Of a DNA stretch of 64,000 bases, positions 1 through 64,000 are shown piece after piece. This DNA is from an uncultured Fluviicola sp. (GTDB lineage: Bacteria; Bacteroidota; Bacteroidia; Flavobacteriales_D; Crocinitomicaceae). The stretch lies in the NCBI GenBank assembly GCA_964585545.1, contig CAZPDT010000016.1, positions 17,845-81,844 of the forward strand. Reading direction: 5' to 3'. The position numbers and the translations under genes are program-made. The notes below the pieces were generated by a model, which was given only the letters and a program-made list of their open reading frames with translations, was not told the origin of the DNA and did no database searches. Numbering within the stretch: position 1 is the stretch's first letter; every line of letters begins with the position of its first letter.

Positions 1-186
1 GTTAACAGAAACCATTGCATCTGTACGTCCTGATGCCAACACTTTGTTTTCACCATCGGGATGAACCCAGTTGAGTGTTTTTAAAATTACCTTTTGTACC
101 GTAATTACATCGGGTTGTTTTTGCCATCCGTGATACCGAAAACCTAAATACTGGATTTCCATTAAATAATAAAAACGCTTCTTCAT
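1..186 (-). CDS. truA: tRNA pseudouridine synthase A, N-terminal 62 codons (gene runs off the left edge)
   Basis: Reverse translation from the ATG at 186 gives MKKRFYYLMEIQYLGFRYHGWQKQPDVITVQ...ASGRTDAMVSVN. This fits the TruA N-terminal pattern, including the GRTD catalytic-Asp motif. Confidence 0.6.
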   Translation of the reverse strand, partial: MKKRFYYLMEIQYLGFRYHGWQKQPDVITVQKVILKTLNWVHPDGENKVLASGRTDAMVSVN

Positions 187-423
187 TGTGGGTTCGAAGA
201 TAATAAAAGCAGTTTTATAAACTTAAGGAGAAGAGGTTAAAATGTTTTAATATTATGAAACCTAAATGCCTTTACAGCTCTGATATTTATGGACGTTTTA
301 TCATTTCGAGCCAAAGCTTCTACTGAAAAAGATCATTTTAGAAAATGTCCTGTTTTTGTCCTGTTCCTTTTCACCACATTGGCTGAAATGTATTGTATTT
401 TTGATTTTTAAATAAATTAAACT

Positions 424-2367
424 ATGAAGTCAGGAACAAAATTATCAATCGCACTCTTGTTTATCATTGGTCTTTCCAATTTTACCTATTCAGCATCTGG
501 AGACACCACTACAATTACTGTATTTCAAAATTTAGACATCAATCACTATGGTGCATTTGATACCTCTGTGGTTTTTCCTCCTTCAACCAAAAATTTCCAA
601 AAGGTGCGTTTATTATATACCTTAGGAAGAAGAAGTTGTTCTGGAGAACAATATTGCGGTTCTTGGGATTATACCACCAGCGTTTATGCTAAATCAGCAG
701 CAACAAACGGAGACAGCTTAGAATTGATGCGTGTAATTACTCCTTATGCTTCAGATTGGCCATTAAGCAGAACCTTTACCTATTCCGAGGAAGTAACTGA
801 CTACACTTCTGTGCTGCATAACAACGTAGATTTTACCTATTTTTATGAAGGCTACTCATGGGGTTTTACCTTAACGCTTCAAGTAGAAATGATAGAAGGA
901 GAAGCGCCAAGAAAAGCTGTTTCTGTAGAAAACATTTATGACGGCCATTATAAGTATGGTGTTACAGCCGACCCTATAGAAAATCATTTATCGGATCAAA
1001 CAAAAAGTTATGCCGCACCAGCAACAACAGCACGCATAAAAAATATCATTTCAGGACATGGCTCCGACAATACAGGATGTGGAGAATTTTGCAGTAAATG
1101 GTACCGTCAAAAAATTGATGGAAATCAAATTGCCCAGCATCAATTGTGGAAATCAGATTGCGGTTTGAATGAACTTTACCCACAAACAGGGACTTGGTTG
1201 TTTGAACGTGCCAATTGGTGTCCAGGAGAGCAAGTTTTTCCCATTTATCATGATTTATCAAGTTCTACAACAGCAGGTACAAATTTTACTGCGAATATCG
1301 ATATGCAGCCCTATACTTCATCGGGTGGGGCAACATATTACATCACCTCTCAGTTAATTGCCTATGAGGATCCCACCTATCAATTGGATGCAGCAATAAC
1401 GGGAATTATAGCACCAAATAACGATGAAAATCACAACCGCTATAATCCCGTTTGCTCCCATCCTATTATTAAAATCAGAAATGAGGGAGCAGATAATTTA
1501 ACTTCTTTAAAAATTGCTTATCGATTAAAAGGAGGACAGAATGCGTATTTCGACTGGACAGGAAACTTAGCTTTTATGGAAGAAGAAGTGGTAAATCTAG
1601 GAGCCGGATTACAGGTGTTTAATGAAAATACTTCTGAGGAATTTATTGCTGAAATAGTAGAAATAAATGGACAAAGTTCGGATGAAACCGACTGGAATAA
1701 TAGCTACCGTACTGCATTTGAGAGCGTGCCAGAATATCCTTCTACCTTTGAAATATTTTTCCGCACAAATGGTTCAGTCGATCCCCAGAACGCGCCTTAT
1801 AGTGAAACTTCTTGGAAGGTATTGGATGAATCTGGTAATGTGGTTGCAAGTCGAGAAAACAGTCAAACCAAAACCACATATAGAGATACTTTAAACCTTG
1901 CTGACGGTTGTTATACATTTGTGATGGACGATGCTGGATGTGACGGAATTTCTTGGTGGTATTACTCCAATTACAACCCAAATCCTGGAAGTGGAACATT
2001 AAAGTTTCTCAAATCTGGAGGAGCCGGTACATTAAAAACATTTAATGGAGATTTTGGTTGTCAAATTAAACAAAGATTTACCGTAGGGTATAAATTATCC
2101 ACTCAGAAGATTGACCTTCCTCAATTGGATTTTAAATTGTATCCCAATCCTGCAAAAGATGAAATCAACTTGGCATTTTCTTCCAATATACAATCTGTAT
2201 CTTATGCTATTTTTGATGTACAAGGAAATACCATTCAGGATAAAAACATAGTTATGGAGGGGAAAGAGCTCAACATCAATATTCAGACATTAGACAAAGG
2301 AATGTATTTTATTCGATGTGAAAATGGAGGACAACAATCTCTAATTAAAAAGTTCTTAATTCAATAA
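424..2367 (+). CDS. Secreted peptide-N-glycosidase F-like protein with a T9SS (Por_Secre_tail) C-terminal sorting domain
   Basis: It has a signal peptide. Blocks CGSWDYTTSVYA, MRVITPY and ISGHGSDNTGCGEFC...HQLWKSDCG...ANWCPGEQV parallel the PNGase F blocks CDEWDRYANVYV, GRFITPY and ISGWGHA..GCAEWC..HQLGALGC..AGWCPG. The C-terminus LYPNPAKDEINL...GMYFIRC...KFLIQ is a typical T9SS CTD. Confidence 0.7.
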   Translation: MKSGTKLSIALLFIIGLSNFTYSASGDTTTITVFQNLDINHYGAFDTSVVFPPSTKNFQKVRLLYTLGRRSCSGEQYCGSWDYTTSVYAKSAATNGDSLELMRVITPYASDWPLSRTFTYSEEVTDYTSVLHNNVDFTYFYEGYSWGFTLTLQVEMIEGEAPRKAVSVENIYDGHYKYGVTADPIENHLSDQTKSYAAPATTARIKNIISGHGSDNTGCGEFCSKWYRQKIDGNQIAQHQLWKSDCGLNELYPQTGTWLFERANWCPGEQVFPIYHDLSSSTTAGTNFTANIDMQPYTSSGGATYYITSQLIAYEDPTYQLDAAITGIIAPNNDENHNRYNPVCSHPIIKIRNEGADNLTSLKIAYRLKGGQNAYFDWTGNLAFMEEEVVNLGAGLQVFNENTSEEFIAEIVEINGQSSDETDWNNSYRTAFESVPEYPSTFEIFFRTNGSVDPQNAPYSETSWKVLDESGNVVASRENSQTKTTYRDTLNLADGCYTFVMDDAGCDGISWWYYSNYNPNPGSGTLKFLKSGGAGTLKTFNGDFGCQIKQRFTVGYKLSTQKIDLPQLDFKLYPNPAKDEINLAFSSNIQSVSYAIFDVQGNTIQDKNIVMEGKELNINIQTLDKGMYFIRCENGGQQSLIKKFLIQ

Positions 2368-2585
2368 TAAAGACAAAACTTTATAGTACTCACATTATTT
2401 TTATGAATTTCTAGTGAAAGATAGATATTTCATCGTTCTTACATCGTAGATGACACGGTGTTTTTAGTTAGAGAGAAAAAAGAGGAATGAGTTGGGATAC
2501 GTTCCGTCGATAAAAAAACCAGGTAATTTTGATTAGGTGAAAATAATGTTGCATTTTTACCCTATCAATAAAGCAAATAAAGAAG

Positions 2586-4226
2586 TTGAGAGCAAATGCC
2601 TTCATTATCTATTTAATGACTGTTTTTACAGGATTGGTGTCTTCTGTTGGGTTCACTCAAGAAAAACACAACGCCCATAATTTAGATTCCCTTTACAAGA
2701 ATGAAAAGGGGTCTGATCCATACAATCAGTTTCTTAAATTTTTTAAAAAATGGGACATTGGGGACTTTAATGATAAAGAAGCTTATATCCATTTTATTGT
2801 AGGCAAAGGAGAAGAATTGAAGTCCGAAAAAACGGTTGACTATGCAAAAATATGTTTTCAAATTGCCACTCTATTGGACAACAATAATAAACCCTATAAA
2901 GCGTATGAATTTTTAGACAAAACAAGCATTGCCCTACAGAATAGAGACCTCTCGAAAGTCGACTTTGCTTCGTCTTTTTATAAACTAAAAGGTGCTATTT
3001 ATTATAATTTTAAACGATTGGATAAATCAAAGGCCGCTTTTATAAAAGCGATACAACTGAATACTCTTGAAAGCAAATCAGAGATTGATGCTTACAATAC
3101 TTTAGGTCTAATCTATAGAGATAAAATATTCATTGACTCCTCTATATATTATTTTAATATAGCACTTGACTTGGCCAATGAAAGTGACAATGCCAATTGG
3201 AAGGGCATTATTATTGGGAACCTGGGTTACTCTTATTACCTAAAACACAACTTAGAGAAAGCAAAACAATACTTAAAGATTGATCAGCGCTTGAGTCTGC
3301 TCAATCACGAAAATGAAAGTGCATTAAGTGCAACCTCCATTTTAGTTGAGATAGAACTTAAACGGAAAGCGTACGATGAACTAAAAAAGAACATAACACT
3401 TATGGACTCCCTGAATACACTTGTTCACAATTATGCAAGTAAACAGACTTATTATCGTGTCAAAACGATGTATTGGGAGTACTTGGGAGAATATCAAAAA
3501 GCATACAACAGTATTCTAAAAAGTGAGCAATACAAAGATTCTATAAATGCAAAACACAACCAATCTGACTTTCAAAATATGGAGTTTCAGATTAACTTCC
3601 AAAAGAAAAATGCCGAGACCCAATTATTAATAGAACAGGAGAAGAGAGCTAAACAATTCTACTACAGTGCTATAATTATTTTATCACTTTTCATTCTTAC
3701 AGGTATTGTGTTTATTTATCAATTGCGAAAAAGAAGAGCAAACGAACGAAAGGTACTCCATCTGAAAAATGAAAAAATACAGTATGAATTAGAAACAAAT
3801 AAAAAAGAATTGAATCAGTTGCTCAAAAGTTTAGCTCAGAAAAATGAAATTATCAATACTTTAAATGGCGAAATAAAAAGCAAAGAAAATTTAGAGGAAA
3901 CAAAAACCCTACAAAAAGAAAAACAAATACTGCACAGTAAGATACAGTCATTCTCCCTTTTAACAGAAAATGATTTAGTTGAATTTAAAACTATTTTTAA
4001 CAAAATTCACCCTGGGTTCTACGATGTTATTAAAAGTCAATACCCTAACTTATCAAAATCTGAAACACGTTTAACAATGCTTATCCGTCTGGGATTATCA
4101 ACTTTTGAAATGTCGAAAATATTAGGAATTTCAGAAGATTCTGTCCGAAAAACCAATTTCAGACTGCGTAAAAGACTATCCATAAACTCGACCGACGAAC
4201 TTGAAGCATTTATTCGAGAGGTATAA
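2586..4226 (+). CDS. TPR-repeat, single-TM protein with a C-terminal LuxR/GerE-type HTH (membrane-anchored regulator)
   Basis: TTG start. The N-terminal half is TPR-like, followed by a TM helix (FYYSAIIILSLFILTGIVFIY) and a coiled coil. The C-terminal SKSETRLTMLIRLGLSTFEMSKILGISEDSVRKTNFRLRKRL is a LuxR-type HTH. Confidence 0.6.
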   Translation: MRANAFIIYLMTVFTGLVSSVGFTQEKHNAHNLDSLYKNEKGSDPYNQFLKFFKKWDIGDFNDKEAYIHFIVGKGEELKSEKTVDYAKICFQIATLLDNNNKPYKAYEFLDKTSIALQNRDLSKVDFASSFYKLKGAIYYNFKRLDKSKAAFIKAIQLNTLESKSEIDAYNTLGLIYRDKIFIDSSIYYFNIALDLANESDNANWKGIIIGNLGYSYYLKHNLEKAKQYLKIDQRLSLLNHENESALSATSILVEIELKRKAYDELKKNITLMDSLNTLVHNYASKQTYYRVKTMYWEYLGEYQKAYNSILKSEQYKDSINAKHNQSDFQNMEFQINFQKKNAETQLLIEQEKRAKQFYYSAIIILSLFILTGIVFIYQLRKRRANERKVLHLKNEKIQYELETNKKELNQLLKSLAQKNEIINTLNGEIKSKENLEETKTLQKEKQILHSKIQSFSLLTENDLVEFKTIFNKIHPGFYDVIKSQYPNLSKSETRLTMLIRLGLSTFEMSKILGISEDSVRKTNFRLRKRLSINSTDELEAFIREV

Positions 4227-4344
4227 TCTCGCCCGAATTATTTTAGATGGCAGATTTTAGATTTTTGAATACATCGGGTTAATAATGTGGGGTGCCCCTG
4301 AATTGCTCTTGAACAATAGGATTTTACTGATAAATTTGGCCAAT

Positions 4345-4378
4345 AAAAAAAGCAGCTCTATATAGAACTGCTTTTTTA
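4345..4378. terminator. Bidirectional rho-independent terminator between convergent genes
   Basis: AAAAAAAGCAGCTCTATATAGAACTGCTTTTTT forms an AGCAG/CTGCT stem flanked by an A-run and a T-run. Confidence 0.55.
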
Positions 4379-4390
4379 CTTTATTGAAAG

Positions 4391-4436
4391 TATTTTAGTT
4401 TAACCCGAACTATTGCTCAACGCAATTAATAGCTCG
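4391..4436 (-). repeat. Short member of a three-copy intergenic repeat family (see 14955-15023 and 21233-21300)
   Basis: TATTTTAG...GCTCAACGCAATTAATAGCTCGG matches the two ends of the copy at 14955-15023 (CATTTTAG...GCTCAACGCAGTTAATAGTTCGGG). It folds as CCGAACTATT/AATAGCTCGG. Confidence 0.6.
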
Positions 4437-4446
4437 GATAACTAGG

Positions 4447-7400
4447 TTAATTGACAACTATCTTTTTAACAATCTGTCCTTTTTCAGTAGATAGGCGGAT
4501 AAAATAAGTTCCTTTTGCTACTGATGAGACATTGAGTTTTACAGTGTGACTATTAACTGAGTTGATTCCTACAGCAATATTTTGTCCTTCTAAAGAAAGA
4601 ATTTGAACGGATTCAATACTGTTGTTTTCACCAACACCAACTTGAATGTATTCTGAAGCAGGGTTGGGAGCAATGGTCACTGTATTCAAATCATTCTCTG
4701 CAAGCCCTAGACATTCATCTACCGTGATATCAATTGTTGCTGAATTTTCACATCCATTACCATCTGTATAAGTGTAGGTAATTGTATGGGTTCCTTCTCC
4801 AGCTGCGGCAGGGTCAAAGTCATAACCCGTCATTCCAGGACCTGTAAATACACCTCCTTGTGGAGTTCCTGTTAAACCAATTGCGTCATAATAAACACAT
4901 GTTGTTTGATCTTGACCTGCATCCACATTTGGCAGAGGGTTAACCGTAACCACAACATCATCTGTTGCAGTACATCCATTATCATCTGCAGTTACAGTAT
5001 AAGTAGCTGTAGTATTTGGAGCGAATGCAACACCATTGTTTACATTATTGTCCCAAGAAATTGTTCCATTCGTTGCTGTAGCAGTTAATGTAACACTTTC
5101 TCCTTGACAAATTACTTGATCTGGTCCTGCATTTACAGTAGGATTAGCTGATACTGTTACTGTAACTTGGTCTGTTGATTCACAGCCATTCGTTGCAGTT
5201 CCTGTTACCTCATAAGTTGTTGTTCCAACAGTTGGAGTAAAAGGAGTTCCTTGTGTTATTCCATTGTCCCAAGAATAACTGTCAGCATCTCCTGTTGCTG
5301 TTATTGTAACATCTGTTCCCTCACAAATATTTTGATCTTGACCAGCATTTACAACTGGAGAAGCGTTAACCGTAACCACAACATCATCTGTTGCCGTACA
5401 TCCATTGTCATCTGTAGTCACTGTATACGTTGTTGTTTGGGTTGGTACAAATGCAACACCATCGTTTACATTATTGTCCCAAGTAACAGTGCCTGCAGAT
5501 GCGGTTGCTGTTAATGTAACGCTTTCTCCAGCACAAATGGTTTGGTCTAGACCTGCATCTACTGTAGGAGTTGCAGAGACAGTAACGGTAACTTGATCTG
5601 TTGATTCACATCCATTCGCTGCGGTTCCTACTACTGTATAGGTTACTGCTCCTACACTTGGTGTAAAAGCAACGCCATCGGTTACACTATTGTCCCAGGA
5701 ATACGTATTTGCATCACCGGCTCCAGTTAATGTAACATTGGTTCCTTCACAAACGTCTTGATCTTGACCAGCATTTACTACAGGAGAAGCAAGTACTGTA
5801 ATGTCAAATGTTTCAATTACTTGAGGGCAAGCTCCAGAAGCAGCAATTGTATTTGTAACAGTATATACACCATCAGAACTGGATGTTAAATCTATGTTTC
5901 CACTTCCTGTAATAGACAATCCTTGTGTTGATGAAAAAGTACCTGCACTTCCTCCTCCTGAAAAATCAGGTGAAATAGTTCCATCATTCTGACAATATGT
6001 TGTATTAGGATATACAAAAGAAGCATCAGGAGAACTGGTAATTGTGATGGTTTGTGTCTCTGTTGCGGGACATGTTCCATTGGTTGTATAAGTTACATCA
6101 TATATGCCTGCAGAACTTGAAGACATATTGATTTCTCCAGTTGCTGAATTGATTGTTAGTCCTGATTGGGCAACCGTGAATGTTCCTCCCGAAGTATTAA
6201 CTGTCGGTGTTTCATTCGATCCGCCAAGGCAAATAGTATTGGTAGAGTATGAAAACCCTGCATCATCAAGTGGATCAATTGTTATACTTTGAGTTTGAGC
6301 ATCACTACATGTTCCATTTGTTGTGTATGTTACATCATACGTTCCTGCGAAACTTGAAGATACATTAATTTCTCCAGTAGAAGAATTGATGCTTAAACCT
6401 GATTGGGCAACCGTGAATGTTCCTCCTGGCGTATTAATTGTCGGCGTTTCATTTGCTGATCCCATACAAATTGAAGTGTTGGAATATACAAATCCTGCAT
6501 CGTCAACCGGATTCACAACAACATCAACTGTTTGCGCATCAGTACAGCCGTTACCATCTGTAAGTACAGCATTATAAGTTGTGGTTGTTGTTGGTGAAAC
6601 ATTAATTGAAGTACCCGTTCCTATTGAAGTTGATCCATCAAACCATTCGATAGAACCATTCCCTGATGCAGTAATTGTAGCGTTATCTCCAGCACAAATT
6701 GTTTGATTACTGCCTACTGTTATTGCTTCAGGAGGGGTATTATTAATATTAACTACCTGAGTAAAAGTACAACCGTTTCCTGGCGAGGTAACTTCAATAT
6801 TATATGTTCCTGAGGCTAAACCAATAAAACTCCCTGAAGGTTGTGTCGTTGCTCCTCCATCAATTGAATACAAATATGTTCCATCTCCTCCAGAGGCAGT
6901 AATTGTTAGTTCTCCGTTAGCATCGCCACAAGTTGCATTCGTTATACTCACTGTTGCAGTAACATCTGGATTAACCGTTACTGGAGAATAAACTCCTCTT
7001 GTAACACAAGCTCCATCTGTCCATAAGTAGATTCTTTGGTTAGAAGGATTTGAAGTTGTCGGATTTAATGTTCCATTTACACCAAAATCGTCTGTATATA
7101 TTTGGGTTGCAGGATCATCCGTCAACCACCACTCATAAACATCAACATCACCGGTGGTTGAAGAGGCATCTAACCCTGTAAAGCTACCACTTAAACAAGC
7201 CACAGCATTGTCGCCTGTAAAATTGGGAACGGGAATTGTACCTGTTGAAGTGAGAACATCAAATGCAAATGCGATATTAGCTGGGTTTCCACCAAGTGCT
7301 ACCCATCCACTAACATCATCCCAACCCTCAAAAGAACCTGAACCTCCACCAACAGTCGAGGCATAAACTTTAGTGAAATTTACTGACGGTTGTGTACCTA

Positions 7401-7890
7401 GTAAACCAAATAAATCTTGAGGATAATTAGTATATGACAGTTTATATCCAACATAAAAACTCCCTGATACATTCACAGGGGTAGTAAACTCAACAGTATT
7501 CCAATAGCCTTCATCCAAATCATCATAATTAACAATTTGAGAACCTATAACAGCACCTGGTTCAGTTCCAGCATCGTTATAAACTTGAATTGTTAAAGTG
7601 GCAGAACCAGAAGTGTTTTGAACTTTCCATGGTGCCAAACGAACAGCTCTAACTTCAGTTGCAGAAGATACTGTATATTTTTCAGCCCACTCATCCATAT
7701 TGTAAGTATCAACTTGGTCTGCACCAGTCATATTTCCTAGCACTAAATTTGTTGGATCAATCGAAAATTGATAAAGCGGATCTGATGGACTATAATTCCT
7801 CAACGTATCACAACTCTGTCCAAAAACGACAGATGTTGTGAGGATGCCAACCGCCAAAAGAAGGGCTGACAAGGCATTTCTTGTTTTCAT
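4447..7890 (-). CDS. Large secreted repeat adhesin-like protein with a T9SS C-terminal sorting domain
   Basis: 1147 aa with a signal peptide. It is rich in T, G, N and V and built from Ig-like modules, each with a conserved Cys pair. Two internal tandem duplications are present. The C-terminus IAPNPASEYIQV...GTYFIRLSTEKGQIVKKIVVN is a T9SS CTD. Confidence 0.75.
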   Translation of the reverse strand: MKTRNALSALLLAVGILTTSVVFGQSCDTLRNYSPSDPLYQFSIDPTNLVLGNMTGADQVDTYNMDEWAEKYTVSSATEVRAVRLAPWKVQNTSGSATLTIQVYNDAGTEPGAVIGSQIVNYDDLDEGYWNTVEFTTPVNVSGSFYVGYKLSYTNYPQDLFGLLGTQPSVNFTKVYASTVGGGSGSFEGWDDVSGWVALGGNPANIAFAFDVLTSTGTIPVPNFTGDNAVACLSGSFTGLDASSTTGDVDVYEWWLTDDPATQIYTDDFGVNGTLNPTTSNPSNQRIYLWTDGACVTRGVYSPVTVNPDVTATVSITNATCGDANGELTITASGGDGTYLYSIDGGATTQPSGSFIGLASGTYNIEVTSPGNGCTFTQVVNINNTPPEAITVGSNQTICAGDNATITASGNGSIEWFDGSTSIGTGTSINVSPTTTTTYNAVLTDGNGCTDAQTVDVVVNPVDDAGFVYSNTSICMGSANETPTINTPGGTFTVAQSGLSINSSTGEINVSSSFAGTYDVTYTTNGTCSDAQTQSITIDPLDDAGFSYSTNTICLGGSNETPTVNTSGGTFTVAQSGLTINSATGEINMSSSSAGIYDVTYTTNGTCPATETQTITITSSPDASFVYPNTTYCQNDGTISPDFSGGGSAGTFSSTQGLSITGSGNIDLTSSSDGVYTVTNTIAASGACPQVIETFDITVLASPVVNAGQDQDVCEGTNVTLTGAGDANTYSWDNSVTDGVAFTPSVGAVTYTVVGTAANGCESTDQVTVTVSATPTVDAGLDQTICAGESVTLTATASAGTVTWDNNVNDGVAFVPTQTTTYTVTTDDNGCTATDDVVVTVNASPVVNAGQDQNICEGTDVTITATGDADSYSWDNGITQGTPFTPTVGTTTYEVTGTATNGCESTDQVTVTVSANPTVNAGPDQVICQGESVTLTATATNGTISWDNNVNNGVAFAPNTTATYTVTADDNGCTATDDVVVTVNPLPNVDAGQDQTTCVYYDAIGLTGTPQGGVFTGPGMTGYDFDPAAAGEGTHTITYTYTDGNGCENSATIDITVDECLGLAENDLNTVTIAPNPASEYIQVGVGENNSIESVQILSLEGQNIAVGINSVNSHTVKLNVSSVAKGTYFIRLSTEKGQIVKKIVVN

Positions 7891-7916
7891 AATATTAAGC
7901 TTTTAATTGTAAGTTT

Positions 7917-8195
7917 TTAATTTTCTTCACGTTTTGCTTCTTGGGCATCCCTATTAATAGGTTCTGCTTTTTTCAGCTTTTGTGCGGGTTTTATTGCTTT
8001 TGCCTTTCGGGCTTTTACAGTTTTTAACTCTGCTTTCGCTCTTTGTTTTTCAGGCGTAGCCTCTTGTTTCTCAAGTTTTGCAGGCTTCACATTTTCTTGT
8101 GATGAAGTTGCTTTAGTGTTTTCTTGGACTTGTCCAAAAGAAGGTGCTGCTAAAAATAAAACAAATACACCTAAAACGAATATTGACTTTTTCAT
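7917..8195 (-). CDS. Small secreted Lys/Ala/Glu-rich protein
   Basis: The ATG at 8195 gives MKKSIFVLGVFVLFLAAPSFGQ (signal peptide) followed by a low-complexity KAEKQ-rich tail. The upstream extension in the ORF track is unlikely to be real. Confidence 0.45.
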   Translation of the reverse strand: MKKSIFVLGVFVLFLAAPSFGQVQENTKATSSQENVKPAKLEKQEATPEKQRAKAELKTVKARKAKAIKPAQKLKKAEPINRDAQEAKREEN

Positions 8196-8567
8196 AATAT
8201 AATGTTCTTTAATTTGGTGACAAATATATATATATTTCGATGAAACGCCAAAAAACAACCATTAAAATAAGTATATGACATTTAAACATTACCCTATTGC
8301 AGCGATAGGGTTGGTTTATCTTTTATATAGCTTACCGAAGGAGTGGATTTAGAATACGAAACTTTCCTCCAGACATCAACCTGTGTCAGAATCTTTTTTC
8401 AAGTTTTTACCAAAAAACTCTAAAACGGACTTTTTGTAGGATGGTTGGACGTGGTGGTTGAGCGTATTGTTTGGGCGCAAGGGAACGCCGATAACGCTGA
8501 TCTACGAACACAGATTTATTGCGGATAAGTGAGGAACAAGACGGGATTTATTACGCTATAATGCAAA

Positions 8568-10466
8568 CTATTCTCCCCAAAATTGCCATTTTAGTCCCAC
8601 ACTCATCCATCTCCCAGGGAGCGGAAAAGCACCTGCTTCTATATAGGTTATGTTGGTGAGGTTATTTGCTGTAATATTGACCTCAAAATCACCCCACTGC
8701 CCTGCTACTTTTGCATCTACAATAAAATAATCTTTATAGTTAACCCGTTGGTCATAACGCCCGGTCAATCCGACGTTATAATGTTTCAAGAAACCTAAAT
8801 TTATGCGTGCAACCAACTGGTTCTTTAAATTTTCTAAAGCATAATGCGAAAAGGAGAATTCGTCATCTGTCTGTTTCTGAATTTTTGGATTGAGCCATGT
8901 ATAGGAAAGTCCAGCCAAAACAGATAGCCCCTTAGCGTTCTTTGGTTTTAACAAACGATAATCAGCAGAGAAAGAAATGCCAGTAGTTTTGACTTTTTGG
9001 AAGTTATGTGTTTGCCAGGGAGCAGCAATACTGTCTTTTACCCAATCGATCATATTGTTGGTTATTCGGTAGAAAAAACTGGCAGAAACCTTTAACCCCT
9101 TCTTGTCTAGTTTTACACCACCTTCTGTATGGAACGCATTTTCGGGTTCTAGTTGACTATTCCCGATATTGTTCGGACCTTTGTAATACCAATCCGTATA
9201 AGTTGGTACTCGTGTCCCAGTTCCAGCATTGGCAAAGAGACGCCAACTCGGTGCCAATTGATAACCCAAATCAATAGAAGGAAGCACTTGCCAATCAAAA
9301 AATTGACTGTAATTCAAATAGGCTCCAATATTGATGTTTAAATTTTTTACTTTGCTAAATGAATACTCGGCATAAAGACCATAATTGTCTCTGTTCCATT
9401 CGCCAAGACTATTGCTGTTAATCCATTCATTTCTGTATTCTATACCAATCCCAACAATTCCAATTGCAGTATGAATGCTGTTGTTAACTTCAACATCTAT
9501 GACATTTGTTGTATGAAGATTTTGATAGATTGAAGGATCTTGTCGTACAAAAACATAATCATCATAATTGTATCGATAGCTTATTGAGGGTTTTATTTTC
9601 CATACCTTATTGACCCTAAAGCTACCTTGTAAAGCAGCAATGCCTGTATTGAGTTTCTCTTCAGATTCTACATCTGCTGGTGCTGCATAAAAGCCATTGG
9701 CACCAAACGCATTGTAAACAAAGCCTCCAGTAAATTGTAAGACACCCTGTTCTCCCAACTTAAACTGATTTTGGTAAAACAGTTTGTTGTTATTCATTGC
9801 AGTATTGTAGCGATAACCCGAAGATTGAAGAGTGCTTAAAGAAATAAAATGTTTTGAGTTTTTGGTGGCTAAGCTGGCAGACAAGTTGACTCCCATAGCT
9901 CCATATAAAGCATTATTGCTGGTGTCTTTTTCAAAAGAACTCCCTCCGTTAAGGCGTACAATAAGGCCGCTTTTGCTGGGTTGTTTTGTCACAATGTTAA
10001 CCACACCATTTAACGCATTAATTCCATATTTGCTAGCTGCAGCGCCTTTCATGATTTCAATTCTTTCTATAGCATCGGTTGTAACGGGAAGATTGAGCAT
10101 ATTGTGCCCTGTCTGAGGGTCAATAATTTTTACACCATTGAGTAAAATCAAAGTTTGATCAAATGTTCCACCATTGATGCTGATATCAGCTTGCCCTCCC
10201 CACGGACTGCGTTGGCGGATATCTACACCTGAAACAAAACCCAACAATTCATTAAGCGAATTTACAGGTAGCGTTTCAATTACCTTTGCGTCTAAAACAA
10301 CAATGTCTCGATTCTCTTCTGAAAATGGAATCTGAATTCTATTTCCCTGAATAACAACTTCTTCAAATATCGTATTTTGGGATTTGTTAACAATACTGTC
10401 TTGTGCAATTGTAAATTTTGAGGCAACAACAGTCAACAACAAAGCAAGCAAGATTTTCATGTCCAT
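8568..10466 (-). CDS. TonB-dependent outer-membrane receptor
   Basis: Signal peptide, plug-domain motifs (VVIQGNR, DIVVLD...LPVNSLNELLGFVSGVDIRQR, INGG..DQTLILLNGVKI) and a C-terminal beta-barrel ending in W-x-F. The first ATG is at 10466; the TTG at 10487 in the track is less likely. Confidence 0.8.
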   Translation of the reverse strand: MDMKILLALLLTVVASKFTIAQDSIVNKSQNTIFEEVVIQGNRIQIPFSEENRDIVVLDAKVIETLPVNSLNELLGFVSGVDIRQRSPWGGQADISINGGTFDQTLILLNGVKIIDPQTGHNMLNLPVTTDAIERIEIMKGAAASKYGINALNGVVNIVTKQPSKSGLIVRLNGGSSFEKDTSNNALYGAMGVNLSASLATKNSKHFISLSTLQSSGYRYNTAMNNNKLFYQNQFKLGEQGVLQFTGGFVYNAFGANGFYAAPADVESEEKLNTGIAALQGSFRVNKVWKIKPSISYRYNYDDYVFVRQDPSIYQNLHTTNVIDVEVNNSIHTAIGIVGIGIEYRNEWINSNSLGEWNRDNYGLYAEYSFSKVKNLNINIGAYLNYSQFFDWQVLPSIDLGYQLAPSWRLFANAGTGTRVPTYTDWYYKGPNNIGNSQLEPENAFHTEGGVKLDKKGLKVSASFFYRITNNMIDWVKDSIAAPWQTHNFQKVKTTGISFSADYRLLKPKNAKGLSVLAGLSYTWLNPKIQKQTDDEFSFSHYALENLKNQLVARINLGFLKHYNVGLTGRYDQRVNYKDYFIVDAKVAGQWGDFEVNITANNLTNITYIEAGAFPLPGRWMSVGLKWQFWGE

Positions 10467-10596
10467 AAAGCTAATTTTTCGGCGCAAATATAAAATAATC
10501 TCATTTAGTGTCTGGTCGAGAAAAAATAAAATTTACGATTGTTAGACAAATCTGCTATCCTACGCAAGCGTGTAACTGCTTTATCTATGGTTCAGG

Positions 10597-11037
10597 TTAG
10601 AATTCATCCTCCTCAAGCGTGAAATCATTAAAGTTGTCATTGCTGTCATCCGAACAATCGTCATTTGAATAGCCTTTTTCGCCCGAATTGCAGTTCTTAT
10701 TCAGCTTTAGAATATTGGTCTTAGAGATGTTCAATCGAATTTCTGTTTTTATTGTACCATCCTCTTGAGAAAAGGCTTTTGCATAGGGCGTTCCCAATAA
10801 ATCTACCAAGGTTCCACTCTTTAAAAAGTCCAATATCCGTAAATTGGCACCTTCTTTCTTCCAAATGGTACAATTTACCCAAACGGTTTTAGTACGGAGT
10901 TCTCCCGTCTTTTTATCTCTCCAGTTTTTATTATGGGCTACTGGGAAATTAATTGCTATAACGCCTTTGTCCATTTTCCGTACAGTTGCATCGCGTCCTA
11001 AATTTCCAATTAATCGTGCTTCAAAAACTGTTGCCAT
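10597..11037 (-). CDS. ssb: Single-stranded DNA-binding protein
   Basis: MATVFEARLIGNLGRDATVR...VWVNCTIWKK is an OB-fold SSB pattern. The C-terminal tail is acidic and ends in EEDEF. The ATG is at 11037. Confidence 0.75.
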   Translation of the reverse strand: MATVFEARLIGNLGRDATVRKMDKGVIAINFPVAHNKNWRDKKTGELRTKTVWVNCTIWKKEGANLRILDFLKSGTLVDLLGTPYAKAFSQEDGTIKTEIRLNISKTNILKLNKNCNSGEKGYSNDDCSDDSNDNFNDFTLEEDEF

Positions 11038-11166
11038 GTCGTTGTGTTTGGTGTAAAAATAAATTTGTATCTTCTTGGTATAAATATAAACAAACAATAA
11101 AACTTCCCCAAAAAAGAAAGTTTATCATTTCTTGTTTTATGGTAGAGCAAAACAACAGAGAAAAAA

Positions 11167-12723
11167 TCAGGTCTTACTTTTTTTAAACTGGTAGAGTTCC
11201 ATCATAGCACATAACCCAAGGAACAGCGCAATATAGGTTACTCCTTGTTGAGTTTCGATTGTATCTTCAGACAAGAATGAGCCGATAGCAATTAATGCAA
11301 AGCCTATTCCAATTAAGTTCTTTCTTATGATGTTCTTTCCTAAAAACCAAATCCAAAATCCTGTAAAAACAACAAACCCCAACAATCCGAAGGTAATCCA
11401 AAAGGTCATAAATTGATTGTGGGCTCTATTCCAATGGTCCTTTGCCAACTTCGTATCCATGGCAACATAGGAGGCATTAAATATGGACTGGACATCTCCA
11501 GTTCCAATGCCAAAAGCCCAATGCTTTTGTATAATTCTTTTACCCGCCTTCCAATGTTCAATTCTTTCAAGTAAAGAGCTTTCATTGGGGTTCCCACCAA
11601 CAGCATATTGGAACAACTTATTTTTTAATAGCACTAAGTGTTTTTTTAATGGCCCGTAGGTAAAAACAATTGACGAAATACAGTTTTCTACATTGGATAT
11701 GTCTTTGTTGCTCATTTTTTGTATTCCCTCTCGATCCTTTGTTAGTCCTATGGAAGCCATGTACCGAATTAAAATTGACCTTACTGGGTATCCACAATCA
11801 AGTTGTGAAAAATAAGAAACTGAAGCGCGCTTATTCCATGCTTCTTGTAGTTCTTTTTCAGCAATAAAAGATTTAACATGGTGTCCGTTTTCAAACCATA
11901 AACTCAATGTATCGTGATAATATTCTTCTCCATATTTTGTTGTTTTCGGAAGATTTTGAAAAGAATATGTGGTTTGTTTTGGAACAAGATAATTATACAA
12001 TTGAACACCGCCTACAATTGCCGAAAAAACCACCACCAGAACAAGTATGTTTCTCACCCAAATTAACTTTGCGATGCGTACGTAGTACATAAAAAGAGCC
12101 AATCCAAGAAATAGAAAAGCAATGTATCCACTCATCACTTGACTAATTAGCGTGTAATAGCTTAGCCATAACATAATCGGGAAATAAATCAGCGCGCGTT
12201 TTTTGTTTTGAATGAATAAATAAATGGCCACTAAAATTCCCGTTACAACCAACAATGAATATCTGATATGTGATCCAAATCGAGAAAACGCTCGATAATC
12301 TAGTGTTTCATGTTGGATTCGAAAATTATAATTAATCAATGAAGTGATGAGCAGAGAAAGAAGAAACCCGTAAAGTATAAAATTAAAAAAGCGCCGTTCA
12401 ATAGGCAATGCAATTAAGGCTACTGGGATAACAAATAACGGCAGTTCAGTTTTAATTGCCCGAAAAGCATAGGCATAGTCTTGGGTATAAAGAAGACCCA
12501 AAATATAAAGCAAAAAAACCGCAACAATAAACCAGAAAATAAGATTGTTCTTCCATGCCCTCCAATATTCTTTAAAGTCTGCTTTCAGGATTAAATTAGA
12601 GGCAAGCCAAATTGTTCCAATCGACATCAATACCTTATTTATTGGCACTCCAAAAGCCAAGATAAGCAAGCCAAGAGCTTGTAGATAGTTGTGGATTTTA
12701 AAACCAAATAAGCGGTCGAGCAT
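11167..12723 (-). CDS. Polytopic membrane protein, O-antigen ligase (Wzy_C)-like
   Basis: About 10-12 predicted TM helices with a large periplasmic loop. The family assignment rests on overall architecture only. Confidence 0.4.
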   Translation of the reverse strand: MLDRLFGFKIHNYLQALGLLILAFGVPINKVLMSIGTIWLASNLILKADFKEYWRAWKNNLIFWFIVAVFLLYILGLLYTQDYAYAFRAIKTELPLFVIPVALIALPIERRFFNFILYGFLLSLLITSLINYNFRIQHETLDYRAFSRFGSHIRYSLLVVTGILVAIYLFIQNKKRALIYFPIMLWLSYYTLISQVMSGYIAFLFLGLALFMYYVRIAKLIWVRNILVLVVVFSAIVGGVQLYNYLVPKQTTYSFQNLPKTTKYGEEYYHDTLSLWFENGHHVKSFIAEKELQEAWNKRASVSYFSQLDCGYPVRSILIRYMASIGLTKDREGIQKMSNKDISNVENCISSIVFTYGPLKKHLVLLKNKLFQYAVGGNPNESSLLERIEHWKAGKRIIQKHWAFGIGTGDVQSIFNASYVAMDTKLAKDHWNRAHNQFMTFWITFGLLGFVVFTGFWIWFLGKNIIRKNLIGIGFALIAIGSFLSEDTIETQQGVTYIALFLGLCAMMELYQFKKSKT

Positions 12724-12726
12724 GCT

Positions 12727-14367
12727 TTATTGGGGATTTAAAATAGAGTTGTAACGTGTTTTATTGTTGAGAACCTGAATGGCTATTTTTAAGTCTTCAT
12801 CCATCTTGAAAGCATTTACCACACGTCCTTCTTGGTAATAATAACGCGACACAATTTCATTGGCTAAAATTCTTTTAATTTGATGCTCGAACAAATCCAA
12901 ATCATCTTCTTTAGATGCACTGAGTACTTTTAGCAATGCTTCATACTCTCCATTCAATTTTTTATCATATCCTTCTTTTTTGGCCAAGCGATAAACATCT
13001 TCTAATTCTTCTTGTGCTGAAGTTTTGTATTCAAAATCTTGATCTAAAACATATTTTTTAAACGCTTTATAAGTATCATCGGTAATCGTAAAGTCTTTTG
13101 CAGCTGGAATTTTTGAGTGATTTTGAGCAAAGCGGGTTGCAAAATTAAAAACAATATTCTTGCCTACTAAAACCGAAGCCAATCGGGGTGTAGGTTCTTT
13201 TTGGACATCAATATCAGGGTCAATTCCACGACCATCAATTACCTCGCGCCCGTTCTTGGTGTGGAAAATTGTTATCAGAGAATCGGGAACCTCTTCCACT
13301 CTGCCATCGTGTTTGTGATAATAATCCAACTTTTGAATACACCGACCTGAAGGAGTGTAATATTTGGCGATGGTCAATTTCATTTTTGCTCCATATTTGA
13401 GGTCAATCACCCTTTGAACCAATCCTTTTCCAAACGTATTGGAGCCTATAACTACTGCTCTGTCCAAATCTTGAAGCGAGCCAGCAACAATTTCTGATGC
13501 AGAGGCAGAGGTTCCATTCACCAAAACAACGACGGGAATATCTAAATCCAGCGGTTTATTTTTAGTTTTATATACTCTGTTCTCATCCATAACCCTTCCC
13601 TTTGTGGTTACTATTTCGGTGTTTTTAGGTACAAAAAAGTTGACAATTTCTACTGCTTCCTTTAGCAGTCCTCCACCATTGCCTCTCAGATCGATAATGA
13701 TTTTTTCCATGCCCTCCTCTTGTAGTTTTCTATAGGCATCTTTTACACTTTTAGAAGCAGTTTGAGTGAATGACCTTAAATTGATATAACCCACTTTGTT
13801 TTTCTTATCAACCATTCCACTGTAAGGGATATCAGGCACTTTAATTTCATCACGTACAACCTTAACATTATGCTTTCCAGAATTAGGGCGTTCATATTCC
13901 AATTCAAAAGAAGAGCCTTTCGCCCCTTTTAAAGCTGTAGATACAATTTCAGTACTTTCTCCTTTCATACTTTTCCCATCAATTGACAGAATTATATCCC
14001 CTGATTTAAGTCCGGCTTTGTCTGCTGGCATATTTTCATAAGGCTCTGCAATAACAACATAATCTCCAACCTTTCTAATCATTGCACCAATACCTCCATA
14101 TTGACCAGTAGTCATAAGGCGATAATCTTCAATATTGGATTCGTGATAATAAACTGTATAAGGGTCAAGTTCATTCAGCATAGCATCGATAGCCGCTTTT
14201 GAAATTTCACCAATTTTAGGTTGATCAACAAAGTACTTGTCTAGGTTCTGATAAATTAAATCAATGAGTTCAAGATTTTTAATTTCTTCGAAACCATTAG
14301 ATTGAGAAAAACCCGTATTGTTTATTCCAAAAAGAATAAAAAAGACGAAAGCATATAAATACCGCAT
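12727..14367 (-). CDS. ctp: S41 family C-terminal processing peptidase with a PDZ domain
   Basis: The PDZ block is GGIGAMIRK..ADKAGLKSGDIILSIDG. The catalytic region is LVNGTSASASEIVAGSLQDLDRAVVIGSNTFGKGLVQ. The ATG is at 14367 (the track uses a TTG at 14391). Confidence 0.8.
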   Translation of the reverse strand: MRYLYAFVFFILFGINNTGFSQSNGFEEIKNLELIDLIYQNLDKYFVDQPKIGEISKAAIDAMLNELDPYTVYYHESNIEDYRLMTTGQYGGIGAMIRKVGDYVVIAEPYENMPADKAGLKSGDIILSIDGKSMKGESTEIVSTALKGAKGSSFELEYERPNSGKHNVKVVRDEIKVPDIPYSGMVDKKNKVGYINLRSFTQTASKSVKDAYRKLQEEGMEKIIIDLRGNGGGLLKEAVEIVNFFVPKNTEIVTTKGRVMDENRVYKTKNKPLDLDIPVVVLVNGTSASASEIVAGSLQDLDRAVVIGSNTFGKGLVQRVIDLKYGAKMKLTIAKYYTPSGRCIQKLDYYHKHDGRVEEVPDSLITIFHTKNGREVIDGRGIDPDIDVQKEPTPRLASVLVGKNIVFNFATRFAQNHSKIPAAKDFTITDDTYKAFKKYVLDQDFEYKTSAQEELEDVYRLAKKEGYDKKLNGEYEALLKVLSASKEDDLDLFEHQIKRILANEIVSRYYYQEGRVVNAFKMDEDLKIAIQVLNNKTRYNSILNPQ

Positions 14368-14416
14368 ATAACTTATTAATTTTAACAGCAAAAGTAATCA
14401 AAAAAAGGAGGCACTT

Positions 14417-14797
14417 TCACCTGACATCATCTAATAAACGTAGAAAAATAGATTCTATTTTATCGCTTAACATTTGATAGGGTTCTTCTTTTTGAGCTGT
14501 ATAGATTAAAAACAGTGCCAATTGCTGTTCTTCATTAGAAATTACTTTTTCAATAATGTGCTTGTTCTTGCGGACAGCTTCTCGAACAATACGCTTAACT
14601 CTATTGCGATCGGTTGCTTTCTTAAAGCTTCTTTTCGGAACAGAGATAGCAATTTGAAAGGAAGAGCTTGTATTTAATTTTGCCTGGATATACCGCAAAG
14701 CAAATGGATAATTTTTTATTTGTTTTCCATCTTCAAAGATGGAAGCAATAACAATTTTGCTACACAGTTTATATTTTTTGCCAAATCGCTCATCCAT
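14417..14797 (-). CDS. rnpA: Ribonuclease P protein component
   Basis: 126 aa and basic, with the RNR-type motif KKATDRNRVKRIVREAVR. Confidence 0.75.
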   Translation of the reverse strand: MDERFGKKYKLCSKIVIASIFEDGKQIKNYPFALRYIQAKLNTSSSFQIAISVPKRSFKKATDRNRVKRIVREAVRKNKHIIEKVISNEEQQLALFLIYTAQKEEPYQMLSDKIESIFLRLLDDVR

Positions 14798-14954
14798 TTG
14801 TGTAAAAGTAATAGAAATTAGTTTGATGGGGTTAAGATCTCAATTTATATTGCGAAATATTTCTATTCTTTATATTCCTTTAAAGAACTCTTTAAAAATG
14901 CAATAAACTTTTCGACATTATTTGAGGTATAATCAGCATCTCCAAACGTATTGC

Positions 14955-15023
14955 CATTTTAGCTTTTCATTACGAAATCTTATGAACCGAGCTTGCGAGC
15001 TCAACGCAGTTAATAGTTCGGGC
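14955..15023 (-). repeat. About 68-nt intergenic repeat, full-length copy
   Basis: Its reverse complement CCCGAACTATTAACTGCGTTGAGCTCGCAAGCTCGGTTCATAAGATTTCGTAATGAAAAGCTAAAATG is about 90 percent identical by eye to 21233-21300. Confidence 0.8.
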
Positions 15024-15378
15024 TAACTGATAATATAGATTTTTATCTCCAATTGTTCTTAATGTTTTTGTTTTCCCATTCAAGATTACTCATTCACCGC
15101 TATTGATTGCATATTTCACAATACAGATTTATCTTAATATGACTAAAAATATTGCCGCTGAGTATGAATCTGAATTTTGGACAACCATAAAATCGATTAA
15201 AGAACAATAAATAATCTGTGCTCATCGCTCTATTGAGCTAAACTATTTACAAATTAGTTGAACCCTAAAAATAAGGATGTAAAACACACTAATGTTTTTC
15301 TACAATTAACCAATTATGAACTAAATAGGTATATATTCCTATGAGATTGGTGAATAGTTAGGGTTAATCACAACAAAA

Positions 15379-16314
15379 TCACTCAAACAAAGGACACGCA
15401 CTTGTAGATCTTCGACCTCTTCTACAACCATTGTATTGAATAGAAATCTCATGGGTATGAAAGTTTCCACCACGAATTGCAGAGGTGATGTAATCAAAGC
15501 TATATCCAATAGTAAATTGTTTGATGTTGACCTTTAAAAATCCGATAAACGCATCTACATTGCGGTAACCAACACCTAGTGTAAACTTGTTTTTAAAATC
15601 GAACATGGCATTGATGTCAAAACTTACAGGCCCGGTTGGAGGTATTCGAAACAAAACACCAGGCAAAATGGAGTTGTCATTAGCAAAAGTAAATTTTGTT
15701 CCTACTGCCAATTTCGTATGCAGTCGAAAACGTGAGGCAAAACCAACATCTTTCCATTTGTTTCGGGCCAATTGATCGACAGATGCGCCAACATAAAATT
15801 GCTTTGAATTGTACCATGTTCCGAACCCAATGAGCGGGAAAAGGATGTGGTTGGCAGATTTAGCAACGGCAGGATCGGGCAATATTGTCGTTGCTTTTGT
15901 GTTGTCAAATTCAAATTGCTGAATACCCAATGAAACCCCAAAACTTAAATGGTGGTTCTTTTCTATTCCTATTGGAAAATGAATGGCATAAGCCAAACCA
16001 ATTGAGAAGTTGTTAAACGGCCCAAATGCATCACGTTCTAACTTTCCGCCTATTCCATGGTAAAAGTCATTGAACCGTTTTTCTTTCTTTTGTAGCGGTG
16101 CATTAATGGTTACTAAACCACTTATTGGTGCTCCTTCAAAACCCGCCCATTGCGCACGAACAGCTGTTCTAATGTCCAAACAACGTTTTATCCCCGCCAA
16201 AGCCGGATTAATGGAGAATTGATTAAATGACCATTGAGAATACTGGGAGATTTGTTGTCCCCAACCAGCAATGGAAAATACAATCAAAAATATAAGGAGT
16301 AAAAGTTTCTTCAT
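15379..16314 (-). CDS. T9SS PorP/SprF family membrane protein
   Basis: Signal peptide followed by QQISQYSQWSFNQFSINPALAG, the PorP/SprF N-terminal signature. It overlaps the upstream type-B CTD cargo gene by 4 nt. Confidence 0.8.
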   Translation of the reverse strand: MKKLLLLIFLIVFSIAGWGQQISQYSQWSFNQFSINPALAGIKRCLDIRTAVRAQWAGFEGAPISGLVTINAPLQKKEKRFNDFYHGIGGKLERDAFGPFNNFSIGLAYAIHFPIGIEKNHHLSFGVSLGIQQFEFDNTKATTILPDPAVAKSANHILFPLIGFGTWYNSKQFYVGASVDQLARNKWKDVGFASRFRLHTKLAVGTKFTFANDNSILPGVLFRIPPTGPVSFDINAMFDFKNKFTLGVGYRNVDAFIGFLKVNIKQFTIGYSFDYITSAIRGGNFHTHEISIQYNGCRRGRRSTSACPLFE

Positions 16315-17594
16315 TTTATAATTGATACTGTGCCTTTAATCGGTTTGTCAAATTCATCATCTCTCAAATTGATTACGTAGTAATACGTTCCGGCTGATAA
16401 TGCCCTGCCCGATTTGGAGGAGCCGTCCCAGCGTTTCTCCTTTGAATATCCCGTCGTTTGAAAGATAAGTTGTCCCCAACGCGAATAAATTTGTATGTCA
16501 CAATCTGGAAAATCTTCTATCCCTAAAATCTCCCATGTATCATTGATGCCGTCTCCATTTGGAGAAAAAGTATTGGGGATTTCTAAATCCTCTTCAACAA
16601 AGACTGTCGTTTCATCGGTAATGGTACAGGTGCCGTTATCAACGGTTAGAAAATAAGTGGTTGTTTCTTGTGGAACAACAATGGGATTGATGACATTTGG
16701 ATTGCTCATCTGATCAGAAGGATGCCAAAGTACATTGGTCTCTGTAGAACTCCCTTCAAGTTGAACACTTTCTCCTTTATGAATGGTGTGGTCGGGTCCA
16801 GCATCTACCATAAAGTCGATAACCGTAAAGGGAATAGCATTGCTTGTTATGGTGTCCCGACATTGGTCAAAACAAGAAACTCTTGCTGTAACAACATCAT
16901 TGTCAGATAATTCATTATATATGAATTCCGTACCAGCTGTTGTGCCAACAAGATTTCCATTCACATACCAGTCAATGGTAGATTGCTCATCACAAAGTTG
17001 TGTGTTTGCAATAAAAGTGACAGCATTTCCCTTGCATATCGTTGTTGTATTTGAGCTGATGGAAAGCTGTGGATTGCGCTCAATTCCACCACCAGTAAGA
17101 TGAATGTCAAATGTTGCTTCGGCATTAGCAGTTGCTCCCATTGTTCCATTGACTACAATATAATAGGTTGTGGATGGCGGTAAATTACCCGTGGTTAATG
17201 TGAAATTCGCAGTTCCGTTGGCTTCACAATTTGAAATAAGATTGTATGACGAGGAAATACATGGAATAGCTGCTTCAATCACAGCTGCTTGTAATCCGTT
17301 GCCTTGTCCTGCCAAATTCTCAAATACAAGATTGTTAAAATGAACGGTAACAGAACCACCTGAAGCGTTGGTTGTAAACGTCATCCAAATGCTGTTCTCT
17401 CCAGAGAAACAAAAATTGAAATCGTCTTCACAATTGGGGCAAACCGTGGCATTGGACTGAATGTTATTCAACGTGAAAGTAGAACCGGGACACAACTCTA
17501 TTGCATTGGCACAATTGTTATAAGCCTCCTGAGTCCAACCAACTGAGCCAATGGAAAACAATATAAAAATAAAGAAAATACGTGTTGTACTCAT
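16311..17594 (-). CDS. T9SS type B sorting-domain (gliding-motility C-terminal domain) cargo protein
   Basis: The C-terminus IPNTFSPNGDGINDTWEI...IYSRWGQLIF...WDG...GTYYYVI...KGTVSIIK is the type B CTD signature. Confidence 0.8.
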   Translation of the reverse strand: MSTTRIFFIFILFSIGSVGWTQEAYNNCANAIELCPGSTFTLNNIQSNATVCPNCEDDFNFCFSGENSIWMTFTTNASGGSVTVHFNNLVFENLAGQGNGLQAAVIEAAIPCISSSYNLISNCEANGTANFTLTTGNLPPSTTYYIVVNGTMGATANAEATFDIHLTGGGIERNPQLSISSNTTTICKGNAVTFIANTQLCDEQSTIDWYVNGNLVGTTAGTEFIYNELSDNDVVTARVSCFDQCRDTITSNAIPFTVIDFMVDAGPDHTIHKGESVQLEGSSTETNVLWHPSDQMSNPNVINPIVVPQETTTYFLTVDNGTCTITDETTVFVEEDLEIPNTFSPNGDGINDTWEILGIEDFPDCDIQIYSRWGQLIFQTTGYSKEKRWDGSSKSGRALSAGTYYYVINLRDDEFDKPIKGTVSIIK

Positions 17595-17909
17595 AAATAA
17601 AATGTCGATGTACTCTATTTACAACGAAGATAAAATTAATTTATGTTATTTTTCATCTATTTTCTCATTGTTGCTCGATAAAAGTAATTAAAATAATTAG
17701 TTAGAATGATTAACTTCATTCAATTGCCTCAATAACACAGAATGGGAATGAGAATGAGAGCGGAGGTCACACTTTGGATTATACGCCATTCGCAATTGAC
17801 CAATTCGTAATTCCCCCATTCCTAACTCCTTAATAAATATTTTAATTACTTTTGTGGAAAAGGATTTTTTGGTATGAAAACTGTTTACCATTTTTTTAAA
17901 ACCCTTATT

Positions 17910-20900
17910 ATGAAAAAATTATTACTGGTTTCGCTTCTTGTATTTGGATTTTTGCAACAAGGAAATGCGCAAAGGTTCGATTATGAAAAAACATCTAATT
18001 TTTTTATTGGACTTAATGTTGGTTCGGTATGGCACACTTCGGATGTTAAGAATGTAAAAAAACGTTTCCCAATAGGAGGTGGATTTACTCTCGGAGGAAC
18101 ATTTAATCGAGATTATGGTAAATTTTTTACCTATGATTTACATTTGAGATTTTTAATGGGCAGCTGGTATGGGCAAGATAGAGACACAACACACGCCATC
18201 CAAAATAATTATGCGGTAAACAGTCTATACGATACCTTGGGCTATACCATTCAAAATTTTAGAGCAAAACAGCGCAGCATCGATCTTGAGTTTGCTGTTC
18301 ACTTTAATAGGGTAAAAGAAAGGACAGGAATTGATCCTTATATATTTGGTGGGATTGGTTTTACCTTTACAAATACAAAAGGAGACTTACTGAAGACAAA
18401 TAACGCAGGAGAAGAGACTATTTATCCCTATAATGAAAACCCTACAGGAGACCTTATTACTAAAAATTACAATACACCATTGGATAAAAACAGTACGGGT
18501 GTTTTGTACAAAGATTTTGACGTAAATTTCTTACCCAGTCTAGGGGTTGGGATTGGATATTATTTTAATACCCGTTTTTCTGTTGGATTAGAACACAGGA
18601 CAACCTTTTTTAATGGAGATTATTTTGATGGCACACCATTGAACCAAGATGGAGCAGAAAGTAAAATTGAGAATGATTTGTTTCACTATACCAGTATATA
18701 CTTTAAGTGGTACTTCAACAAAGGGAAAGAGCGAAAAGAAGAACAACAAGAAGAAACAGAAGAAGCCCAAGTTCCTCCCAGAACACCTGTAACACAGAAT
18801 CCAGAGCCTTCTCAAGAACCAGCAGTGCAACCACGACCAATAAAAAAGAGGCCACCTATTGTACAGTTTACAAACCCTTCAAAAAGTCCTTTGAAGACGA
18901 ATCAATCTACGATTTCTATAATTGCAAAAACAGCCTATGTAAACAGTGCGGATAACATCACCTTTACAATTAATGGAAGGGAGCACAATACGTTTATATT
19001 TAATCCTAAAGATGAGGTATTTAGGAGCAATGTTACCCTTAATGTGGGTAAAAATTTATTCAAAATTGTTGGAGTTAATGCTGATGGAAGTGATTCAGAT
19101 GCAACGATGGTTATTTATGAACCAAAAAGACCCCAAGACGCCTACCCACCCACTGTAAATATTGTTGATCCTGGCAGTACACCCTACAATGTGAATCAAC
19201 TCAATTATGTTGTTAAAGCAGCCATTCACAATGTGAAAGCAAGAAATCAGGTCAAGGTTACTTTTAATGGACAACCTTTTACGGCATATAGTTTTACGCC
19301 AAAGGGAAACATTAATTTTAGTACCAACCTCAATTTAAAATCAGGAATAAATACCCTCAAGATTGTTGGACAAAATACAGTTGGATCAGCCCAAGATGAA
19401 ACTGTTCTCATATACACAAGGACACCTGAAGAAGATACAGGTTACCCACCAACAGTGGAGTTGATTGTACCCAATAAAAACCCATACACTACTTCAAAAA
19501 CAAGTGTAGATGTTACAGCAAAAATTCAACATGTTCTAAACAATCAACAAATTGATGTCATCATTAATGGGGTGAGTACGACCAACTTTAGTTACAACAG
19601 TGAAACACAATTGGCAAAGTTCAAGGTGAGTGTTTCTTCTGGCTACAACGATATTAGAGTAAATGCAAAAAATCCTTATGGAACAGCTAAAGATGAGATG
19701 CAAATTATCTATAAACGCGGGTACAATCCCGATGGTAGTAATCTCCCTCCTTTGGTTTCCATTACTTCACCAAATGTAAATCCATACACCAGTACACAAG
19801 AAATTATAACTGTTCATGCAAGGGCGGAACAAGTGAAGAGCAAACAAGATATTGAAGTGAAAATCAATGGAATTGCAAAGGATAATTATACATTCAATGC
19901 TTCAACTGGTGAAATTACAATGAACGTGAACTTATCAGAAGGCAGTAATATTATTAAAATTGAAGCCTCAAATAATTTTGGAAATGATTCCGATGTTACA
20001 CAAATTATTTATCGTAAGAAAACACCAAAAGAAAATCCTCCAAAAATAAATATTATTACCCCGAATAAAGATCCTTTTACAACCACACACCTCTCAGAAA
20101 AAGTGATTGCAAAAGTTGAGAATATAAGTCAGAAAAGTCAAATTGCAGTGGAGTTGAATGGCAAGAGCATTTCAAACTTCAGCTTTAATAACACAACGAA
20201 AGAAATACGTGTTAACGCAGGACTTATTTTGGGAAGCAATACAATAAAAATGACAGCGACAAATACTACTGGAAATGCATCTGATAATATAGAAATTGTG
20301 AGAAAGAAGATTGTGGAAAAAATAGCACCTGAAACCGTTGAACCTCTTCCTTGTGATCCTCCTAAAATTCAATTCTTATCGCCCCAGCGTAATGTGCAGA
20401 CAACTAAAGATAAAACTTTTGAAGTAGTGACGAAATTGCTAAACATTAAAGATAAGAGTCAAATTACGGTTTTCTTTAACAGTAGGAAAATGACCAATTT
20501 TTCTTATGACAACAAAACAGGTATATTGAAACAATCCTTAAACTTACAAGAAGGAAAATCGATCTATATGATTCGTCTACGAAATGTATGTGGCACTAAA
20601 GAGGGAAGAGTAACTTTAAACTATGAACCTCCTACTTGTGGTGTGAACATCATGCTTGCCAATAGTGACTTTTGTTTGGCAAAACCAGGAGGAGAAGTAC
20701 ATAGGGACGGATTATTAACAAACAATCAATTCCAATATGACGGCTCGGCCAAATTAGTATACTTTAAAGCAGCTGATAATGGAGTGGCTGTTGTGAACGG
20801 TAAAAATTATCCTTTAGTCAAGGGTGTTTACTATCACTTTTTTGGTCAAATAACAGTGCACCTTAAAATGGTTAACAATAAATGGCACATTTGTCTTGAG

Positions 20901-21197
20901 TCTTTAAATAAGCCAAGTTTTGGTACGGGGTCAGATCGTCCAGAATATATTTGTGGAGAAAGTGTAGAAGACACTTCCAAAGAAGAAACAATTCAAACTG
21001 TGCCTAAAATAGAAACAGAGGTTGTTCAGCCCAAAACAAAACTAAAACCCCAAAAGACAACCCAACCTAAGACAAGGATACCGACACAGGAAAGTAAGGA
21101 TGCCCCTAAAACTGATGCGCCCAAGACCCAAGAAGCGCCTTCAAAACCTGCTACAAGAACAGATAAGCGCACACGACGACCCAAAGGTGGAGGATAA
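17910..21197 (+). CDS. Outer-membrane protein: N-terminal beta-barrel-like domain, E/Q/P linker, six Ig-like repeats of about 95 aa, Cys-containing C-terminal domain and a K/P/T-rich basic tail
   Basis: The ATG at 17910 gives MKKLLLVSLLVFGFLQQGNAQ. Six repeats of the pattern (Y)PP.V.I..P...PY.T....(V/I)..K(V/I)......(I/V).(V/I)..NG.....F.(F/Y)........(V/I).L..G.N.(I/L)K(I/V).(A/G).N..G...D...(I/V)IY lie between 18852 and 20627. Confidence 0.6.
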   Translation: MKKLLLVSLLVFGFLQQGNAQRFDYEKTSNFFIGLNVGSVWHTSDVKNVKKRFPIGGGFTLGGTFNRDYGKFFTYDLHLRFLMGSWYGQDRDTTHAIQNNYAVNSLYDTLGYTIQNFRAKQRSIDLEFAVHFNRVKERTGIDPYIFGGIGFTFTNTKGDLLKTNNAGEETIYPYNENPTGDLITKNYNTPLDKNSTGVLYKDFDVNFLPSLGVGIGYYFNTRFSVGLEHRTTFFNGDYFDGTPLNQDGAESKIENDLFHYTSIYFKWYFNKGKERKEEQQEETEEAQVPPRTPVTQNPEPSQEPAVQPRPIKKRPPIVQFTNPSKSPLKTNQSTISIIAKTAYVNSADNITFTINGREHNTFIFNPKDEVFRSNVTLNVGKNLFKIVGVNADGSDSDATMVIYEPKRPQDAYPPTVNIVDPGSTPYNVNQLNYVVKAAIHNVKARNQVKVTFNGQPFTAYSFTPKGNINFSTNLNLKSGINTLKIVGQNTVGSAQDETVLIYTRTPEEDTGYPPTVELIVPNKNPYTTSKTSVDVTAKIQHVLNNQQIDVIINGVSTTNFSYNSETQLAKFKVSVSSGYNDIRVNAKNPYGTAKDEMQIIYKRGYNPDGSNLPPLVSITSPNVNPYTSTQEIITVHARAEQVKSKQDIEVKINGIAKDNYTFNASTGEITMNVNLSEGSNIIKIEASNNFGNDSDVTQIIYRKKTPKENPPKINIITPNKDPFTTTHLSEKVIAKVENISQKSQIAVELNGKSISNFSFNNTTKEIRVNAGLILGSNTIKMTATNTTGNASDNIEIVRKKIVEKIAPETVEPLPCDPPKIQFLSPQRNVQTTKDKTFEVVTKLLNIKDKSQITVFFNSRKMTNFSYDNKTGILKQSLNLQEGKSIYMIRLRNVCGTKEGRVTLNYEPPTCGVNIMLANSDFCLAKPGGEVHRDGLLTNNQFQYDGSAKLVYFKAADNGVAVVNGKNYPLVKGVYYHFFGQITVHLKMVNNKWHICLESLNKPSFGTGSDRPEYICGESVEDTSKEETIQTVPKIETEVVQPKTKLKPQKTTQPKTRIPTQESKDAPKTDAPKTQEAPSKPATRTDKRTRRPKGGG

Positions 21198-21232
21198 GAT
21201 TTGGTTTGATAGCGATTTGGACTACTCATTAA

Positions 21233-21300
21233 CCCGAACTATTAATTGCGTTGAGCTCGCAAGCTCGGTTCATCGATTTTCGTTATGAAAAGCTAAAATG
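21233..21300 (+). repeat. About 68-nt intergenic repeat, full-length copy
   Basis: CCCGAACTATTAATTGCGTTGAGCTCGCAAGCTCGGTTCATCGATTTTCGTTATGAAAAGCTAAAATG lies 36 nt after the stop of the upstream gene. It contains the GAGCT-CGCA-AGCTC hairpin. Confidence 0.8.
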
Positions 21301-21548
21301 AGCCTGATGGAGTATGTGATTGCGTTTGCAATTTATTAATAACGCAGAAACTCTTTAGTTTTGACACATCCTCTTCATTTTTTCTCTTTTTTGTGATTTT
21401 CTGACATTTTATCAGGAAATCTCTTGGAAAACATCAAAAATGTGTTATATTTTCATGTAAATGGGAATATTTTGGACAATAAGCTTCCTCGTATGGTTCT
21501 TGTACCATTATAAACCGAATTTAATTTATAAACCAAACAAAAAATAAA

Positions 21549-22352
21549 ATGAAAGTTTTAATGATTGGTGCTGGAAACATGGGAGGAACCTATGCAGAAG
21601 GAATGTCAAAATCACCATTGCTCGGCGGAAGAAAACTCCAAATTTTTGACAAAGACCCTGAGAAGCTAAAAGAAATTGGAGAAAAAGGAATACTTGAACC
21701 TTTTGATGAACTCAAAGACTGTTTGCCCAAAGCGGACATTGTATTTATTGCAGTTAAACCCTATCATATTGAAGGATTATTCGAAGAAATGAAACCTTTG
21801 ATAAGCAACCGGCAAATGTTTGTCTCCTTGATGGCAGGTGTAAAAATAGAAACGATTATCGATGGATTAGACGTAACAAAAGTTGTGCGTACAATGCCTA
21901 ATCTTCCCGCTCAAATAGGAAAAGGTGTAACCTCTTATACAGAATCTAAAGGCGTGTCTCGACTCGAACTCATAATGGTGCGTAATTTTCTTGACATGAC
22001 AGGGGATTCTATCCATGTAGAAAATGAAAATTTTATCGATGCCTCAACTGGTATTTCTGGAAGTGGTCCAGCGTATGTATTTTACTTTATGCAATCTATG
22101 CTCGAAGCAGCCAAGAAAATGGGCTTTTCTGATTATGATTCTCGTGTTCTCGTGAGCAGCACTTTTGAAGGTGCAGTTCAATTGTTTAACGAATCGAATA
22201 TTACCCCGAAAACATGGATGGATAGGGTTGCTTCTAAAGGAGGGACAACACGAGCTGCTCTTGACTCCATGGAAGACAATAATATTAAGGAACTTATTAA
22301 AGAAGCCGCTTATTCTGCTTTTGACAGAGCTGTTGAATTGGGGAAAGGGTAA
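21549..22352 (+). CDS. proC: Pyrroline-5-carboxylate reductase
   Basis: N-terminal MKVLMIGAGNMGG is a Rossmann motif. The C-terminal SKGGTTRAAL motif is also present. Confidence 0.85.
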   Translation: MKVLMIGAGNMGGTYAEGMSKSPLLGGRKLQIFDKDPEKLKEIGEKGILEPFDELKDCLPKADIVFIAVKPYHIEGLFEEMKPLISNRQMFVSLMAGVKIETIIDGLDVTKVVRTMPNLPAQIGKGVTSYTESKGVSRLELIMVRNFLDMTGDSIHVENENFIDASTGISGSGPAYVFYFMQSMLEAAKKMGFSDYDSRVLVSSTFEGAVQLFNESNITPKTWMDRVASKGGTTRAALDSMEDNNIKELIKEAAYSAFDRAVELGKG

Positions 22353-22375
22353 TTCATTAACAAACACATTAAAAA

Positions 22376-23149
22376 ATGCATAAAAAACGTATCGTTGTTA
22401 AAGTAGGAACAAACGTGATGACCAACAAAGATAATCGAATTGTAGGACCTGTTCTACAAGAATTGGTAAGACAAATTGCCTACTTATATGAAAGAGATAT
22501 CATTACAGTTTTGGTTTCTTCAGGATCTGTAATTGCAGGAAAAGAAATGCTATCAGAGAATACCATAAAGGATGAAGACATTAGAAAACAGGTTTATTCA
22601 GCTGTTGGACAGCCACGATTAATGCGCCATTACTATAGTATATTCGACCTATTTGGTATGCGTTGTGCCCAAGTCGTAGCCACAAAACGTGATTTTAGTC
22701 CAGGCGCTTACCGAAAAAATATCATTAACTGTTATGAAGGACTCTTGTCTCAGGGAATCATTCCTATTGCCAATGAAGATGATGCCACGTCATTACACAA
22801 CAGTAAGTTTTCAGACAATGATGAATTGGCCAGTTTGGTTGCCGAATTGATTAATGCCGATAAAATGATTATCTTAAGTGATATTGATGGCTTATACAAT
22901 GGTGACCCTAAAGATGATGAAACTGAAAAAATAGAAAAAGTAAAGGTGCATGAGAATGTTGAACAATATGTGCAAGAATCAACAAAAGAAGAAGGTGAAG
23001 GAAGAGGAGGAATGGAGTCCAAATTAAAGATTGCCAAAAAAACCGCAGCTTTAGGTATTTCAACAGTTATTGCTCGTGGAAAGACCAATAATGTAATTGT
23101 TGATATTATGGATGGAAAGGATATCGGAACACAGTTTCTACCAGAATAA
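22376..23149 (+). CDS. proB: Glutamate 5-kinase (short form, no PUA domain)
   Basis: Amino-acid kinase fold blocks: RIVVKVGTNVMT, VLVSSGSV.AG, NEDD..S......DND.LA, LSDIDGLY. At 257 aa there is no room for a PUA domain. Confidence 0.8.
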   Translation: MHKKRIVVKVGTNVMTNKDNRIVGPVLQELVRQIAYLYERDIITVLVSSGSVIAGKEMLSENTIKDEDIRKQVYSAVGQPRLMRHYYSIFDLFGMRCAQVVATKRDFSPGAYRKNIINCYEGLLSQGIIPIANEDDATSLHNSKFSDNDELASLVAELINADKMIILSDIDGLYNGDPKDDETEKIEKVKVHENVEQYVQESTKEEGEGRGGMESKLKIAKKTAALGISTVIARGKTNNVIVDIMDGKDIGTQFLPE

Positions 23150-23188
23150 GAGCAGTATTTTGAATTTTAATTTAAAAATTTTAAACAA

Positions 23189-24388
23189 ATGAAGTTATTA
23201 AGTACAGAAAAGAAGAACAACGTTTTAAGTTCTATGATTGATATTATGAATCAAGAGCGAGAAACGTTAATTAAAGAAAATAAAAAAGATTTAGAGGCTT
23301 TTAATAAAGATGATCAGGCACTTTACGACCGATTGGTTGTAGATGAGACCAAAGTCGACTCAATGATTCAAGCCATTAAAGAAGTGCGGGCACAAGATGA
23401 TCCTGTAGGTCAAACCTTGTTCAAAGACACCTTAAAGAATGGACTGGAAATAACAAATAAAACAGCACCGTTTGGAACAATTTTAATTATTTATGAATCA
23501 CGCCCTGATGTTACAATTGAAGCTGCAATGCTGGCTTTTAAAGCCAACAATAAAATTTTATTGAAAGGAGGTAAAGAAGCCTACCACAGCAATGTTATAC
23601 TTGAAAAATTTTGGCACAAAGCCTTAGAGGCAAATGACTTAGATAAGGATTGGATTTCGTTGCTACAATTAAAACGCGAGGAGACACAAGACTTTTTAAA
23701 GAATCCACCAATGAAAATTGATTTGGTAGTGCCGCGTGGAGGAGAAGGATTGATTAAATTTGTGAAAGAAAATTCCTCAGCAGCAGTTTTGGTAAGTGGA
23801 CGTGGAAACAATTTTATGTATGTTTCTGATAATGCAGATTGGGAAAAAACCAAAAAAGTACTCATTAATGCTAAAACAGATAAGACTTCGGCGTGTAATG
23901 CATTAGATAATGTTCTAATTGATAAAAATATTCCCGACTTGGAGGTCAAATTGAAAGACTTACAGAAGACACTCAAAACGTCTATGGTGGATATTGTTGT
24001 CGACGAAGAAGTTGGCAAAATTCTTCCTGAAGAAGCTCCAATACCAAGCGAAGACAGTTGGTATGAAGAATTCCTCGCCATGAAAATACTCTTGGCAGAA
24101 ACCGATGGAATTGATGATGCCATTCAACGGATTAATAAATATTCTGGAGGACATTCAACAGTGATTCTTACTGAAAACACCGATGAAGCCCAGAAATTTA
24201 TGGAGGAAATTGACAGTGCTGCAGTTTTTCACAATGCGTCCACCCGCTTTACCGATGGAGGACAAATGGGAGTTGGAGCAGAATTGGCGATTAGTACAGA
24301 CAAGTTACACCATCGAGGGCCCTTGGGATTGCCTCAACTTGTTACCAATAAATATTATGTACGCGGTGACGGGCAAGTTAGAATGTAG
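23189..24388 (+). CDS. proA: Glutamate-5-semialdehyde dehydrogenase
   Basis: IYESRPDVT, LKGGKEA..SN, the catalytic-Cys region TSACNALDNVL, and HNASTRFTDGG...G.ST.KLH.RGP.GL..L. Confidence 0.85.
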   Translation: MKLLSTEKKNNVLSSMIDIMNQERETLIKENKKDLEAFNKDDQALYDRLVVDETKVDSMIQAIKEVRAQDDPVGQTLFKDTLKNGLEITNKTAPFGTILIIYESRPDVTIEAAMLAFKANNKILLKGGKEAYHSNVILEKFWHKALEANDLDKDWISLLQLKREETQDFLKNPPMKIDLVVPRGGEGLIKFVKENSSAAVLVSGRGNNFMYVSDNADWEKTKKVLINAKTDKTSACNALDNVLIDKNIPDLEVKLKDLQKTLKTSMVDIVVDEEVGKILPEEAPIPSEDSWYEEFLAMKILLAETDGIDDAIQRINKYSGGHSTVILTENTDEAQKFMEEIDSAAVFHNASTRFTDGGQMGVGAELAISTDKLHHRGPLGLPQLVTNKYYVRGDGQVRM

Positions 24389-24422
24389 TTAAATATAATA
24401 TTGTACCTAATATTTTATCCAA

Positions 24423-24465
24423 AAAAGATACTGAAGATAACATCTTTGTATCTTTTTGGGTTTTT
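24423..24465 (+). terminator. Rho-independent terminator after proA
   Basis: AAAAGATAC (24423-24431) pairs with GTATCTTTT (24448-24456) and is followed by TGGGTTTTT. Confidence 0.55.
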
Positions 24466-24667
24466 ATCGAGTAAGCAACTTACATGTAGTAAAGCACATG
24501 AGCTCTCAGAGTGACATATATCACTTTTTCTAAACTTTATTCCTCGGTAATCTTGTTGTTTTATTCTTTTTTGTTACCTTACATCAGTTCATTACAAAAT
24601 GAAGTCTAACAGATTTTCAGTTGACGAATAAAATTGGATATAAACTAAACTATTAAAATTTAAGATT

Positions 24668-25795
24668 ATGAAACTTATTAAGATAACAACAATTGTTCTT
24701 TCATTAATTCTATACCACTTATCATTCGCACAAACTACCGTTGCCGATGGCAATTGGTCAGATCCTGCTACCTGGGGTGGAACACCTCCAATAATGTCAG
24801 GAACTGTAGTCATTAATCATAAGGTTACTTTGGATATTGATTATGCACACAATGCAGGTGATGTAATAATTAATGGGTCTGGAGAATTAACAGGGAACTC
24901 TTCCGCCAGAAATTTTGCAATTAACTTTCCAAGTGGAACTGCTACACTATCTGTAATTGGTTCTTTTAATGTTGCTTCAACCCTTTTCAATTCAGGAGGA
25001 GCAGCAATAACCAATTCAGGAACTATTGAAGCCGATAGCTTATTGAATAATACTGATTTGGTCAATAACCTTGGAGCGACAATTAATGCTTCTCAGTTCA
25101 TGAACAATACAGGTGGGGCACTCACAAATAATGGGACAATGAATACTTCTAATTTTTTGAATTTAGACACAGTTTCTAATACAGGGACGATTACTGCGAT
25201 CGACATGACAAATTCAAAAGGGTTTAACAATTCAGCAACAGGGACAATGACAATAACGCACGATTTTTTGAATGCCGATACCATTGTGGCGGGCCCTGCA
25301 CATCTAATTATTGATGGACGTTTAACCGTTGGACATGATTTTCAAAATGGAATAAGCCCTGCCACCATAGAAGGTTCAGGTTCAATTTGTGTAGCATTTA
25401 ATTCATTGAATAGAGGTATTATGAATGGAACATTTGACTTTTGTGACCAAACAGGAAGTGGAGGTGTTGATTTGAATACTGGAACCATTGCAAGTGGAAT
25501 AACGACCTGTTTACAACCCTGTACTGTTGGAATCAATGAAGAGAAAAATCTAACTTTAAATTTTAAAGTTTATCCGAACCCTTTCTCTAAAGAGACGACA
25601 ATCGAATTGGATCATAACCTGAACAATGCTTCGCTTACTGTTTTGAATTATTTTGGACAGACAGTAAAAGAAATCAAAAACATTTCAGGAAATACAATTT
25701 CACTTTCACGTGGAAATTTAACGAATGGACTTTACTTTATTCATTTAACAGAAGGGGACAAGATTATTGCCATTGAAAAATTAGTTATCGAATAA
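24668..25795 (+). CDS. Secreted N/T/G-rich repeat protein with a T9SS C-terminal sorting domain
   Basis: It has a signal peptide and short degenerate repeats (NN.G.(I/M)). The C-terminus FKVYPNPFSKETTIEL...NGLYFIHL...EKLVIE is a T9SS CTD. Confidence 0.65.
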   Translation: MKLIKITTIVLSLILYHLSFAQTTVADGNWSDPATWGGTPPIMSGTVVINHKVTLDIDYAHNAGDVIINGSGELTGNSSARNFAINFPSGTATLSVIGSFNVASTLFNSGGAAITNSGTIEADSLLNNTDLVNNLGATINASQFMNNTGGALTNNGTMNTSNFLNLDTVSNTGTITAIDMTNSKGFNNSATGTMTITHDFLNADTIVAGPAHLIIDGRLTVGHDFQNGISPATIEGSGSICVAFNSLNRGIMNGTFDFCDQTGSGGVDLNTGTIASGITTCLQPCTVGINEEKNLTLNFKVYPNPFSKETTIELDHNLNNASLTVLNYFGQTVKEIKNISGNTISLSRGNLTNGLYFIHLTEGDKIIAIEKLVIE

Positions 25796-25879
25796 AGAAA
25801 ACATAACTGTACTTCTTATTGTTTATAATTCAGTGTGCACTGGAAAGCATTAAAATTATTAATATATAAAGTATACATT

Positions 25880-26317
25880 ATGGAAAAAAGATTTGATACC
25901 AATAAACTCGTACCTGAGATATATAATAAAGTATTGGAGCTTGAAAAAAGCATTCAAGCATCTTCATTAGAAAAAACACATTTAGAGCTCATTAAATTGC
26001 GTGCATCACAAATTAACGGTTGTGCATATTGCATTAACATGCATACAGAAGATGCTTTAAAATTAGGAGAAACAGTGAAGCGAATTGCATTGCTGAATGC
26101 GTGGAGAGATACAGACCTATTTTCAGCAGAAGAAAAAGTGATTTTAGCAATGACAGAAGAAGTCACTTTGATTCATCAAGATGGATTGTCAGATTCAACT
26201 TATGATAAAGCATCGAAATACTTTGATAAGGAGTATATTGCCTTAATTATAATGACAATCATTACCATCAATGCATGGAACAGAATAGCCATTAGCTCAA
26301 AAGAGATTGTGAGATGA
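25880..26317 (+). CDS. Carboxymuconolactone decarboxylase / AhpD-like family protein
   Basis: LIKLRASQINGCAYCINMHTEDALKLGE is the CxxC-type AhpD-core motif. The ATG is at 25880. Confidence 0.7.
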   Translation: MEKRFDTNKLVPEIYNKVLELEKSIQASSLEKTHLELIKLRASQINGCAYCINMHTEDALKLGETVKRIALLNAWRDTDLFSAEEKVILAMTEEVTLIHQDGLSDSTYDKASKYFDKEYIALIIMTIITINAWNRIAISSKEIVR

Positions 26318-26514
26318 TTTTAGACAAGATTCACAATAAAAAAGTTGTTTCTTCTGTAATTCTCGAAAAGATAATTTGATACAGAATAACAGTACACTTT
26401 TTGTGTATTTTATCGGAATATATGGCATTACTAAATATTTTGTGAAACGAGGTTTATATTTCCAAAATAGAATAATGCATTTATCCTAAAAAGTCTGATT
26501 TTAAAAGTATAAAT

Positions 26515-26922
26515 ATGAAAAGATTAATTCTATTGATGATTATAATCGGCGGGATTTTCATAACGAACGGTTGCTGTAAGAAAAAGATGGTAGCAGGGCT
26601 AACGGTAACATACGAAAGTGTTCCAGAAGCCACCAATCTCTATGCAATAAAGTTAAGTTCTGATAATTGGAATAATATTATTGATACACTTGATTTAGGG
26701 GTAATTGATAGTTTAAATCAATATACTGTTTTTCTCCCCGTCCCCGTTCAATTTCCAAATTATATATTGTATTTAGAAAGTAACTCGCAAAAAGACACCA
26801 TTTCTAACATTTTTTATGAAACAGAAGGTAAAAACTGCAATATGTCGTTGGTTAATCTTTCATATAAGCTAAATGGTATTCCAAAAGGTGATTTTAAAAT
26901 AACTCTTCAATATGAAGAATAA
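26515..26922 (+). CDS. Hypothetical lipoprotein
   Basis: It has a signal peptide with a lipobox-like FITNGC. No family was recognised. Confidence 0.4.
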   Translation: MKRLILLMIIIGGIFITNGCCKKKMVAGLTVTYESVPEATNLYAIKLSSDNWNNIIDTLDLGVIDSLNQYTVFLPVPVQFPNYILYLESNSQKDTISNIFYETEGKNCNMSLVNLSYKLNGIPKGDFKITLQYEE

Positions 26923-27139
26923 ATATTCTATGTGAATATTAATGGTTTTATCAAACTCGTTTTCTCAATTTTGGTAACGGCAAAATCCTTAGTTATGCCC
27001 AATATTCCTCCTAAAAAGCCTATGAGCTCCATGTTTTAATCACATGTATTTCACAAAGTAAAGAGTTTTTATGTTATATTTGGTTCACAAAGTATTTACT
27101 ATAACCGATTTAATTAACTTGCTTTAAAATGAAAACACT

Positions 27140-27352
27140 ATGACAAGAAGCCCTATTACATTAATTTTATTATTCGCGATGAGTAGCTTATTATCATGTT
27201 CTATTCCAGACGAGAAAATTACAGAAAATACTAAAAACGATGCTTGCCGACAAGATTTATTGGGAGCGCTTTCTACTTTTTCTTCCGATTTAGGTTTGCC
27301 AATTCAGATTTCACAAGAGGATGCAACAGCAATTTTTGACCAAAAATCATGA
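27140..27352 (+). CDS. Small hypothetical lipoprotein
   Basis: The signal peptide ends in LLSC. The stop overlaps (ATGA) a 32-codon ORF at 27347-27445. Confidence 0.3.
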   Translation: MTRSPITLILLFAMSSLLSCSIPDEKITENTKNDACRQDLLGALSTFSSDLGLPIQISQEDATAIFDQKS

Positions 27353-27514
27353 CAAAATCCTCCTTTGAGTATGCTAAGCGTAAAAGTGAGCTGTTTTATG
27401 TTACAAAAGATGGCTGTTATGCATGCGGGATAAGTACTGGGGCATGAACCGTTGCCTTCACTCTGTTTTGGTCTGTTTTTTGCTGTTTTTTTAAGTACTA
27501 AAACCGTATTGCTC

Positions 27515-28126
27515 ATGAAAAGAAACATCGTTTTTAATCTTTCTCTTTGGATCTTTATAACTACAGCATTTTTATTGGCAAACTGCTCCTCGTCAAACGG
27601 ACTTATTGATAGAATTACTTTTGAGGAAGATATTGTTCATTCCACAAAAAGAATAACGTTCAAGCATACCCATTATTTCTATTTCAGTAAAACTCCAATG
27701 ATTAAAATGGATCAAACTTTTGTAAAGTCAATACATGAGAATAAAAAGAATACAATTAATGTATATGATCGACTTACTTTAAAAGCAGGATATTTCCAAC
27801 TTCAGGATGAAGTGTATATGATTGTCAAGAATAAAGTTTATCCCATTACACCAAAGCTTTTTGAACATGAAAGGTTTACCCATACATCTTCATCCAAAAA
27901 AAACATCACAACATCAGATGATGAATCGATTGCTGTTGTTACAGGTTATAATGAAAAAGAACGGGATATTGTGCGCATAAATTATCAATTAACGGAGCAG
28001 ATGACAGCAGCTATTGTGACGGCCGATACGGTTTCATTTCGATATTATGCTGGTCCACACATGATTACTGTTGATGTAAAGGAAGACGTTTTAGACGCAG
28101 TAAAAGAATTAATTCAAAGTGAATAA
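27515..28126 (+). CDS. Hypothetical lipoprotein
   Basis: The ATG at 27515 gives MKRNIVFNLSLWIFITTAFLLANCSS, which contains a lipobox. No family was recognised. Confidence 0.45.
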   Translation: MKRNIVFNLSLWIFITTAFLLANCSSSNGLIDRITFEEDIVHSTKRITFKHTHYFYFSKTPMIKMDQTFVKSIHENKKNTINVYDRLTLKAGYFQLQDEVYMIVKNKVYPITPKLFEHERFTHTSSSKKNITTSDDESIAVVTGYNEKERDIVRINYQLTEQMTAAIVTADTVSFRYYAGPHMITVDVKEDVLDAVKELIQSE

Positions 28127-28306
28127 TTAGGTGCATCTTTTTTGTGGTTTTGGGTCGGAAATTCACCATTATTTTGAATTCTAATATCAAGTTTTTCAAT
28201 GTCCTAAAAATATTTAACATAAAAATAAATCAAAAGCATATAAAAAGTGCTGACCTTTAAAAAAAATATATACCTTTGCCCCCGAATTTGAAAAGGTAAA
28301 TTCGTT

Positions 28307-29440
28307 TTGAAAGTAAAAAAAACAATGTTCAATAGTTCATTTAAAGTGTTGGCTTGGGTTACTGCACTTTTATTATCAGTACCTGCATTCTCTGCAACCT
28401 CTGATTCTTCCTCTGTTGACAACGAAGAGGGCATGAATGAAGTAATCATGCACCATATTAAAGATGCGCATGAATGGCACATTTTAACCTATACAGATAA
28501 CGAAGGCGAAAAACACAATCTCGCAGTGTATTTGCCCGTAATATTAATTGATGAGGGAATAGAAATTTTTTACTCGAAAGAATTGTATCATCATGGACAG
28601 GAAATAGAGGTTGAAAATCCTAAAGCAGAATACGACCACTATATTGCAAACACAGAGCTCGGTTATGGACTTTATAATGAGAAAATTTATAAGTTGCATT
28701 CTGATGGCACCATGACTTTTGATACAGAAGGAAATCCCATCAATGAGAAACCACTTGATCTCTCAATTACAAAAAATGTTGTTTCATTGCTTTTTGCTGC
28801 ATTGTTGATGTTTGTTTTAATGCGTTCTGCTGCTAGGTCTTATAAGAGTGAAGGCAATTATGTGCCCAAAGGAATTGCACGATTTATTGAACCCATTGTT
28901 ATCTTTATCCGTGATGAGGTGGCCATTGCAAACTTGGGAGAGGAAAACTATAGAAAATATTTACCCTATTTATTAAATATATTCTTCTTTATATGGATCA
29001 CCAGTTTGTTGGGATTGTTTCCAATTATACCTGGTGGAGCGAATTTAACAGGAAACATTAGTTTTACTTTGATATTGGCAATATTTACGCTTATTCTTAC
29101 TTTATTTTCAGCAAAGAAAACGTACTGGGGACATATTTTTAATCCTCCAGGTGTGCCAGCTGTATTATTGCCACTAATGATACCCATCGAGTTGGTTGGT
29201 GTTTTCACAAAACCATTTGCTTTAACAGTGCGTTTGTTTGCAAATATGACTGCTGGACACATCATTGTTTTGGCATTAATAGGAATAATCTTTACGTTCG
29301 GAAGTGTGGCGTGGAGTGGACTCTCATTACCCATGGCATTATTTATTAATGTGTTGGAGTTGTTGGTCGGAATTTTACAAGCCTTCATTTTTACAGTGTT
29401 ATCTGCACTCTTCATTGGTGAAGCCGTTGCAGAGCACTGA
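28307..29440 (+). CDS. atpB: F0F1 ATP synthase subunit a (long Bacteroidota-type N-terminal extension)
   Basis: The C-terminal half carries the subunit-a signature LTVRLFANMTAGH (essential Arg) and 5-6 TM helices. The start is either the TTG at 28307 or the ATG at 28325. Confidence 0.85.
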   Translation: MKVKKTMFNSSFKVLAWVTALLLSVPAFSATSDSSSVDNEEGMNEVIMHHIKDAHEWHILTYTDNEGEKHNLAVYLPVILIDEGIEIFYSKELYHHGQEIEVENPKAEYDHYIANTELGYGLYNEKIYKLHSDGTMTFDTEGNPINEKPLDLSITKNVVSLLFAALLMFVLMRSAARSYKSEGNYVPKGIARFIEPIVIFIRDEVAIANLGEENYRKYLPYLLNIFFFIWITSLLGLFPIIPGGANLTGNISFTLILAIFTLILTLFSAKKTYWGHIFNPPGVPAVLLPLMIPIELVGVFTKPFALTVRLFANMTAGHIIVLALIGIIFTFGSVAWSGLSLPMALFINVLELLVGILQAFIFTVLSALFIGEAVAEH

Positions 29441-29464
29441 TTGTATTAATTGTGTAATTTATAA

Positions 29465-29680
<216 letters not shown>

Positions 29681-29690
29681 TTAAACTTAA

Positions 29691-29725
29691 ACTCCCCCAC
29701 AACGGTTGGTTGTGAGGGGAGTTTT
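29691..29725 (+). promoter_or_regulatory. Strong stem-loop plus T-run between atpE and atpF
   Basis: ACTCCCCCACAAC-GGTT-GGTTGTGAGGGGAGT is followed by TTTT. The stem is 13 bp with one bulge. Confidence 0.6.
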
Positions 29726-29753
29726 AAATTGAAAACATTAAAATAAGAACAAA

Positions 29754-30248
29754 ATGGATTTAGTTACTCCCGATATTGGATTGGTATTTTGGACAGGATT
29801 GGTTTTCCTTCTTTTGCTATTTGTTTTAACTAAATTTGCTTGGAAACCTATTCTTTCTGCTGTAAATAAACGTGAGGAAAATATCCAAAATGCTTTGGAT
29901 ATGGCGAAAGAAACCAAAGCAGAAATGGAAAAACTCCAAGCCAAAAATGAAAATTTGCTCAAAGAAGCACGTGCTGAACGTGATGATATGATTAAAGAGG
30001 CAAAAGCAACAACAGACAGAATGATTGAATCGGCTAAAGGAAAAGCAAAAGACGAAGCAGACAAAATAATTAAAAACGCAAGAATGGCTATTGATGCTGA
30101 AAAAGACGCTGCGGTTGCGGAGCTTAAAAATCAAGTTGCTGGCATCGCTTTGGAAATTGCTGAGAAAATTATTCGTACAGAATTGTCATCCGATAAAAAA
30201 CAAATAGAATTGGCCGAAAACTTGTCAAAAGACATCAATTTAAACTAA
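29754..30248 (+). CDS. atpF: F0F1 ATP synthase subunit b
   Basis: It has an N-terminal TM helix followed by a long charged coiled coil (K/E/A-rich). The position in the operon also fits. Confidence 0.85.
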   Translation: MDLVTPDIGLVFWTGLVFLLLLFVLTKFAWKPILSAVNKREENIQNALDMAKETKAEMEKLQAKNENLLKEARAERDDMIKEAKATTDRMIESAKGKAKDEADKIIKNARMAIDAEKDAAVAELKNQVAGIALEIAEKIIRTELSSDKKQIELAENLSKDINLN

Positions 30249-30255
30249 GAAAGCC

Positions 30256-30789
30256 ATGAATGGAATGAAAGTAGCAAGTCGTTATGCACAATCGTTGATT
30301 GAACTGGCCGAAGAATTAAAGGTCGTTGATGAGGTGTTGGAGGACATGAAAGCGCTATTAACTACTGTCAACCAAAATAGGGATTTCCACGTTTTTTTGA
30401 ACAGTCCGCTTATAAAAGCAGATAAAAAAAACAGTATTTTCGATAAAATATTTGGTGATTTCCAAGAGGTATCTATAAAGTTTGTGCACCTTTTGACAAA
30501 AAATAGACGGGAAATGATTTTTCCTCTAATTGCCGAAGAATTCATTTCTAAACTAAATGAGATCCGTAATATTGTTCCTATGACATTAACGTCAGCTAAA
30601 CAATTGGACGGTAAAATAAAAGATAAGATTCTTAAAAAGTTGAACAGTCAACTTGATGGATCGATTGAGTTAACAGAAGAAATTGATGATTCACTTATTG
30701 GTGGATTTGTTGTAAGAATGGGAGATACCCGTATTGATGCGAGTGTTTCTCATCAGTTGTATAAAATGAAAAAACGTTTAATGAATTAA
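30256..30789 (+). CDS. atpH: F0F1 ATP synthase subunit delta (OSCP)
   Basis: VASRYAQSLIELA at the N-terminus and LIGGFVVRMGDTRIDASV at the C-terminus. Confidence 0.85.
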   Translation: MNGMKVASRYAQSLIELAEELKVVDEVLEDMKALLTTVNQNRDFHVFLNSPLIKADKKNSIFDKIFGDFQEVSIKFVHLLTKNRREMIFPLIAEEFISKLNEIRNIVPMTLTSAKQLDGKIKDKILKKLNSQLDGSIELTEEIDDSLIGGFVVRMGDTRIDASVSHQLYKMKKRLMN

Positions 30790-30847
30790 GGTTGGAAGGA
30801 ATTGAGCAATAGATTTTTGAACAACCAATTGAATAAAGCAAGATAAA

Positions 30848-32422
30848 ATGGCAAATGTAAAACCAGCAGAAGTTTCTGCAATCTTAAGACAAGAGCTTTC
30901 AGGATATAAGTCCGAAGCCGAATTACAAGAAGTAGGTACTGTACTTTCAGTTGGAGATGGTATCGCCCGTATTTATGGGTTAGGTGGCGTCCAGTACGGA
31001 GAACTCATCGAATTTGAAGGCGGACTTCAAGGGATCGCTCAAAACCTAGAGGAGGATAACGTAGGGGCAGTGCTATTGGGAAACTCTTCAGACATTAAAG
31101 AAGGGGATACTGTAAAACGATTGGGCCGAATTGCCTCTGTAAAAGTAGGTGAAGGAATGGTTGGACGTGTTGTTGATACATTGGGTCAGCCTATAGACGG
31201 TAAAGGAAAAATTGAAGGAGAATTGTTTGAAATGCCAATTGAAAGAAAAGCTCCAGGTGTGATTTTCCGTGAGCCTGTTACAGAACCTTTGCAAACAGGT
31301 GTTAAAGCAATTGACTCTATGATTCCTGTAGGTAGAGGGCAGCGTGAGTTAATTATTGGTGATAGACAAACTGGAAAAACAACAGTTGCCATTGATGCTA
31401 TTATCAATCAAAAAGAATTTTACGACGCAGGAGAACCTGTTTATTGTATATATGTAGCTGTGGGGCAAAAAGCATCTACAGTAGCACTCATTGTTAAAAA
31501 ATTAGAAGAGGCGGGTGCAATGGCGTACACAACTGTTGTTGCAGCAAATGCTTCTGACCCAGCTCCAATGCAATATTTTGCCCCAATGACAGGTGCAGCT
31601 ATTGGAGAATATTTTAGAGATACTGGTCGACCTGGCTTAATCGTTTATGATGATTTATCAAAACAAGCTGTGGCGTATCGTGAAGTATCACTTTTATTGC
31701 GTCGACCTCCAGGTCGTGAGGCCTACCCAGGAGATGTGTTCTATCTTCACTCTAGATTGCTAGAGCGGGCTTCAAAAGTGATTAATGACGATGAAATTGC
31801 ATCTCAAATGAATGATTTGCCTGAATCCCTTAAAGGAAAGGTGAAAGGCGGAGGTTCTTTAACGGCTTTACCTATTATTGAAACCCAAGCAGGTGACGTT
31901 TCAGCATACATTCCAACCAACGTAATTTCTATTACTGATGGACAAATTTTCTTGGAGTCAGATTTGTTTAACGCAGGTATTCGTCCAGCAATTAACGTGG
32001 GAATCTCTGTTTCTCGTGTGGGTGGATCAGCACAAATTAAATCAATGAAGAAAGTTGCTGGTACATTAAAACTTGACCAAGCACAATATAGAGAACTTGA
32101 AGCGTTCGCTAAATTTGGTTCTGATTTAGATGCAGCAACAAAAAATGTATTGGGGAAAGGAGAGCGTAATGTTGAAATTCTTAAGCAAAATGAGGGTGAC
32201 CCTTATACTGTAGAAAGACAAACAGCAATTATCTTCGCGGGAACCAAAGGACTGATTCAAAATGTGCCTGTAGATAGAGTGAAAGCTTTTGAAACTGAAT
32301 ATTTAGATTATTTGGATGCAAAGCACAAAGACTTGATGAATGATCTCAAAGCAGGAAAATATACTGATGATATCCAAGAAACTTTAACGCGAGTAGCGAA
32401 AGAAATTGCAAGTAAATATTAA
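30848..32422 (+). CDS. atpA: F0F1 ATP synthase subunit alpha
   Basis: The Walker A is GDRQTGKT. Also present are [55 protein letters not shown] and ITDGQIFLE. Confidence 0.95.
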
Positions 32423-32496
32423 TATATAGACCCAAAGGATTTTTCAAGCGGTCTCGATATTTACGTTTAGGTGATTATTTTAACTGTTTATTAGAA

Positions 32497-33375
32497 ATGG
32501 CAAATTTAAAGGAAATAAAAAATCGAATCAATTCAACGGCATCAACAATGCAGATTACGCAAGCAATGAAGCTTGTTTCTGCTGCGAAGTTGAATAAAGC
32601 TACCGGTGCAATCGTTCGATTACGTCCTTACGCTGAAAAAATTCAAGAAATTCTTCGCAACGTAAGCGCAACACTAGATTTATCTGAAAATAGATTCGCC
32701 GAAGAACGTGAGGTAAACACAACATTAATCATTGCAATATCTTCAAATAGAGGTCTTTGCGGAGGATTCAACAACAACATTACCAAGAAAATTAATGAAC
32801 TTTTAGCGGATGACCTTAAAGATACAAAGGTTGAAATATTGCCCATTGGTAAGAAAGTTAATGATGCTTTTAAAAACAGCGGACTCATAAAAATGCCAGA
32901 ACATTTAAACGATCCTGCTCATTTGTTTGACAATTTATCATTCGAAAATGCGTCAGAATACGCTCAATATGCTATGGATTCCTTTATTGAAGGTAAATAT
33001 GATAAGGTAATCATTGTTTACAATGAATTTAAAAATGCAGCCGTACAAATCATTCGAGGCGAACAACTGCTTCCCATTACTCCAGTTGAAAGTGAAACAG
33101 ATTCAAATGAAGTGGGAGATTATATCTTTGAGCCTAAAAAAGAGGAGATCATTAGTGAGATTTTACCCAAATCATTGAAATTGCAACTGTTTAAAGCCCT
33201 GTTGGACTCAAATGCAGCTGAACATGGAGCAAGAATGACTGCGATGCACAAAGCAACAGACAATGCAACAGAACTAAAACGCCAGTTGACATTGGATTAT
33301 AACAAAGCCCGTCAAGCTGCAATTACCAATGAAATTCTCGAAATTGTTGGTGGTGCGGAAGCATTAAATGGTTAA
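32497..33375 (+). CDS. atpG: F0F1 ATP synthase subunit gamma
   Basis: MANLKEIKNRI.S...T.QIT.AMKLVSAAKL at the N-terminus and LTLDYNKARQAAITNEILEIVGGAEAL at the C-terminus. Confidence 0.9.
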   Translation: MANLKEIKNRINSTASTMQITQAMKLVSAAKLNKATGAIVRLRPYAEKIQEILRNVSATLDLSENRFAEEREVNTTLIIAISSNRGLCGGFNNNITKKINELLADDLKDTKVEILPIGKKVNDAFKNSGLIKMPEHLNDPAHLFDNLSFENASEYAQYAMDSFIEGKYDKVIIVYNEFKNAAVQIIRGEQLLPITPVESETDSNEVGDYIFEPKKEEIISEILPKSLKLQLFKALLDSNAAEHGARMTAMHKATDNATELKRQLTLDYNKARQAAITNEILEIVGGAEALNG

Positions 33376-33432
33376 CTTCAATAGAACATAATTATTGTTT
33401 TTTTGTTTGTATAGAAATTAAAACATATAAAT

Positions 33433-33729
33433 ATGAGTAATTTCAATACAATCATCAAAGGAGAGCAACCTGTTTTGGTCGACTTTTACGCCGATTGGTG
33501 TGGTCCATGCCAAACAATGGGACCTGTAATAGATGACATCAAGAATATTTATGGCGACCAGTTGCGTGTATTAAAAATTAATGTTGACAATAACCAAGCT
33601 GCTGCACAAAAGTATAAAGTGCGGGGTGTACCTACATTTCTTCTTTTTAAAAGCGGAGAAATCAGTTGGCGTGCTGCTGGAATTCAAACCCGTGGGAACA
33701 TTAAAGCTGAAATCGATAAGTTGCTGTAA
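33433..33729 (+). CDS. trxA: Thioredoxin
   Basis: 98 aa with VLVDFYADWCGPCQ (WCGPC active site) and RGVPTFLLFK. Confidence 0.9.
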   Translation: MSNFNTIIKGEQPVLVDFYADWCGPCQTMGPVIDDIKNIYGDQLRVLKINVDNNQAAAQKYKVRGVPTFLLFKSGEISWRAAGIQTRGNIKAEIDKLL

Positions 33730-34034
33730 TGCTATTTGTATTTGCGTTGTTTTGACTATATAGTGTCTGGTCGGTAACACAACAAATTCAAAATTGATTC
33801 TCTTTATAAATTCTATGGTATGGGTTTAAGTCACTATATTTCTTTGTATCCCCATTTTCAGGGCTTTTAACCACTAAATCATTATTCAAAAATATAGTAT
33901 TAAATCGTTTTCCCCATAAGGAACACCGGATCCGTCAACATGGTGTTCAGCGTTGTCCAACTTAGCGAAGCGATCTCATGACGGTAGGGAATAATCGGCA
34001 CACCGAACACTTAGTTATTTAGCGGCTGGTTTTA

Positions 34035-34271
34035 TTATTCTTCCGTTTTTCTAATCATAAAATCCACAAAACTTTCTCCGCTTGGATCTTGATGATAGCC
34101 GTAAGACACTACGTTGGGAATGCCAAGACTATCTCCCCATTGTTTTAATGTTCTGGCGTGGAATGAATGGTGGTTTAAAATGTTTGTTTGTGTCGGCTCA
34201 ACAACAGGTACTTGAGGGTTGTCAGCCCAAAACTCGGGGTCATCAATACTCATCATAGCCAACATATCCAC
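34035..34271 (-). CDS. Hypothetical 78-aa ORF, possibly the 3' remnant of a gene cut by IS copy A
   Basis: The ORF starts with GTG about 40 nt from the IS end at 34312. Its frame stays open upstream into the IS. No family was recognised. Confidence 0.25.
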   Translation of the reverse strand: MDMLAMMSIDDPEFWADNPQVPVVEPTQTNILNHHSFHARTLKQWGDSLGIPNVVSYGYHQDPSGESFVDFMIRKTEE

Positions 34272-34302
34272 CTTTGCTCTGTAATCGATTATGGCAGGTG
34301 AA

Positions 34303-35526
34303 TTAAACTGGCTTGTAAAAATGAAACTTTAGCACTTTTAGAACGGTTTTGGGTAAAAATAACAGCTTTTTGAGCCGATTTAAGACATATTTGGCTATTT
34401 CCTTGGCTGTAACTCCCAGATTCACCATTCTTTTTAAGTTGTAAGCCAATGCAATTAAACCAAAATCTGCTTCTGCTCTATGAAGTCCTTTTTTGGTCAT
34501 GATGTGATCAAATCCCCACTGTCTTTTTATGGTTCCATAAGGATGTTCAACCAATGCTTGCCGTTGTTTATATAGTTTAATATTTTCGGCTACGCGATGT
34601 GCATTGTTTTGAATGTTTTGAGTGAATTCTGAGCGTTGAATAACTTTTCCGTTAATTTTTGAAGTGGTACACTCACTGCGAACAGGACATGTTTTACATG
34701 CCTTGGCTTTGTATTGTTTAAATCGGTAGTTTCTAGCTTTGTATTCGGTTTGATTTGAAATGAGTTCATTTCCTTGCGGACAAGTATAGCTGTCTGTTTT
34801 ATCGTTATAAATAAAGTTTTCCGAGTTATAAGCTGGGTTTGGAGCTTGACTGGATCTACCGATATTTGGAATGGCAACTAAGGTTTTTATTTCTAGATTA
34901 TCAGCGGTTTTAAATTCACTTCCTGTGTGATAACCTTTATCATAAAGCGCTGTAAATTTATTGGTTTTTAGAATGGTTTTTGCTCTTCGGAGCATCATTC
35001 CCATTGCCTTTTTATCGTTTTGGTTAGTGAGTTTATAGTCAAGTAATAATTTGTGTTTTGCATCAACGGTGGTTTGAGCGGTATAACAAACTTCGGTAAT
35101 TGTTCCTCTTACTATTTGATGCCTGCTGTCTAGATCGGAAGTGGAAAGTTGAGGGTTTTCGGAAGACTTATCTTCGTCTAGCTTTTCTTGTATTTGCTCA
35201 TACTTTTTACGCTGAGTCTTACGCAGTTCTACTTGTTTTTCTAACTTCTCTTTTTGATCTCCATCAGCTGTAGATAAGGCTGTATTGTGTTCTTCAAGCT
35301 TGTTGTCAATATACTCTAAATGACGTTTGATTTTCTTTTTATTGTAATTGTTCTTCTTACTGTTTTGTGCTCGTAGTTTAGTGGAGTCTCCAGCAATCAA
35401 AATTCCTCCAATAAGGTTAAAGTTTTTAGCAATTTCAACACTATAACGAAAAACACGCTTGATGGCTTTGGGGTTATCTTTTCTAAACCTGGCAATGGTA
35501 TTGTGATCTGGTTTTAGATTTTTCAA
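34303..35526 (-). CDS. IS1182-like transposase, catalytic (DDE) part
   Basis: (W)LLKNLKPDHNTIARFRKDNPKAIKRVF..., ...DKGYHTG..., a Cys cluster (CPQG...CKTCPVRSEC) and ...EHPYGTIKRQWG match the IS1182/IS5-type layout. The stop codon lies just outside the shared IS sequence. Confidence 0.75.
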   Translation of the reverse strand: MKNLKPDHNTIARFRKDNPKAIKRVFRYSVEIAKNFNLIGGILIAGDSTKLRAQNSKKNNYNKKKIKRHLEYIDNKLEEHNTALSTADGDQKEKLEKQVELRKTQRKKYEQIQEKLDEDKSSENPQLSTSDLDSRHQIVRGTITEVCYTAQTTVDAKHKLLLDYKLTNQNDKKAMGMMLRRAKTILKTNKFTALYDKGYHTGSEFKTADNLEIKTLVAIPNIGRSSQAPNPAYNSENFIYNDKTDSYTCPQGNELISNQTEYKARNYRFKQYKAKACKTCPVRSECTTSKINGKVIQRSEFTQNIQNNAHRVAENIKLYKQRQALVEHPYGTIKRQWGFDHIMTKKGLHRAEADFGLIALAYNLKRMVNLGVTAKEIAKYVLNRLKKLLFLPKTVLKVLKFHFYKPV

Positions 35527-35988
35527 AAGCCAAATTACTTCTAGATTACGATGACATTATTCACAAGTGTATATTTTTATAGGTGTTCATGAGATCGCTT
35601 TGCTAAGTTCTTTTTCTAATTGTCGGGAAGAACGCATGCGGTTCATGTAACCATAGATGTATAATTTTAATAAATCTGCGGGATTATACGGCGGTCTTCC
35701 CTGAGCAGGCAATGACTCAAATCCCATGTCATGTAAATTGAGGCTTTCTACAAACTCATCGATAAATCGTACGGAGTTGTCCTGTGGAATCATATCATCC
35801 ATACAAGTAGTGTATAAAGCCAGTTGTTGTCTGTTTTCTCCTTGTTGATATTCCATACTTAAAGATACGAAAAACCAAGGGTGGTTGGATATTTATGTTG
35901 GTAGGTTTTCAACAGAGTTATTAAGTTTTGAGACAGTCTGACGGTCTTGTATATGAAAAGTTGCGGATTTTATGCACTAACTTTTCGG
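34312..35988 (-). mobile_element. IS1182-family-like insertion sequence, copy A (about 1677 bp)
   Basis: Homology with copy B starts at CTTGTAAAAATGAAAC (34312). It fades through a diverged right end that finishes near ...CACTAACTTTTCGG (35988). The element carries a split DDE transposase. Confidence 0.7.
35587..35856 (-). CDS. IS1182-like transposase, N-terminal (DUF772-type) part
   Basis: MEYQQGENRQQLALYT...IPQDNSVRFID.FVESL...GRPPYNPADLLKLYIYGYMNRMRSSRQLEKE. It is in the same frame as the catalytic part but separated from it by TGA and TAA. Confidence 0.75.
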   Translation of the reverse strand: MEYQQGENRQQLALYTTCMDDMIPQDNSVRFIDEFVESLNLHDMGFESLPAQGRPPYNPADLLKLYIYGYMNRMRSSRQLEKELSKAIS

Positions 35989-36335
35989 ATTATAACGGAC
36001 CTTTAATTTATTCATTTTGTTTCGATTAAGCGATTAAACCGCTATTTTTTATATATTTTGTTGTACACTGGCTTTTTTCGTTCAGCTTGTCATTCAGCGT
36101 TGGCGAAAGACATACGCTGCCTGCAATTTTGGGCTTGAGCTCTGGCCGGTGCGAAACGATAGTTCACGAACACCAAAAAGTAATTTTAAAAACCGTGAGT
36201 AATTGCGAATGTGTATGGCTTTGTGCGTTGGCTTTCATCTAATTTATTTCATTTGATATAGGATTTTTACTCTCCGAAAAAACGATTCCATTCAGATAAT
36301 TTGAATCTGATGTTTTATCTGACTTTAACCATAGA

Positions 36336-39300
36336 TTAAACACTTAATATTGGCATTAATAAATCACGTAACTCAATTTTCATTGCTTTTAAGTTATTGC
36401 GTATCTCGTTGTCTTTTTCTCTGAGTTTTTGGTAGGCATTATGTATGATTGATATTTGCTCTTCTTGCGATTTACCTTCAATCGACTCAAAATCTCGTTC
36501 TGCATATTGAATAAAATGTAACCCTACTTTTTTAAACTCTTCTGGGAAATACAATTCAAAAACCATAGCATCTATTACTTCTTCAAAGGTTTCTGAAATA
36601 TGAGAGTTGGGAACGTGTTCGTTGAGTTGTTTGTCTTGAGCTAAAATGAAAAGAATGTAATCAACCAACTTTACATAAACTTCGACAGAAGTTGGCTTTT
36701 TTATAGGAATTCCTAACAATGGTTCTTTGTCAATCTGATAATTATTCCCTTGCATTTTACCTTTATATCTCAACCAAAATTTAACTAATGAAGAGTTGAA
36801 TAATGCTGTTAGATATTTTAAGTTAAATCTATTCGATTTTATCACATAGAATGTTGCAGATAAATAACTATCAAAATCAAGAAAGGTAAATATAGGTACC
36901 GAAGGACATTTTCTTTGAACAGCTATTTTTTCACCAATAAAAAAATCTTCTTTTCTTGCTCTGTGTAAACCGTATGGTTTATTATCTGATGTTATAATAT
37001 GTTGAAATTTATCTAAATGACTTTTCAAGTTAGGATAAGCATCTAATGAATTTTCCTTTTTAAAACTTGAATCTGTGTAAATAATGAACTTATCATTAGA
37101 TTTTTTTCCAAAGTATTTTTGAAAATGTCTTGTATCAGAATAATAACGCTTAAGAAAACTAATCTCGTTATCATTTAAATTTAAGCTTCCAACCTCATAA
37201 TGGTTTAAACCAAAAATACCATCTCCCACACGATAAGAGTTATCAAGTTTTGGTAACATTTTTTTTGCTACAAAATCATAATGAGGATGTATTCCATTTG
37301 CAACTTCAGAATCATTTAAAAAATGCACTTCATTGTCTAAAATTAGTTGTAAAGTATGCTCTACTTCAGGGCTGTTAAAAGTAATTAGTTTACCAACGTA
37401 ATTTTCAGAATCAAAATCTATAAAGTATTTTTTAGCAAACGTTTGATTTGTTTCAAAATTTAGAAAATCTGATAGTTGACTTTGTTTAATATCATCAATC
37501 AACACCGAATACTTTAGTGGATAATTTTCTCTTGGTGATTTTTTTTCGAAAACATATACCATTGTTTGTATTCCAGCGGTTTTAAATACTTTGTGATTCC
37601 AAAAATCGGTGAAGAGTTTAATTTCTGTTTCTTTTAAAACCTTAGTTCTAAATTTGGATGCACCTGCACTTGTTATCCAATTATTTTGAGCAATAAAACA
37701 CTCAATACCATTTAGTTTTAACAAGTCAATGCACTTGCAAGCAAATCCATACCATAAGTCCATCTTGCCTTGATAGTATGGTGAATCTCTAAATCCTTCA
37801 AAAGCTGATTTATTCGTATATTCTTTTATATACGGTGGATTACCAATCACAATATCAAAACCTTCAAAGTTTCCTTCTTTATCTAATAGATTAGGGAACT
37901 CAAAACGCCATTCTACAGCTTCTTTAAATATTTTGGCTTCTACTCGGTCTTTTTTCTCTTGTTCTAGTTTGGCTATTTCTTTCCTTAGTTTGGCGTTTCT
38001 ACGTTTTTCAGCAGCCGTTTGTTTGTGTTCAAATAAGCCTACGTTAATGTATTGGTTTAACTCATATTTTTTGTCATTCAGTTTTTTAGATTCCTTACTA
38101 GAAAAGTAGGTTTTAAAAGCACTTTTTACATCTTCTATAAGTTGCTTAAACTCTTCCTTTTTGTCGTGATTGGCTTCGTGCATATAGTCATTTACCAATG
38201 CCTTGTATTTATCTAAATCTACTTTATCTTCTTCTGCACGCCCTTTATTAAATTCTTTAAAAACTTGGTCTATAGGCGTGTCTAATTCATAACGACTTAT
38301 TAAAGAATTACCGCAAATAATTTTATAATCTAAGTTTGGTAATGGTCTTGGTGTAGGTTCGTCCACAACTAAAGACAACCAAAATCGTAATTGGGCAATA
38401 TCTACAGCACCTTCTTCAATATCTACACCATAAATAGAGTTTTCTATAATGCGTTCTTTTACCCTAGCAGGACTCCAAGCTTCGTAACCTTGCTCAAATG
38501 CAATGAGGCCTTTTAAGGCAAAAATTTCGTGTAATAATCCCATTGGGAATGCACCAGAACCAATGGCAGGGTCCAAAATTTTTACTTTGCTTAACAATGC
38601 GTTGATTTCCTCTAGTTCATTTTCTGTTAGTTTACCCTGTTTTTTTTGCTTTACGAAAATGCTAATATCTTCTTTAGCTGTAGTTGAAAGATGCGTATGC
38701 AAGTATTCTATTAAAGACTCTTGTGTCATATAATGCACAATTTCTTTAGGTGTATAAAACGCACCTTTGTCTTTGTTGTCTTCCAGTAAATTCTCAAAAA
38801 TGTGTCCTAACATTTCAGGGTCAACACCAATGTCTTGGTCATCAGGACTACTTTCGTCAACCGTAAAATTGTATTGGCTGAAAAAGGCTAGTAAATCTAT
38901 AAATCGTTGTGGTTCAAATTGTATGTCTATTGGCTCTACATTATCTTTTTCAAACAGACCTCCGTTTAAGTATGGGATACGTGAATTAGTAACCGAGAAA
39001 ATATCATTGTTTTCAGAACGGTCAGCATTTAAGGTTTCAAAGAATAAAGGTGCTAAAGCTTTTTCGTAGAAATTGTTTTTGTCTGGAAATTCTTCAAACA
39101 ATCGAAATAAAAAGTCTAGTTGTCCTTCGCCCCAATCTTTGTCTAAAGGCACACCCATCCAACCTTTTTTCTGTAGGAAGAACAAAAACACAATACGACC
39201 TAAAAACTTTTTCACAAAATCACTGACTAAATGTTCTGCTTTTTTGTGTTTGTCTTCCAAAGTACCATTGGTAGATACTTGGTTAAGAAAATGGGTAAAT

Positions 39301-39935
39301 GCTTTTGGGTTATCTACAATATAACTTACTAAGGTTTCGTATTGATGGAAATAACCATTGTAAAACTCTTTGGATAGTTTTTCTACGGAGAATGCTTTTA
39401 AAATATCTTCGAGTGTAAACTCTCTAGAATTGATCTGATTAAAAAGCCATTCAAACTGGTTTACAGCTGTTTTTACGGTTTCATTTTGACCTAGAAGGTA
39501 CGTATATCGTTTTGGATGCGTTTCAGTCTTCACTTCGTTGTTATCGGCATCCCAATACAATGATTTAGAAATAAAAGTAAATCGCCAATCTGAAGCTTTT
39601 TTGTTGTAATAGGTAATGATAGCACCATCTATATATCCAAAGCCAATTTCGCTAGACATTATGTTTCTCAGTCCAACTCTATTTCTGGTTACTTGTTGAT
39701 TTTCTTTCAATTCAACTTCGTAGAATTTAATTACTCTATCATCTGACAGGGTAATATCACCATATTCCCAAATGTGTTCTACATCTTTGTGTTTAACCAA
39801 TGAATCGTCTTTTAAATCCACTGGTGTTTCAAAGTAACTTGCAGAAATATCTCTAAAAAGTTCTTTTAAAAATCCCTTCCAAATTGAGCTTTGGTATGGA
39901 GATTTGAAAATATTATGTAATGTATCTTTATTCAC
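36336..39935 (-). CDS. Eco57I/MmeI-like (type IIG/IIL-like) N6-adenine DNA methyltransferase with a C-terminal target-recognition domain and a possible N-terminal D..ExK nuclease motif
   Basis: GTG start, 1199 aa. Motifs: GAFYTPKEIV (motif X), ILDPAIGSGAFP (motif I), YGVDIEEGAVDIAQLRFWL, CGNSLI and EWRFEFP...FDIVIGNPPYIKEY (motif IV NPPY). The TRD is TaqI_C-like (YLTALFNSSLVKFWL). The N-terminus GDITLSDDRVIKFYEVELK resembles the D-x9-ExK arrangement of MmeI. Confidence 0.75.
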   Translation of the reverse strand: MNKDTLHNIFKSPYQSSIWKGFLKELFRDISASYFETPVDLKDDSLVKHKDVEHIWEYGDITLSDDRVIKFYEVELKENQQVTRNRVGLRNIMSSEIGFGYIDGAIITYYNKKASDWRFTFISKSLYWDADNNEVKTETHPKRYTYLLGQNETVKTAVNQFEWLFNQINSREFTLEDILKAFSVEKLSKEFYNGYFHQYETLVSYIVDNPKAFTHFLNQVSTNGTLEDKHKKAEHLVSDFVKKFLGRIVFLFFLQKKGWMGVPLDKDWGEGQLDFLFRLFEEFPDKNNFYEKALAPLFFETLNADRSENNDIFSVTNSRIPYLNGGLFEKDNVEPIDIQFEPQRFIDLLAFFSQYNFTVDESSPDDQDIGVDPEMLGHIFENLLEDNKDKGAFYTPKEIVHYMTQESLIEYLHTHLSTTAKEDISIFVKQKKQGKLTENELEEINALLSKVKILDPAIGSGAFPMGLLHEIFALKGLIAFEQGYEAWSPARVKERIIENSIYGVDIEEGAVDIAQLRFWLSLVVDEPTPRPLPNLDYKIICGNSLISRYELDTPIDQVFKEFNKGRAEEDKVDLDKYKALVNDYMHEANHDKKEEFKQLIEDVKSAFKTYFSSKESKKLNDKKYELNQYINVGLFEHKQTAAEKRRNAKLRKEIAKLEQEKKDRVEAKIFKEAVEWRFEFPNLLDKEGNFEGFDIVIGNPPYIKEYTNKSAFEGFRDSPYYQGKMDLWYGFACKCIDLLKLNGIECFIAQNNWITSAGASKFRTKVLKETEIKLFTDFWNHKVFKTAGIQTMVYVFEKKSPRENYPLKYSVLIDDIKQSQLSDFLNFETNQTFAKKYFIDFDSENYVGKLITFNSPEVEHTLQLILDNEVHFLNDSEVANGIHPHYDFVAKKMLPKLDNSYRVGDGIFGLNHYEVGSLNLNDNEISFLKRYYSDTRHFQKYFGKKSNDKFIIYTDSSFKKENSLDAYPNLKSHLDKFQHIITSDNKPYGLHRARKEDFFIGEKIAVQRKCPSVPIFTFLDFDSYLSATFYVIKSNRFNLKYLTALFNSSLVKFWLRYKGKMQGNNYQIDKEPLLGIPIKKPTSVEVYVKLVDYILFILAQDKQLNEHVPNSHISETFEEVIDAMVFELYFPEEFKKVGLHFIQYAERDFESIEGKSQEEQISIIHNAYQKLREKDNEIRNNLKAMKIELRDLLMPILSV

Positions 39936-39937
39936 GA

Positions 39938-40948
39938 TTATTTTTCTTTTTTGATTTTGGATTCTAGGGCTTTTAATTCTTCTAAATCTTTTTTATCCGC
40001 TTGATTTGCTTCGTATGCTTTTCGCTTACTATCAAAAGACTTATAAATCTCTTTTACTTTCTTTTCCATCATAGCCTTACTAATGCTGCCTTTGCCTTTA
40101 AGCACTTTTTTATCATTAAACTCAAGAATAGCATCTACGTTTTTACGCCAGAAATTCATTGTTATATCCATTCTGTTTTTGGCTCTCAGCTCTGCGGTTT
40201 CAAGGAATATTACAACAAGTCTGTTTAAGGTGTCAATTTCATCTTCGGTTAAATAGTTTTTAGCAATGAAAATATCTTGTTTACGCACGATGCTTCCTTT
40301 CCAATTGGTTAAGGCCATATTAGGTTGGTTGGCATCGGCTCTTGACAAAATTATTTCGGCAGCAGTTTTATTTGTTACCGCATACAATAATTTATTTTGT
40401 GTTTCGGCAAAAAACATTTGCGTGGCTTTATCAGTTGGGTCATAATCGCTAGAAAGGGCAAATAAATCTCTTACTTTTTGATAAAAACGTTTTTCCGAAG
40501 CACGTATATCACGAATGCGAGCGAGTAATTCATCGAAATAGTCTGGTCTACCATCAGGATTTTTAAGACGTTCATCATCAATTATAAATCCTTTTATAAT
40601 ATATTGCTTTAAGTTTTGGTTTGCCCAAATACGAAATTGTGTTCCTCGTTTACTTCTCACCCTAAAACCAATGGCTAAAATCATTTCTAAACTGTAAAAA
40701 GTAACTTCGTAATTTTTGCCGTCTTGGGCAGTTGTCAAGTAATTCTTTACAACTGACTCCTCACTTAACTCATTGTCATTCAATATGTTTAATATGTGTT
40801 GGCTAATGTTTTGTTTAGAGGTGTCAAAAAGTTCAGCCAATTGATTTTGATTCATCCAAACTTGACCATCTTTGGCATATAAGGATACGGATGCTTTTCC
40901 GTCTGCCGTATTGTAAATAATTAAATTTTGTTCGTTTTTTTGTTCCAT
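39938..40948 (-). CDS. RhuM-family (Virulence_RhuM) protein
   Basis: LIIYNTADGKASVSLYAKDGQVWMNQNQLAELF.TSKQNISQHI.NI, YSLEMILAIGFRVRS.RGTQFR.WA and FYQKVRD.FALS.DY...... are typical RhuM blocks. Its stop lies 2 nt before the methyltransferase start. Confidence 0.75.
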   Translation of the reverse strand: MEQKNEQNLIIYNTADGKASVSLYAKDGQVWMNQNQLAELFDTSKQNISQHILNILNDNELSEESVVKNYLTTAQDGKNYEVTFYSLEMILAIGFRVRSKRGTQFRIWANQNLKQYIIKGFIIDDERLKNPDGRPDYFDELLARIRDIRASEKRFYQKVRDLFALSSDYDPTDKATQMFFAETQNKLLYAVTNKTAAEIILSRADANQPNMALTNWKGSIVRKQDIFIAKNYLTEDEIDTLNRLVVIFLETAELRAKNRMDITMNFWRKNVDAILEFNDKKVLKGKGSISKAMMEKKVKEIYKSFDSKRKAYEANQADKKDLEELKALESKIKKEK

Positions 40949-40960
40949 AATAACAATAAT

Positions 40961-43900
40961 TTAACCAGTGAATGATTCTGATATAATTATTTGAGGTTTT
41001 GAACTCAAAGGTGTCTTTGGTCGCTTTTTGGGTTCGTCATCAAACAATTCTTCCTTGATTTCTTCCAGTGGATAGCTCTTAATGATTTTCATCATTTCAT
41101 TAAATTCATCCACACGCTTCATCTTTTTAGAAACGCTTTCCTTTTTTAGCTTATTGATTTCTCGTGGAAGTTTTTGAAAACGACCTATTTCAATTGCTTT
41201 TTTTGCTTCTAATAATAACTCTTTTTCATCTTCAGAGGCATATTCTTGAAGAATAGTACCTTTAATAACTGCAATAGCTCTTTTTTCATTTGGTCCTAAT
41301 TTTACACTTGCTTTAGTACCTAAACTTAATAGGCTTTGGTCTTCCACAAATGAATCTAATGCTGTGTTAATCTGCTCATAATGGAATTCAGGCAGTTCTG
41401 TAGCTCGTTCTGTAATTTCAGCTTTATAAAGTCTTGCTGCTTCTACAAAGGTTAATTCTTCAATAGAATTATCAGTGTGCATTAAATAGTAAGCATCTCT
41501 TTTTTTGTTCTTTATGTATGCAATAGTTTGTCCTTTTACCGCTTTGTTTTTACGACCACATCTTGCTCTTCTCGGAATTTTATTCTTAATATATTGGTAT
41601 TGGTCAGGATTCTCTTCTCGGAATTTTCTGAGATAGTTTAAATATTCAAGACGTTCGTCTTTTTCTTCCTCTGGCAGTTGCTCAAACAAACCATAAGAAT
41701 CAAAATCCTCATTAGTAGAGTAAATTTGGCTATCCTCACCTAATGCTGAATGAAAAGCTTGTAATTTCATATAAGCTTTTTTATTCAATTCAATTTCTGT
41801 GTCGGCTTGTTCTGTAGGGAAGAAGTTAAAAATGTTTATAAATTGATAAGGTGTACCAACTCTATTTACACGTCCTATACGTTGCATTAGACGAGTTGCA
41901 TTCCAAGGAATATCATAATTGACAATAGTGTTGGAACGATGGAGGTTAACACCTTCCGCCAATACTTCTGTTGTGATAATTATATCGTAATCATTTTTAG
42001 CATCTGCAATGGTTTGATTAGCATCAAAGTTTTCGGCAATTGTATCTGTTAAATCTTTTGCATTTGAAGAATCAACACTTAAAATTCTTGAAAAACCATC
42101 ATTTTCCAATCTATTCATTAAATAGGCAGTTGTTTCTTTAGATTCAGAGAAAACAACCAACTTTTTACTTTTATTCACTTCTTCATTTAGTAAATCTGTT
42201 TTAAGCTTTTCAATGAATCTGTCATATTTAGGGTCGTAATCACCTATATTATCCCATTGTTCGACAAGTTTTTTAAGAATGATGTCATCATTTCTAATTC
42301 CCTCTTTAAATTCTTCTGAAAACTCCTCAATACCAAAAGCCTGAATTTTTGACGGGTCTTCAGCGTTTAAAAGTAATTCATCAAGTATTGCTTCATCATC
42401 ATTTAAAATATATTCACTTACACCCAATTTCGGTGCAATGTATATTTTACCATTTTCAATCATTTTGAGCATTGCCCTGTTAGCATCATAGAATCGATTA
42501 AGACTCATTTTAAAAGCGTGAAAAGAACTATCTATCCTTTTTACAAGCAAAATTTTCATAATCACAGCCAATTGCTCTGATATTCTATTGGCTTGATTGG
42601 GATCCACACCAGTTGTCTTTTTGTATTGCTTTTTGGCTTCATCACTCATATATTTTATCGCCTGATAACGATAATAGCTTAAACCACCTTTACTGTCCTT
42701 GACAATTTTTATAGTTTGGTCGTAAAGGTCATTTACCTCTTCATTTAATTGATAAAGTATTTGTTTAGGTGGAATTATGTCAGGAAAAGTAAATCCTTGT
42801 TCATTTATATCTTCTAAATAGCTTGTTGTGTTTTTAATGTCAGTTCTAGTTCTTCTAACGATGATTGGTTCGAGAACTTTGTTTCTTATTTCTTCATAAA
42901 TTTCTTTAACACCTTGAGCTATTTTAATGTGGTCTTGCTCTTTTTTAAGTTTATTGTATTTATCAATTAAGGGTCTAAAAAAATGCTGTAAGTTACCAAC
43001 TTCAAGAGTTGATTGTTTAGAATCTTGAAAAAGATATAATTGGTTTCTAATATCCTGAGGTCTGTTATTTAGTGGAGTAGCTGTAACAAGAATTACTTTT
43101 TTCTTGTCAGACAAATCGTTTCCTTTTCTTTTTCTTTTAGTCTTACATAGTTTCTGTAATTGATGAAACATTTCTGATTCATCAGAACGAAATTTATGAG
43201 CTTCATCAACTATAATTAAATCATAATCCTCAGGATGTTTAATTTTATGTAACGAACCATTTGTTACAAAGTCAATGTTCGGCACTTCAAAATCACGAAT
43301 TGTTTTTTTCCAACTTTTCTCGACTGCTGGAGGATAGATTACCAGTGTTTTAGTTCTATAACCATTTGCGAAGTAGAATTTTTTTGCAATGATGGTTGCA
43401 ATAATGGTTTTACCTAGCCCAACTACATCTGCTAAAATAAACCCTGAGTGTTTCAGTAATTTGGAATATCCATCATTTACAGCATCAATTTGGTAGGCGA
43501 GTTTTTTATAACCTTTTGGTAAATCGGTTATGGACTCTGGGTCATATTCAATAGATTTCCCAAAATATTCAATGAGTAACTTTATGTATATTTCAAAAGG
43601 AGTAAACTGGTCGCTTAGATGAGTTGTGTTTTTTACTTTTTGAACTGTTTCAGGCAAAATGTCTATTGCCTCTTTCCATAAATCCTCAAATGTTTTTGTA
43701 GCGAAAGCCACATCATCATAATAAGGTAATAAAACATTGAATTCAAAGTTTTTTTCAATTCCAGATACGGAAAGGTTTGAAGAACCTGTAATTACTCTTC
43801 CTGGATTATGTTCATTCCATAGAGCAGGTCTGAAAATGTATATTTTGGCGTGAATATTTTTGTTTGGATGAGCTTTAATTTCAATTTTCCCTTTGGTAAT

Positions 43901-44245
43901 ATCATCAACAAACTGAACTATACCATCTTCTACATTTTTTGAATAATCAGATTGCTCAATATCACTTTTCAAGTCTCTCATAAACTCTTCTCTAGTGACA
44001 TTTGTATTAAAATTAAATTCAAGTCCTTTTCTAGCTGCTTCACTTATTAGATGGTCAACATCGATTCCAACTAAAATTCGAATCTTTTCGACATCTTTTA
44101 AATATTCTCTAATTCTGAAATAACCTGATGAACGAAAATAACCTACAAGAGCATCAAAGACATTTACTTCTGTATGCTCAAATATTCCCTTAAATTTATT
44201 TAAAAGAGTATTGTCCTCTTTGTTGGTGAAAAACTTTGTACTCAT
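40961..44245 (-). CDS. PLD-family nuclease domain fused to an SNF2/DEAH superfamily-2 helicase
   Basis: The N-terminal single HKD-like motif is NIHAKIYIF...VITGSSNLSVSG. Helicase motifs: I LADVVGLGKTIIA, II IIVDEAHKFR, III LVTATPLNN, V TEVLAEGVNL, VI PWNATRLMQRIGRVNRVG. 1094 aa. Confidence 0.8.
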   Translation of the reverse strand: MSTKFFTNKEDNTLLNKFKGIFEHTEVNVFDALVGYFRSSGYFRIREYLKDVEKIRILVGIDVDHLISEAARKGLEFNFNTNVTREEFMRDLKSDIEQSDYSKNVEDGIVQFVDDITKGKIEIKAHPNKNIHAKIYIFRPALWNEHNPGRVITGSSNLSVSGIEKNFEFNVLLPYYDDVAFATKTFEDLWKEAIDILPETVQKVKNTTHLSDQFTPFEIYIKLLIEYFGKSIEYDPESITDLPKGYKKLAYQIDAVNDGYSKLLKHSGFILADVVGLGKTIIATIIAKKFYFANGYRTKTLVIYPPAVEKSWKKTIRDFEVPNIDFVTNGSLHKIKHPEDYDLIIVDEAHKFRSDESEMFHQLQKLCKTKRKRKGNDLSDKKKVILVTATPLNNRPQDIRNQLYLFQDSKQSTLEVGNLQHFFRPLIDKYNKLKKEQDHIKIAQGVKEIYEEIRNKVLEPIIVRRTRTDIKNTTSYLEDINEQGFTFPDIIPPKQILYQLNEEVNDLYDQTIKIVKDSKGGLSYYRYQAIKYMSDEAKKQYKKTTGVDPNQANRISEQLAVIMKILLVKRIDSSFHAFKMSLNRFYDANRAMLKMIENGKIYIAPKLGVSEYILNDDEAILDELLLNAEDPSKIQAFGIEEFSEEFKEGIRNDDIILKKLVEQWDNIGDYDPKYDRFIEKLKTDLLNEEVNKSKKLVVFSESKETTAYLMNRLENDGFSRILSVDSSNAKDLTDTIAENFDANQTIADAKNDYDIIITTEVLAEGVNLHRSNTIVNYDIPWNATRLMQRIGRVNRVGTPYQFINIFNFFPTEQADTEIELNKKAYMKLQAFHSALGEDSQIYSTNEDFDSYGLFEQLPEEEKDERLEYLNYLRKFREENPDQYQYIKNKIPRRARCGRKNKAVKGQTIAYIKNKKRDAYYLMHTDNSIEELTFVEAARLYKAEITERATELPEFHYEQINTALDSFVEDQSLLSLGTKASVKLGPNEKRAIAVIKGTILQEYASEDEKELLLEAKKAIEIGRFQKLPREINKLKKESVSKKMKRVDEFNEMMKIIKSYPLEEIKEELFDDEPKKRPKTPLSSKPQIIISESFTG

Positions 44246-44520
44246 AAGGTTTTAATAATTTTTTTTAGACCATCTTTAAGGTATGTTAATTCTCCTAAAT
44301 CCGTAATTACCGCTGATTGAATGAATTCCAATTCGACTTCTTTTTCTGTCTTATCAAGAGAATCTGCCAATGTTGGAATCATATCTATAGTGGCTCTCCT
44401 TTCGTTCCTTTCAATCTTACTTAATATCGATGTATCGATATCAAGTGCAGCTGCAACTTTACGTAAAGGCAAACCTTTCTCTTCTCTTAAATTTCTAATG
44501 TATTCTCCAAATGATTTCAT
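44242..44520 (-). CDS. XRE-family helix-turn-helix regulator (controller-protein-like)
   Basis: FGEYIRNLREEKGLPLRKVAAALDIDTSILSKIERNERR is an HTH_3 pattern. Its stop overlaps the helicase start by 4 nt. Confidence 0.75.
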   Translation of the reverse strand: MKSFGEYIRNLREEKGLPLRKVAAALDIDTSILSKIERNERRATIDMIPTLADSLDKTEKEVELEFIQSAVITDLGELTYLKDGLKKIIKTL

Positions 44521-44549
44521 CTTGATAAATTTATTTAGACGATTCTGTC

Positions 44550-44562
44550 CAAATGTACATTT
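44550..44562 (-). promoter_or_regulatory. Candidate -7 promoter box (TACATTTG) embedded in a perfect 12-bp palindrome AAATGTACATTT
   Basis: On the minus strand TACATTTG fits the Bacteroidota -7 consensus TAnnTTTG, about 30 nt upstream of the HTH ATG. AAATGTACATTT (44551-44562) is its own reverse complement. Confidence 0.4.
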
Positions 44563-44590
44563 ATTATTTCGATTTTAAACGTGAGCGGTG

Positions 44591-44656
44591 GGAAAAATTA
44601 AGCTCTTTTGTTTTTTAAGGAAGGGCAGAGGGAAGGCAAAAAACAAATGTGCTTAA
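44591..44656 (-). terminator. Long imperfect hairpin followed by a T-run on the minus strand, between IS copy B and the operon
   Basis: The arms TTAAGCTCTTTTGTTTTTT and AAAAAACAAATGTGCTTAA pair at 17 of 19 positions. The loop is 21 nt and G/A-rich. The minus strand continues with TTTTTCC. Confidence 0.4.
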
Positions 44657-44748
44657 TATGTGGCTGGTTTCGTTTCGTAGCTTGTGTACAACGGCAGTCT
44701 GTCTCATAACCAACCATAAAACCTATAAAAATAAGAAACTTTGCTGAT

Positions 44749-45993
44749 TCACAGCATTTTCAACCCCAAAACTAATGACTTGTAAAAATGAAACTTTAGC
44801 ACTTTTAGAACGGTTTTGGGTAAAAATAACAGCTTTTTGAGCCGATTTAAGACATATTTGGCTATTTCCTTGGCTGTAACTCCCAGATTCACCATTCTTT
44901 TTAAGTTGTAAGCCAATGCAATTAAACCAAAATCTGCTTCTGCTCTTTGAAGTCCTTTTTTGGTCATGATGTGATCAAATCCCCATTGTCTTTTCATGGT
45001 TCCGTAAGGGTGTTCAACTAATGCTTGCCGTTGTTTGTAAAGTTCAAGGTTTTTAGCTACACGTTTGGCGTTGTTCTGTATGTTTTGAGTAAATTCAGAA
45101 CGTTGAATGACTTTTCCGTTAATTTTTGAAGTGGTACACTCACTGCGTACAGGACAGGTTTTACACGCCTTGGTTTTGTATTGTTTAAATCGGTAGTTTC
45201 TAGCTTTGTATTCGGTTTGATTTGAAATGAGTTCATTTCCTTGCGGACAAGTATAGCTGTCTGTTTTATCGTTATAAATAAAGTTTTCCGAGTTATAAGC
45301 TGGGTTTGGAGCTTGACTGGATCTACCGATATTTGGAATGGCAACTAAGGTTTTTATTTCTAGATTATCAGCGGTTTTAAATTCACTTCCTGTGTGATAA
45401 CCTTTATCATAAAGCGCTGTAAATTTATTGGTTTTTAGAATGGTTTTTGCTCTTCGGAGCATCATTCCCATTGCCTTTTTATCGTTTTGGTTAGTGAGTT
45501 TATAGTCAAGTAATAATTTGTGTTTTGCATCAACGGTGGTTTGAGCGGTATAACAAACTTCGGTAATTGTTCCTCTTACTATTTGATGCCTGCTGTCTAG
45601 ATCGGAAGTGGAAAGTTGAGGGTTTTCGGAAGACTTATCTTCGTCTAGCTTTTCTTGTATTTGCTCATACTTTTTACGCTGAGTCTTACGCAGTTCTACT
45701 TGTTTTTCTAACTTCTCTTTTTGATCTCCATCAGCTGTAGATAAGGCTGTATTGTGTTCTTCAAGCTTGTTGTCAATATACTCTAAATGACGTTTGATTT
45801 TCTTTTTATTGTAATTGTTCTTCTTACTGTTTTGTGCTCGTAGTTTAGTGGAGTCTCCAGCAATCAAAATTCCTCCAATAAGGTTAAAGTTTTTAGCAAT
45901 TTCAACACTATAACGAAAAACACGCTTGATGGCTTTGGGGTTATCTTTTCTAAACCTGGCAATGGTATTGTGATCTGGTTTTAGATTTTTCAA
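44749..45993 (-). CDS. IS1182-like transposase, catalytic part (copy B)
   Basis: 414 aa and near-identical to copy A apart from a cluster of substitutions (AKRVAKNLELY vs AHRVAENIKLY, and others). The C-terminal tail differs because it is read from flanking DNA. Confidence 0.75.
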   Translation of the reverse strand: MKNLKPDHNTIARFRKDNPKAIKRVFRYSVEIAKNFNLIGGILIAGDSTKLRAQNSKKNNYNKKKIKRHLEYIDNKLEEHNTALSTADGDQKEKLEKQVELRKTQRKKYEQIQEKLDEDKSSENPQLSTSDLDSRHQIVRGTITEVCYTAQTTVDAKHKLLLDYKLTNQNDKKAMGMMLRRAKTILKTNKFTALYDKGYHTGSEFKTADNLEIKTLVAIPNIGRSSQAPNPAYNSENFIYNDKTDSYTCPQGNELISNQTEYKARNYRFKQYKTKACKTCPVRSECTTSKINGKVIQRSEFTQNIQNNAKRVAKNLELYKQRQALVEHPYGTMKRQWGFDHIMTKKGLQRAEADFGLIALAYNLKRMVNLGVTAKEIAKYVLNRLKKLLFLPKTVLKVLKFHFYKSLVLGLKML

Positions 45994-46456
45994 AAGCCAA
46001 ATTACTTCTAGATTACGATGACATTATTCACAAGTGTATATTTTTATAGGTGTTCATGAGATCGCTTTGCTAAGTTCTTTTTCTAATTGTCGGGAAGAAC
46101 GCATGCGGTTCATGTAACCATAGATGTATAATTTTAATAAATCTGCGGGATTATACGGCGGTCTTCCCTGAGCAGGCAATGACTCAAATCCCATGTCATG
46201 TAAATTGAGGCTTTCTACAAACTGATCGATAAATCGCACTGAATTGTCCTGTGGAATCATATCATCCAAACAAGTAGTGTATAAAGCTAACTGCTGACGG
46301 TTTTCTCCTTGTTGATATTCCATACTTAAAGATACGAAAAACCAAGGGTGGTTTGACATTTATGTTGGTAGGTTTTCAACAGAGTTATTAAGTTTTGAGA
46401 CAGTCTGACGGACTCGGGTATGAGTAGTTGCGTGGGTTAGCACTTAACTTTGCAAG
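44778..46456 (-). mobile_element. IS1182-family-like insertion sequence, copy B (about 1679 bp)
   Basis: The left end CTTGTAAAAATG... and right end ...AACTTTGCAAG form an imperfect terminal inverted repeat (CTTGTAAA / TTTGCAAG). It has the same split transposase as copy A. Confidence 0.7.
46054..46323 (-). CDS. IS1182-like transposase, N-terminal part (copy B)
   Basis: The ATG at 46323 gives MEYQQGENRQQ.... It differs from copy A at two residues (CLDDM, IDQFV). Confidence 0.75.
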   Translation of the reverse strand: MEYQQGENRQQLALYTTCLDDMIPQDNSVRFIDQFVESLNLHDMGFESLPAQGRPPYNPADLLKLYIYGYMNRMRSSRQLEKELSKAIS

Positions 46457-46467
46457 TACGCGCCAGA

Positions 46468-46491
46468 CTGAAAATCCTCGCGGATTTTCAG
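46468..46491. other. Perfect 10-bp-stem hairpin just outside the integrase/IS91 element
   Basis: CTGAAAATCC-TCGC-GGATTTTCAG, 35 nt from the element end. Confidence 0.6.
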
Positions 46492-46596
46492 AAGTAGGCG
46501 AGAGCAAGCAATTACTTATAGCCATTGTTGAACTCAACCTTCGGTAGCTAAAGTACAAAATTCACCGTACACATCAATAACATAAAACTTATTGAT

Positions 46597-47520
46597 ATGG
46601 AAAAGAAAAAGTATACATGGTTAAATTCCAAGCCCAATAGTGCGAAAACACTGATTGAGAGAGCAAAAAAAGAAGTGCCATTTTTCAGAGAACACTATTC
46701 CAAGTTTGAAGAACAAATGACTATTGGAGGTTATTCCCAAAGCACCTTGTTTAATTATTCGAGAGCAGTTGCGAAGGTGAGTTTACATTTTAAAAAGTCT
46801 TTATTGGATTTAGATCCAGACGAAGTAAATCAGTGGTTGTTTTTATTGGCTAAGGAAAAAACAGCGAGTTCAACGTATTTTAAACATACGGTTTATGGAC
46901 TTCGTTTCTTCTTTCGCTTGTATGAAATGGAAGATAGAGTGCTCAAATTACCTACCATTAAGAACGATAGAAAACTTCCTGTTGTTTTTTAAAGAGAAGA
47001 GCTTCGCATACTTTTTAATACACCACAAAGATTAAAACAACGGTTTTTATTTTCGCTTATTTATTCTGGAGGACTTCGTGTAGGTGAAGTTTGTCGATTA
47101 AAAATTACGGATATCGACAAAGATAGAATGCAAATTCGAGTTGTCAAAAGCAAGGGAAATCACGACCGATATGTTCCTCTTAGTAAATTGATTTTAATTG
47201 GTTTGGATAAATACCTGCGCAGTTCACTTCCTGTAACTTATCTTTTTAATGGTAAAATTAAAGGAGAACCTTTGGGACATGGTGCGGTTCAGCAGTCTTT
47301 TCGATTGGCATTAAAACAAGCTAATATTCTGAAGGAGGCTTCTGTTCATACATTGAGACATTCTTTTGCAACTCATTTACTGGAAGATGGAGTTGATATT
47401 GTTACTATAAAAGAACTTTTAGGACATGTTAATATCGAAACGACAATGATGTATCTGCATGTGGCAAAGTGCAATAGAGTCGAAGCATGTAGTCCGTTTG
47501 ATTCACTTTACAAGAAGTAA
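46597..47520 (+). pseudogene. Tyrosine recombinase/integrase interrupted by an in-frame TAA at 46990-46992
   Basis: The N-terminal SAM-like domain (131 aa) ends in KLPVVF-TAA. The same frame continues REELRILFNTPQRLKQRFLFSLIYSGGLRVGEVCRL... (catalytic Arg), HTLRHSFATHLL, LLGH and MMYLHV (catalytic Tyr). Confidence 0.75.
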
Positions 47521-48683
47521 TTAAACGCTCAAAACATGAAATAGCAAAGATACTTCATCTTTACGAAACAGATTTTCTAAAACAGTACAAAACAAGCTCT
47601 CAAGTACTGCGAACATTTAATGCAATTAAAGCTTGCAGAACGAGTAAACTTGGCGGACACAAGAGGAAATGTGGCGATTGTGGTCATCAAGAAATCAGTT
47701 ATAATAGTTGTAGAAATAGACATTGCCCAAAGTGTCAAACGGTAGCAAAAGAAAGATGGATTAAGGAACGAGAAGCTGAGCTTTTATGCGTTCCCTACTA
47801 TCATATTGTCTTTACTTTACCTCATGAATTGAATGATTTAGCGCTAAAATTTCCTAAAGAAGTTTACAATGCCTTATTCAAAGCTTCCTGGCAAACCCTT
47901 CAAGCTTTTTCAGCTGATGAGAAGTATTTGAATGCAAAAACAGGCATGATTTCAATTTTGCATACATGGGGGCAAACACTCAGTCTACATCCTCATTTAC
48001 ATTGCATTGTCCCGAATGGTGGACTGAGTAAAGATGGAAAATGGGTGTTTCCTAAAAAGCAAACCAAAACTTCAGATAGAAAAAAGAAATATCTATTTCC
48101 AAAGCGAGCGTTGAGCATAACTTTTAGGGCAAAATTCATGGCTTGTCTACGTAAAGAAGTTTCGGTTCCACAAAGTACGGCCAAAATATTATTCAAAAAG
48201 GATTGGGTCGTTTATGCCAAGCAACCGTTTTTCGGTCCAAAGCAAGTCATCGAGTATTTGGGCAGATATACCCACAAAATTGCTATCTCAAATTATCGTT
48301 TAAAAGATATTTCTAACAACGAAGTTTCTTTTCGTTACAAAGATTACAGAGCTGGTGCAAGTACCAAAATAATGAATCTTCAAGCAACAGAGTTTATTCG
48401 GAGGTTTTCATTACATGTTCTACCTTCTGGATTTACAAGAATAAGACATTACGGAATTTTTGCAAGTAAAAACAAGTCTACCCTGCTCAACTTAGCCAAA
48501 GCGTATTTTGGTCTTAAGTCATGGAAAAAAGAGAAAATCAATTGGAGTGTAATAGCCGAACAAAAATGGAAAATCATTCCCAATCAATGTCCTAAATGTA
48601 AAGGGACGGCCTTTGAAATAAAGGAGTTAATTCTAGGTTTAAGAGGTCCACCATTAAAATTGAAAGCTAATAATGAATTCTAA
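47502..48683 (+). CDS. IS91-family transposase (zinc-binding N-terminus plus Y2 HUH domain); open frame with no canonical start codon before 47829
   Basis: The frame is open from 47502: ...KHEIAKILHLYETDFLKQY...CRTSKLGGHKRKCGDCGHQEISYNSCRNRHCPKCQ (Zn_Tnp_IS91-like), HTWGQTLSLHPHLHCIVPNGG (HUH) and YLGRYTHKIAISNYRL (Tyr motif). The first ATG, GTG or TTG in frame is the TTG at 47829. Confidence 0.65.
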   Translation, partial: FTLQEVIKRSKHEIAKILHLYETDFLKQYKTSSQVLRTFNAIKACRTSKLGGHKRKCGDCGHQEISYNSCRNRHCPKCQTVAKERWIKEREAELLCVPYYHIVFTLPHELNDLALKFPKEVYNALFKASWQTLQAFSADEKYLNAKTGMISILHTWGQTLSLHPHLHCIVPNGGLSKDGKWVFPKKQTKTSDRKKKYLFPKRALSITFRAKFMACLRKEVSVPQSTAKILFKKDWVVYAKQPFFGPKQVIEYLGRYTHKIAISNYRLKDISNNEVSFRYKDYRAGASTKIMNLQATEFIRRFSLHVLPSGFTRIRHYGIFASKNKSTLLNLAKAYFGLKSWKKEKINWSVIAEQKWKIIPNQCPKCKGTAFEIKELILGLRGPPLKLKANNEF

Positions 48684-49003
48684 ACAACTAATAGTCTGCA
48701 CTTTAAAATCTGTAACTCACACGGACAGGAATTTCTATGTTTTAAATGAAAGCTTTTGTCAAAATCAATACTTAAAACCGCATTATCTCATCAAATTAGA
48801 AACTCAAAAGTGTCCCAATTTGATAAAACAACATATTTCTATAAATAGAAAGTCTAGTTTTTAGAAATACAATCACAAGTTTTCTTATTGAATCCCCATA
48901 GTTTTTTTAGGCTTCGAACCCGCCACCAAAGGCAGAGTTCAACACCAAGCACAATGAACTCAAGCCTTACTTGACCTCATTGATGCTTAATTGTTACCCA
49001 CAG

Positions 49004-50119
49004 TTATTTTTCCATTTTCTGTATTTCAGGGACAATATATTCGTTCATTAGTTTTGTCGTTTGATTATGTGATTCCATTCCTCCGTTGTAATAAGTACTT
49101 GTTAGAACAACTACCAATTCGAGTTCAGGAATAACTACAATTTTATTTCCACCTGTTCCCGACATAAAATAAGCCTTTTCTTTTTGTTCTTGCCCAAATT
49201 TGGATAACCACCATAAATAACCATATTCATAATCAAACATTCCAACTTCTGCGTGAGGTTCAGTGGATTTTTGTACAAATTCTTCTGAAATGATTTGATT
49301 GTCATTCCATTTTCCACCGTTTAGATATAATTGTCCGATTTTTAAAAGGTCACGACTTTTTAATCCTAAACCACCTCCTGTCATTGGTAATCCTGTCGGT
49401 GTCATCTGCCAATGATAGTCAGTAATTCCTAATTTTGAAAATAATGCTCTGTCAGCGTAATTTTCTAATGAGCCTGTTACACTGTTTATTATGTCTCCTA
49501 AAACAACAACTCCTGCGGTACAATAACTAAAACTCCGTCCATATTTTGAATCTTTCGGTTTTGTTTTCCATTCAGGAAAACCTTTGATTGGTAAATCCCA
49601 ATAGAATTTAACCCAATCCTCAATTATGTACATCTTCTCTTCTTGACCACGCGAATTTTGGTCCCAATCATCACATTCTAAAATAGATGACATTGTAAGT
49701 AAATCTTCAATGGTAATTTCATCTTTTCGTTTGTCAGGATACTGCAAGTCTTTAACTTTTGAATATTGAGATGCTTTTTCATCAACTGATTTTAGTGAAC
49801 CGTCTTGAATTAAACTTCCGATTAATGTTCCTGTAATTGTTTTTGTCGCAGAACGAGTATTGTGTTTTGTGTCTGAACTATTGTCATTGTAGTAATTTTC
49901 AAAGACAATTTTCCCTTTATGAGCAACAACCACACTTGAGATGTTTTTAAACTCATTGTTTGAAATAAGACTATCCATTTTTTCAATAGTCGGGTTGTCC
50001 TTTAATATGCTTTCAGTTTTCCAACCGTCATTAGTTGTTTTAGGGTTGAATGGATTGCTTTGTGCATTTGTAACAAGGTTTATAGATAAGAAGAGAATTA
50101 GAAATATTGATTGTTTCAT
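49004..50119 (-). CDS. Beta-lactamase-fold serine hydrolase (secreted)
   Basis: It has a signal peptide, the SxxK motif in TRSATKTITG, and class C / PBP-like length and layout. The substrate is unknown. Confidence 0.6.
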   Translation of the reverse strand: MKQSIFLILFLSINLVTNAQSNPFNPKTTNDGWKTESILKDNPTIEKMDSLISNNEFKNISSVVVAHKGKIVFENYYNDNSSDTKHNTRSATKTITGTLIGSLIQDGSLKSVDEKASQYSKVKDLQYPDKRKDEITIEDLLTMSSILECDDWDQNSRGQEEKMYIIEDWVKFYWDLPIKGFPEWKTKPKDSKYGRSFSYCTAGVVVLGDIINSVTGSLENYADRALFSKLGITDYHWQMTPTGLPMTGGGLGLKSRDLLKIGQLYLNGGKWNDNQIISEEFVQKSTEPHAEVGMFDYEYGYLWWLSKFGQEQKEKAYFMSGTGGNKIVVIPELELVVVLTSTYYNGGMESHNQTTKLMNEYIVPEIQKMEK

Positions 50120-51103
50120 TTAGATTTTTTGATTGATGATTACTTTGATAAGTTGTTAGTTTTTATTTTTAGTTACAATTTTCGTTTCTAATTGTGGGTA
50201 ACAATTGGCTATACGCAATTGCGCATATTCCACTTTTATCATTTCCACCAAATATAACATTAATTTCAATACTCAACCTCAACTACAACAGGTCTTTTAA
50301 ATTGATTGTAAAAAAAGTAAAATATTTAAATCAATTCCTACCCGAATAATTATACGTATAATAAACGTTTAATTCTACGCTTATTACTCCAACACGAAGC
50401 TTCGATTCCCACCCCGACGAAAACCGGTGGCTTTGTGAAGTTGTTTTTGTTGTAAACAAGCTAATTTGTGGAGCGACCTTGTGAAGCTCCCGCAAAAAGC
50501 ATTGTTTGCCAAAAAGAACGAGCAGACTTAAGGTAGTAGGCGGAAAAGGTGGCCAAATAATAATCATTTGAGTTTAAATCAATCACATTTTTAAACTCTA
50601 CCTCGATTGGTCAACAATCTGTTGACTTATTTTAGAGTCACAAGGTTTTTATATTTGAGTAACAAGTTGTTGTCTAATTTTTATGAGAGAGCAATATTCA
50701 AATTTATAACAGTGCATCTATAATCAACATTACACTAAAAAAAGTAAAAATCTTTTTGCCTGAAAGTATGTTCTTGCAGATCAATCGTTCATAAATCATC
50801 AACCTTCAAAAAGTTGATTCTTACGGAAAAAGCAATCTTTCTATTGGTAAAAATAAATTTACTGTGAGTGATACTTTTAGAGAAGGCTACGGTAAGTCAA
50901 AGGTGAGGATGGTGTAAACATCGGATTTTAAGGGAGGAGTAACACCTTATTATATTGAAAAAACAATAGTTTCTAACTGAATAAGGTGTTTTGCTAATCA
51001 GGTAGCACCTTACTCCACAAGCTACAACACCTCCCCACATTTCAACATCGCTGCTCTGCAATATGGGATTCTAATTTCTCTCGATTTAATGGAATTATTC
51101 CTC

Positions 51104-53104
51104 TTATCTCCTCCCAATTTTACGTCTCAACAATTGCGCATTCAAGGCACAAACTATTGTACTCACACTCATCAATGCCGCTCCAAAAGCAGGGCTAATC
51201 ATTAGACCTGGAATAAAGCCAGTTGCTAAAGGCAAAGCGATAACGTTATAACCTGTAGCCCAAACTAAGTTTTGAACCATTTTTTGATAAGTCGCTTTTC
51301 CAAATAGAATTAAGTTTACAATGTCTTTTGGGTCACTGTCCATTAATATAATATCTGCAGTTTCGGCAGCAACATCAGTTCCAGAACCAATTGCAATTCC
51401 AACATTTGCTTGAGCTAAAGCAGGCGCGTCATTTACACCATCACCAACCATGGCAACAAATTCATTTCTCGCTTGAAGTTCTTTGATTTTCTCCAATTTT
51501 TGATCGGGGAGGACTTCTGACATATAATCGTCAAGTCCCAATTTATCGGCTACATATTTGGCTACGATCTCGTTATCTCCCGTGAGTAAAGAAGTTTTTA
51601 TGTTGTGTGCATGAAGGGTTTTAATAGCATCATAAGAGCTCTCTCTAATTTCATCTGCAAAGGTTATAAAGCCAATTAATTCTCCATCCACAAAAGTGAA
51701 GATTTTGGTTTCAATTCCTTCGTTTTCATCTTTATCTACCTTTTTATCCATTTGCTCTAACAACAAATATCCTCCTGCTTGCACTTCCTTTCCATTTACG
51801 ATTCCACGAACACCAATTCCAGCATTATACTTGAAATCAGTAACAGAAGGAATTTCTAATTTATCTTCCTTTGCTTTTCGTGTTAAACCTTTAGAAATAT
51901 GATGTTCAGAAGGACTTTCTACTGCCGCTGCATAAGTTAAAAGTTCCGTTTCCGTATAGTCAGAATGAAGCGAAACTATACGTGTGATTTCATGTGAACC
52001 TTTGGTTAAAGTTCCTGTTTTATCAAACACTATAGTTGAAATTTTACGCGATGATTCAAAAGCAGTTCTATTGCGTATTAATAAACCATTTTGAGCAGAA
52101 ATACTTGTAGAAATTGAAGCCACAAGTGGAATGGCTAATCCCAATGCATGTGGACAACAAATCACCATCACTGTTACCATGCGCTCCATTGAAAACGCAA
52201 GGTTTTCACCCAATGCCAACCATGTAAAGAAAGTTCCAAAACCTAAAACTAGCGCTACAATTGTCAACCATTTAGCTGCGGTGTCAGCGAGGCGTTGCGT
52301 TTTTGACTTTTGCTTTTGAGCAGTTTGTACCATATTGATCACCTTGGAGAGATAAGCCTCTTCTCCAATTCCTTTAACACGAACCTTTACAACCCCGTTT
52401 CCATTGATGGCACCACCAATTACTTCATCATTGACCGTTTTAGTAACAGGTTTACTTTCCCCTGTTAACATACTTTCATTGAGGTCACTTTCTCCTTCAA
52501 CAATTACTCCATCGGCAGGTACTTTCTCACCCGGTCGAATTAAAATTATATCGTCTTCTTTTAAATCACCAATACTTACTTTACGTGTTTGATCATCTTC
52601 TACTAGATTAGCTTCGTTGGGCATCAAATCTGCTAAGGCTTCCAAGGCTTTACTTGCCCCTAATACAGAACGCATTTCAAGCCAATGTCCGAGCAACATT
52701 ACATCTATAAGTGTAGCTAATTCCCAAAAGAAAGTTTGACCTTCAAATCCAAAAACAACCGCAACACTGTAAAAGTAAGCAGCAGAAATAGCGACCGCAA
52801 TAAGGGTCATCATTCCAATGGCTTTGTCTTTTAATTCACTGACTAGGCCTGTCAAGAAAGGCCATCCTCCATAAAAATAGACAATACTCGATAAACCGAA
52901 AAGGACATAATTACTTCCAGGAAATCTCCATTCTACGCCTAGTACTCCTTGAATCATTGGAGCTAAAGCCAAAATGGGGAGCGTTAAAATCAAGGAAATC
53001 CAAAATTTACGTTTATAATCCTTAATCATCATTTCGTGATGTTCATTTCCCATGTCATCGTGGTTAGAATGGTCCATTTCGTTGTGGTTTTCATGTTGTT
53101 TCAT
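51104..53104 (-). CDS. copB: Copper-translocating P1B-type ATPase, CopB-like (His-rich N-terminus, CPH motif)
   Basis: The N-terminus is His-rich (MKQHENHNEMDHSNHDDMGNEHHEMM). The TM6 motif is CCPHALGLAIP. Also present are DKTGTLT, the TGES actuator motif and GDGVNDAPAL. Confidence 0.85.
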   Translation of the reverse strand: MKQHENHNEMDHSNHDDMGNEHHEMMIKDYKRKFWISLILTLPILALAPMIQGVLGVEWRFPGSNYVLFGLSSIVYFYGGWPFLTGLVSELKDKAIGMMTLIAVAISAAYFYSVAVVFGFEGQTFFWELATLIDVMLLGHWLEMRSVLGASKALEALADLMPNEANLVEDDQTRKVSIGDLKEDDIILIRPGEKVPADGVIVEGESDLNESMLTGESKPVTKTVNDEVIGGAINGNGVVKVRVKGIGEEAYLSKVINMVQTAQKQKSKTQRLADTAAKWLTIVALVLGFGTFFTWLALGENLAFSMERMVTVMVICCPHALGLAIPLVASISTSISAQNGLLIRNRTAFESSRKISTIVFDKTGTLTKGSHEITRIVSLHSDYTETELLTYAAAVESPSEHHISKGLTRKAKEDKLEIPSVTDFKYNAGIGVRGIVNGKEVQAGGYLLLEQMDKKVDKDENEGIETKIFTFVDGELIGFITFADEIRESSYDAIKTLHAHNIKTSLLTGDNEIVAKYVADKLGLDDYMSEVLPDQKLEKIKELQARNEFVAMVGDGVNDAPALAQANVGIAIGSGTDVAAETADIILMDSDPKDIVNLILFGKATYQKMVQNLVWATGYNVIALPLATGFIPGLMISPAFGAALMSVSTIVCALNAQLLRRKIGRR

Positions 53105-53164
53105 AATATCTATTTTTATAAAAAAAGTCTTTAGGGTGAGGTTAAGAATATATTTAAATTTTTT

Positions 53165-54922
53165 CTATTTAATAACTTGTTTCACCTCCCCACATTTCAA
53201 CATTGCTTCTCCAAAATAGGGGTTCTCGATTTCCTCCTCACTACTGATCCAATCTGCTCCTTTGTTGTCATTCGCCATTGGGCAGTGTTCTATATAGAGT
53301 GGTTTTTCCAATGGTTCAAATGTGATTAACAACATGATCATTGGGTCGGAAACGTTCTTAAAAATTATTCTTAATTCTCCTATGTCTTTTGCTTCGTGGA
53401 CGCGCATTAATGCTTCGTCTATAAGCTGACTATGTTTCATCCAAAAGTTATGGGCTTCCCCTTTAAAAATCTTCATATCTATATTGTTTAAAGCGGTTTC
53501 CATAGCTTTTGCACTCGAAATGCTTTGTTCAAAATTATCGGCGACTAACTGATTTTTATATTCCAAGTAAGCTTCAAAAACAGGTTTTAATGCAGTTTTT
53601 GCTTTGTCGCTAATTTCGATTTTTTCTGTATTTGAAGTTTTAGCAGAGGACGTTTCTCCGTGATTATGTCCCGTAACTGGCTTGCCACCTTCAGGACTCA
53701 TCATGCTGGGTTTTCCTGCCAACTGTGCTGCGGCATCAATGCTGAAGGTTCCGTTGGTAGCAATTTCTTCGCCTACTTCCAATCCTTCTTTTATGATGTA
53801 GCTATCTCCCAAGGAAGATCCTAAAGTCACTTTGCGCATGAGAAAACTCACTTGTTCTGAACTACTGGTTTTTACATACACCAATGATCTTTCTCCCGTC
53901 CACATTACCGCAGATTTGGGCACAATAATCACTTTTTCTTGTTGCTCCAATTCGCTTTTTACAATTCCTCGAACAAACATATCGGGTTTTAATCTTTTCC
54001 CTGGGTTCTTGATAATGACCCTAGCCGATGCAACTCTTGTTTTGGAATTGATAACAGGATCGATAAAAGAGACTTCGCCGTTAAAAGTTTCGTTAGGCAA
54101 GGAGCGAACAGTAAACTCCACTTTGTCGCCTTTTTTTACCCACGGAATATCACTTTCGTAAACATCAAAAAGCACCCAAACGGTACTGATATCTGCAATT
54201 TCATAGAGCGATTCTCCTTTTTTAATGTAATCGCCGAGATTGATGTTTTTCTTTGTTACGATTCCTGAAACATCAGCCAAAATTGGAAATTGTTCTTGAA
54301 TCTCTCCAATCTTTATGATCTGATCAATTTGCTTTTGCGTCAGTTTCCAATTTTGCAGTTTTTCTTTGGCGGCTTTATATAAAGAAGGTTGTTCTTCTTT
54401 TATTTTTTTCGCCTCAAATAATTCCTCTTGGGCAGCCACCAATTCTGGAGAATAGATGTACGCCAAAATTTGTCCCTTTTGAATGGATTCTCCTGTAAAG
54501 TTTACCGTGAGTCTTTCAATTCTTCCCGGAATATGAGAAGATTGAGAATACACTTTTCTTTCATCGGTTTTTACCTTTCCATTCATTCTTACTTCCTTGA
54601 TAGGCTTTTGTTTAGAAACAATGGAAGTTTGTACAGAAGCCAATTGCTTAGCAGTAGGCGACATCTTGATTTCCATTGGGTCTCCGCCCTCATTTTTGTC
54701 ATCGCTTAAAGGAATTAATTCCATTCCACATATCGGGCAGTCGCCAGGTTCTTGACTTCTAATTTGTGGATGCATGGAACACGTCCAAATGGTTTCTTCG
54801 TTGTGGTCGTGTTGTTCTGCTTGTGAAGTACTCTCTTCGGAAGAGCCAAAAATTAGCCAACCAAAAAATAATCCTATAATTAAAGTGGATAAAGCGATAT
54901 ATGTTGTCTTTCTATTTTTCAT
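53165..54922 (-). CDS. cusB: Efflux RND periplasmic adaptor (CusB-like) with an N-terminal metal-binding module and a C-terminal DUF3347-like extension
   Basis: WTCSMHPQIRSQEPGDCPICGMELIP (metal-binding motif), an HlyD-type barrel-sandwich core, and the C-terminal NPYFGEAMLKCGEV motif. Confidence 0.8.
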   Translation of the reverse strand: MKNRKTTYIALSTLIIGLFFGWLIFGSSEESTSQAEQHDHNEETIWTCSMHPQIRSQEPGDCPICGMELIPLSDDKNEGGDPMEIKMSPTAKQLASVQTSIVSKQKPIKEVRMNGKVKTDERKVYSQSSHIPGRIERLTVNFTGESIQKGQILAYIYSPELVAAQEELFEAKKIKEEQPSLYKAAKEKLQNWKLTQKQIDQIIKIGEIQEQFPILADVSGIVTKKNINLGDYIKKGESLYEIADISTVWVLFDVYESDIPWVKKGDKVEFTVRSLPNETFNGEVSFIDPVINSKTRVASARVIIKNPGKRLKPDMFVRGIVKSELEQQEKVIIVPKSAVMWTGERSLVYVKTSSSEQVSFLMRKVTLGSSLGDSYIIKEGLEVGEEIATNGTFSIDAAAQLAGKPSMMSPEGGKPVTGHNHGETSSAKTSNTEKIEISDKAKTALKPVFEAYLEYKNQLVADNFEQSISSAKAMETALNNIDMKIFKGEAHNFWMKHSQLIDEALMRVHEAKDIGELRIIFKNVSDPMIMLLITFEPLEKPLYIEHCPMANDNKGADWISSEEEIENPYFGEAMLKCGEVKQVIK

Positions 54923-54923
54923 T

Positions 54924-56129
54924 TTATTCTGATTTTGCTGTTAAATAATCGAGTCTTGCTAAAGCGGTATAAAAGTCTTTTACAGCCTTTGCTTTTCCTA
55001 TTTGATAAGTAATTAAATCTTGTTGCATGCGCAGTATTTCTTCAAAATTTTCACCCGAATTACTGTATTCCACTTCGAGCAGATGAATGACTTGTTTGGT
55101 TTTTTCGATTTGCTTTTGATAGAGTAAAAACTTTTCTTTAGCATGATCCAAATCGTACCTTGTCATTTCGTAATTGGAAATTAATTCATTTTCAAAGTCT
55201 TGTTTATAAAATTCAATGGCGTCTTGTTTCAATTGCGCTTCTTTTTTCAAGGCTTTGTATCTATTTCTGTAAATAGGAAGAGAGATACTCACCATAGGCA
55301 TTACCATGTTTTGAGCATCGGGCATAAATCCATAATCCAAACCTACACCGAAACTAGGTGCTCCTTCTTTATTGGCTAAGGTTTCCGAAGCTTGAGCGGA
55401 CTGATATTCTAAATCCAAAGCTTTTAAACTGGGATGATTTTCCAACAAGCTGTCTCTTCTATAATTTAAAGGAATATCCGCTATTTGGATTATTTCTTCA
55501 ATTTCTATTGCGGCTGTATCTGATTTATTCAACAGCCTATTGAAACGCACCGTAAAAGGTTTGATCTTTTCTTCGAGCAACTTAATTTCTGTGGTGGTGC
55601 TTTCAATTTTGATATCCACCCGCAGCACATCGGCCATACTGTTTTTGCCAACTTTAAATCCCGTTGTGGCGAGTTGCTTATAACTTAACAACACCTTTTT
55701 ATTCTCCTTTTGCAATTTTATTTCCTGATGCAATTCGTAAAGCGGATACCAAGCCGACTTTACCTCCATAAACAGTTGATTGCGTTCATTTATAAATTCC
55801 TGATAAAGTGCTTCGGATTGAAGTTCATATACACTGCCCGAGGTTTTTAACGTACCAAACCAAGGAATCGTTTGTTGAATGCCTAAGCCTGCTTTTTGAT
55901 TTCCTGGATGAGGTGTACTTGGACTAACCAGATAGCTAAATGAAATACTTGGATTGGGCAAAGAATTGACTTGCGCAACTTTTTCCACACTCGCTTCAAA
56001 ATCGGCATACTTCGCTTTAAGTAATGGATTGTTTTCTGCAGCTTCCTCTAAATATTTATCCAGAGATTGCGAAAATCCATTCCCAATTATTCCTATGAAA
56101 ATCAATAAGATTTTTAAATATCGTTTCAT
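54924..56129 (-). CDS. cusC: TolC-like outer-membrane efflux protein (CusC-like)
   Basis: It has a signal peptide and two OEP-type coiled-coil repeats. It sits between the adaptor and RND pump genes, with a 4-nt overlap with cusA. Confidence 0.75.
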   Translation of the reverse strand: MKRYLKILLIFIGIIGNGFSQSLDKYLEEAAENNPLLKAKYADFEASVEKVAQVNSLPNPSISFSYLVSPSTPHPGNQKAGLGIQQTIPWFGTLKTSGSVYELQSEALYQEFINERNQLFMEVKSAWYPLYELHQEIKLQKENKKVLLSYKQLATTGFKVGKNSMADVLRVDIKIESTTTEIKLLEEKIKPFTVRFNRLLNKSDTAAIEIEEIIQIADIPLNYRRDSLLENHPSLKALDLEYQSAQASETLANKEGAPSFGVGLDYGFMPDAQNMVMPMVSISLPIYRNRYKALKKEAQLKQDAIEFYKQDFENELISNYEMTRYDLDHAKEKFLLYQKQIEKTKQVIHLLEVEYSNSGENFEEILRMQQDLITYQIGKAKAVKDFYTALARLDYLTAKSE

Positions 56130-59100
56130 TTCGATTCTTTTTTAAGTTTATATTCTTCTTTCCAGTAGTATAAAACTGGCACAATAAAATAAGTGATTGA
56201 AGCCAACAACATTCCTCCAAAAGCGGGAATAGCCATTGGAATCATAATGTCGGATCCTCTTCCTGTTGAGGTGAGAATGGGCAACAAGGCAATAATGGTT
56301 GTGGCAGAAGTCATAATTGCAGGTTTAATTCTTCGCTGGCCTGCAATAACCACCACTTCTTTTATTTCTTCAATTGAATTTGTTTTGTTTCTTTTAAAAC
56401 TTTGATCGAGGTAAGTTCCCATTAAAACTCCATCATCGGTAGCAATACCAAACAAGGCAATGAAACCAACCCAAACAGCGACACTCATGTTCACGGCTTT
56501 CATTTGGAAGAGTTCCCTCATGTTCATTCCGAAGAAGTTAAAATTCAAGAACCAATCTTGTCCGTAGAACCAAAGAATGATGAATCCACCACTGAATGCC
56601 ATGGCAATTCCTGTGAAAATCATCAGGGAAGTACTTACCGATCTAAATTGGAAGTAAAGAATGAGGAAAATCACCACAAGCACCAGCGGAACAATGATGG
56701 CCAAACGTTCTTCAGCCCTCACTTGATTCTCATAATTTCCGGAGAATTCATAATTCACTCCGCTTGGAACGATTAATTCACCATTATCGATTTTGTCTTT
56801 AATAAAACGCTGTGCATCTTCCACAACATCTACTTCCGCAGCGTCATCTTTTTTGTCGAAGAGTACAAAACCTACGAGAAAGGTATTTTCACTTTTTATC
56901 ATTTGTGGACCACGAACATATTCAATATCCACCAATTCAATCAATGGAACTTGAACTCCCGTTGGAGTGGGTACAAATACTTTCTCCAGCTGACTAGGAT
57001 CATCGCGGAGTTCTCGTGGATAGCGTACACGCACAGGAAATCTTTTACGTCCTTCTACAGTTGACGTAATTTCCATTCCACCAACAGCCGTTTCCAAGGT
57101 TTGTTGCACATCTTCAATATTCAATCCATACCTGGAAATAGCATCTCTATCAATATCGAAATGTAAATAAGGTTTACCTACAATTCTGTCCGCAAATACA
57201 GCTTCTTTTTTTACTGAAGGAACTTCTTTCAAGATCGATTCAAGCTGCATTCCGAAATCTTCAATTGTTTCGAGATCCGGACCAAAAACTTTGATTCCCA
57301 TTGGTGCTCTCATTCCCGTTTGAAGCATCACTAATCGTGTTTCAATCGGTTGAAGTTTTGGTGCAGAAGTTACTCCTGGAATATTTGTCACTTTAATTAT
57401 TTCATCCCAAATATCATCTGGAGAACGAATGTTCTCTCTCCAATTTCGGAAATACTGTCCTGAATCGTCTGAAATTAAGTCTTCTCGGCCAATGTTTTTA
57501 TGAATTGCTTCTTCAGTACTGAGTGTATCGCCATTTTTTAGAATAAAGTTATTGTCCTCATCTACTTTAAAGCGTTCACGGTGACCTTTTTTGTTGAGAA
57601 TGTATTCCGATTTATAATTGATTACATTCTCATACATTGAAATTGGAGCAGGATCTAAGGCAGACTCAACCCTTCCCATTTTCCCCACTGACAATTCAAC
57701 TTCTGGAATATTAGACAAAAGCATATCCAATTGTTGAATTACTTGTTTGTTTTGCTCAATTCCCGCATGTGGCATGGAAGTCGGCATCAGTAAAAAGCTT
57801 CCTTCATCTAAGGATGGCATGAACTCTTTTCCTAGACCAGGCATAGAATGGTTGAGTCCAGACCAAACTGAAGTCGTTCGAATGTTGACTCCAACTTTGT
57901 CAAATCCAGTGGCTATAAATCCAAACATTGTGTTGAATCCCATCCAAATTGTGGCTCCAAACAGAATTAAGAACGAAGGAATCAGTAAAAACTTGACTTT
58001 ATTGTTCAAGCACCAATGTAAGATTTTGGTATAATACTTTTCAAGGAAATAGAAAGCTCCTAGAATTAACGTGACAATAAGTCCTACGAACAAGAAGTTC
58101 ATAAAAAGAGAATTGCTTGGACCTAGTGGCATCCAATATTTGGCTAACAACCAAACTACAGAAACCACGGTGATATATACCGTAAGGTTTTTGGAGATTC
58201 GATTTTGTTTGCTGTACTCGGTGATAAACCAAGCTATTCCAAAAGCCAACAAAGTTAAACCGCCCCACAAACTCATCCACATAGCAACAAATAACCCACC
58301 TACAATTAGCAGTGTATTGAGTACAATTCCTTTGGTGTTTTTCTTGATGTTAATTTTAAAAACTAAATGAGTAAGGGTGGGAAGAATTATCAAAACGACA
58401 ATTAAGGAAGCCAAAAGCGCAAAGGTTTTTGTAAACGCTAAAGGACGGAATAGTTTTCCTTCTGCAGCTTCCATGGTAAAGACAGGGATAAAACTCACAA
58501 TTGTTGTGGTTACCGCTGTCAAAATAGCTGAACTTACTTCTGCCACTCCATTATAGACCGTATCAATTAGTTTTTGGCTTTTGGGAGATTCTTTAATATG
58601 TTTTATGACGTTTTCAGAGAGAATAATTCCCAAATCGACCATGGTTCCAATGGCAATTGCAATTCCCGATAAGGCTACAATATTGGCATCGACATTGAAA
58701 TAGCGCATGGCAATAAAAACCATCAAGATGGCAACAGGAAGCAAACTTGAAATAAGAATGGAAGCGCGTAAATTGAGTACCATCACCACAACGACTAAAA
58801 CCACAATCAATAATTCGAGTGACAATGCTTCTTCCAAGGTTCCAATGGTTTCATTGATGAGTTCCGTTCGGTCATAGAAAGGCACAATAGTCAATTGACT
58901 TTCTGTTCCATCGGCTAAGGTTTTCTTGGGTAATCCACTGGCAATTTCATCTACTTTATCTTTAATATTATTGATGACTTGTAAAGGATTAGCTCCGTAT
59001 CTTGCCACAGCAACACCACCTACAACTTCAGCACCGTCTTTATCTAATAATCCACGTCGGGTAGAAGGTCCCAAGTTTACCACCGCAATGTCTTTGATTC

Positions 59101-59923
59101 TAATGGGAACATTGTCATTTACCGTAACCACAGCTTTTTCGATATCCTCGATACTTTCCACATATCCAAGACCTCTTACCAAGTACTCCGCTTTATTGAT
59201 TTCAATGGTTTTGGCTCCAATATCTCGATTTGATTTCTTTACAGCATTCATCACATCATAAAGTGGGATATCATAAGTTTTCAAGGCATCGGGATCTACA
59301 TCGATTTGATATTCTTGAACATAACCTCCAATGGAAGCCACTTCAGAAACTCCTTCCACCGCATTAAGGTTGTATTTTACAAAGAAATCTTGTACCGTTC
59401 TGATTTCATGCAAATCCCAACCACCTGTTGGATTTCCGTCTTGATCTCGGCCTTCCAAGGTATACCAATACACTTGCCCCAACGCCGTAGCATCAGGTCC
59501 CAGAGCAGGTTGAACATCATCAGGAAGTAAATTTGAAGGAAGCGAATTCAGCTTCTCAATTATTCTCGATCTTGACCAATAGAATTCAACATCTTCATCG
59601 AAAATAATATAGATGCTACTGAATCCGAATATGGAAGAGCTCCGAATCGACTTTACTCCTGGAATTCCCAGTAAAGAAGTCGTTAAAGGATAAGTAATTT
59701 GATCCTCGATATCTTGAGGCGACCTTCCCATCCATTCGGTAAAAACGATTTGTTGATTTTCTCCAATATCTGGAATAGCATCAACGGCTACAGGATCTGA
59801 GGGCAAGAACCCAATGTTCCAACTGAAAGGAGAAGTGACCAAACCCCATCCTATAAATAAAACTAATATCAAAAAGGTTACTAACTTGTTTTCAAGAAAG
59901 TACCGAATAACTTTATTCAACAT
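56126..59923 (-). CDS. cusA: CusA/CzcA-family heavy-metal efflux RND transporter (long Bacteroidota form, 1265 aa)
   Basis: It has the ACR_tran layout with 12+ TM helices. Recognisable blocks are MLNKVIRYFLENKLVTFLILV, QIVFTEWMGRSPQDIEDQITYPL and GIATDDGVLM. Confidence 0.85.
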   Translation of the reverse strand: MLNKVIRYFLENKLVTFLILVLFIGWGLVTSPFSWNIGFLPSDPVAVDAIPDIGENQQIVFTEWMGRSPQDIEDQITYPLTTSLLGIPGVKSIRSSSIFGFSSIYIIFDEDVEFYWSRSRIIEKLNSLPSNLLPDDVQPALGPDATALGQVYWYTLEGRDQDGNPTGGWDLHEIRTVQDFFVKYNLNAVEGVSEVASIGGYVQEYQIDVDPDALKTYDIPLYDVMNAVKKSNRDIGAKTIEINKAEYLVRGLGYVESIEDIEKAVVTVNDNVPIRIKDIAVVNLGPSTRRGLLDKDGAEVVGGVAVARYGANPLQVINNIKDKVDEIASGLPKKTLADGTESQLTIVPFYDRTELINETIGTLEEALSLELLIVVLVVVVMVLNLRASILISSLLPVAILMVFIAMRYFNVDANIVALSGIAIAIGTMVDLGIILSENVIKHIKESPKSQKLIDTVYNGVAEVSSAILTAVTTTIVSFIPVFTMEAAEGKLFRPLAFTKTFALLASLIVVLIILPTLTHLVFKINIKKNTKGIVLNTLLIVGGLFVAMWMSLWGGLTLLAFGIAWFITEYSKQNRISKNLTVYITVVSVVWLLAKYWMPLGPSNSLFMNFLFVGLIVTLILGAFYFLEKYYTKILHWCLNNKVKFLLIPSFLILFGATIWMGFNTMFGFIATGFDKVGVNIRTTSVWSGLNHSMPGLGKEFMPSLDEGSFLLMPTSMPHAGIEQNKQVIQQLDMLLSNIPEVELSVGKMGRVESALDPAPISMYENVINYKSEYILNKKGHRERFKVDEDNNFILKNGDTLSTEEAIHKNIGREDLISDDSGQYFRNWRENIRSPDDIWDEIIKVTNIPGVTSAPKLQPIETRLVMLQTGMRAPMGIKVFGPDLETIEDFGMQLESILKEVPSVKKEAVFADRIVGKPYLHFDIDRDAISRYGLNIEDVQQTLETAVGGMEITSTVEGRKRFPVRVRYPRELRDDPSQLEKVFVPTPTGVQVPLIELVDIEYVRGPQMIKSENTFLVGFVLFDKKDDAAEVDVVEDAQRFIKDKIDNGELIVPSGVNYEFSGNYENQVRAEERLAIIVPLVLVVIFLILYFQFRSVSTSLMIFTGIAMAFSGGFIILWFYGQDWFLNFNFFGMNMRELFQMKAVNMSVAVWVGFIALFGIATDDGVLMGTYLDQSFKRNKTNSIEEIKEVVVIAGQRRIKPAIMTSATTIIALLPILTSTGRGSDIMIPMAIPAFGGMLLASITYFIVPVLYYWKEEYKLKKESK

Positions 59924-60021
59924 AACAAATAATTAAAAATGAAAAATATATTCATTGAGGAATGCGAAAAACATCCTCTTCTTTCAATCTAGATCAAATG
60001 AAAGTTTAATCTTTTGTTATT

Positions 60022-60459
60022 CTAAATGATGAATACTTGATGCAAGACAGAAATATCTCGATCAAGACTAGGGGGGTGATAAGATTCAAATGAAGATTTG
60101 TCTTTTTTCAAAAACAAGTTGTTGCTTACAAAAGAGTAAGCAAATGCCATCACAAATTTAAAGTCTAAATGTGGAATTGAAGTAACTTGGGATTGATTAT
60201 AGTCAATGTCTGCAGAAATCGAAGTGTATTCGTTTTCGCAACATCCTTTCTTTTGAATGGATTCTTTGTGTTCGTTATAGTCAACATTTGCGCAGTCTTC
60301 CATTTCTGATGGAGTCATACCGCAACTTATATCTGAATGAACCAAACTAAAGGCAGATTCTACCGCTTCACCTCCGCAATAATGCGTAATGTGCGTTAGT
60401 CCAAGGTTTAAAACGAGGATAACGAGCATCAGTGATATGGATAAAATTCTTTTTAGCAT
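60022..60459 (-). CDS. HYC_CC_PP-family small membrane-anchored protein (metal-efflux associated)
   Basis: The ATG at 60459 gives MLKRILSISLMLVILVLNLG. The motifs THYCGGE, KKGCCENE and YHPPS appear in order, and the gene lies directly upstream of cusA. Confidence 0.55.
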   Translation of the reverse strand: MLKRILSISLMLVILVLNLGLTHITHYCGGEAVESAFSLVHSDISCGMTPSEMEDCANVDYNEHKESIQKKGCCENEYTSISADIDYNQSQVTSIPHLDFKFVMAFAYSFVSNNLFLKKDKSSFESYHPPSLDRDISVLHQVFII

Positions 60460-60755
60460 TGCTGATAATAATAACAAACATAAGTAAAAAAAGTTGAGAA
60501 ACGGAGAAGAAATCTGTTAAAATTTTGATTTTAAGGAGCTAACTTTCTTTATTGCTAAATATATTCTGATTACATGCTATTTATACCCTAACATTTACCT
60601 TAGACTTTTTCGATACTTATCATTCTATTAGAATGCGTAAAGATAAAACTAGATATTTTTATCATCAACAGCTTTTATTGCAATTTACTTAGGATTTCTG
60701 AAACGATTTATTTTTGTTTCATATTTAGAAAATCTACAAGATAAAAATTACGCGT

Positions 60756-60878
60756 ATGGATATTGAACAAATTTTCAAGAACAATAGAAGTTGGGTACAG
60801 AAAAAATTAAACCTGGATGCTCAGTATTTTGAGAACTTATTAAAAGGTCAAAATCCATAGATTCTATACATAGGATAG
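60756..60878 (+). pseudogene. Relic of a beta-class carbonic anhydrase (first ~40 codons, two in-frame stops, then truncated)
   Basis: MDIEQIFKNNRSWVQKKLNLDAQYFENLLKGQNP-TAG-ILYIG-TAG parallels the beta-CA N-terminal pattern ...NN..W......DP.FF..L..GQ.P..LWIGCSDSRV. The similarity ends abruptly after IG. Confidence 0.65.
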
Positions 60879-61005
60879 AACTGTACATGGTTTTCAATAC
60901 TATTCGCAGTATTGTTTTTAATGATTTTTCATTAATAATGATTAAATCAAATAAGGATTGTCTAACTTTAGTGTAAATAAAAGTTTAGACTTAAGCCTTT
61001 ATTAC

Positions 61006-61401
61006 ATGAACTTTATAGGAAATCTTATTTGGGTAATCTTTGGTGGACTCGATATTGCTATAGAATATCTTATTTCGAGTCTATTGCTTTTTGCAAGTAT
61101 TATTGGAATTCCTTTCGGTTTACAAACTTTGAAATTGGCAGGATTAGCTTTATGGCCATTTGGTAGAGAAACGCGGGTGATTGAAAATTCAAACTCAGGT
61201 TTATCTATAACCATGAATGTAATTTGGTTCTTGGTGGGAGGAGTTTGGATCTTTTTATCCCATTTTGTTCTGGGAATCATCTTTGCTATTTCGATGGTAG
61301 GTATTCCATGGGCAAGACAACATTTTAAAATGGCGAAACTGGCCTTAAAACCTTTCGGAAGGGAAATTGTTGAAGGTGGAGGAATATCTAAAATGGTATA
61401 A
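61006..61401 (+). CDS. yccF: YccF-domain inner-membrane protein
   Basis: GNLIWVIFGGLDIAIEYL....LL.ASIIGIPFGLQTLKLAGLALWPFGRE is repeated as NVIWFLVGGVWIFLSH...GIIFAISMVGIPWARQHFKMAKLALKPFGRE. This is the duplicated DUF307 pattern. Confidence 0.75.
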   Translation: MNFIGNLIWVIFGGLDIAIEYLISSLLLFASIIGIPFGLQTLKLAGLALWPFGRETRVIENSNSGLSITMNVIWFLVGGVWIFLSHFVLGIIFAISMVGIPWARQHFKMAKLALKPFGREIVEGGGISKMV

Positions 61402-61481
61402 GGAGGTATTGTGTTTATTGATCGGAAAGTAATGAGGAGTTCTGAGTATTTAGATTCAGTATTATTCCATAAATTCTAATT

Positions 61482-62342
61482 TTGCTCAACTCCTTCAATA
61501 ATTACAACTTTAATAAAATAACTATTTTGAAAAATCTATTTCTATTATTTTTCATGCTGTATATAGCAACAGTGTGTTTTAGTCAAAAAAATCCAATTTG
61601 CAATTGCATTGAGTACAATATCACTGATTCTGATTACAGGACCCCATTGTTAGAATTTAAGGAGGCTTTTTCAGGATCACAACTTCATGAAATTTCAAAT
61701 GGTATATTCTGGGATACATTATTGGTTGAGCGTTATCTAAAGCAAACAGATTACAATTATCTTTCTGAGTTTTACAACCTGAACCTTTCAGCCGATAATT
61801 ACTATCAAGATAGTCCTGAAATTGGCTACGCAAAAGAGGAGGACACTGCTTTAATCAATTCTATATATATTCAATTTTTGAAAGAAAATAATGAACTTAT
61901 CGAAGACCGCCTTCGATTTATTTGGAGCTTAAAATCAAACGATAAATATGATAACGAAGAACTCTATTTTACATTGTACATCGTAAAAGAAGAACAAGAG
62001 AAGGATGAACTACTGACAAATAAAAACATTGAAACGGTAAGAATTAGCAGCAATGATTATAACAAAGGAGAATTTGTTGCTGTTAGTTTTGAGGAAGAAG
62101 GAAGTGAGCTTTGGCGAAAGATGACCAAGAAAAACATTGGTAAGTTCATTTCAATAATATCTGAAAATAAAGCGCTAAGTACACCAATTATTAATGGCGT
62201 TATAACTGGTGGAGAAACGATGATAACATGGAATTTCACAAAAGAAGAAAATGAAAACTTGTTTGGTTTACTCTACTGTGATAGGATTGTACAAAGAATT
62301 GGTCAGAAAAAATTTGATAAAGAGCTTAAAAAGTGTAAATAA
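61482..62342 (+). CDS. Hypothetical secreted protein; C-terminal part weakly resembles the SecD P1-head segment
   Basis: TTG start and a hydrophobic N-terminus. ...FVAVSFEEEGSELWRKMTKKNIGKFISIISENKALSTPIINGVITGGETMIT.NFTKEE resembles the SecD pattern (.F...T..N.G..LAIVLD..V.SAP.I...I.GG...I.G.F...EA). Confidence 0.3.
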   Translation: MLNSFNNYNFNKITILKNLFLLFFMLYIATVCFSQKNPICNCIEYNITDSDYRTPLLEFKEAFSGSQLHEISNGIFWDTLLVERYLKQTDYNYLSEFYNLNLSADNYYQDSPEIGYAKEEDTALINSIYIQFLKENNELIEDRLRFIWSLKSNDKYDNEELYFTLYIVKEEQEKDELLTNKNIETVRISSNDYNKGEFVAVSFEEEGSELWRKMTKKNIGKFISIISENKALSTPIINGVITGGETMITWNFTKEENENLFGLLYCDRIVQRIGQKKFDKELKKCK

Positions 62343-62647
62343 AAAGGATTGTATACTTTTTTAGAGTCGAAATAGGGATTTGTGCTTTTCATACAAAATC
62401 ATTGAAATTTGTTAAACATTTCTATTCCTTCAAATGTTAAATGATTAGAAACAATAATAGTATTGCTAATTATTCAAATCAAAGCAATGAAATTTCGGGG
62501 TAAGTGAAAGCTTAGCCCGTTTTTATTCAATAACTTCTAACTCTAATGATCTATTGGACGAATATGTTTAAATCTGATCTGTTTTTCCGGCAGTACCTTT
62601 GTAGAGTCGCCAATTATACGCTGAATTTTATTGCTCTATAAGTTATC

Positions 62648-63196
62648 TCAATTCATTTTTGCTTGTTCCCAAATTGTTTCAGAAGCTTTCAATTTCCGTC
62701 CTTCTTCAAACCCAAGAAACTCATCATTTCCATGTTTTTCTGACCAAAACCCTGTTAAAATTGAATCGTTGATCAGATTGTAAACGACAACACCTTTGTA
62801 GGTTTTACCTGCATTTTCTACTTCGCCTACGTAAGAGAAATTAATGACGAGCGTATCACCATGATAAAATCCACTTCCTTGCTGTACCTGCTCTCCACTG
62901 ATGACCCATTCTGCATTTACTCTGATCTCACTAACTTTTGAAATATGGAGAAAACCAAAATAACGACTTTGTCTTTCATCCTGATTCAACCCAATAATGT
63001 TGTAAGACCCTTCAAACGCTACTGCGTTTTTAGAAGAATTAGCAGTTTTTAATTCATTGACCAACGCTTCTCTTTTTTCTATTTCAGCTTGAATGGTTTG
63101 CACTTCTTCGTTAGAGAAAGAGTTGGTGTTTTGCAATGCTTTTTTAGAATGGGCTAGCCATTGGGTTAATTCAGCTTTGAAAGAGGAGTTGTTCAT
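62648..63196 (-). CDS. Hypothetical protein (182 aa)
   Basis: A long ORF with normal codon composition. No family was recognised. Confidence 0.4.
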   Translation of the reverse strand: MNNSSFKAELTQWLAHSKKALQNTNSFSNEEVQTIQAEIEKREALVNELKTANSSKNAVAFEGSYNIIGLNQDERQSRYFGFLHISKVSEIRVNAEWVISGEQVQQGSGFYHGDTLVINFSYVGEVENAGKTYKGVVVYNLINDSILTGFWSEKHGNDEFLGFEEGRKLKASETIWEQAKMN

Positions 63197-63288
63197 TGTT
63201 TTGGTGTTTCTTTAATCTTTTTCTTTTGGAGTTAAGTTTCGGTGGTTCTGATTTGTTTTGTTGGAGTGTTTATAAGGATAGCGGGATT

Positions 63289-63397
63289 GGGCTAAAAGCT
63301 GGCGGGCATTAGAAAGCACTTACCTGTCGGACTGCACAAAGTTTATAAATTGCACAACGGCTCAGTTTAGTACTGCCCGCCCGCTTGATTTTAGCCC
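63289..63397. other. Large imperfect palindrome directly abutting the left end of integrase/IS91 copy 2
   Basis: The arms are GGGCTAAAAGCTGGCGGGC (63289-63307) and GCCCGCCCGCTTGATTTTAGCCC (63375-63397), separated by a 67-nt spacer. Confidence 0.55.
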
Positions 63398-63398
63398 A

Positions 63399-64000
63399 TG
63401 TTGAACTCAACCTTCGGTAGCTAAAGTACAAAATTCACCGTACACATCAATAACATAAAACTTATTGATATGGAAAAGAAAAAGTATACATGGTTAAATT
63501 CCAAGCCCAATAGTGCGAAAACACTGATTGAGAGAGCAAAAAAAGAAGTGCCATTTTTCAGAGAACACTATTCCAAGTTTGAAGAACAAATGACTATTGG
63601 AGGTTATTCCCAAAGCACCTTGTTTAATTATTCGAGAGCAGTTGCGAAGGTGAGTTTACATTTTAAAAAGTCTTTATTGGATTTAGATCCAGACGAAGTA
63701 AATCAGTGGTTGTTTTTATTGGCTAAGGAAAAAACAGCGAGTTCAACGTATTTTAAACATACGGTTTATGGACTTCGTTTCTTCTTTCGCTTGTATGAAA
63801 TGGAAGATAGAGTGCTCAAATTACCTACCATTAAGAACGATAGAAAACTTCCTGTTGTTTTTTAAAGAGAAGAGCTTCGCATACTTTTTAATACACCACA
63901 AAGATTAAAACAACGGTTTTTATTTTCGCTTATTTATTCTGGAGGACTTCGTGTAGGTGAAGTTTGTCGATTAAAAATTACGGATATCGACAAAGATAGA
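63399..64000 (+). mobile_element. Integrase/IS91 element, copy 2 (left 602 nt; runs off the window)
   Basis: I noticed no differences from 46526-47127 (offset 16873). It has the same orientation. Confidence 0.8.
63470..64000 (+). pseudogene. Tyrosine integrase copy 2, same in-frame TAA (63863-63865), partial
   Basis: The 131-aa N-terminal ORF is identical to copy 1. The frame continues REELRILFNTPQRLKQ... after the TAA. Confidence 0.7.

What the first reader, a model, noticed from the sequence alone, without database searches (positions are those of the whole stretch)
35557..35607. Identical 51-nt in-frame insert with two stop codons splits the IS1182-like transposase at a conserved junction in both copies
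Seen in the sequence: the N-terminal ORF (...NRMRSSRQLEKE) and the catalytic ORF (CHRNLEVIWLLKNLKPDHNTIARFRK...) are in the same reading frame. They are separated by CTT AGC AAA GCG ATC TCA TGA ACA CCT ATA AAA ATA TAC ACT TGT GAA TAA (35607 down to 35557; copy B 46074 down to 46024). Established knowledge: IS1182/IS5-type transposases read straight through this region as ...SSRKLE(R/K)EC.RN.E..WL.... Removing exactly these 51 nt would therefore restore a canonical single ORF (SSRQLEKE-CHRNLEVIW). The two IS copies have diverged by many substitutions on both sides. Even so, both halves stay open and the insert is unchanged, which is not what neutral decay would give. Inference: the insert may be functional. 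It could be (a) an internal promoter-like cassette (the minus strand reads TATAAAAATATACACTTG) that lets the DNA-binding N-terminal domain and the catalytic domain be expressed separately as regulator and enzyme. It could be (b) a recoding or bypass signal. Or it could be (c) a tiny inserted element flanked by a GAA...GAA repeat.
Basis: partly seen in the sequence, partly recalled or inferred. Interest (0 to 1): 0.65.

Follow-up and report, generated by a model that had tools for sequence, protein, structure and literature searches.

The report
Tiny mobile insert splitting a transposase
The 51 bases are a copy of a very small, non-coding mobile DNA element, widespread in Bacteroidota, that has dropped cleanly into a fixed spot of an IS1182 transposase gene and most likely switches it off; it matters because so small an element returns to the same site with such precision.

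Summary
An identical 51-nt, in-frame, two-stop insert sits between codons E83 and C84 of both IS1182 copies, and removing it restores a canonical transposase.

The two copies are 100% identical over 1,049 nt around the insert, which is a recombination tract. Other insert-bearing copies match insert-free copies at 1524 of 1524 nt once the 51 nt are removed.

The insert belongs to a dispersed family of 35-57-nt elements that I call E. Its pattern is (A)CTTAGCG.AGCGATCTCATGAACACC, then an A/T-rich stretch, then GTGARTAA. About 60 copies turned up in Flavobacteriia, Sphingobacteriia, Cytophagia and Bacteroidia. Most are intergenic, but some lie inside a group II intron RT gene and in the IS's own 5' UTR.

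The same E (48/51 nt) occupies the same codon junction in a second IS1182 lineage that is only 56% identical in protein and has its own intact relatives (96%). E is therefore gained or lost as a clean unit, in a homing-like way, with no inverted ends and no clear target duplication.

It most likely inactivates the transposase. I found no evidence for RNA removal, ribosomal bypass or a promoter function. The enzyme that moves E is unknown. I found no Rfam family and no paper that holds the sequence.

The parts
35557..35607 (-). Element E (long form, 51 nt) inserted between codons E83 and C84 of the transposase gene of IS copy A
   Evidence: Exact match. The gap-free homologue alignment shows it is an insertion. 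The empty site GAAAAAGAA|TGTCATCG is seen in L068-L073.
46024..46074 (-). Identical E copy in IS copy B
34312..35943 (-). IS1182-family copy A. It has the left end CGTCAGACTGTCTC but loses homology right after ...TTTTTACAAG and lacks the last ~87 nt, including the right inverted repeat, so it is 3'-truncated.
44692..46410 (-). IS1182-family copy B with both ends present: left IR CGTCAGACTGTCTC and right IR GAGACAGACTGCCG (12/14 match)
35587..35856 (-). N-terminal ORF of copy A (89 aa). It encodes the first half of DUF772, then reads 6 codons into E (LSKAIS) and stops at the TGA.
34303..35556 (-). Open frame for the catalytic part of copy A (CHRNLEVIW... to the stop). The first start-like codon is the TTG at 35526, and there is no ATG near the 5' end.
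46054..46323 (-). N-terminal ORF of copy B, counted from the MEYQQ start. The ORF listing extends it to an upstream ATG at 46359.
44749..46023 (-). Open frame for the catalytic part of copy B
34708..35756 (.). 1,049-nt tract that is 100% identical to 45175-46223 in copy B. It is a recombination or gene-conversion tract and contains E.
   Evidence: The flanking IS segments differ at 8.6% and 9.3% of positions.
33960..33994 (+). Short-form E (35 nt: ACTTAGCGAAGCGATCTCATGACGGTAGGGAATAA), intergenic
   Evidence: nhmmer hit covering the 22-nt 5' block; sequence read. The same short form is a clean insertion in the IS 5' UTR of L011.
36151..36202 (+). Diverged long-form E-like copy (GCGAAACGATAGTTCACGAACACC...CCGTGAGTAA), intergenic
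   Evidence: Weak nhmmer hit, E = 0.27; sequence read

Best explanation
The 51 nt are one copy of a very small, non-coding, orientation-specific mobile DNA element, which I call E. The long form is 48-57 nt and the short form about 35 nt. It has a conserved 27-nt 5' block, (A)CTTAGCG.AGCGATCTCATGAACACC, then a free A/T-rich stretch of about 15-25 nt, then a conserved 3' block, GTGARTAA.

E is dispersed in Bacteroidota genomes. It inserted at the DNA level, as a clean unit with no other change, after the GAA of codon 83 of an IS1182-family transposase gene. That position is in the middle of the DUF772 domain. E carries stops in all three forward frames, so the gene is cut into an 89-aa N-terminal fragment and a catalytic fragment with no proper start. 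This most likely disables the transposase and leaves copies that could move only with enzyme supplied in trans.

The insert is the same in both window copies for two reasons. The copies share a recent 1,049-nt recombination tract, and E itself spreads to this one site in a homing-like way.

What is shown: E is an insertion; it belongs to a dispersed family; clean presence/absence alleles exist; it was acquired independently at the same site in distant IS1182 lineages.

What is inferred: that it inactivates the transposase, and that a trans-acting enzyme moves it. That enzyme is unknown; a single-strand HUH/Y1-type or another site-specific enzyme is my guess.
For: It is an insertion in a conserved domain.

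It belongs to a dispersed family:
- A 22-mer from the insert hits 12 loci in species genomes.
- A degenerate 26-mer hits 49 metagenome loci.
- The unit boundaries are the same everywhere, and lengths run from 48 to 57 nt.
- Most copies are intergenic with no consistent neighbouring gene.
- E-like copies are present in plasmids of the cultured Cytophagia strains Fulvitalea axinellae (read in full) and Aureibacter tunicatorum (weak partial hit), and none of these hits overlaps an annotated gene.

Clean filled and empty alleles exist:
- L064 and L065 minus the 51 nt are 1524/1524 nt identical to the intact CDS in L068, L071, L072 and L073.
- L011 carries an extra 34-nt short-form E in the IS 5' UTR that five sister copies lack.

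The acquisition is homing-like:
- The window copy B backbone differs from the L064 backbone at 54 of 1524 nt, yet the 51 nt are identical.
- The nearest backbone differences lie 21 nt upstream and 12 nt downstream of E.
- L046 is an IS1182 with only 56% protein identity and has its own intact relatives at 96, 94 and 93%.
- L046 carries E at the same E|C junction, 48/51 nt identical including the otherwise unique loop ATACACTT.

There is a recombination tract between the window copies.

Some E-bearing copies are decaying:
- L002 has an internal deletion and, with L056, a C18F change.
- L011 and L061 have Y57N. Both changes are at invariant residues.
- Comparisons within the E-bearing clade give 5-6 non-synonymous against 0-1 synonymous changes.

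The window copies show 1 and 0 deviations at 213 near-invariant columns, which fits recent inactivation.
Against: No enzyme, no inverted ends and no clear target duplication were found, so the way E moves is unexplained. No Y1/HUH gene turned up in 504 kb of E-flanking DNA, and a hairpin in E has no covariation support.

The direction of the event, insertion or precise excision, cannot be told from alleles.

Inactivation is inferred, not measured. Five of six full-length E-bearing copies still have both halves open. Every E-type copy seen inside a gene or its 5' UTR lies in the sense orientation.

In four of these insertions the TCA-[T/C]GA of E is in the upstream reading phase, which a purely DNA-level story does not predict.
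Confidence: 0.78

Rival explanations
1. E is tolerated because it is taken out of the message or skipped by the ribosome, as in the T4 gene 60 hop or the mitochondrial 'byp' elements. E-bearing transposase and RT genes would then still make full-length protein.
For: - Every E-type copy seen inside a gene or its 5' UTR lies in the sense orientation: two IS1182 lineages, the IS 5' UTR, and at least five copies in a group II intron RT gene.
- In four independent ORF insertions the TCA-[T/C]GA of E is in the upstream frame.
- One RT ORF carries at least five stop-containing inserts, yet its exons align gap-free with GsI-IIC RT at E = 2.6e-88.
- Among three insert-sharing copies of that RT, dN/dS is 0.06-0.09 at dS of about 0.4, while the inserts differ by only 4-7.5%.
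- E is identical in IS backbones with dS of 0.11.
Against: - The low dN/dS is explained without function. E-free alleles with an otherwise identical CDS exist, and E clearly moves between diverged backbones.
- Forms lacking inserts 1, 2 and 5 cleanly, and the insert-4 region as a sequence replacement, stand in DNA runs as well as in runs labelled RNA.
- The 51-nt-less IS contigs are diverged copies, or differ by GAA>GAG at the junction.
- E-bearing contigs are present in the libraries labelled transcriptomic.
- There is no matched take-off and landing pair. The GAA near the 3' end is followed by TAA and is ACA or GCA in L002, L011 and L066.
- The first stop comes 7 codons into E, not right after a take-off codon.
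- Invariant-residue changes and a deletion occur in some E-bearing copies.
Confidence: 0.09
2. E is a regulatory cassette kept by the IS, as in the reader's option (a). It would be an internal promoter or stop-restart module that lets the N-terminal DNA-binding part act as an inhibitor and the catalytic part be made separately.
For: The 89-aa fragment keeps half of DUF772. Both halves are open in five of six full-length E-bearing copies. E is present in several genomes.
Against: - E is not specific to the IS. Most copies are intergenic or in unrelated genes.
- There is no sigma-70-type promoter in the insert.
- The TATA..CTTG string lies in the variable part of E.
- No in-frame start follows E; the next start-like codon is a TTG 33 nt downstream, which would lose 11 invariant residues.
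- The split falls in the middle of a domain.
- Identical E-free alleles exist.
Confidence: 0.04
3. The insert is a one-off piece of junk DNA in one IS copy that was copied to the second copy by gene conversion. On this view it is not a mobile element of its own.
For: The 1,049-nt identical tract shows that the two window copies did exchange sequence.
Against: The same unit, with the same boundaries, occurs at about 60 other places in at least four classes of Bacteroidota. It also occurs in an IS1182 lineage far too diverged for homologous exchange.
Confidence: 0.01
4. E spreads only by short-patch homologous recombination between copies of its host elements, with no machinery of its own.
For: The host elements are multicopy, and a recombination tract is seen in the window. 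E copies lie in tandem and inverted repeats that invite recombination.
Against: Flanking markers 12-21 nt away are not co-transferred. The L046 flanks share only short identical runs with the window IS, the longest being 12 nt. E also sits at many unrelated intergenic sites.
Confidence: 0.06

Closest known systems
REP / REPIN elements moved by RAYT (TnpA-Y1, HUH) transposases, including the Bacteroidetes-specific subclass 2.6 with 'atypical secondary structures' (PMC6006769)
   Same: Both are very small, non-coding, dispersed and mostly extragenic, with many copies per genome and no gene of their own, so they must be moved in trans. REP insertions inside genes are on record for subclass 2.4 (PMC6006769).
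   Different: E has no GTAG or CGTC tag and no clear palindrome: only 4 conserved potential pairs and no covariation. No Y1 gene was found near any copy. E inserts precisely at one codon junction of IS1182 genes.
IS200/IS605-type single-strand transposition and its miniature derivatives (PATEs)
   Same: Both insert in one orientation, make no target duplication, and insert just 3' of a short motif. For E the 5' flank is nearly always A and often GAA.
   Different: Those elements need a sub-terminal hairpin at each end and are over 100 nt long. E is 35-57 nt with at most one weak hairpin.
MITEs nested in other mobile elements
   Same: Both are non-autonomous insertions that break a transposase gene.
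   Different: E has no terminal inverted repeats, no clear target duplication and no resemblance to the ends of the IS it sits in.
T4 gene 60 50-nt coding gap and mitochondrial 'byp' elements of Magnusiomyces
   Same: All are inserts of about 50 nt, mobile, in the sense orientation inside ORFs, and carry stops. The gene 60 gap is itself part of a mobile cassette (bioRxiv 10.1101/2022.08.31.505936, abstract seen).
   Different: E has no matched take-off and landing codons and no stop directly after a take-off codon. Most E copies are intergenic, and there is no evidence that the host protein is made.
Rickettsia palindromic elements (RPEs) inside protein-coding genes (from my own knowledge: Ogata et al. 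2000)
   Same: Both are small selfish repeats that insert inside ORFs.
   Different: RPEs are 100-150 nt, in frame, free of stops and translated. E carries stops in all three forward frames.

Membership tests
IS1182 family (the host element) | The transposase matches the curated IS1182 model above its cut-off | tested here: met
   NF033551 at 1e-102, 344.6 bits against a cut-off of 270, for the fused protein. DUF772 plus DDE_Tnp_1_6 also match.
IS1182 family (the host element) | Terminal inverted repeats at both ends | tested here: met
   Copy B has CGTCAGACTGTCTC and GAGACAGACTGCCG, a 12/14 match. Copy A lacks the right end.
MITE | Terminal inverted repeats | tested here: not met
   The 5' block ACTTAGCG... 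and the 3' block ...GTGAATAA are not complementary.
MITE | Target-site duplication | tested here: inconclusive
   Only a 1-2-nt A/AA ambiguity is seen at the two filled/empty pairs. Position -2 of the flank varies, while the last two bases of E are conserved.
REP / REPIN-RAYT | Palindromic hairpin with a conserved 5' tetranucleotide (GTAG or CGTC) | tested here: not met
   Neither tag is present. The potential stem is 4 conserved pairs. In the shuffle controls, 64-69 of 500 shuffles reach the observed values for helix B, and helix A does not vary at all.
REP / REPIN-RAYT | A cognate Y1 (HUH) transposase gene in the genome, often flanked by the repeats | tested here: inconclusive
   A motif scan of 504 kb around E copies found none. 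Whole genomes of E-bearing strains were not available to me.
IS200/IS605-type miniature elements | Sub-terminal hairpins at both ends, with no target duplication and insertion 3' of a short motif | tested here: not met
   The absence of duplication and the 5'-flank preference for A/GAA fit. There is no room or evidence for two hairpins.
Programmed translational bypass (gene 60 type / byps) | Identical take-off and landing codons that bracket the gap and restore the frame | tested here: not met
   GAA...GAA would be followed by TAA. The second GAA is ACA or GCA in L002, L011 and L066.
Programmed translational bypass (gene 60 type / byps) | A full-length protein is made from the interrupted gene | not testable with these tools
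   Only assembled contigs of metagenome runs were available.
Self-splicing introns (group I / II) or a known RNA family | Ribozyme core, or a match to a curated RNA family | tested here: not met
   No Rfam match to E at the gathering score or at E up to 5. At 51 nt it is far below ribozyme size.

The most novel reading that the evidence does not exclude
E-type mini-inserts, together with the 24-nt and 14-nt GC-hairpin inserts seen with them, would be a bacterial counterpart of the mitochondrial 'byp' elements and the T4 gene 60 gap. They would be mobile 35-57-nt cassettes that home into coding sequences of other mobile elements and are skipped or removed during expression. A reverse-transcriptase gene with five or more stop-containing inserts, or an E-bearing transposase gene, would then still yield working protein.
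Probability: 0.08. Interest if true: 0.95.

Novelty: new variant of a known kind. Interest (0 to 1): 0.6.

Why it matters
If E is what it appears to be, it is among the smallest mobile DNA units known. It has no gene, no inverted ends and no clear target duplication. It still lands again and again at one codon junction of transposase genes that are only 56% identical in protein, and it riddles a group II intron RT gene with inserts.

That makes it a parasite of parasites. It may silence insertion sequences and retroelements in Bacteroidota, and it points to an unidentified, highly site-specific DNA-insertion activity.

There is also a practical side. E explains a class of 'split transposase' pseudogene calls in Bacteroidota annotation.

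Tried and rejected
- **Rfam.** I searched at the gathering threshold on 12 loci and at E up to 5 on 7 loci. Nothing matched the element.
- **Literature.** Full-text searches for the sequence itself and for bypassing, MITE and REP terms with Bacteroidetes found no description of this element. One paper gives a lead on Bacteroidetes Y1 transposases.
- **RNA-level removal.** I laid contigs of 8 metagenome and 'transcriptomic' runs on the IS and on the RT gene. Forms that skip inserts 1, 2 and 5 exist, and the insert-4 region appears as a sequence replacement. However, they also stand in DNA runs, are diverged, or differ at the junction, so they are separate insert-free copies. No raw-read RNA run of an E-bearing isolate was on offer.
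- **Hairpin in E.** RNAalifold gave no consensus structure. Two hand-drawn helices showed conserved bases but no covariation beyond the shuffles.
- **A guide-like role for the variable loop.** The loop differs between copies at the same site, so I rejected this.
- **Target site resembling E's own 5' tail.** This is striking at the IS1182 site, with 8-9 of 12 matches. It is not general: the mean is 3.7 against 3.2 in controls.
- **A conserved mini-ORF.** I considered MNT... on the sense strand and MRSLR on the reverse strand. Lengths and stops vary, so I rejected both.
- **Partner enzyme.** A motif scan for a Y1/HUH partner gene near E copies found none.
- **Phage and viral collections.** No E was found.
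- **dN/dS as a test of function.** It first looked supportive, with w of 0.06-0.15. It was then explained by identical insert-free alleles.

Full report
**1. The observation**

The 51-mer occurs exactly twice in the window, at 35557-35607 and 46024-46074 on the minus strand, with no match expected by chance. On that strand it reads CTT AGC AAA GCG ATC TCA TGA ACA CCT ATA AAA ATA TAC ACT TGT GAA TAA. It lies between ...CAA TTA GAA AAA GAA and TGT CAT CGT AAT....

With the 51 nt removed, the protein is an IS1182-family transposase. It hits NF033551 at 1e-102, 344.6 bits against a cut-off of 270. The Pfam DUF772 match runs unbroken over the junction, residues 53-120. More than 100 intact homologues of 500-530 aa, up to 94% identical, read SSRQLEKECHRNLEVIWLL with no gap.

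So this is a true insertion in the middle of a conserved domain. It has two in-frame stops, and from the sequence itself it also has stops in the other two forward frames.

**2. Why 'unchanged despite divergence' is not evidence of selection**

The two IS copies do differ, at 19 of 204 positions on the 5' side and 35 of 408 on the 3' side. Between those segments, however, they are identical over 1,049 nt, 34708-35756 against 45175-46223. The insert lies inside that tract. This is the signature of recent recombination or gene conversion between two diverged copies.

Copy A is also truncated. It loses homology after ...TTTTTACAAG at 34312 and lacks the right inverted repeat that copy B has at 44692-44705.

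**3. The insert is a member of a dispersed family**

A 22-mer from the insert matched 12 loci in a one-genome-per-species collection. A degenerate 26-mer matched 49 metagenome loci. Only a minority of these are the same IS.

In all of them the similarity starts and stops at the same bases as in the window. The pattern is (A)CTTAGCG[A/C/T]AGCGATCTCATGAACACC, then 15-25 variable A/T-rich bases, then GTGA[A/G]TAA. Total length is 48-57 nt. I call this unit E.

- **Hosts.** Named hosts include Mucilaginibacter, a Sphingobacteriaceae MAG, Brumimicrobium, Flavobacterium and Bacteroidia MAGs. Plasmids of the cultured Cytophagia strain Fulvitalea axinellae carry E-like copies, and a plasmid of Aureibacter tunicatorum gave a weak partial hit; none of these hits overlaps an annotated gene.
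- **Context.** Most copies are intergenic. They often follow a pyrimidine/purine hairpin, and the neighbouring genes show no pattern.
- **Arrangement.** Copies occur singly, as inverted pairs about 400 nt apart, and inside 210-nt and 323-nt tandem repeats.
- **In the window.** A profile search found a 35-nt short form at 33960-33994(+) and a diverged long form at 36151-36202(+).
- **Known families.** No Rfam family matches. No paper in the library holds the sequence. No copy is in the phage or viral collections.

**4. E is gained or lost as a clean unit**

- **Identical alleles.** Two E-bearing IS copies from ENA assemblies, L064 and L065, become 1524/1524 nt identical to intact copies once the 51 nt are taken out. 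The intact copies come from Logan assemblies of other runs (L068, L071, L072, L073) and encode protein P0133 of 507 aa. They read GAAAAAGAA|TGTCATCG at the site.
- **A second filled/empty pair.** In L011 the same IS carries a further 34-nt short-form E in its 5' UTR that five sister copies lack. Both filled/empty pairs show only a 1-2-nt A/AA ambiguity at the borders.
- **Same E in diverged backbones.** The backbone of window copy B differs from that of L064 at 54 of 1524 positions (dS 0.11), yet the 51 nt are identical. Backbone differences lie as close as 21 nt upstream and 12 nt downstream of E.
- **Same site in a distant lineage.** L046 is a different IS1182 whose transposase is only 56% identical to the window's. 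It has its own intact relatives at 96, 94 and 93% identity. It carries E at exactly the same E|C codon junction. That E is 48/51 nt identical to the window's, including the loop ATACACTT, which no other E copy has. The immediate flanks in L046 are its own, not the window's.

Shared ancestry cannot explain this, and ordinary homologous exchange is unlikely given such flanks. E reaches this site on its own, in a homing-like manner, or is excised from it precisely.

**5. What E does to the IS**

Translation from the normal start reads six codons into E (LSKAIS) and stops. The catalytic frame has no ATG near its start. The first start-like codon is a TTG 33 nt downstream, past 11 invariant residues.

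Whole-gene dN/dS between E-bearing copies is low, at 0.12-0.15. This loses its force once identical E-free alleles are known, because the divergence was laid down in E-free lineages.

Where E-bearing copies can be compared within their own clade, the pattern is that of decay:
- There are 5-6 non-synonymous against 0-1 synonymous changes in the N-terminal ORF.
- C18F (L002, L056) and Y57N (L011, L061) fall at residues invariant in the homologues.
- L002 has an internal deletion.

The two window copies show 1 and 0 deviations at 213 near-invariant columns, against a mean of 1.09 for intact proteins. They are recently hit, not yet decayed. I therefore take insertional inactivation as the most likely effect. 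This step is inferred, not measured.

**6.

- **Promoter.** No sigma-70-type site lies in the insert. The TATA...CTTG string is in the freely varying part of E. The scan does not cover Bacteroidota-type promoters.
- **Bypass.** The only matched codon pair, GAA...GAA, would put TAA in the A site. The second GAA is ACA or GCA in sister copies. The first stop is 7 codons into E.
- **RNA removal.** Contigs lacking the 51 nt exist in metagenome and 'transcriptomic' runs. They are either about 10% diverged or differ by GAA>GAG at the junction, so they come from other, intact copies. E-bearing contigs are present in the same libraries.

**7. The unexplained part: the group II intron**

In L049 and L029 a group II intron RT gene is broken by at least five small sense-strand inserts. 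Three are diverged E relatives, one is a canonical E, and there is also a 24-nt element and a 14-nt GC-hairpin element. L021 carries a canonical E with the same 5' flank as the L029 copies, but its sequence after that E is unrelated to the RT gene.

The exons nevertheless align gap-free across junctions 1 and 2 with GsI-IIC RT at E = 2.6e-88. Junction 3 closes once insert 3 is defined as 24 nt, and the insert-4 region was reconstructed by hand with its exact borders unresolved.

Three copies that share the inserts have dS of 0.38-0.42 and dN/dS of 0.06-0.09 in the exons, while the inserts differ by only 4-7.5%. One copy, L029a, has two further inserts.

Every E-type copy inside a gene or its 5' UTR is in the sense orientation. 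In four of them the TCA-[T/C]GA of E is in the upstream frame.

This could mean that the inserts are tolerated. It is equally explained by recent homing of inserts into already diverged copies. Forms lacking inserts 1, 2 and 5 cleanly, and the insert-4 region as a sequence replacement, stand in DNA runs. I keep the recoding reading as a low-probability alternative.

**8. How E moves**

This is not solved.
- E has no inverted ends and no clear target duplication.
- It is always one way round relative to its own polarity, and the base before it is nearly always A, often GAA.
- A short stem (UCAU/GUGA or CAC/GUG) is possible but has no covariation support.
- The IS1182 target looks like E's own 5' tail (TTAGA.AA.GAA against TTAGC.AAGCGA, 8-9 of 12), but other sites do not.
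- No Y1/HUH gene lies in 504 kb of flanking DNA.

A published survey notes Bacteroidetes-specific Y1 transposases (subclass 2.6) flanked by atypical structures that recur in the genome. It also notes REP insertions inside genes for subclass 2.4 (PMC6006769). That is a lead, not a test.

**9. Verdict**

The thing itself is more interesting than a plain pseudogene. It is a 35-57-nt, gene-less element of Bacteroidota that homes precisely into other mobile elements. As far as I could find, it is undescribed.

Noticed in passing
window 36336-44520 (minus strand), bracketed by IS copies at 34312-35943 and 44692-46410: The two direct IS1182 copies flank four genes: an HTH regulator, a PLD-nuclease/SNF2-helicase protein (1094 aa), a RhuM-family protein and an Eco57I-type N6-methyltransferase (1199 aa). 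This is a restriction/defence island in a composite-transposon-like layout. One flanking IS is truncated and both are split by E.
   Followed up: partly
window 46597-47520 (+), stop at 46990-46992; repeat at 63389-63688: A tyrosine-recombinase gene next to IS copy B is interrupted by a single in-frame TAA (...KLPVVF*REELRILF...). A 300-nt stretch covering its upstream region and about the first 220 nt recurs at 99% identity near the end of the window.
   Followed up: no
L049 (minus strand, about 3700-5400), L029: The group II intron RT ORF also holds two other kinds of mini-insert. One is a 24-nt element, CGCCGAAGGCAGCAGCGAAGCTAA. It occurs once in sense with a stop, and once antisense near the N-terminus, where it is in frame and open. 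The other is a 14-nt palindrome, TCCCGAAGCTTCGG.
   Followed up: partly
L029 (two intron copies), L021: In the two L029 copies the 5' two-thirds of the RT ORF are missing, with the breakpoint exactly at the 5' border of E. In L021 the same 5' flank and E are followed by unrelated sequence. This suggests that E copies act as recombination points that delete or rearrange DNA. L029a has gained two more inserts relative to L029b and L049.
   Followed up: partly
window 35608 and L049 4498 (junction base before E): Insert-free contigs of both the IS and the RT gene in the same metagenomes carry the synonymous change GAA>GAG at the base just before the insertion point. This may be a target-site variant that escapes E.
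   Followed up: no
L009 6404-6903; L057 4690-5109; L023 6038-6521: E copies form an inverted pair about 400 nt apart with flanking hairpins. They also sit inside 210-nt and 323-nt tandem repeats, so E is a module of larger lineage-specific intergenic repeats.
   Followed up: partly
window 4896-5621 and 6040-6512: Two pairs of diverged tandem direct repeats: 300-nt copies 426 nt apart at 79% identity, and 236-nt copies 237 nt apart at 76%. I did not examine them further.
   Followed up: no

What the first reader, a model, noticed from the sequence alone, without database searches (positions are those of the whole stretch)
36336..44562. IS-bracketed four-gene operon (XRE regulator, PLD-nuclease/SNF2-helicase fusion, RhuM, 1199-aa Eco57I/MmeI-like methyltransferase): candidate non-canonical ATP-dependent restriction or defence system
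Seen in the sequence: four minus-strand genes are packed with a 4-nt overlap (HTH/helicase), a 12-nt gap (helicase/RhuM) and a 2-nt gap (RhuM/MTase), so they form a single operon. The helicase protein carries one HKD-type PLD motif (HAKIYIF...GSSNLS) followed by a full SNF2/DEAH motif set. The MTase has FYTP, DPAIGSGAF and GNPPY motifs, a TaqI_C-like TRD, and an N-terminal SDDRVIKFYEVELK that could be a D-x(n)-ExK nuclease placed as in MmeI. Established knowledge: type IIG/IIL enzymes are single-polypeptide R-M-S proteins. Type ISP enzymes fuse nuclease, helicase, MTase and TRD. Class 1 DISARM combines an SNF2 helicase (DrmD), an N6A MTase (DrmMI) and a PLD nuclease (DrmC), but needs DrmA and DrmB. 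RhuM genes are commonly embedded in type I RM loci. Inference: this locus fits none of those definitions. It has no DrmA/DrmB, no HsdR/HsdS and no Mod/Res pair. Instead it pairs a potentially self-sufficient IIG-like enzyme with a second, translocase-linked PLD nuclease, a RhuM module and a controller-like HTH. That suggests a split ISP-like or minimal DISARM-like system, or a layered RM plus abortive-infection unit.
Basis: partly seen in the sequence, partly recalled or inferred. Interest (0 to 1): 0.8.

Follow-up and report, generated by a model that had tools for sequence, protein, structure and literature searches.

The report
Helicase-nuclease and methylase restriction pair
This is an IS-flanked, partly eroded copy of a widespread but unnamed and untested bacterial DNA-defence cassette, in which a motor-driven nuclease is almost always encoded next to one particular family of DNA methyltransferase; the RhuM gene is only a passenger.

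Summary
The four minus-strand genes, their domains and the two flanking IS copies are all present as described. Comparison with 160 related loci changes the interpretation.

- **Core pair.** The conserved unit is PLD-SNF2 helicase-nuclease plus a 1,100-1,400 aa MmeI/PglX-like N6-adenine methyltransferase. The methylase follows the helicase in 64/66 helicase-anchored loci. The helicase precedes the methylase in 58/59 methylase-anchored loci.
- **Methylase N-terminal domain.** It marks this family and tracks the helicase in sequence (rho 0.71, against 0.22 for the specificity domain). Its D-x9-ExK motif is complete in only 10/68 members, so a self-sufficient type IIG enzyme is unlikely.
- **RhuM.** It is a clean 1-kb insertion into a variable "guest" slot.
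- **HTH.** It is a facultative regulator, detected in about a quarter of loci.
- **Missing gene.** The nearest relative (helicase 97% identical) carries a further gene, an ABC/SMC-type ATPase. This window has lost it through a 1.84-kb deletion that leaves about 26 codons.

No defence-system model defines this composition. I read it as an ATP-dependent, Type III/ISP/MANTIS-like restriction system. It is a new variant of a known kind, present here in reduced form.

The parts
44242..44520 (-). XRE/HTH_3 regulator (92 aa). Controller-like and facultative in the family.
   Evidence: Pfam HTH_3, E = 3.9e-10. PADLOC hits to HTH_VI, capH and control-protein models. It overlaps the helicase start by 4 nt. 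A homologue was detected next to the helicase in 20/73 and 9/46 loci.
44521..44694 (-). Conserved 5' leader with a Bacteroidota-type -7 box (TACATTTG, about 44549-44556) and an operator-like inverted repeat (GAC-N6-GTC) just before the ATG.
   Evidence: Read from the sequence. Alignment with the regions upstream of HTH genes in 8 distant loci shows shared blocks. Identity to L067 is 73.5% over 151 nt. Similarity to the closest relative L161 extends as far as 44694. A regulatory function is inferred, not shown.
40961..44245 (-). PLD (single HKD)-SWI2/SNF2 helicase-nuclease, 1094 aa: the predicted ATP-driven translocase and DNA-cleaving subunit.
   Evidence: Pfam PLDc_2 / RE_NgoFVII at aa 109-190, plus SNF2-rel_dom and Helicase_C. 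Catalytic H132, K134, N157, Walker A, DEAH and motif VI are invariant. The top Foldseek hits are all SWI2/SNF2 remodellers, although the model is low-confidence. At least 7985 homologues were found at E <= 1e-10.
39938..40948 (-). RhuM-family gene (336 aa): a guest insertion, not a core component.
   Evidence: Pfam Virulence_RhuM, E = 1e-110; PADLOC PDC-S05. It is a clean 1.03-kb insertion replacing the 17-nt helicase-MTase spacer of L161. The same slot holds ORF6N, DUF1016/YhcG, Fic/DOC, SLFN_AlbA_2, KilA-N, Bro-N, DUF433 or 23S_rRNA_IVP genes in other loci.
36336..39935 (-). MmeI/PglX-like gamma-class N6-adenine MTase, 1199 aa. Layout: N-terminal alpha/beta domain (aa 1-170), helical spacer, Eco57I-type MTase with motifs DPAIGSGAF and NPPY, then a TaqI_C-like specificity domain. 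Predicted modification and target-recognition subunit.
   Evidence: Pfam Eco57I, N6_Mtase, MmeI_Mtase and TaqI_C. Best PADLOC hit is REase_MTase_IIG; PglX and DrmMI are weaker. Closest solved structures are CamA and BrxX/PglX. A homologue lies immediately downstream of the helicase in 64/66 loci.
39426..39935 (-). MTase N-terminal domain (aa 1-170). It has a PD-(D/E)xK-like alpha-beta-beta-beta-alpha-beta topology and is the signature of the helicase-linked MTase family. Proposed coupling domain.
   Evidence: AF2 model, pLDDT 82; no significant PDB fold match. Conservation: D65 96%, E75 66%, K77 34%; full triad in 10/68. It always sits at the N-terminus of roughly 1050-1450 aa proteins or fragments of them, with 718 cluster representatives. 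Its pairwise identities track the helicase (rho 0.71).
36624..37822 (-). Specificity-domain (TRD) segment of the MTase, swapped relative to the closest relative.
   Evidence: There is no nucleotide similarity to L161 across this segment, while the flanks are 88-91% identical. TRD identities are almost uncorrelated with the helicase (rho 0.22).
36245..36331 (-). Remnant (last ~26 codons) of a deleted ABC/SMC-type ATPase gene.
   Evidence: tblastn with ATPase proteins from several loci hits only this spot. Window 36201-36325 matches L161 10582-10706 at 94%, with 1.84 kb missing in between. The intact gene (~640 aa; SMC_N, AAA_23, AAA_15) follows the MTase in L002, L003, L081, L161 and L162; in L028 the contig ends about 330 nt into it.
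34309..35984 (-). IS1182-family element, copy A, downstream of the MTase.
   Evidence: blastn between the two copies gives 96.8% identity over 1677 nt. NCBIfam transpos_IS1182; Pfam DUF772 and DDE_Tnp_1_6. The transposase frame is interrupted by two in-frame stops.
44776..46451 (-). IS1182-family element, copy B, upstream of the HTH gene.
   Evidence: It has the same orientation as copy A and carries the same in-frame stops. No target-site duplication was recognised.

Best explanation
The locus is a member of a widespread, unnamed, ATP-dependent restriction-modification-like system. Its obligate core is two proteins.

**Proposed mechanism.**
1. The large MmeI/PglX-like MTase reads a short, probably asymmetric, sequence with its specificity domain. 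It methylates adenine there to mark host DNA.
2. On unmodified DNA, the MTase recruits or licenses the PLD-SNF2 protein through its conserved N-terminal domain. That domain is a degenerate nuclease-like fold.
3. The PLD-SNF2 protein has only one HKD motif per chain, so it must dimerise to form one active site. It uses ATP-driven dsDNA translocation and cuts the DNA.

**Accessory parts.** The HTH protein is a facultative controller that probably autoregulates from an operator next to a Bacteroidota -7 promoter box. RhuM is a passenger sitting in a guest-gene slot between the two core genes.

**State of this copy.** Compared with its nearest relative it has gained RhuM, exchanged its specificity domain, and lost the downstream ABC/SMC-type ATPase by deletion. 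It is bracketed by two IS1182 copies.

**Shown versus inferred.** Shown: gene content, domains, motif conservation, linkage, and the insertion, deletion and swap events. Inferred: all biochemical steps.
For: **Linkage in both directions.** The MTase lies within 3 kb downstream of the helicase in 64/66 helicase-anchored genome loci. The helicase lies upstream of the MTase in 58/59 MTase-anchored metagenome loci.

**Coupling domain.**
- The MTase N-terminal domain is always N-terminal in ~1050-1450 aa proteins or fragments of them; 718 representatives match at E <= 1e-3.
- Its pairwise identities track those of the helicase: rho 0.71, against 0.40 for the MTase core and 0.22 for the specificity domain.

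**The nuclease triad of that domain is not conserved.** It is complete in 10/68 members. E75 is V or I in close relatives that are otherwise near-identical around it.

**The PLD and helicase catalytic residues are invariant**. The helicase core resembles SWI2/SNF2 dsDNA translocases.

**MTase loss is tolerated.** Two loci keep an uninterrupted helicase reading frame with no MTase (L001, L062). This fits an MTase that is required for restriction.

**Published precedents.**
- A dimeric HKD-SF2 effector acts downstream of an MTase-containing recognition complex in MANTIS (bioRxiv 10.64898/2026.09.23.753747).
- A P. intermedia MTase with an upstream SNF2 helicase methylates GGYGAB (m6A) when expressed alone in E. 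coli (PMC5608340). A locus of the same layout in sister species P. nigrescens has an MTase 39% identical to this one.

**RhuM as guest:**. **ATPase deletion:**. **Promoter and operator:**
Against: - There is no experimental test of restriction for any member.
- The window's own MTase keeps an intact D65-x9-E75-x-K77, so its own nuclease activity cannot be excluded.
- The N-domain model found no structural match, so both the "degenerate PD-(D/E)xK" label and the "coupling" role rest on topology and co-variation only.
- The co-variation analysis does not correct for phylogeny.
- About half of the related loci, and all the closest relatives, carry the ABC ATPase. If it is essential in this clade, the window's copy may be non-functional.
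- The helicase structure model is poor (pLDDT 62). Dimerisation is inferred by analogy.
Confidence: 0.6

Rival explanations
1. Layered defence. The MTase is a self-sufficient type IIG/IIL restriction-modification enzyme that cuts with its own N-terminal PD-ExK nuclease. The PLD-SNF2 protein is a second, separate or downstream effector, for example one that degrades DNA processively after the first cut.
For: The D65-x9-E75-x-K77 motif is intact in the window's protein and in 9 other family members. The predicted topology of aa 1-150 fits a PD-(D/E)xK core. The best PADLOC hit is REase_MTase_IIG over aa 1-382. Pfam finds MmeI_Mtase, and homologues carry the MmeI_hel domain.
Against: K77 is conserved in only 34% of members and E75 in 66%. 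Close relatives with 84% helicase identity have V or I at position 75. The domain is found essentially only next to the helicase-nuclease (58/59) and co-varies with it. Neither would be expected of an autonomous enzyme. The REBASE-derived "IIG" profiles are largely based on predictions.
Confidence: 0.2
2. BREX/DISARM-like exclusion without cleavage. Methylation marks self, and the helicase-PLD protein blocks replication or remodels foreign DNA rather than acting as a classical restriction nuclease.
For: The MTase is related to PglX and DrmMI, and the helicase to DrmD, BrxH and DpdE, though all scores are far below family cut-offs. Cleavage by MANTIS could not be reconstituted in vitro.
Against: The PLD catalytic H, K and N residues are invariant. 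No PglZ, BrxC, DrmA or DrmB gene is present in the window or recurs in the 80 genome loci.
Confidence: 0.1
3. In this genome the cassette is a decaying remnant. Loss of the ABC ATPase, together with IS activity, has disabled restriction and left at most a methyltransferase.
For: A 1.84-kb deletion removes the ATPase, which is present in every close relative whose sequence extends far enough (L002, L003, L081, L161, L162). IS copies lie 255 nt upstream and 351 nt downstream. A related locus, L001, has lost the MTase altogether.
Against: The helicase, MTase, HTH and RhuM reading frames are all full length, with catalytic motifs intact. About half of family loci lack the ATPase or have McrBC in its place, so it is probably accessory. 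The promoter-leader region is retained.
Confidence: 0.3

Closest known systems
MANTIS / Gao_RL (BREX-related type 2; MtsABCD)
   Same: The effector has the same architecture: an N-terminal single-HKD PLD nuclease fused to a Swi2/Snf2-type SF2 ATPase, which is dimeric in MtsD. It acts together with an N6-adenine MTase that recognises a short asymmetric site. Some operons carry a small repressor.
   Different: MANTIS requires a DUF499 AAA+ ATPase (MtsA) and a small co-regulator (MtsB; the papers give its domain as DUF3870 or DUF3780). Its MTase is of the DUF1156 type. None of these is present here. This MTase is Eco57I/MmeI/PglX-like with its own N-terminal domain. The optional ATPase in relatives is ABC/SMC-type. 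The helicase scores only 134 bits against a cut-off of 1100 on NCBIfam NF042964.
Type III restriction-modification (Mod + Res)
   Same: It has two subunits. An MTase that carries the specificity domain directs an SF2 ATPase-nuclease. One-strand methylation of asymmetric sites is expected. Loss of the MTase is expected to abolish restriction (my knowledge of the family).
   Different: Res is a Rad25/ResIII-type helicase with a C-terminal PD-(D/E)xK nuclease, and Mod is a beta-class MTase. Here the motor is SWI2/SNF2, the nuclease is an N-terminal PLD, and the MTase is gamma-class and about 1200 aa. The gene order is reversed.
Type ISP enzymes (LlaGI, LlaBIII)
   Same: The same set of activities is present: nuclease, SF2 translocase, gamma-class N6A MTase and specificity domain. 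Hemimethylation of an asymmetric site is likely.
   Different: ISP enzymes are single polypeptides with an Mrr-like PD-(D/E)xK nuclease. Here the activities are split over two genes and the nuclease is PLD-type.
MmeI-family type IIL/IIG enzymes and BREX PglX
   Same: The MTase layout is the same: an N-terminal nuclease-like domain, a helical spacer, an Eco57I/MmeI-type MTase and a TaqI_C-like specificity domain.
   Different: MmeI acts alone and has a conserved D-x-EXK nuclease (from memory). Here the triad is not conserved and the protein is tied to a helicase-nuclease. PglX works with PglZ, BrxC and other BREX proteins, which are absent here.
Class 1 DISARM (DrmD, DrmMI, DrmA, DrmB, DrmC)
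   Same: It combines an SNF2 helicase, an N6A MTase and a PLD nuclease. There are weak HMM relationships to DrmD and DrmMI.
   Different: The defining DrmA and DrmB (DUF1998) genes are absent. PLD and SNF2 are fused here. The DrmD score is 149 bits against a cut-off of 610.
SauUSI (type IV) and CglI/NgoAVII (ATP-dependent type II)
   Same: A PLD nuclease is coupled to an SF2 ATPase motor. Pfam reports an RE_NgoFVII PLD-domain hit. MtsD is described as SauUSI-like.
   Different: SauUSI targets modified DNA through its own recognition domain and has no MTase partner. CglI/NgoAVII place the PLD and the ATPase on separate R and N proteins, with cytosine MTases (from memory).
Pin17FIII locus of Prevotella intermedia 17F, and the loci tabulated by Milman et al. 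2023
   Same: These are probably members of the same family. Pin17FIII is a 1117-aa "type IIG" MTase with an upstream SNF2/RAD54 helicase and inverted partial MTase cassettes (PMC5608340). Milman et al. list a Cj0031-like type II RM CDS adjacent to a PLD+SNF CDS, with programmed inversions (PMC9881135). A P. nigrescens locus of the same layout has an MTase 39% identical to the window's and a PLD-SNF2 helicase.
   Different: Those loci shuffle specificity domains by inversion. The window has no inverted cassette. Neither paper defines or tests the pair as a system. Membership of Pin17FIII itself could not be checked by sequence.

Membership tests
Type IIG / IIL (MmeI-like) restriction-modification enzyme | Single polypeptide with an MTase, a specificity domain and an active nuclease domain | tested here: inconclusive
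   The MTase and specificity domains are present. The D-x9-ExK motif is present in the window's protein, but the full triad occurs in only 10/68 family members and E75 is lost in close relatives. The fold search gave no match.
Type IIG / IIL (MmeI-like) restriction-modification enzyme | Acts autonomously, with no obligate partner gene | tested here: not met
   A PLD-SNF2 gene lies upstream in 58/59 MTase-anchored loci, and the MTase lies downstream in 64/66 helicase-anchored loci.
Type ISP | Nuclease, SF2 helicase, MTase and specificity domain in one polypeptide, with an Mrr-type nuclease | tested here: not met
   The activities are on two separate ORFs and the nuclease is PLD-type.
Class 1 DISARM | DrmA (helicase) and DrmB (DUF1998) core genes | tested here: not met
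   No such genes were found in the window flanks. No recurrent DUF1998 or YprA-like cluster appears in the 80 loci.
Class 1 DISARM | DrmD and DrmMI family membership by curated HMM | tested here: not met
   NCBIfam DISARM_DrmD scores 149 bits against a cut-off of 610. PADLOC DrmMI gives only a partial hit, E = 7e-23.
BREX (types 1-6) | PglZ plus BrxC/PglY with a PglX MTase | tested here: not met
   NCBIfam PglX models score 104 bits or less, against cut-offs of 400 or more. No PglZ or BrxC gene is present in the window or among recurrent neighbours.
MANTIS / Gao_RL (BREX-related type 2) | DUF499 ATPase (MtsA), MtsB co-regulator and DUF1156 MTase | tested here: not met
   These are absent. The MTase here is Eco57I/MmeI-type. 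The recurrent ATPase in relatives is ABC/SMC-type.
MANTIS / Gao_RL (BREX-related type 2) | N-terminal HKD nuclease fused to a Swi2/Snf2 helicase as effector | tested here: met
   PLDc_2 at aa 114-190, followed by SNF2-rel_dom and Helicase_C. The architecture is as described. The sequence relationship to the curated model is weak.
Hma / BREX-related type 1 | SNF2 helicase with a C-terminal PD-(D/E)xK nuclease (DUF3883), a DUF1156 MTase and a DUF499 ATPase | tested here: not met
   Only a partial HmaA hit, on the helicase C-lobe. The other components are absent.
Type III restriction-modification | Beta-class Mod MTase plus a Res subunit (ResIII helicase with a C-terminal PD-(D/E)xK nuclease) | tested here: not met
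   The MTase is Eco57I/MmeI-type (gamma-class by my knowledge of that family; motif I precedes NPPY). The motor's structural matches are SWI2/SNF2 remodellers, and the nuclease is an N-terminal PLD. The resemblance is organisational only.
Composite transposon | Two IS copies bracketing cargo, with a target-site duplication at the outer ends or the same unit found in other contexts | tested here: inconclusive
   Two direct IS1182 copies, 96.8% identical, are present. No target-site duplication was recognised. Both transposase frames carry in-frame stops. The only other assembly with this sequence ends at the IS edges.

The most novel reading that the evidence does not exclude
This is an unrecognised class of ATP-dependent restriction system, spread through Bacteroidota and present in some other phyla. 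In it, an MmeI-like enzyme's former nuclease domain has been repurposed as an adaptor. The adaptor hands unmodified sites to a dimeric PLD-SNF2 motor nuclease. The operon also has a built-in slot that captures interchangeable guest defence genes (RhuM, Fic/DOC, DUF1016, Schlafen-like, and KilA-N/Bro-N/ORF6N proteins), and often an ABC-ATPase third subunit.
Probability: 0.45. Interest if true: 0.65.

Novelty: new variant of a known kind. Interest (0 to 1): 0.55.

Why it matters
The defence-system, Pfam and NCBIfam models tested here label the MTase "type IIG" and give the helicase no system assignment (NCBI names its homologues "helicase-related protein"). An obligate two-gene system that is common in gut and environmental Bacteroidota is therefore probably being miscounted as a single-protein enzyme plus an orphan helicase.

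If the model holds, it adds a minimal, genetically tractable relative of MANTIS, DISARM and type ISP. That would allow study of how an MTase-bound recognition event activates a PLD motor nuclease.

It would also explain why many "type IIG" genes in REBASE-style surveys might show methylation but no cleavage. And it gives a clear case of a guest-gene slot inside a restriction operon.

For this particular window the practical message is more modest. The copy is real and mostly intact, but reduced and IS-flanked.

Tried and rejected
- **Fold search of the MTase N-terminal 400 aa against the PDB.** No significant match (best E = 2e-3, TM below 0.2). The fold could not be assigned by structure.
- **AlphaFold model of the helicase.** The 13-sequence alignment was too shallow (pLDDT 62). 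Only the SNF2 core gave meaningful matches, and SauUSI did not appear in the top 50.
- **Sequence search of the PDB.** It did not recover MmeI for the MTase; CamA and BrxX/PglX were the nearest.
- **Rfam search of 33000-48000.** Nothing at E <= 0.1, so the conserved leader is not a known RNA family.
- **Target-site duplications and clear terminal inverted repeats of the IS copies.** None recognised.
- **Programmed inversion of the specificity domain.** Considered and rejected for this window: there are no inverted MTase or specificity-domain cassettes, unlike the Prevotella locus.
- **RhuM as a core component.** Considered and rejected.
- **DISARM, BREX, Hma or MANTIS membership.** Considered and rejected.
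- **Krishnan et al. 2020 on ABC ATPases (PMC7544218).** Not held in the library, so I could not check whether the ATPase-containing version is described there.
- **Homologue search with the 400-aa MTase N-terminal query.** It listed only short, fragmentary proteins. This limited its use for naming the family.

Full report
**1.

They are the HTH (44242-44520, 92 aa), PLD-SNF2 (40961-44245, 1094 aa), RhuM (39938-40948, 336 aa) and the MTase (36336-39935, 1199 aa). The spacing is a 4-nt overlap, a 12-nt gap and a 2-nt gap.

Pfam confirms each domain:
- HTH: HTH_3.
- Helicase: one PLDc_2 / RE_NgoFVII-type domain at aa 109-190, followed by SNF2-rel_dom, DEAD, ResIII and Helicase_C.
- RhuM: Virulence_RhuM, E = 1e-110.
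- MTase: Eco57I, N6_Mtase, MmeI_Mtase and a borderline TaqI_C.

In an alignment of 13 homologues (62-84% identical), several catalytic residues are invariant: the PLD H132, K134 and GSSN157, the Walker A GLGKT, DEAH, and motif VI.

Two IS1182-family elements bracket the genes in direct orientation, at 34309-35984 and 44776-46451. They are 96.8% identical. The wider context is chromosomal. An ATP synthase operon ends at 33375. On the other side lie an IS91-type transposase, a beta-lactamase-fold gene and a heavy-metal efflux cluster.

**2. No defined system has this composition**

- PADLOC models call the MTase REase_MTase_IIG, with weaker PglX and DrmMI hits.
- The helicase's best PADLOC hit is an "HKD+Snf2" candidate (C3a139). 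It also has partial DrmD, HmaA, BrxH and DpdE hits.
- RhuM is the candidate family PDC-S05.
- All NCBIfam hits fall far below their curated cut-offs: DrmD 149 bits against 610, PglX 104 against 500, and the PLD anti-phage protein 134 against 1100.

**3. The real unit is a gene pair**

The helicase-nuclease family is very large; 7985 of the 8000 candidates scored had E <= 1e-10.

I fetched 80 genome loci anchored on the helicase. A homologue of the window's MTase lies on the same strand within 3 kb downstream in 64 of the 66 loci that have enough sequence.

I then anchored on the MTase N-terminal region in metagenomes. The helicase lies upstream in 58 of 59 loci with at least 3 kb of upstream sequence.

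The family is mainly found in Bacteroidota. Some members come from bins labelled Ignavibacteria, Chlorobiota, Fibrobacterota and Atribacterota, and related MTase fragments come from cyanobacteria.

**4. The MTase is probably not a self-sufficient type IIG enzyme**

Its first 170 residues form a family-specific domain. In a scan of 1.8 billion representative proteins, 718 match at E <= 1e-3. In every listed hit the domain sits at the N-terminus, and full-length hits are about 1050-1450 aa.

The AlphaFold model has pLDDT 82 and an alpha-beta-beta-beta-alpha-beta topology compatible with a PD-(D/E)xK core. Foldseek finds no significant PDB match.

Across 68 helicase-linked MTases, D65 is kept in 96%, E75 in 66% and K77 in 34%. 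The full triad is present in 10/68, including the window. In close relatives (helicase 84% identical) the surrounding sequence is almost unchanged, yet E75 is V or I.

The domain's pairwise identities follow those of the helicase far better than the rest of the MTase does. Spearman rho is 0.71 for aa 1-200, 0.40 for the MTase core and 0.22 for the specificity domain. This analysis is not corrected for phylogeny.

My reading is that this is a degenerate nuclease-like domain that now couples the MTase to the helicase-nuclease. That is an inference. For the window's own protein, residual nuclease activity cannot be excluded.

**5. RhuM is a passenger**

In 22 of the helicase-anchored loci, 0.2-2 kb separates the helicase from the MTase. 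Where that gap contains a gene, it is one of the following:
- ORF6N
- DUF1016/YhcG
- Fic/DOC with a partner gene
- SLFN_AlbA_2-HATPase_c_4
- KilA-N
- Bro-N
- DUF433
- 23S_rRNA_IVP proteins

The closest relative of the window is L161/L162, with a helicase 97% identical. It has only a 17-nt spacer at this position, and the window's RhuM is a clean 1.03-kb insertion into it. RhuM homologues also turn up elsewhere in about 15 loci.

**6. The HTH is facultative but has a conserved control region**

A homologue was detected next to the helicase in 20/73 and 9/46 loci. This is a lower bound, because the protein is short.

Upstream of the window's HTH there is a Bacteroidota -7 box (TACATTTG), followed by a GAC-N6-GTC inverted repeat just before the ATG. 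These blocks, and others further upstream, are shared with distant loci. I infer autoregulation of the kind seen with restriction-system controller proteins.

**7. The window's copy is a reduced derivative**

I clustered all ORFs from the 80 genome loci. This revealed a third recurrent gene directly after the MTase: an ABC/SMC-type ATPase of about 640 aa. It carries SMC_N, AAA_23 and AAA_15, with weak PADLOC hits to mad3 and PtuA.

- The ATPase is present in 35/59 genome loci and 18/46 metagenome loci with enough downstream sequence.
- It is present in all the window's closest relatives.
- A different subset of 13 loci has McrB and/or McrC there instead.

The window lacks the ATPase but keeps its last ~26 codons immediately after the MTase stop, at 36245-36331.

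DNA alignment with L161 shows three differences:
- a 1.84-kb deletion that removes the ATPase;
- replacement of the specificity-domain segment (36624-37822), which shows no nucleotide similarity while its flanks are 88-91% identical;
- the RhuM insertion.

Similarity to L161 ends about 80 nt before IS copy B and about 115 nt before IS copy A.

**8. Mechanism**

What is shown:
- two co-inherited genes with intact catalytic motifs;
- a single HKD motif per helicase chain;
- a SWI2/SNF2-type motor;
- an MTase with a rapidly exchanging specificity domain;
- tolerated loss of the MTase in two loci whose helicase reading frame is uninterrupted (L001, L062).

What I infer:
- The MTase recognises and hemimethylates a short asymmetric site.
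- On unmodified sites, it licenses a dimer of the PLD-SNF2 protein through its N-terminal domain.
- That dimer translocates on dsDNA and cuts.

Published parallels support this. MtsD of MANTIS is a dimeric HKD-SF2 protein with one shared PLD site, and it acts downstream of an MTase-containing recognition complex (bioRxiv 10.64898/2026.09.23.753747). The same HKD+Swi2/Snf2 effector is described for BREX-related type 2 systems (PMC12839542).

**9. Prior sightings**

Johnston et al. describe the P. intermedia 17F "type IIG" Pin17FIII with an upstream SNF2/RAD54 helicase. They show that the MTase gene alone gives m6A at GGYGAB in E. coli (PMC5608340).

A locus of that layout in P. nigrescens has a PLD-SNF2 helicase, an MTase 39% identical to the window's (including most of the N-terminal domain), and inverted partial MTase cassettes.

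Neither paper defines or tests the pair as a defence system, and I found no paper that does.

**10. Verdict**

- The finding is real and the gene linkage is strong.
- The system is unnamed and untested.
- It is conceptually a variation on the Type III / ISP / MANTIS / DISARM theme, and it has been noticed in passing before.
- It is a new variant of a known kind, of moderate interest.
- The specific copy in this window is trimmed (no ATPase), carries a guest gene and a swapped specificity domain, and sits between two IS copies. Whether that unit has moved as a composite transposon could not be decided.

Noticed in passing
window 44521-44694 (minus strand); L060, L063, L067, L069, L078, L121 upstream of their HTH genes: The ~150-nt leader upstream of the HTH gene is conserved at the nucleotide level across loci whose helicases are only ~52% identical. 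Shared blocks include CACATTT-AGCACATTTGG, CCAAAAGAGCT-AAATTTTCCC, a -7 box and an operator-like repeat. There is no Rfam match.
   Followed up: partly
window 44242-44520 versus L001/L002/L028 and L061/L063/L069/L078/L121: The window's HTH protein is 71-76% identical to HTHs of a distant helicase clade, but only 49-55% identical to the HTHs of L001, L002 and L028, whose helicases are 84% identical to the window's. This suggests the regulator-leader module has been exchanged by recombination somewhere in this lineage.
   Followed up: no
window 35527-35610 and 45994-46076 (inside both IS1182 copies); also 33959-33981: Both IS copies carry the same ~20-codon stretch with two in-frame stops, which splits the transposase into a DUF772 ORF and a DDE ORF. 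A 23-mer from that stretch recurs inverted, with one mismatch, outside any IS copy; none is expected by chance.
   Followed up: partly
window 36624-37822: The specificity-domain segment of the MTase has no nucleotide similarity to the 97%-related locus L161, while both flanks are 88-91% identical. This is a cassette-like exchange that should change the recognised sequence.
   Followed up: partly
L001 (10001-14314) and L062 (49-7756): In two loci the helicase-nuclease reading frame is uninterrupted but no MTase is present. In L001, RhuM follows the helicase directly and is 84% identical to the window's. This shows the helicase is tolerated without its MTase.
   Followed up: partly
Guest slot between helicase and MTase in L018, L039, L063, L074 and the window: Several of the interchangeable guest proteins share KilA-N, Bro-N or ORF6N-type DNA-binding domains. 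RhuM itself has a weak Bro-N hit (E = 0.0018). This hints at a common logic for what gets captured in the slot.
   Followed up: no
L006, L018, L020, L022-L024, L026, L031, L032 (downstream of the MTase): In a distinct subset of loci, a McrB-like GTPase and McrC directly follow the MTase, in the position the ABC ATPase occupies elsewhere. This may be a type IV module backing up the system.
   Followed up: no
L164 (P. nigrescens NZ_CP082843.1) 15023-18646: Two inverted partial Eco57I-domain ORFs, with an AAA_14/DUF4143 ATPase gene between them, lie downstream of the MTase. This layout fits phase-variable shuffling of the specificity domain and the three motifs reported for P. intermedia 17F.
   Followed up: partly
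window 33433-33729 (+), 47829-48683 (+), 49004-50119 (-), 51104-59923 (-): Neighbouring genes: a thioredoxin-like ORF (WCGPC), an IS91/Y2-type transposase, a beta-lactamase-fold protein, and a P-type ATPase plus CusCBA-like heavy-metal efflux cluster. Together with the IS copies, these mark a mobile-element-rich stretch next to the ATP synthase operon.
   Followed up: partly
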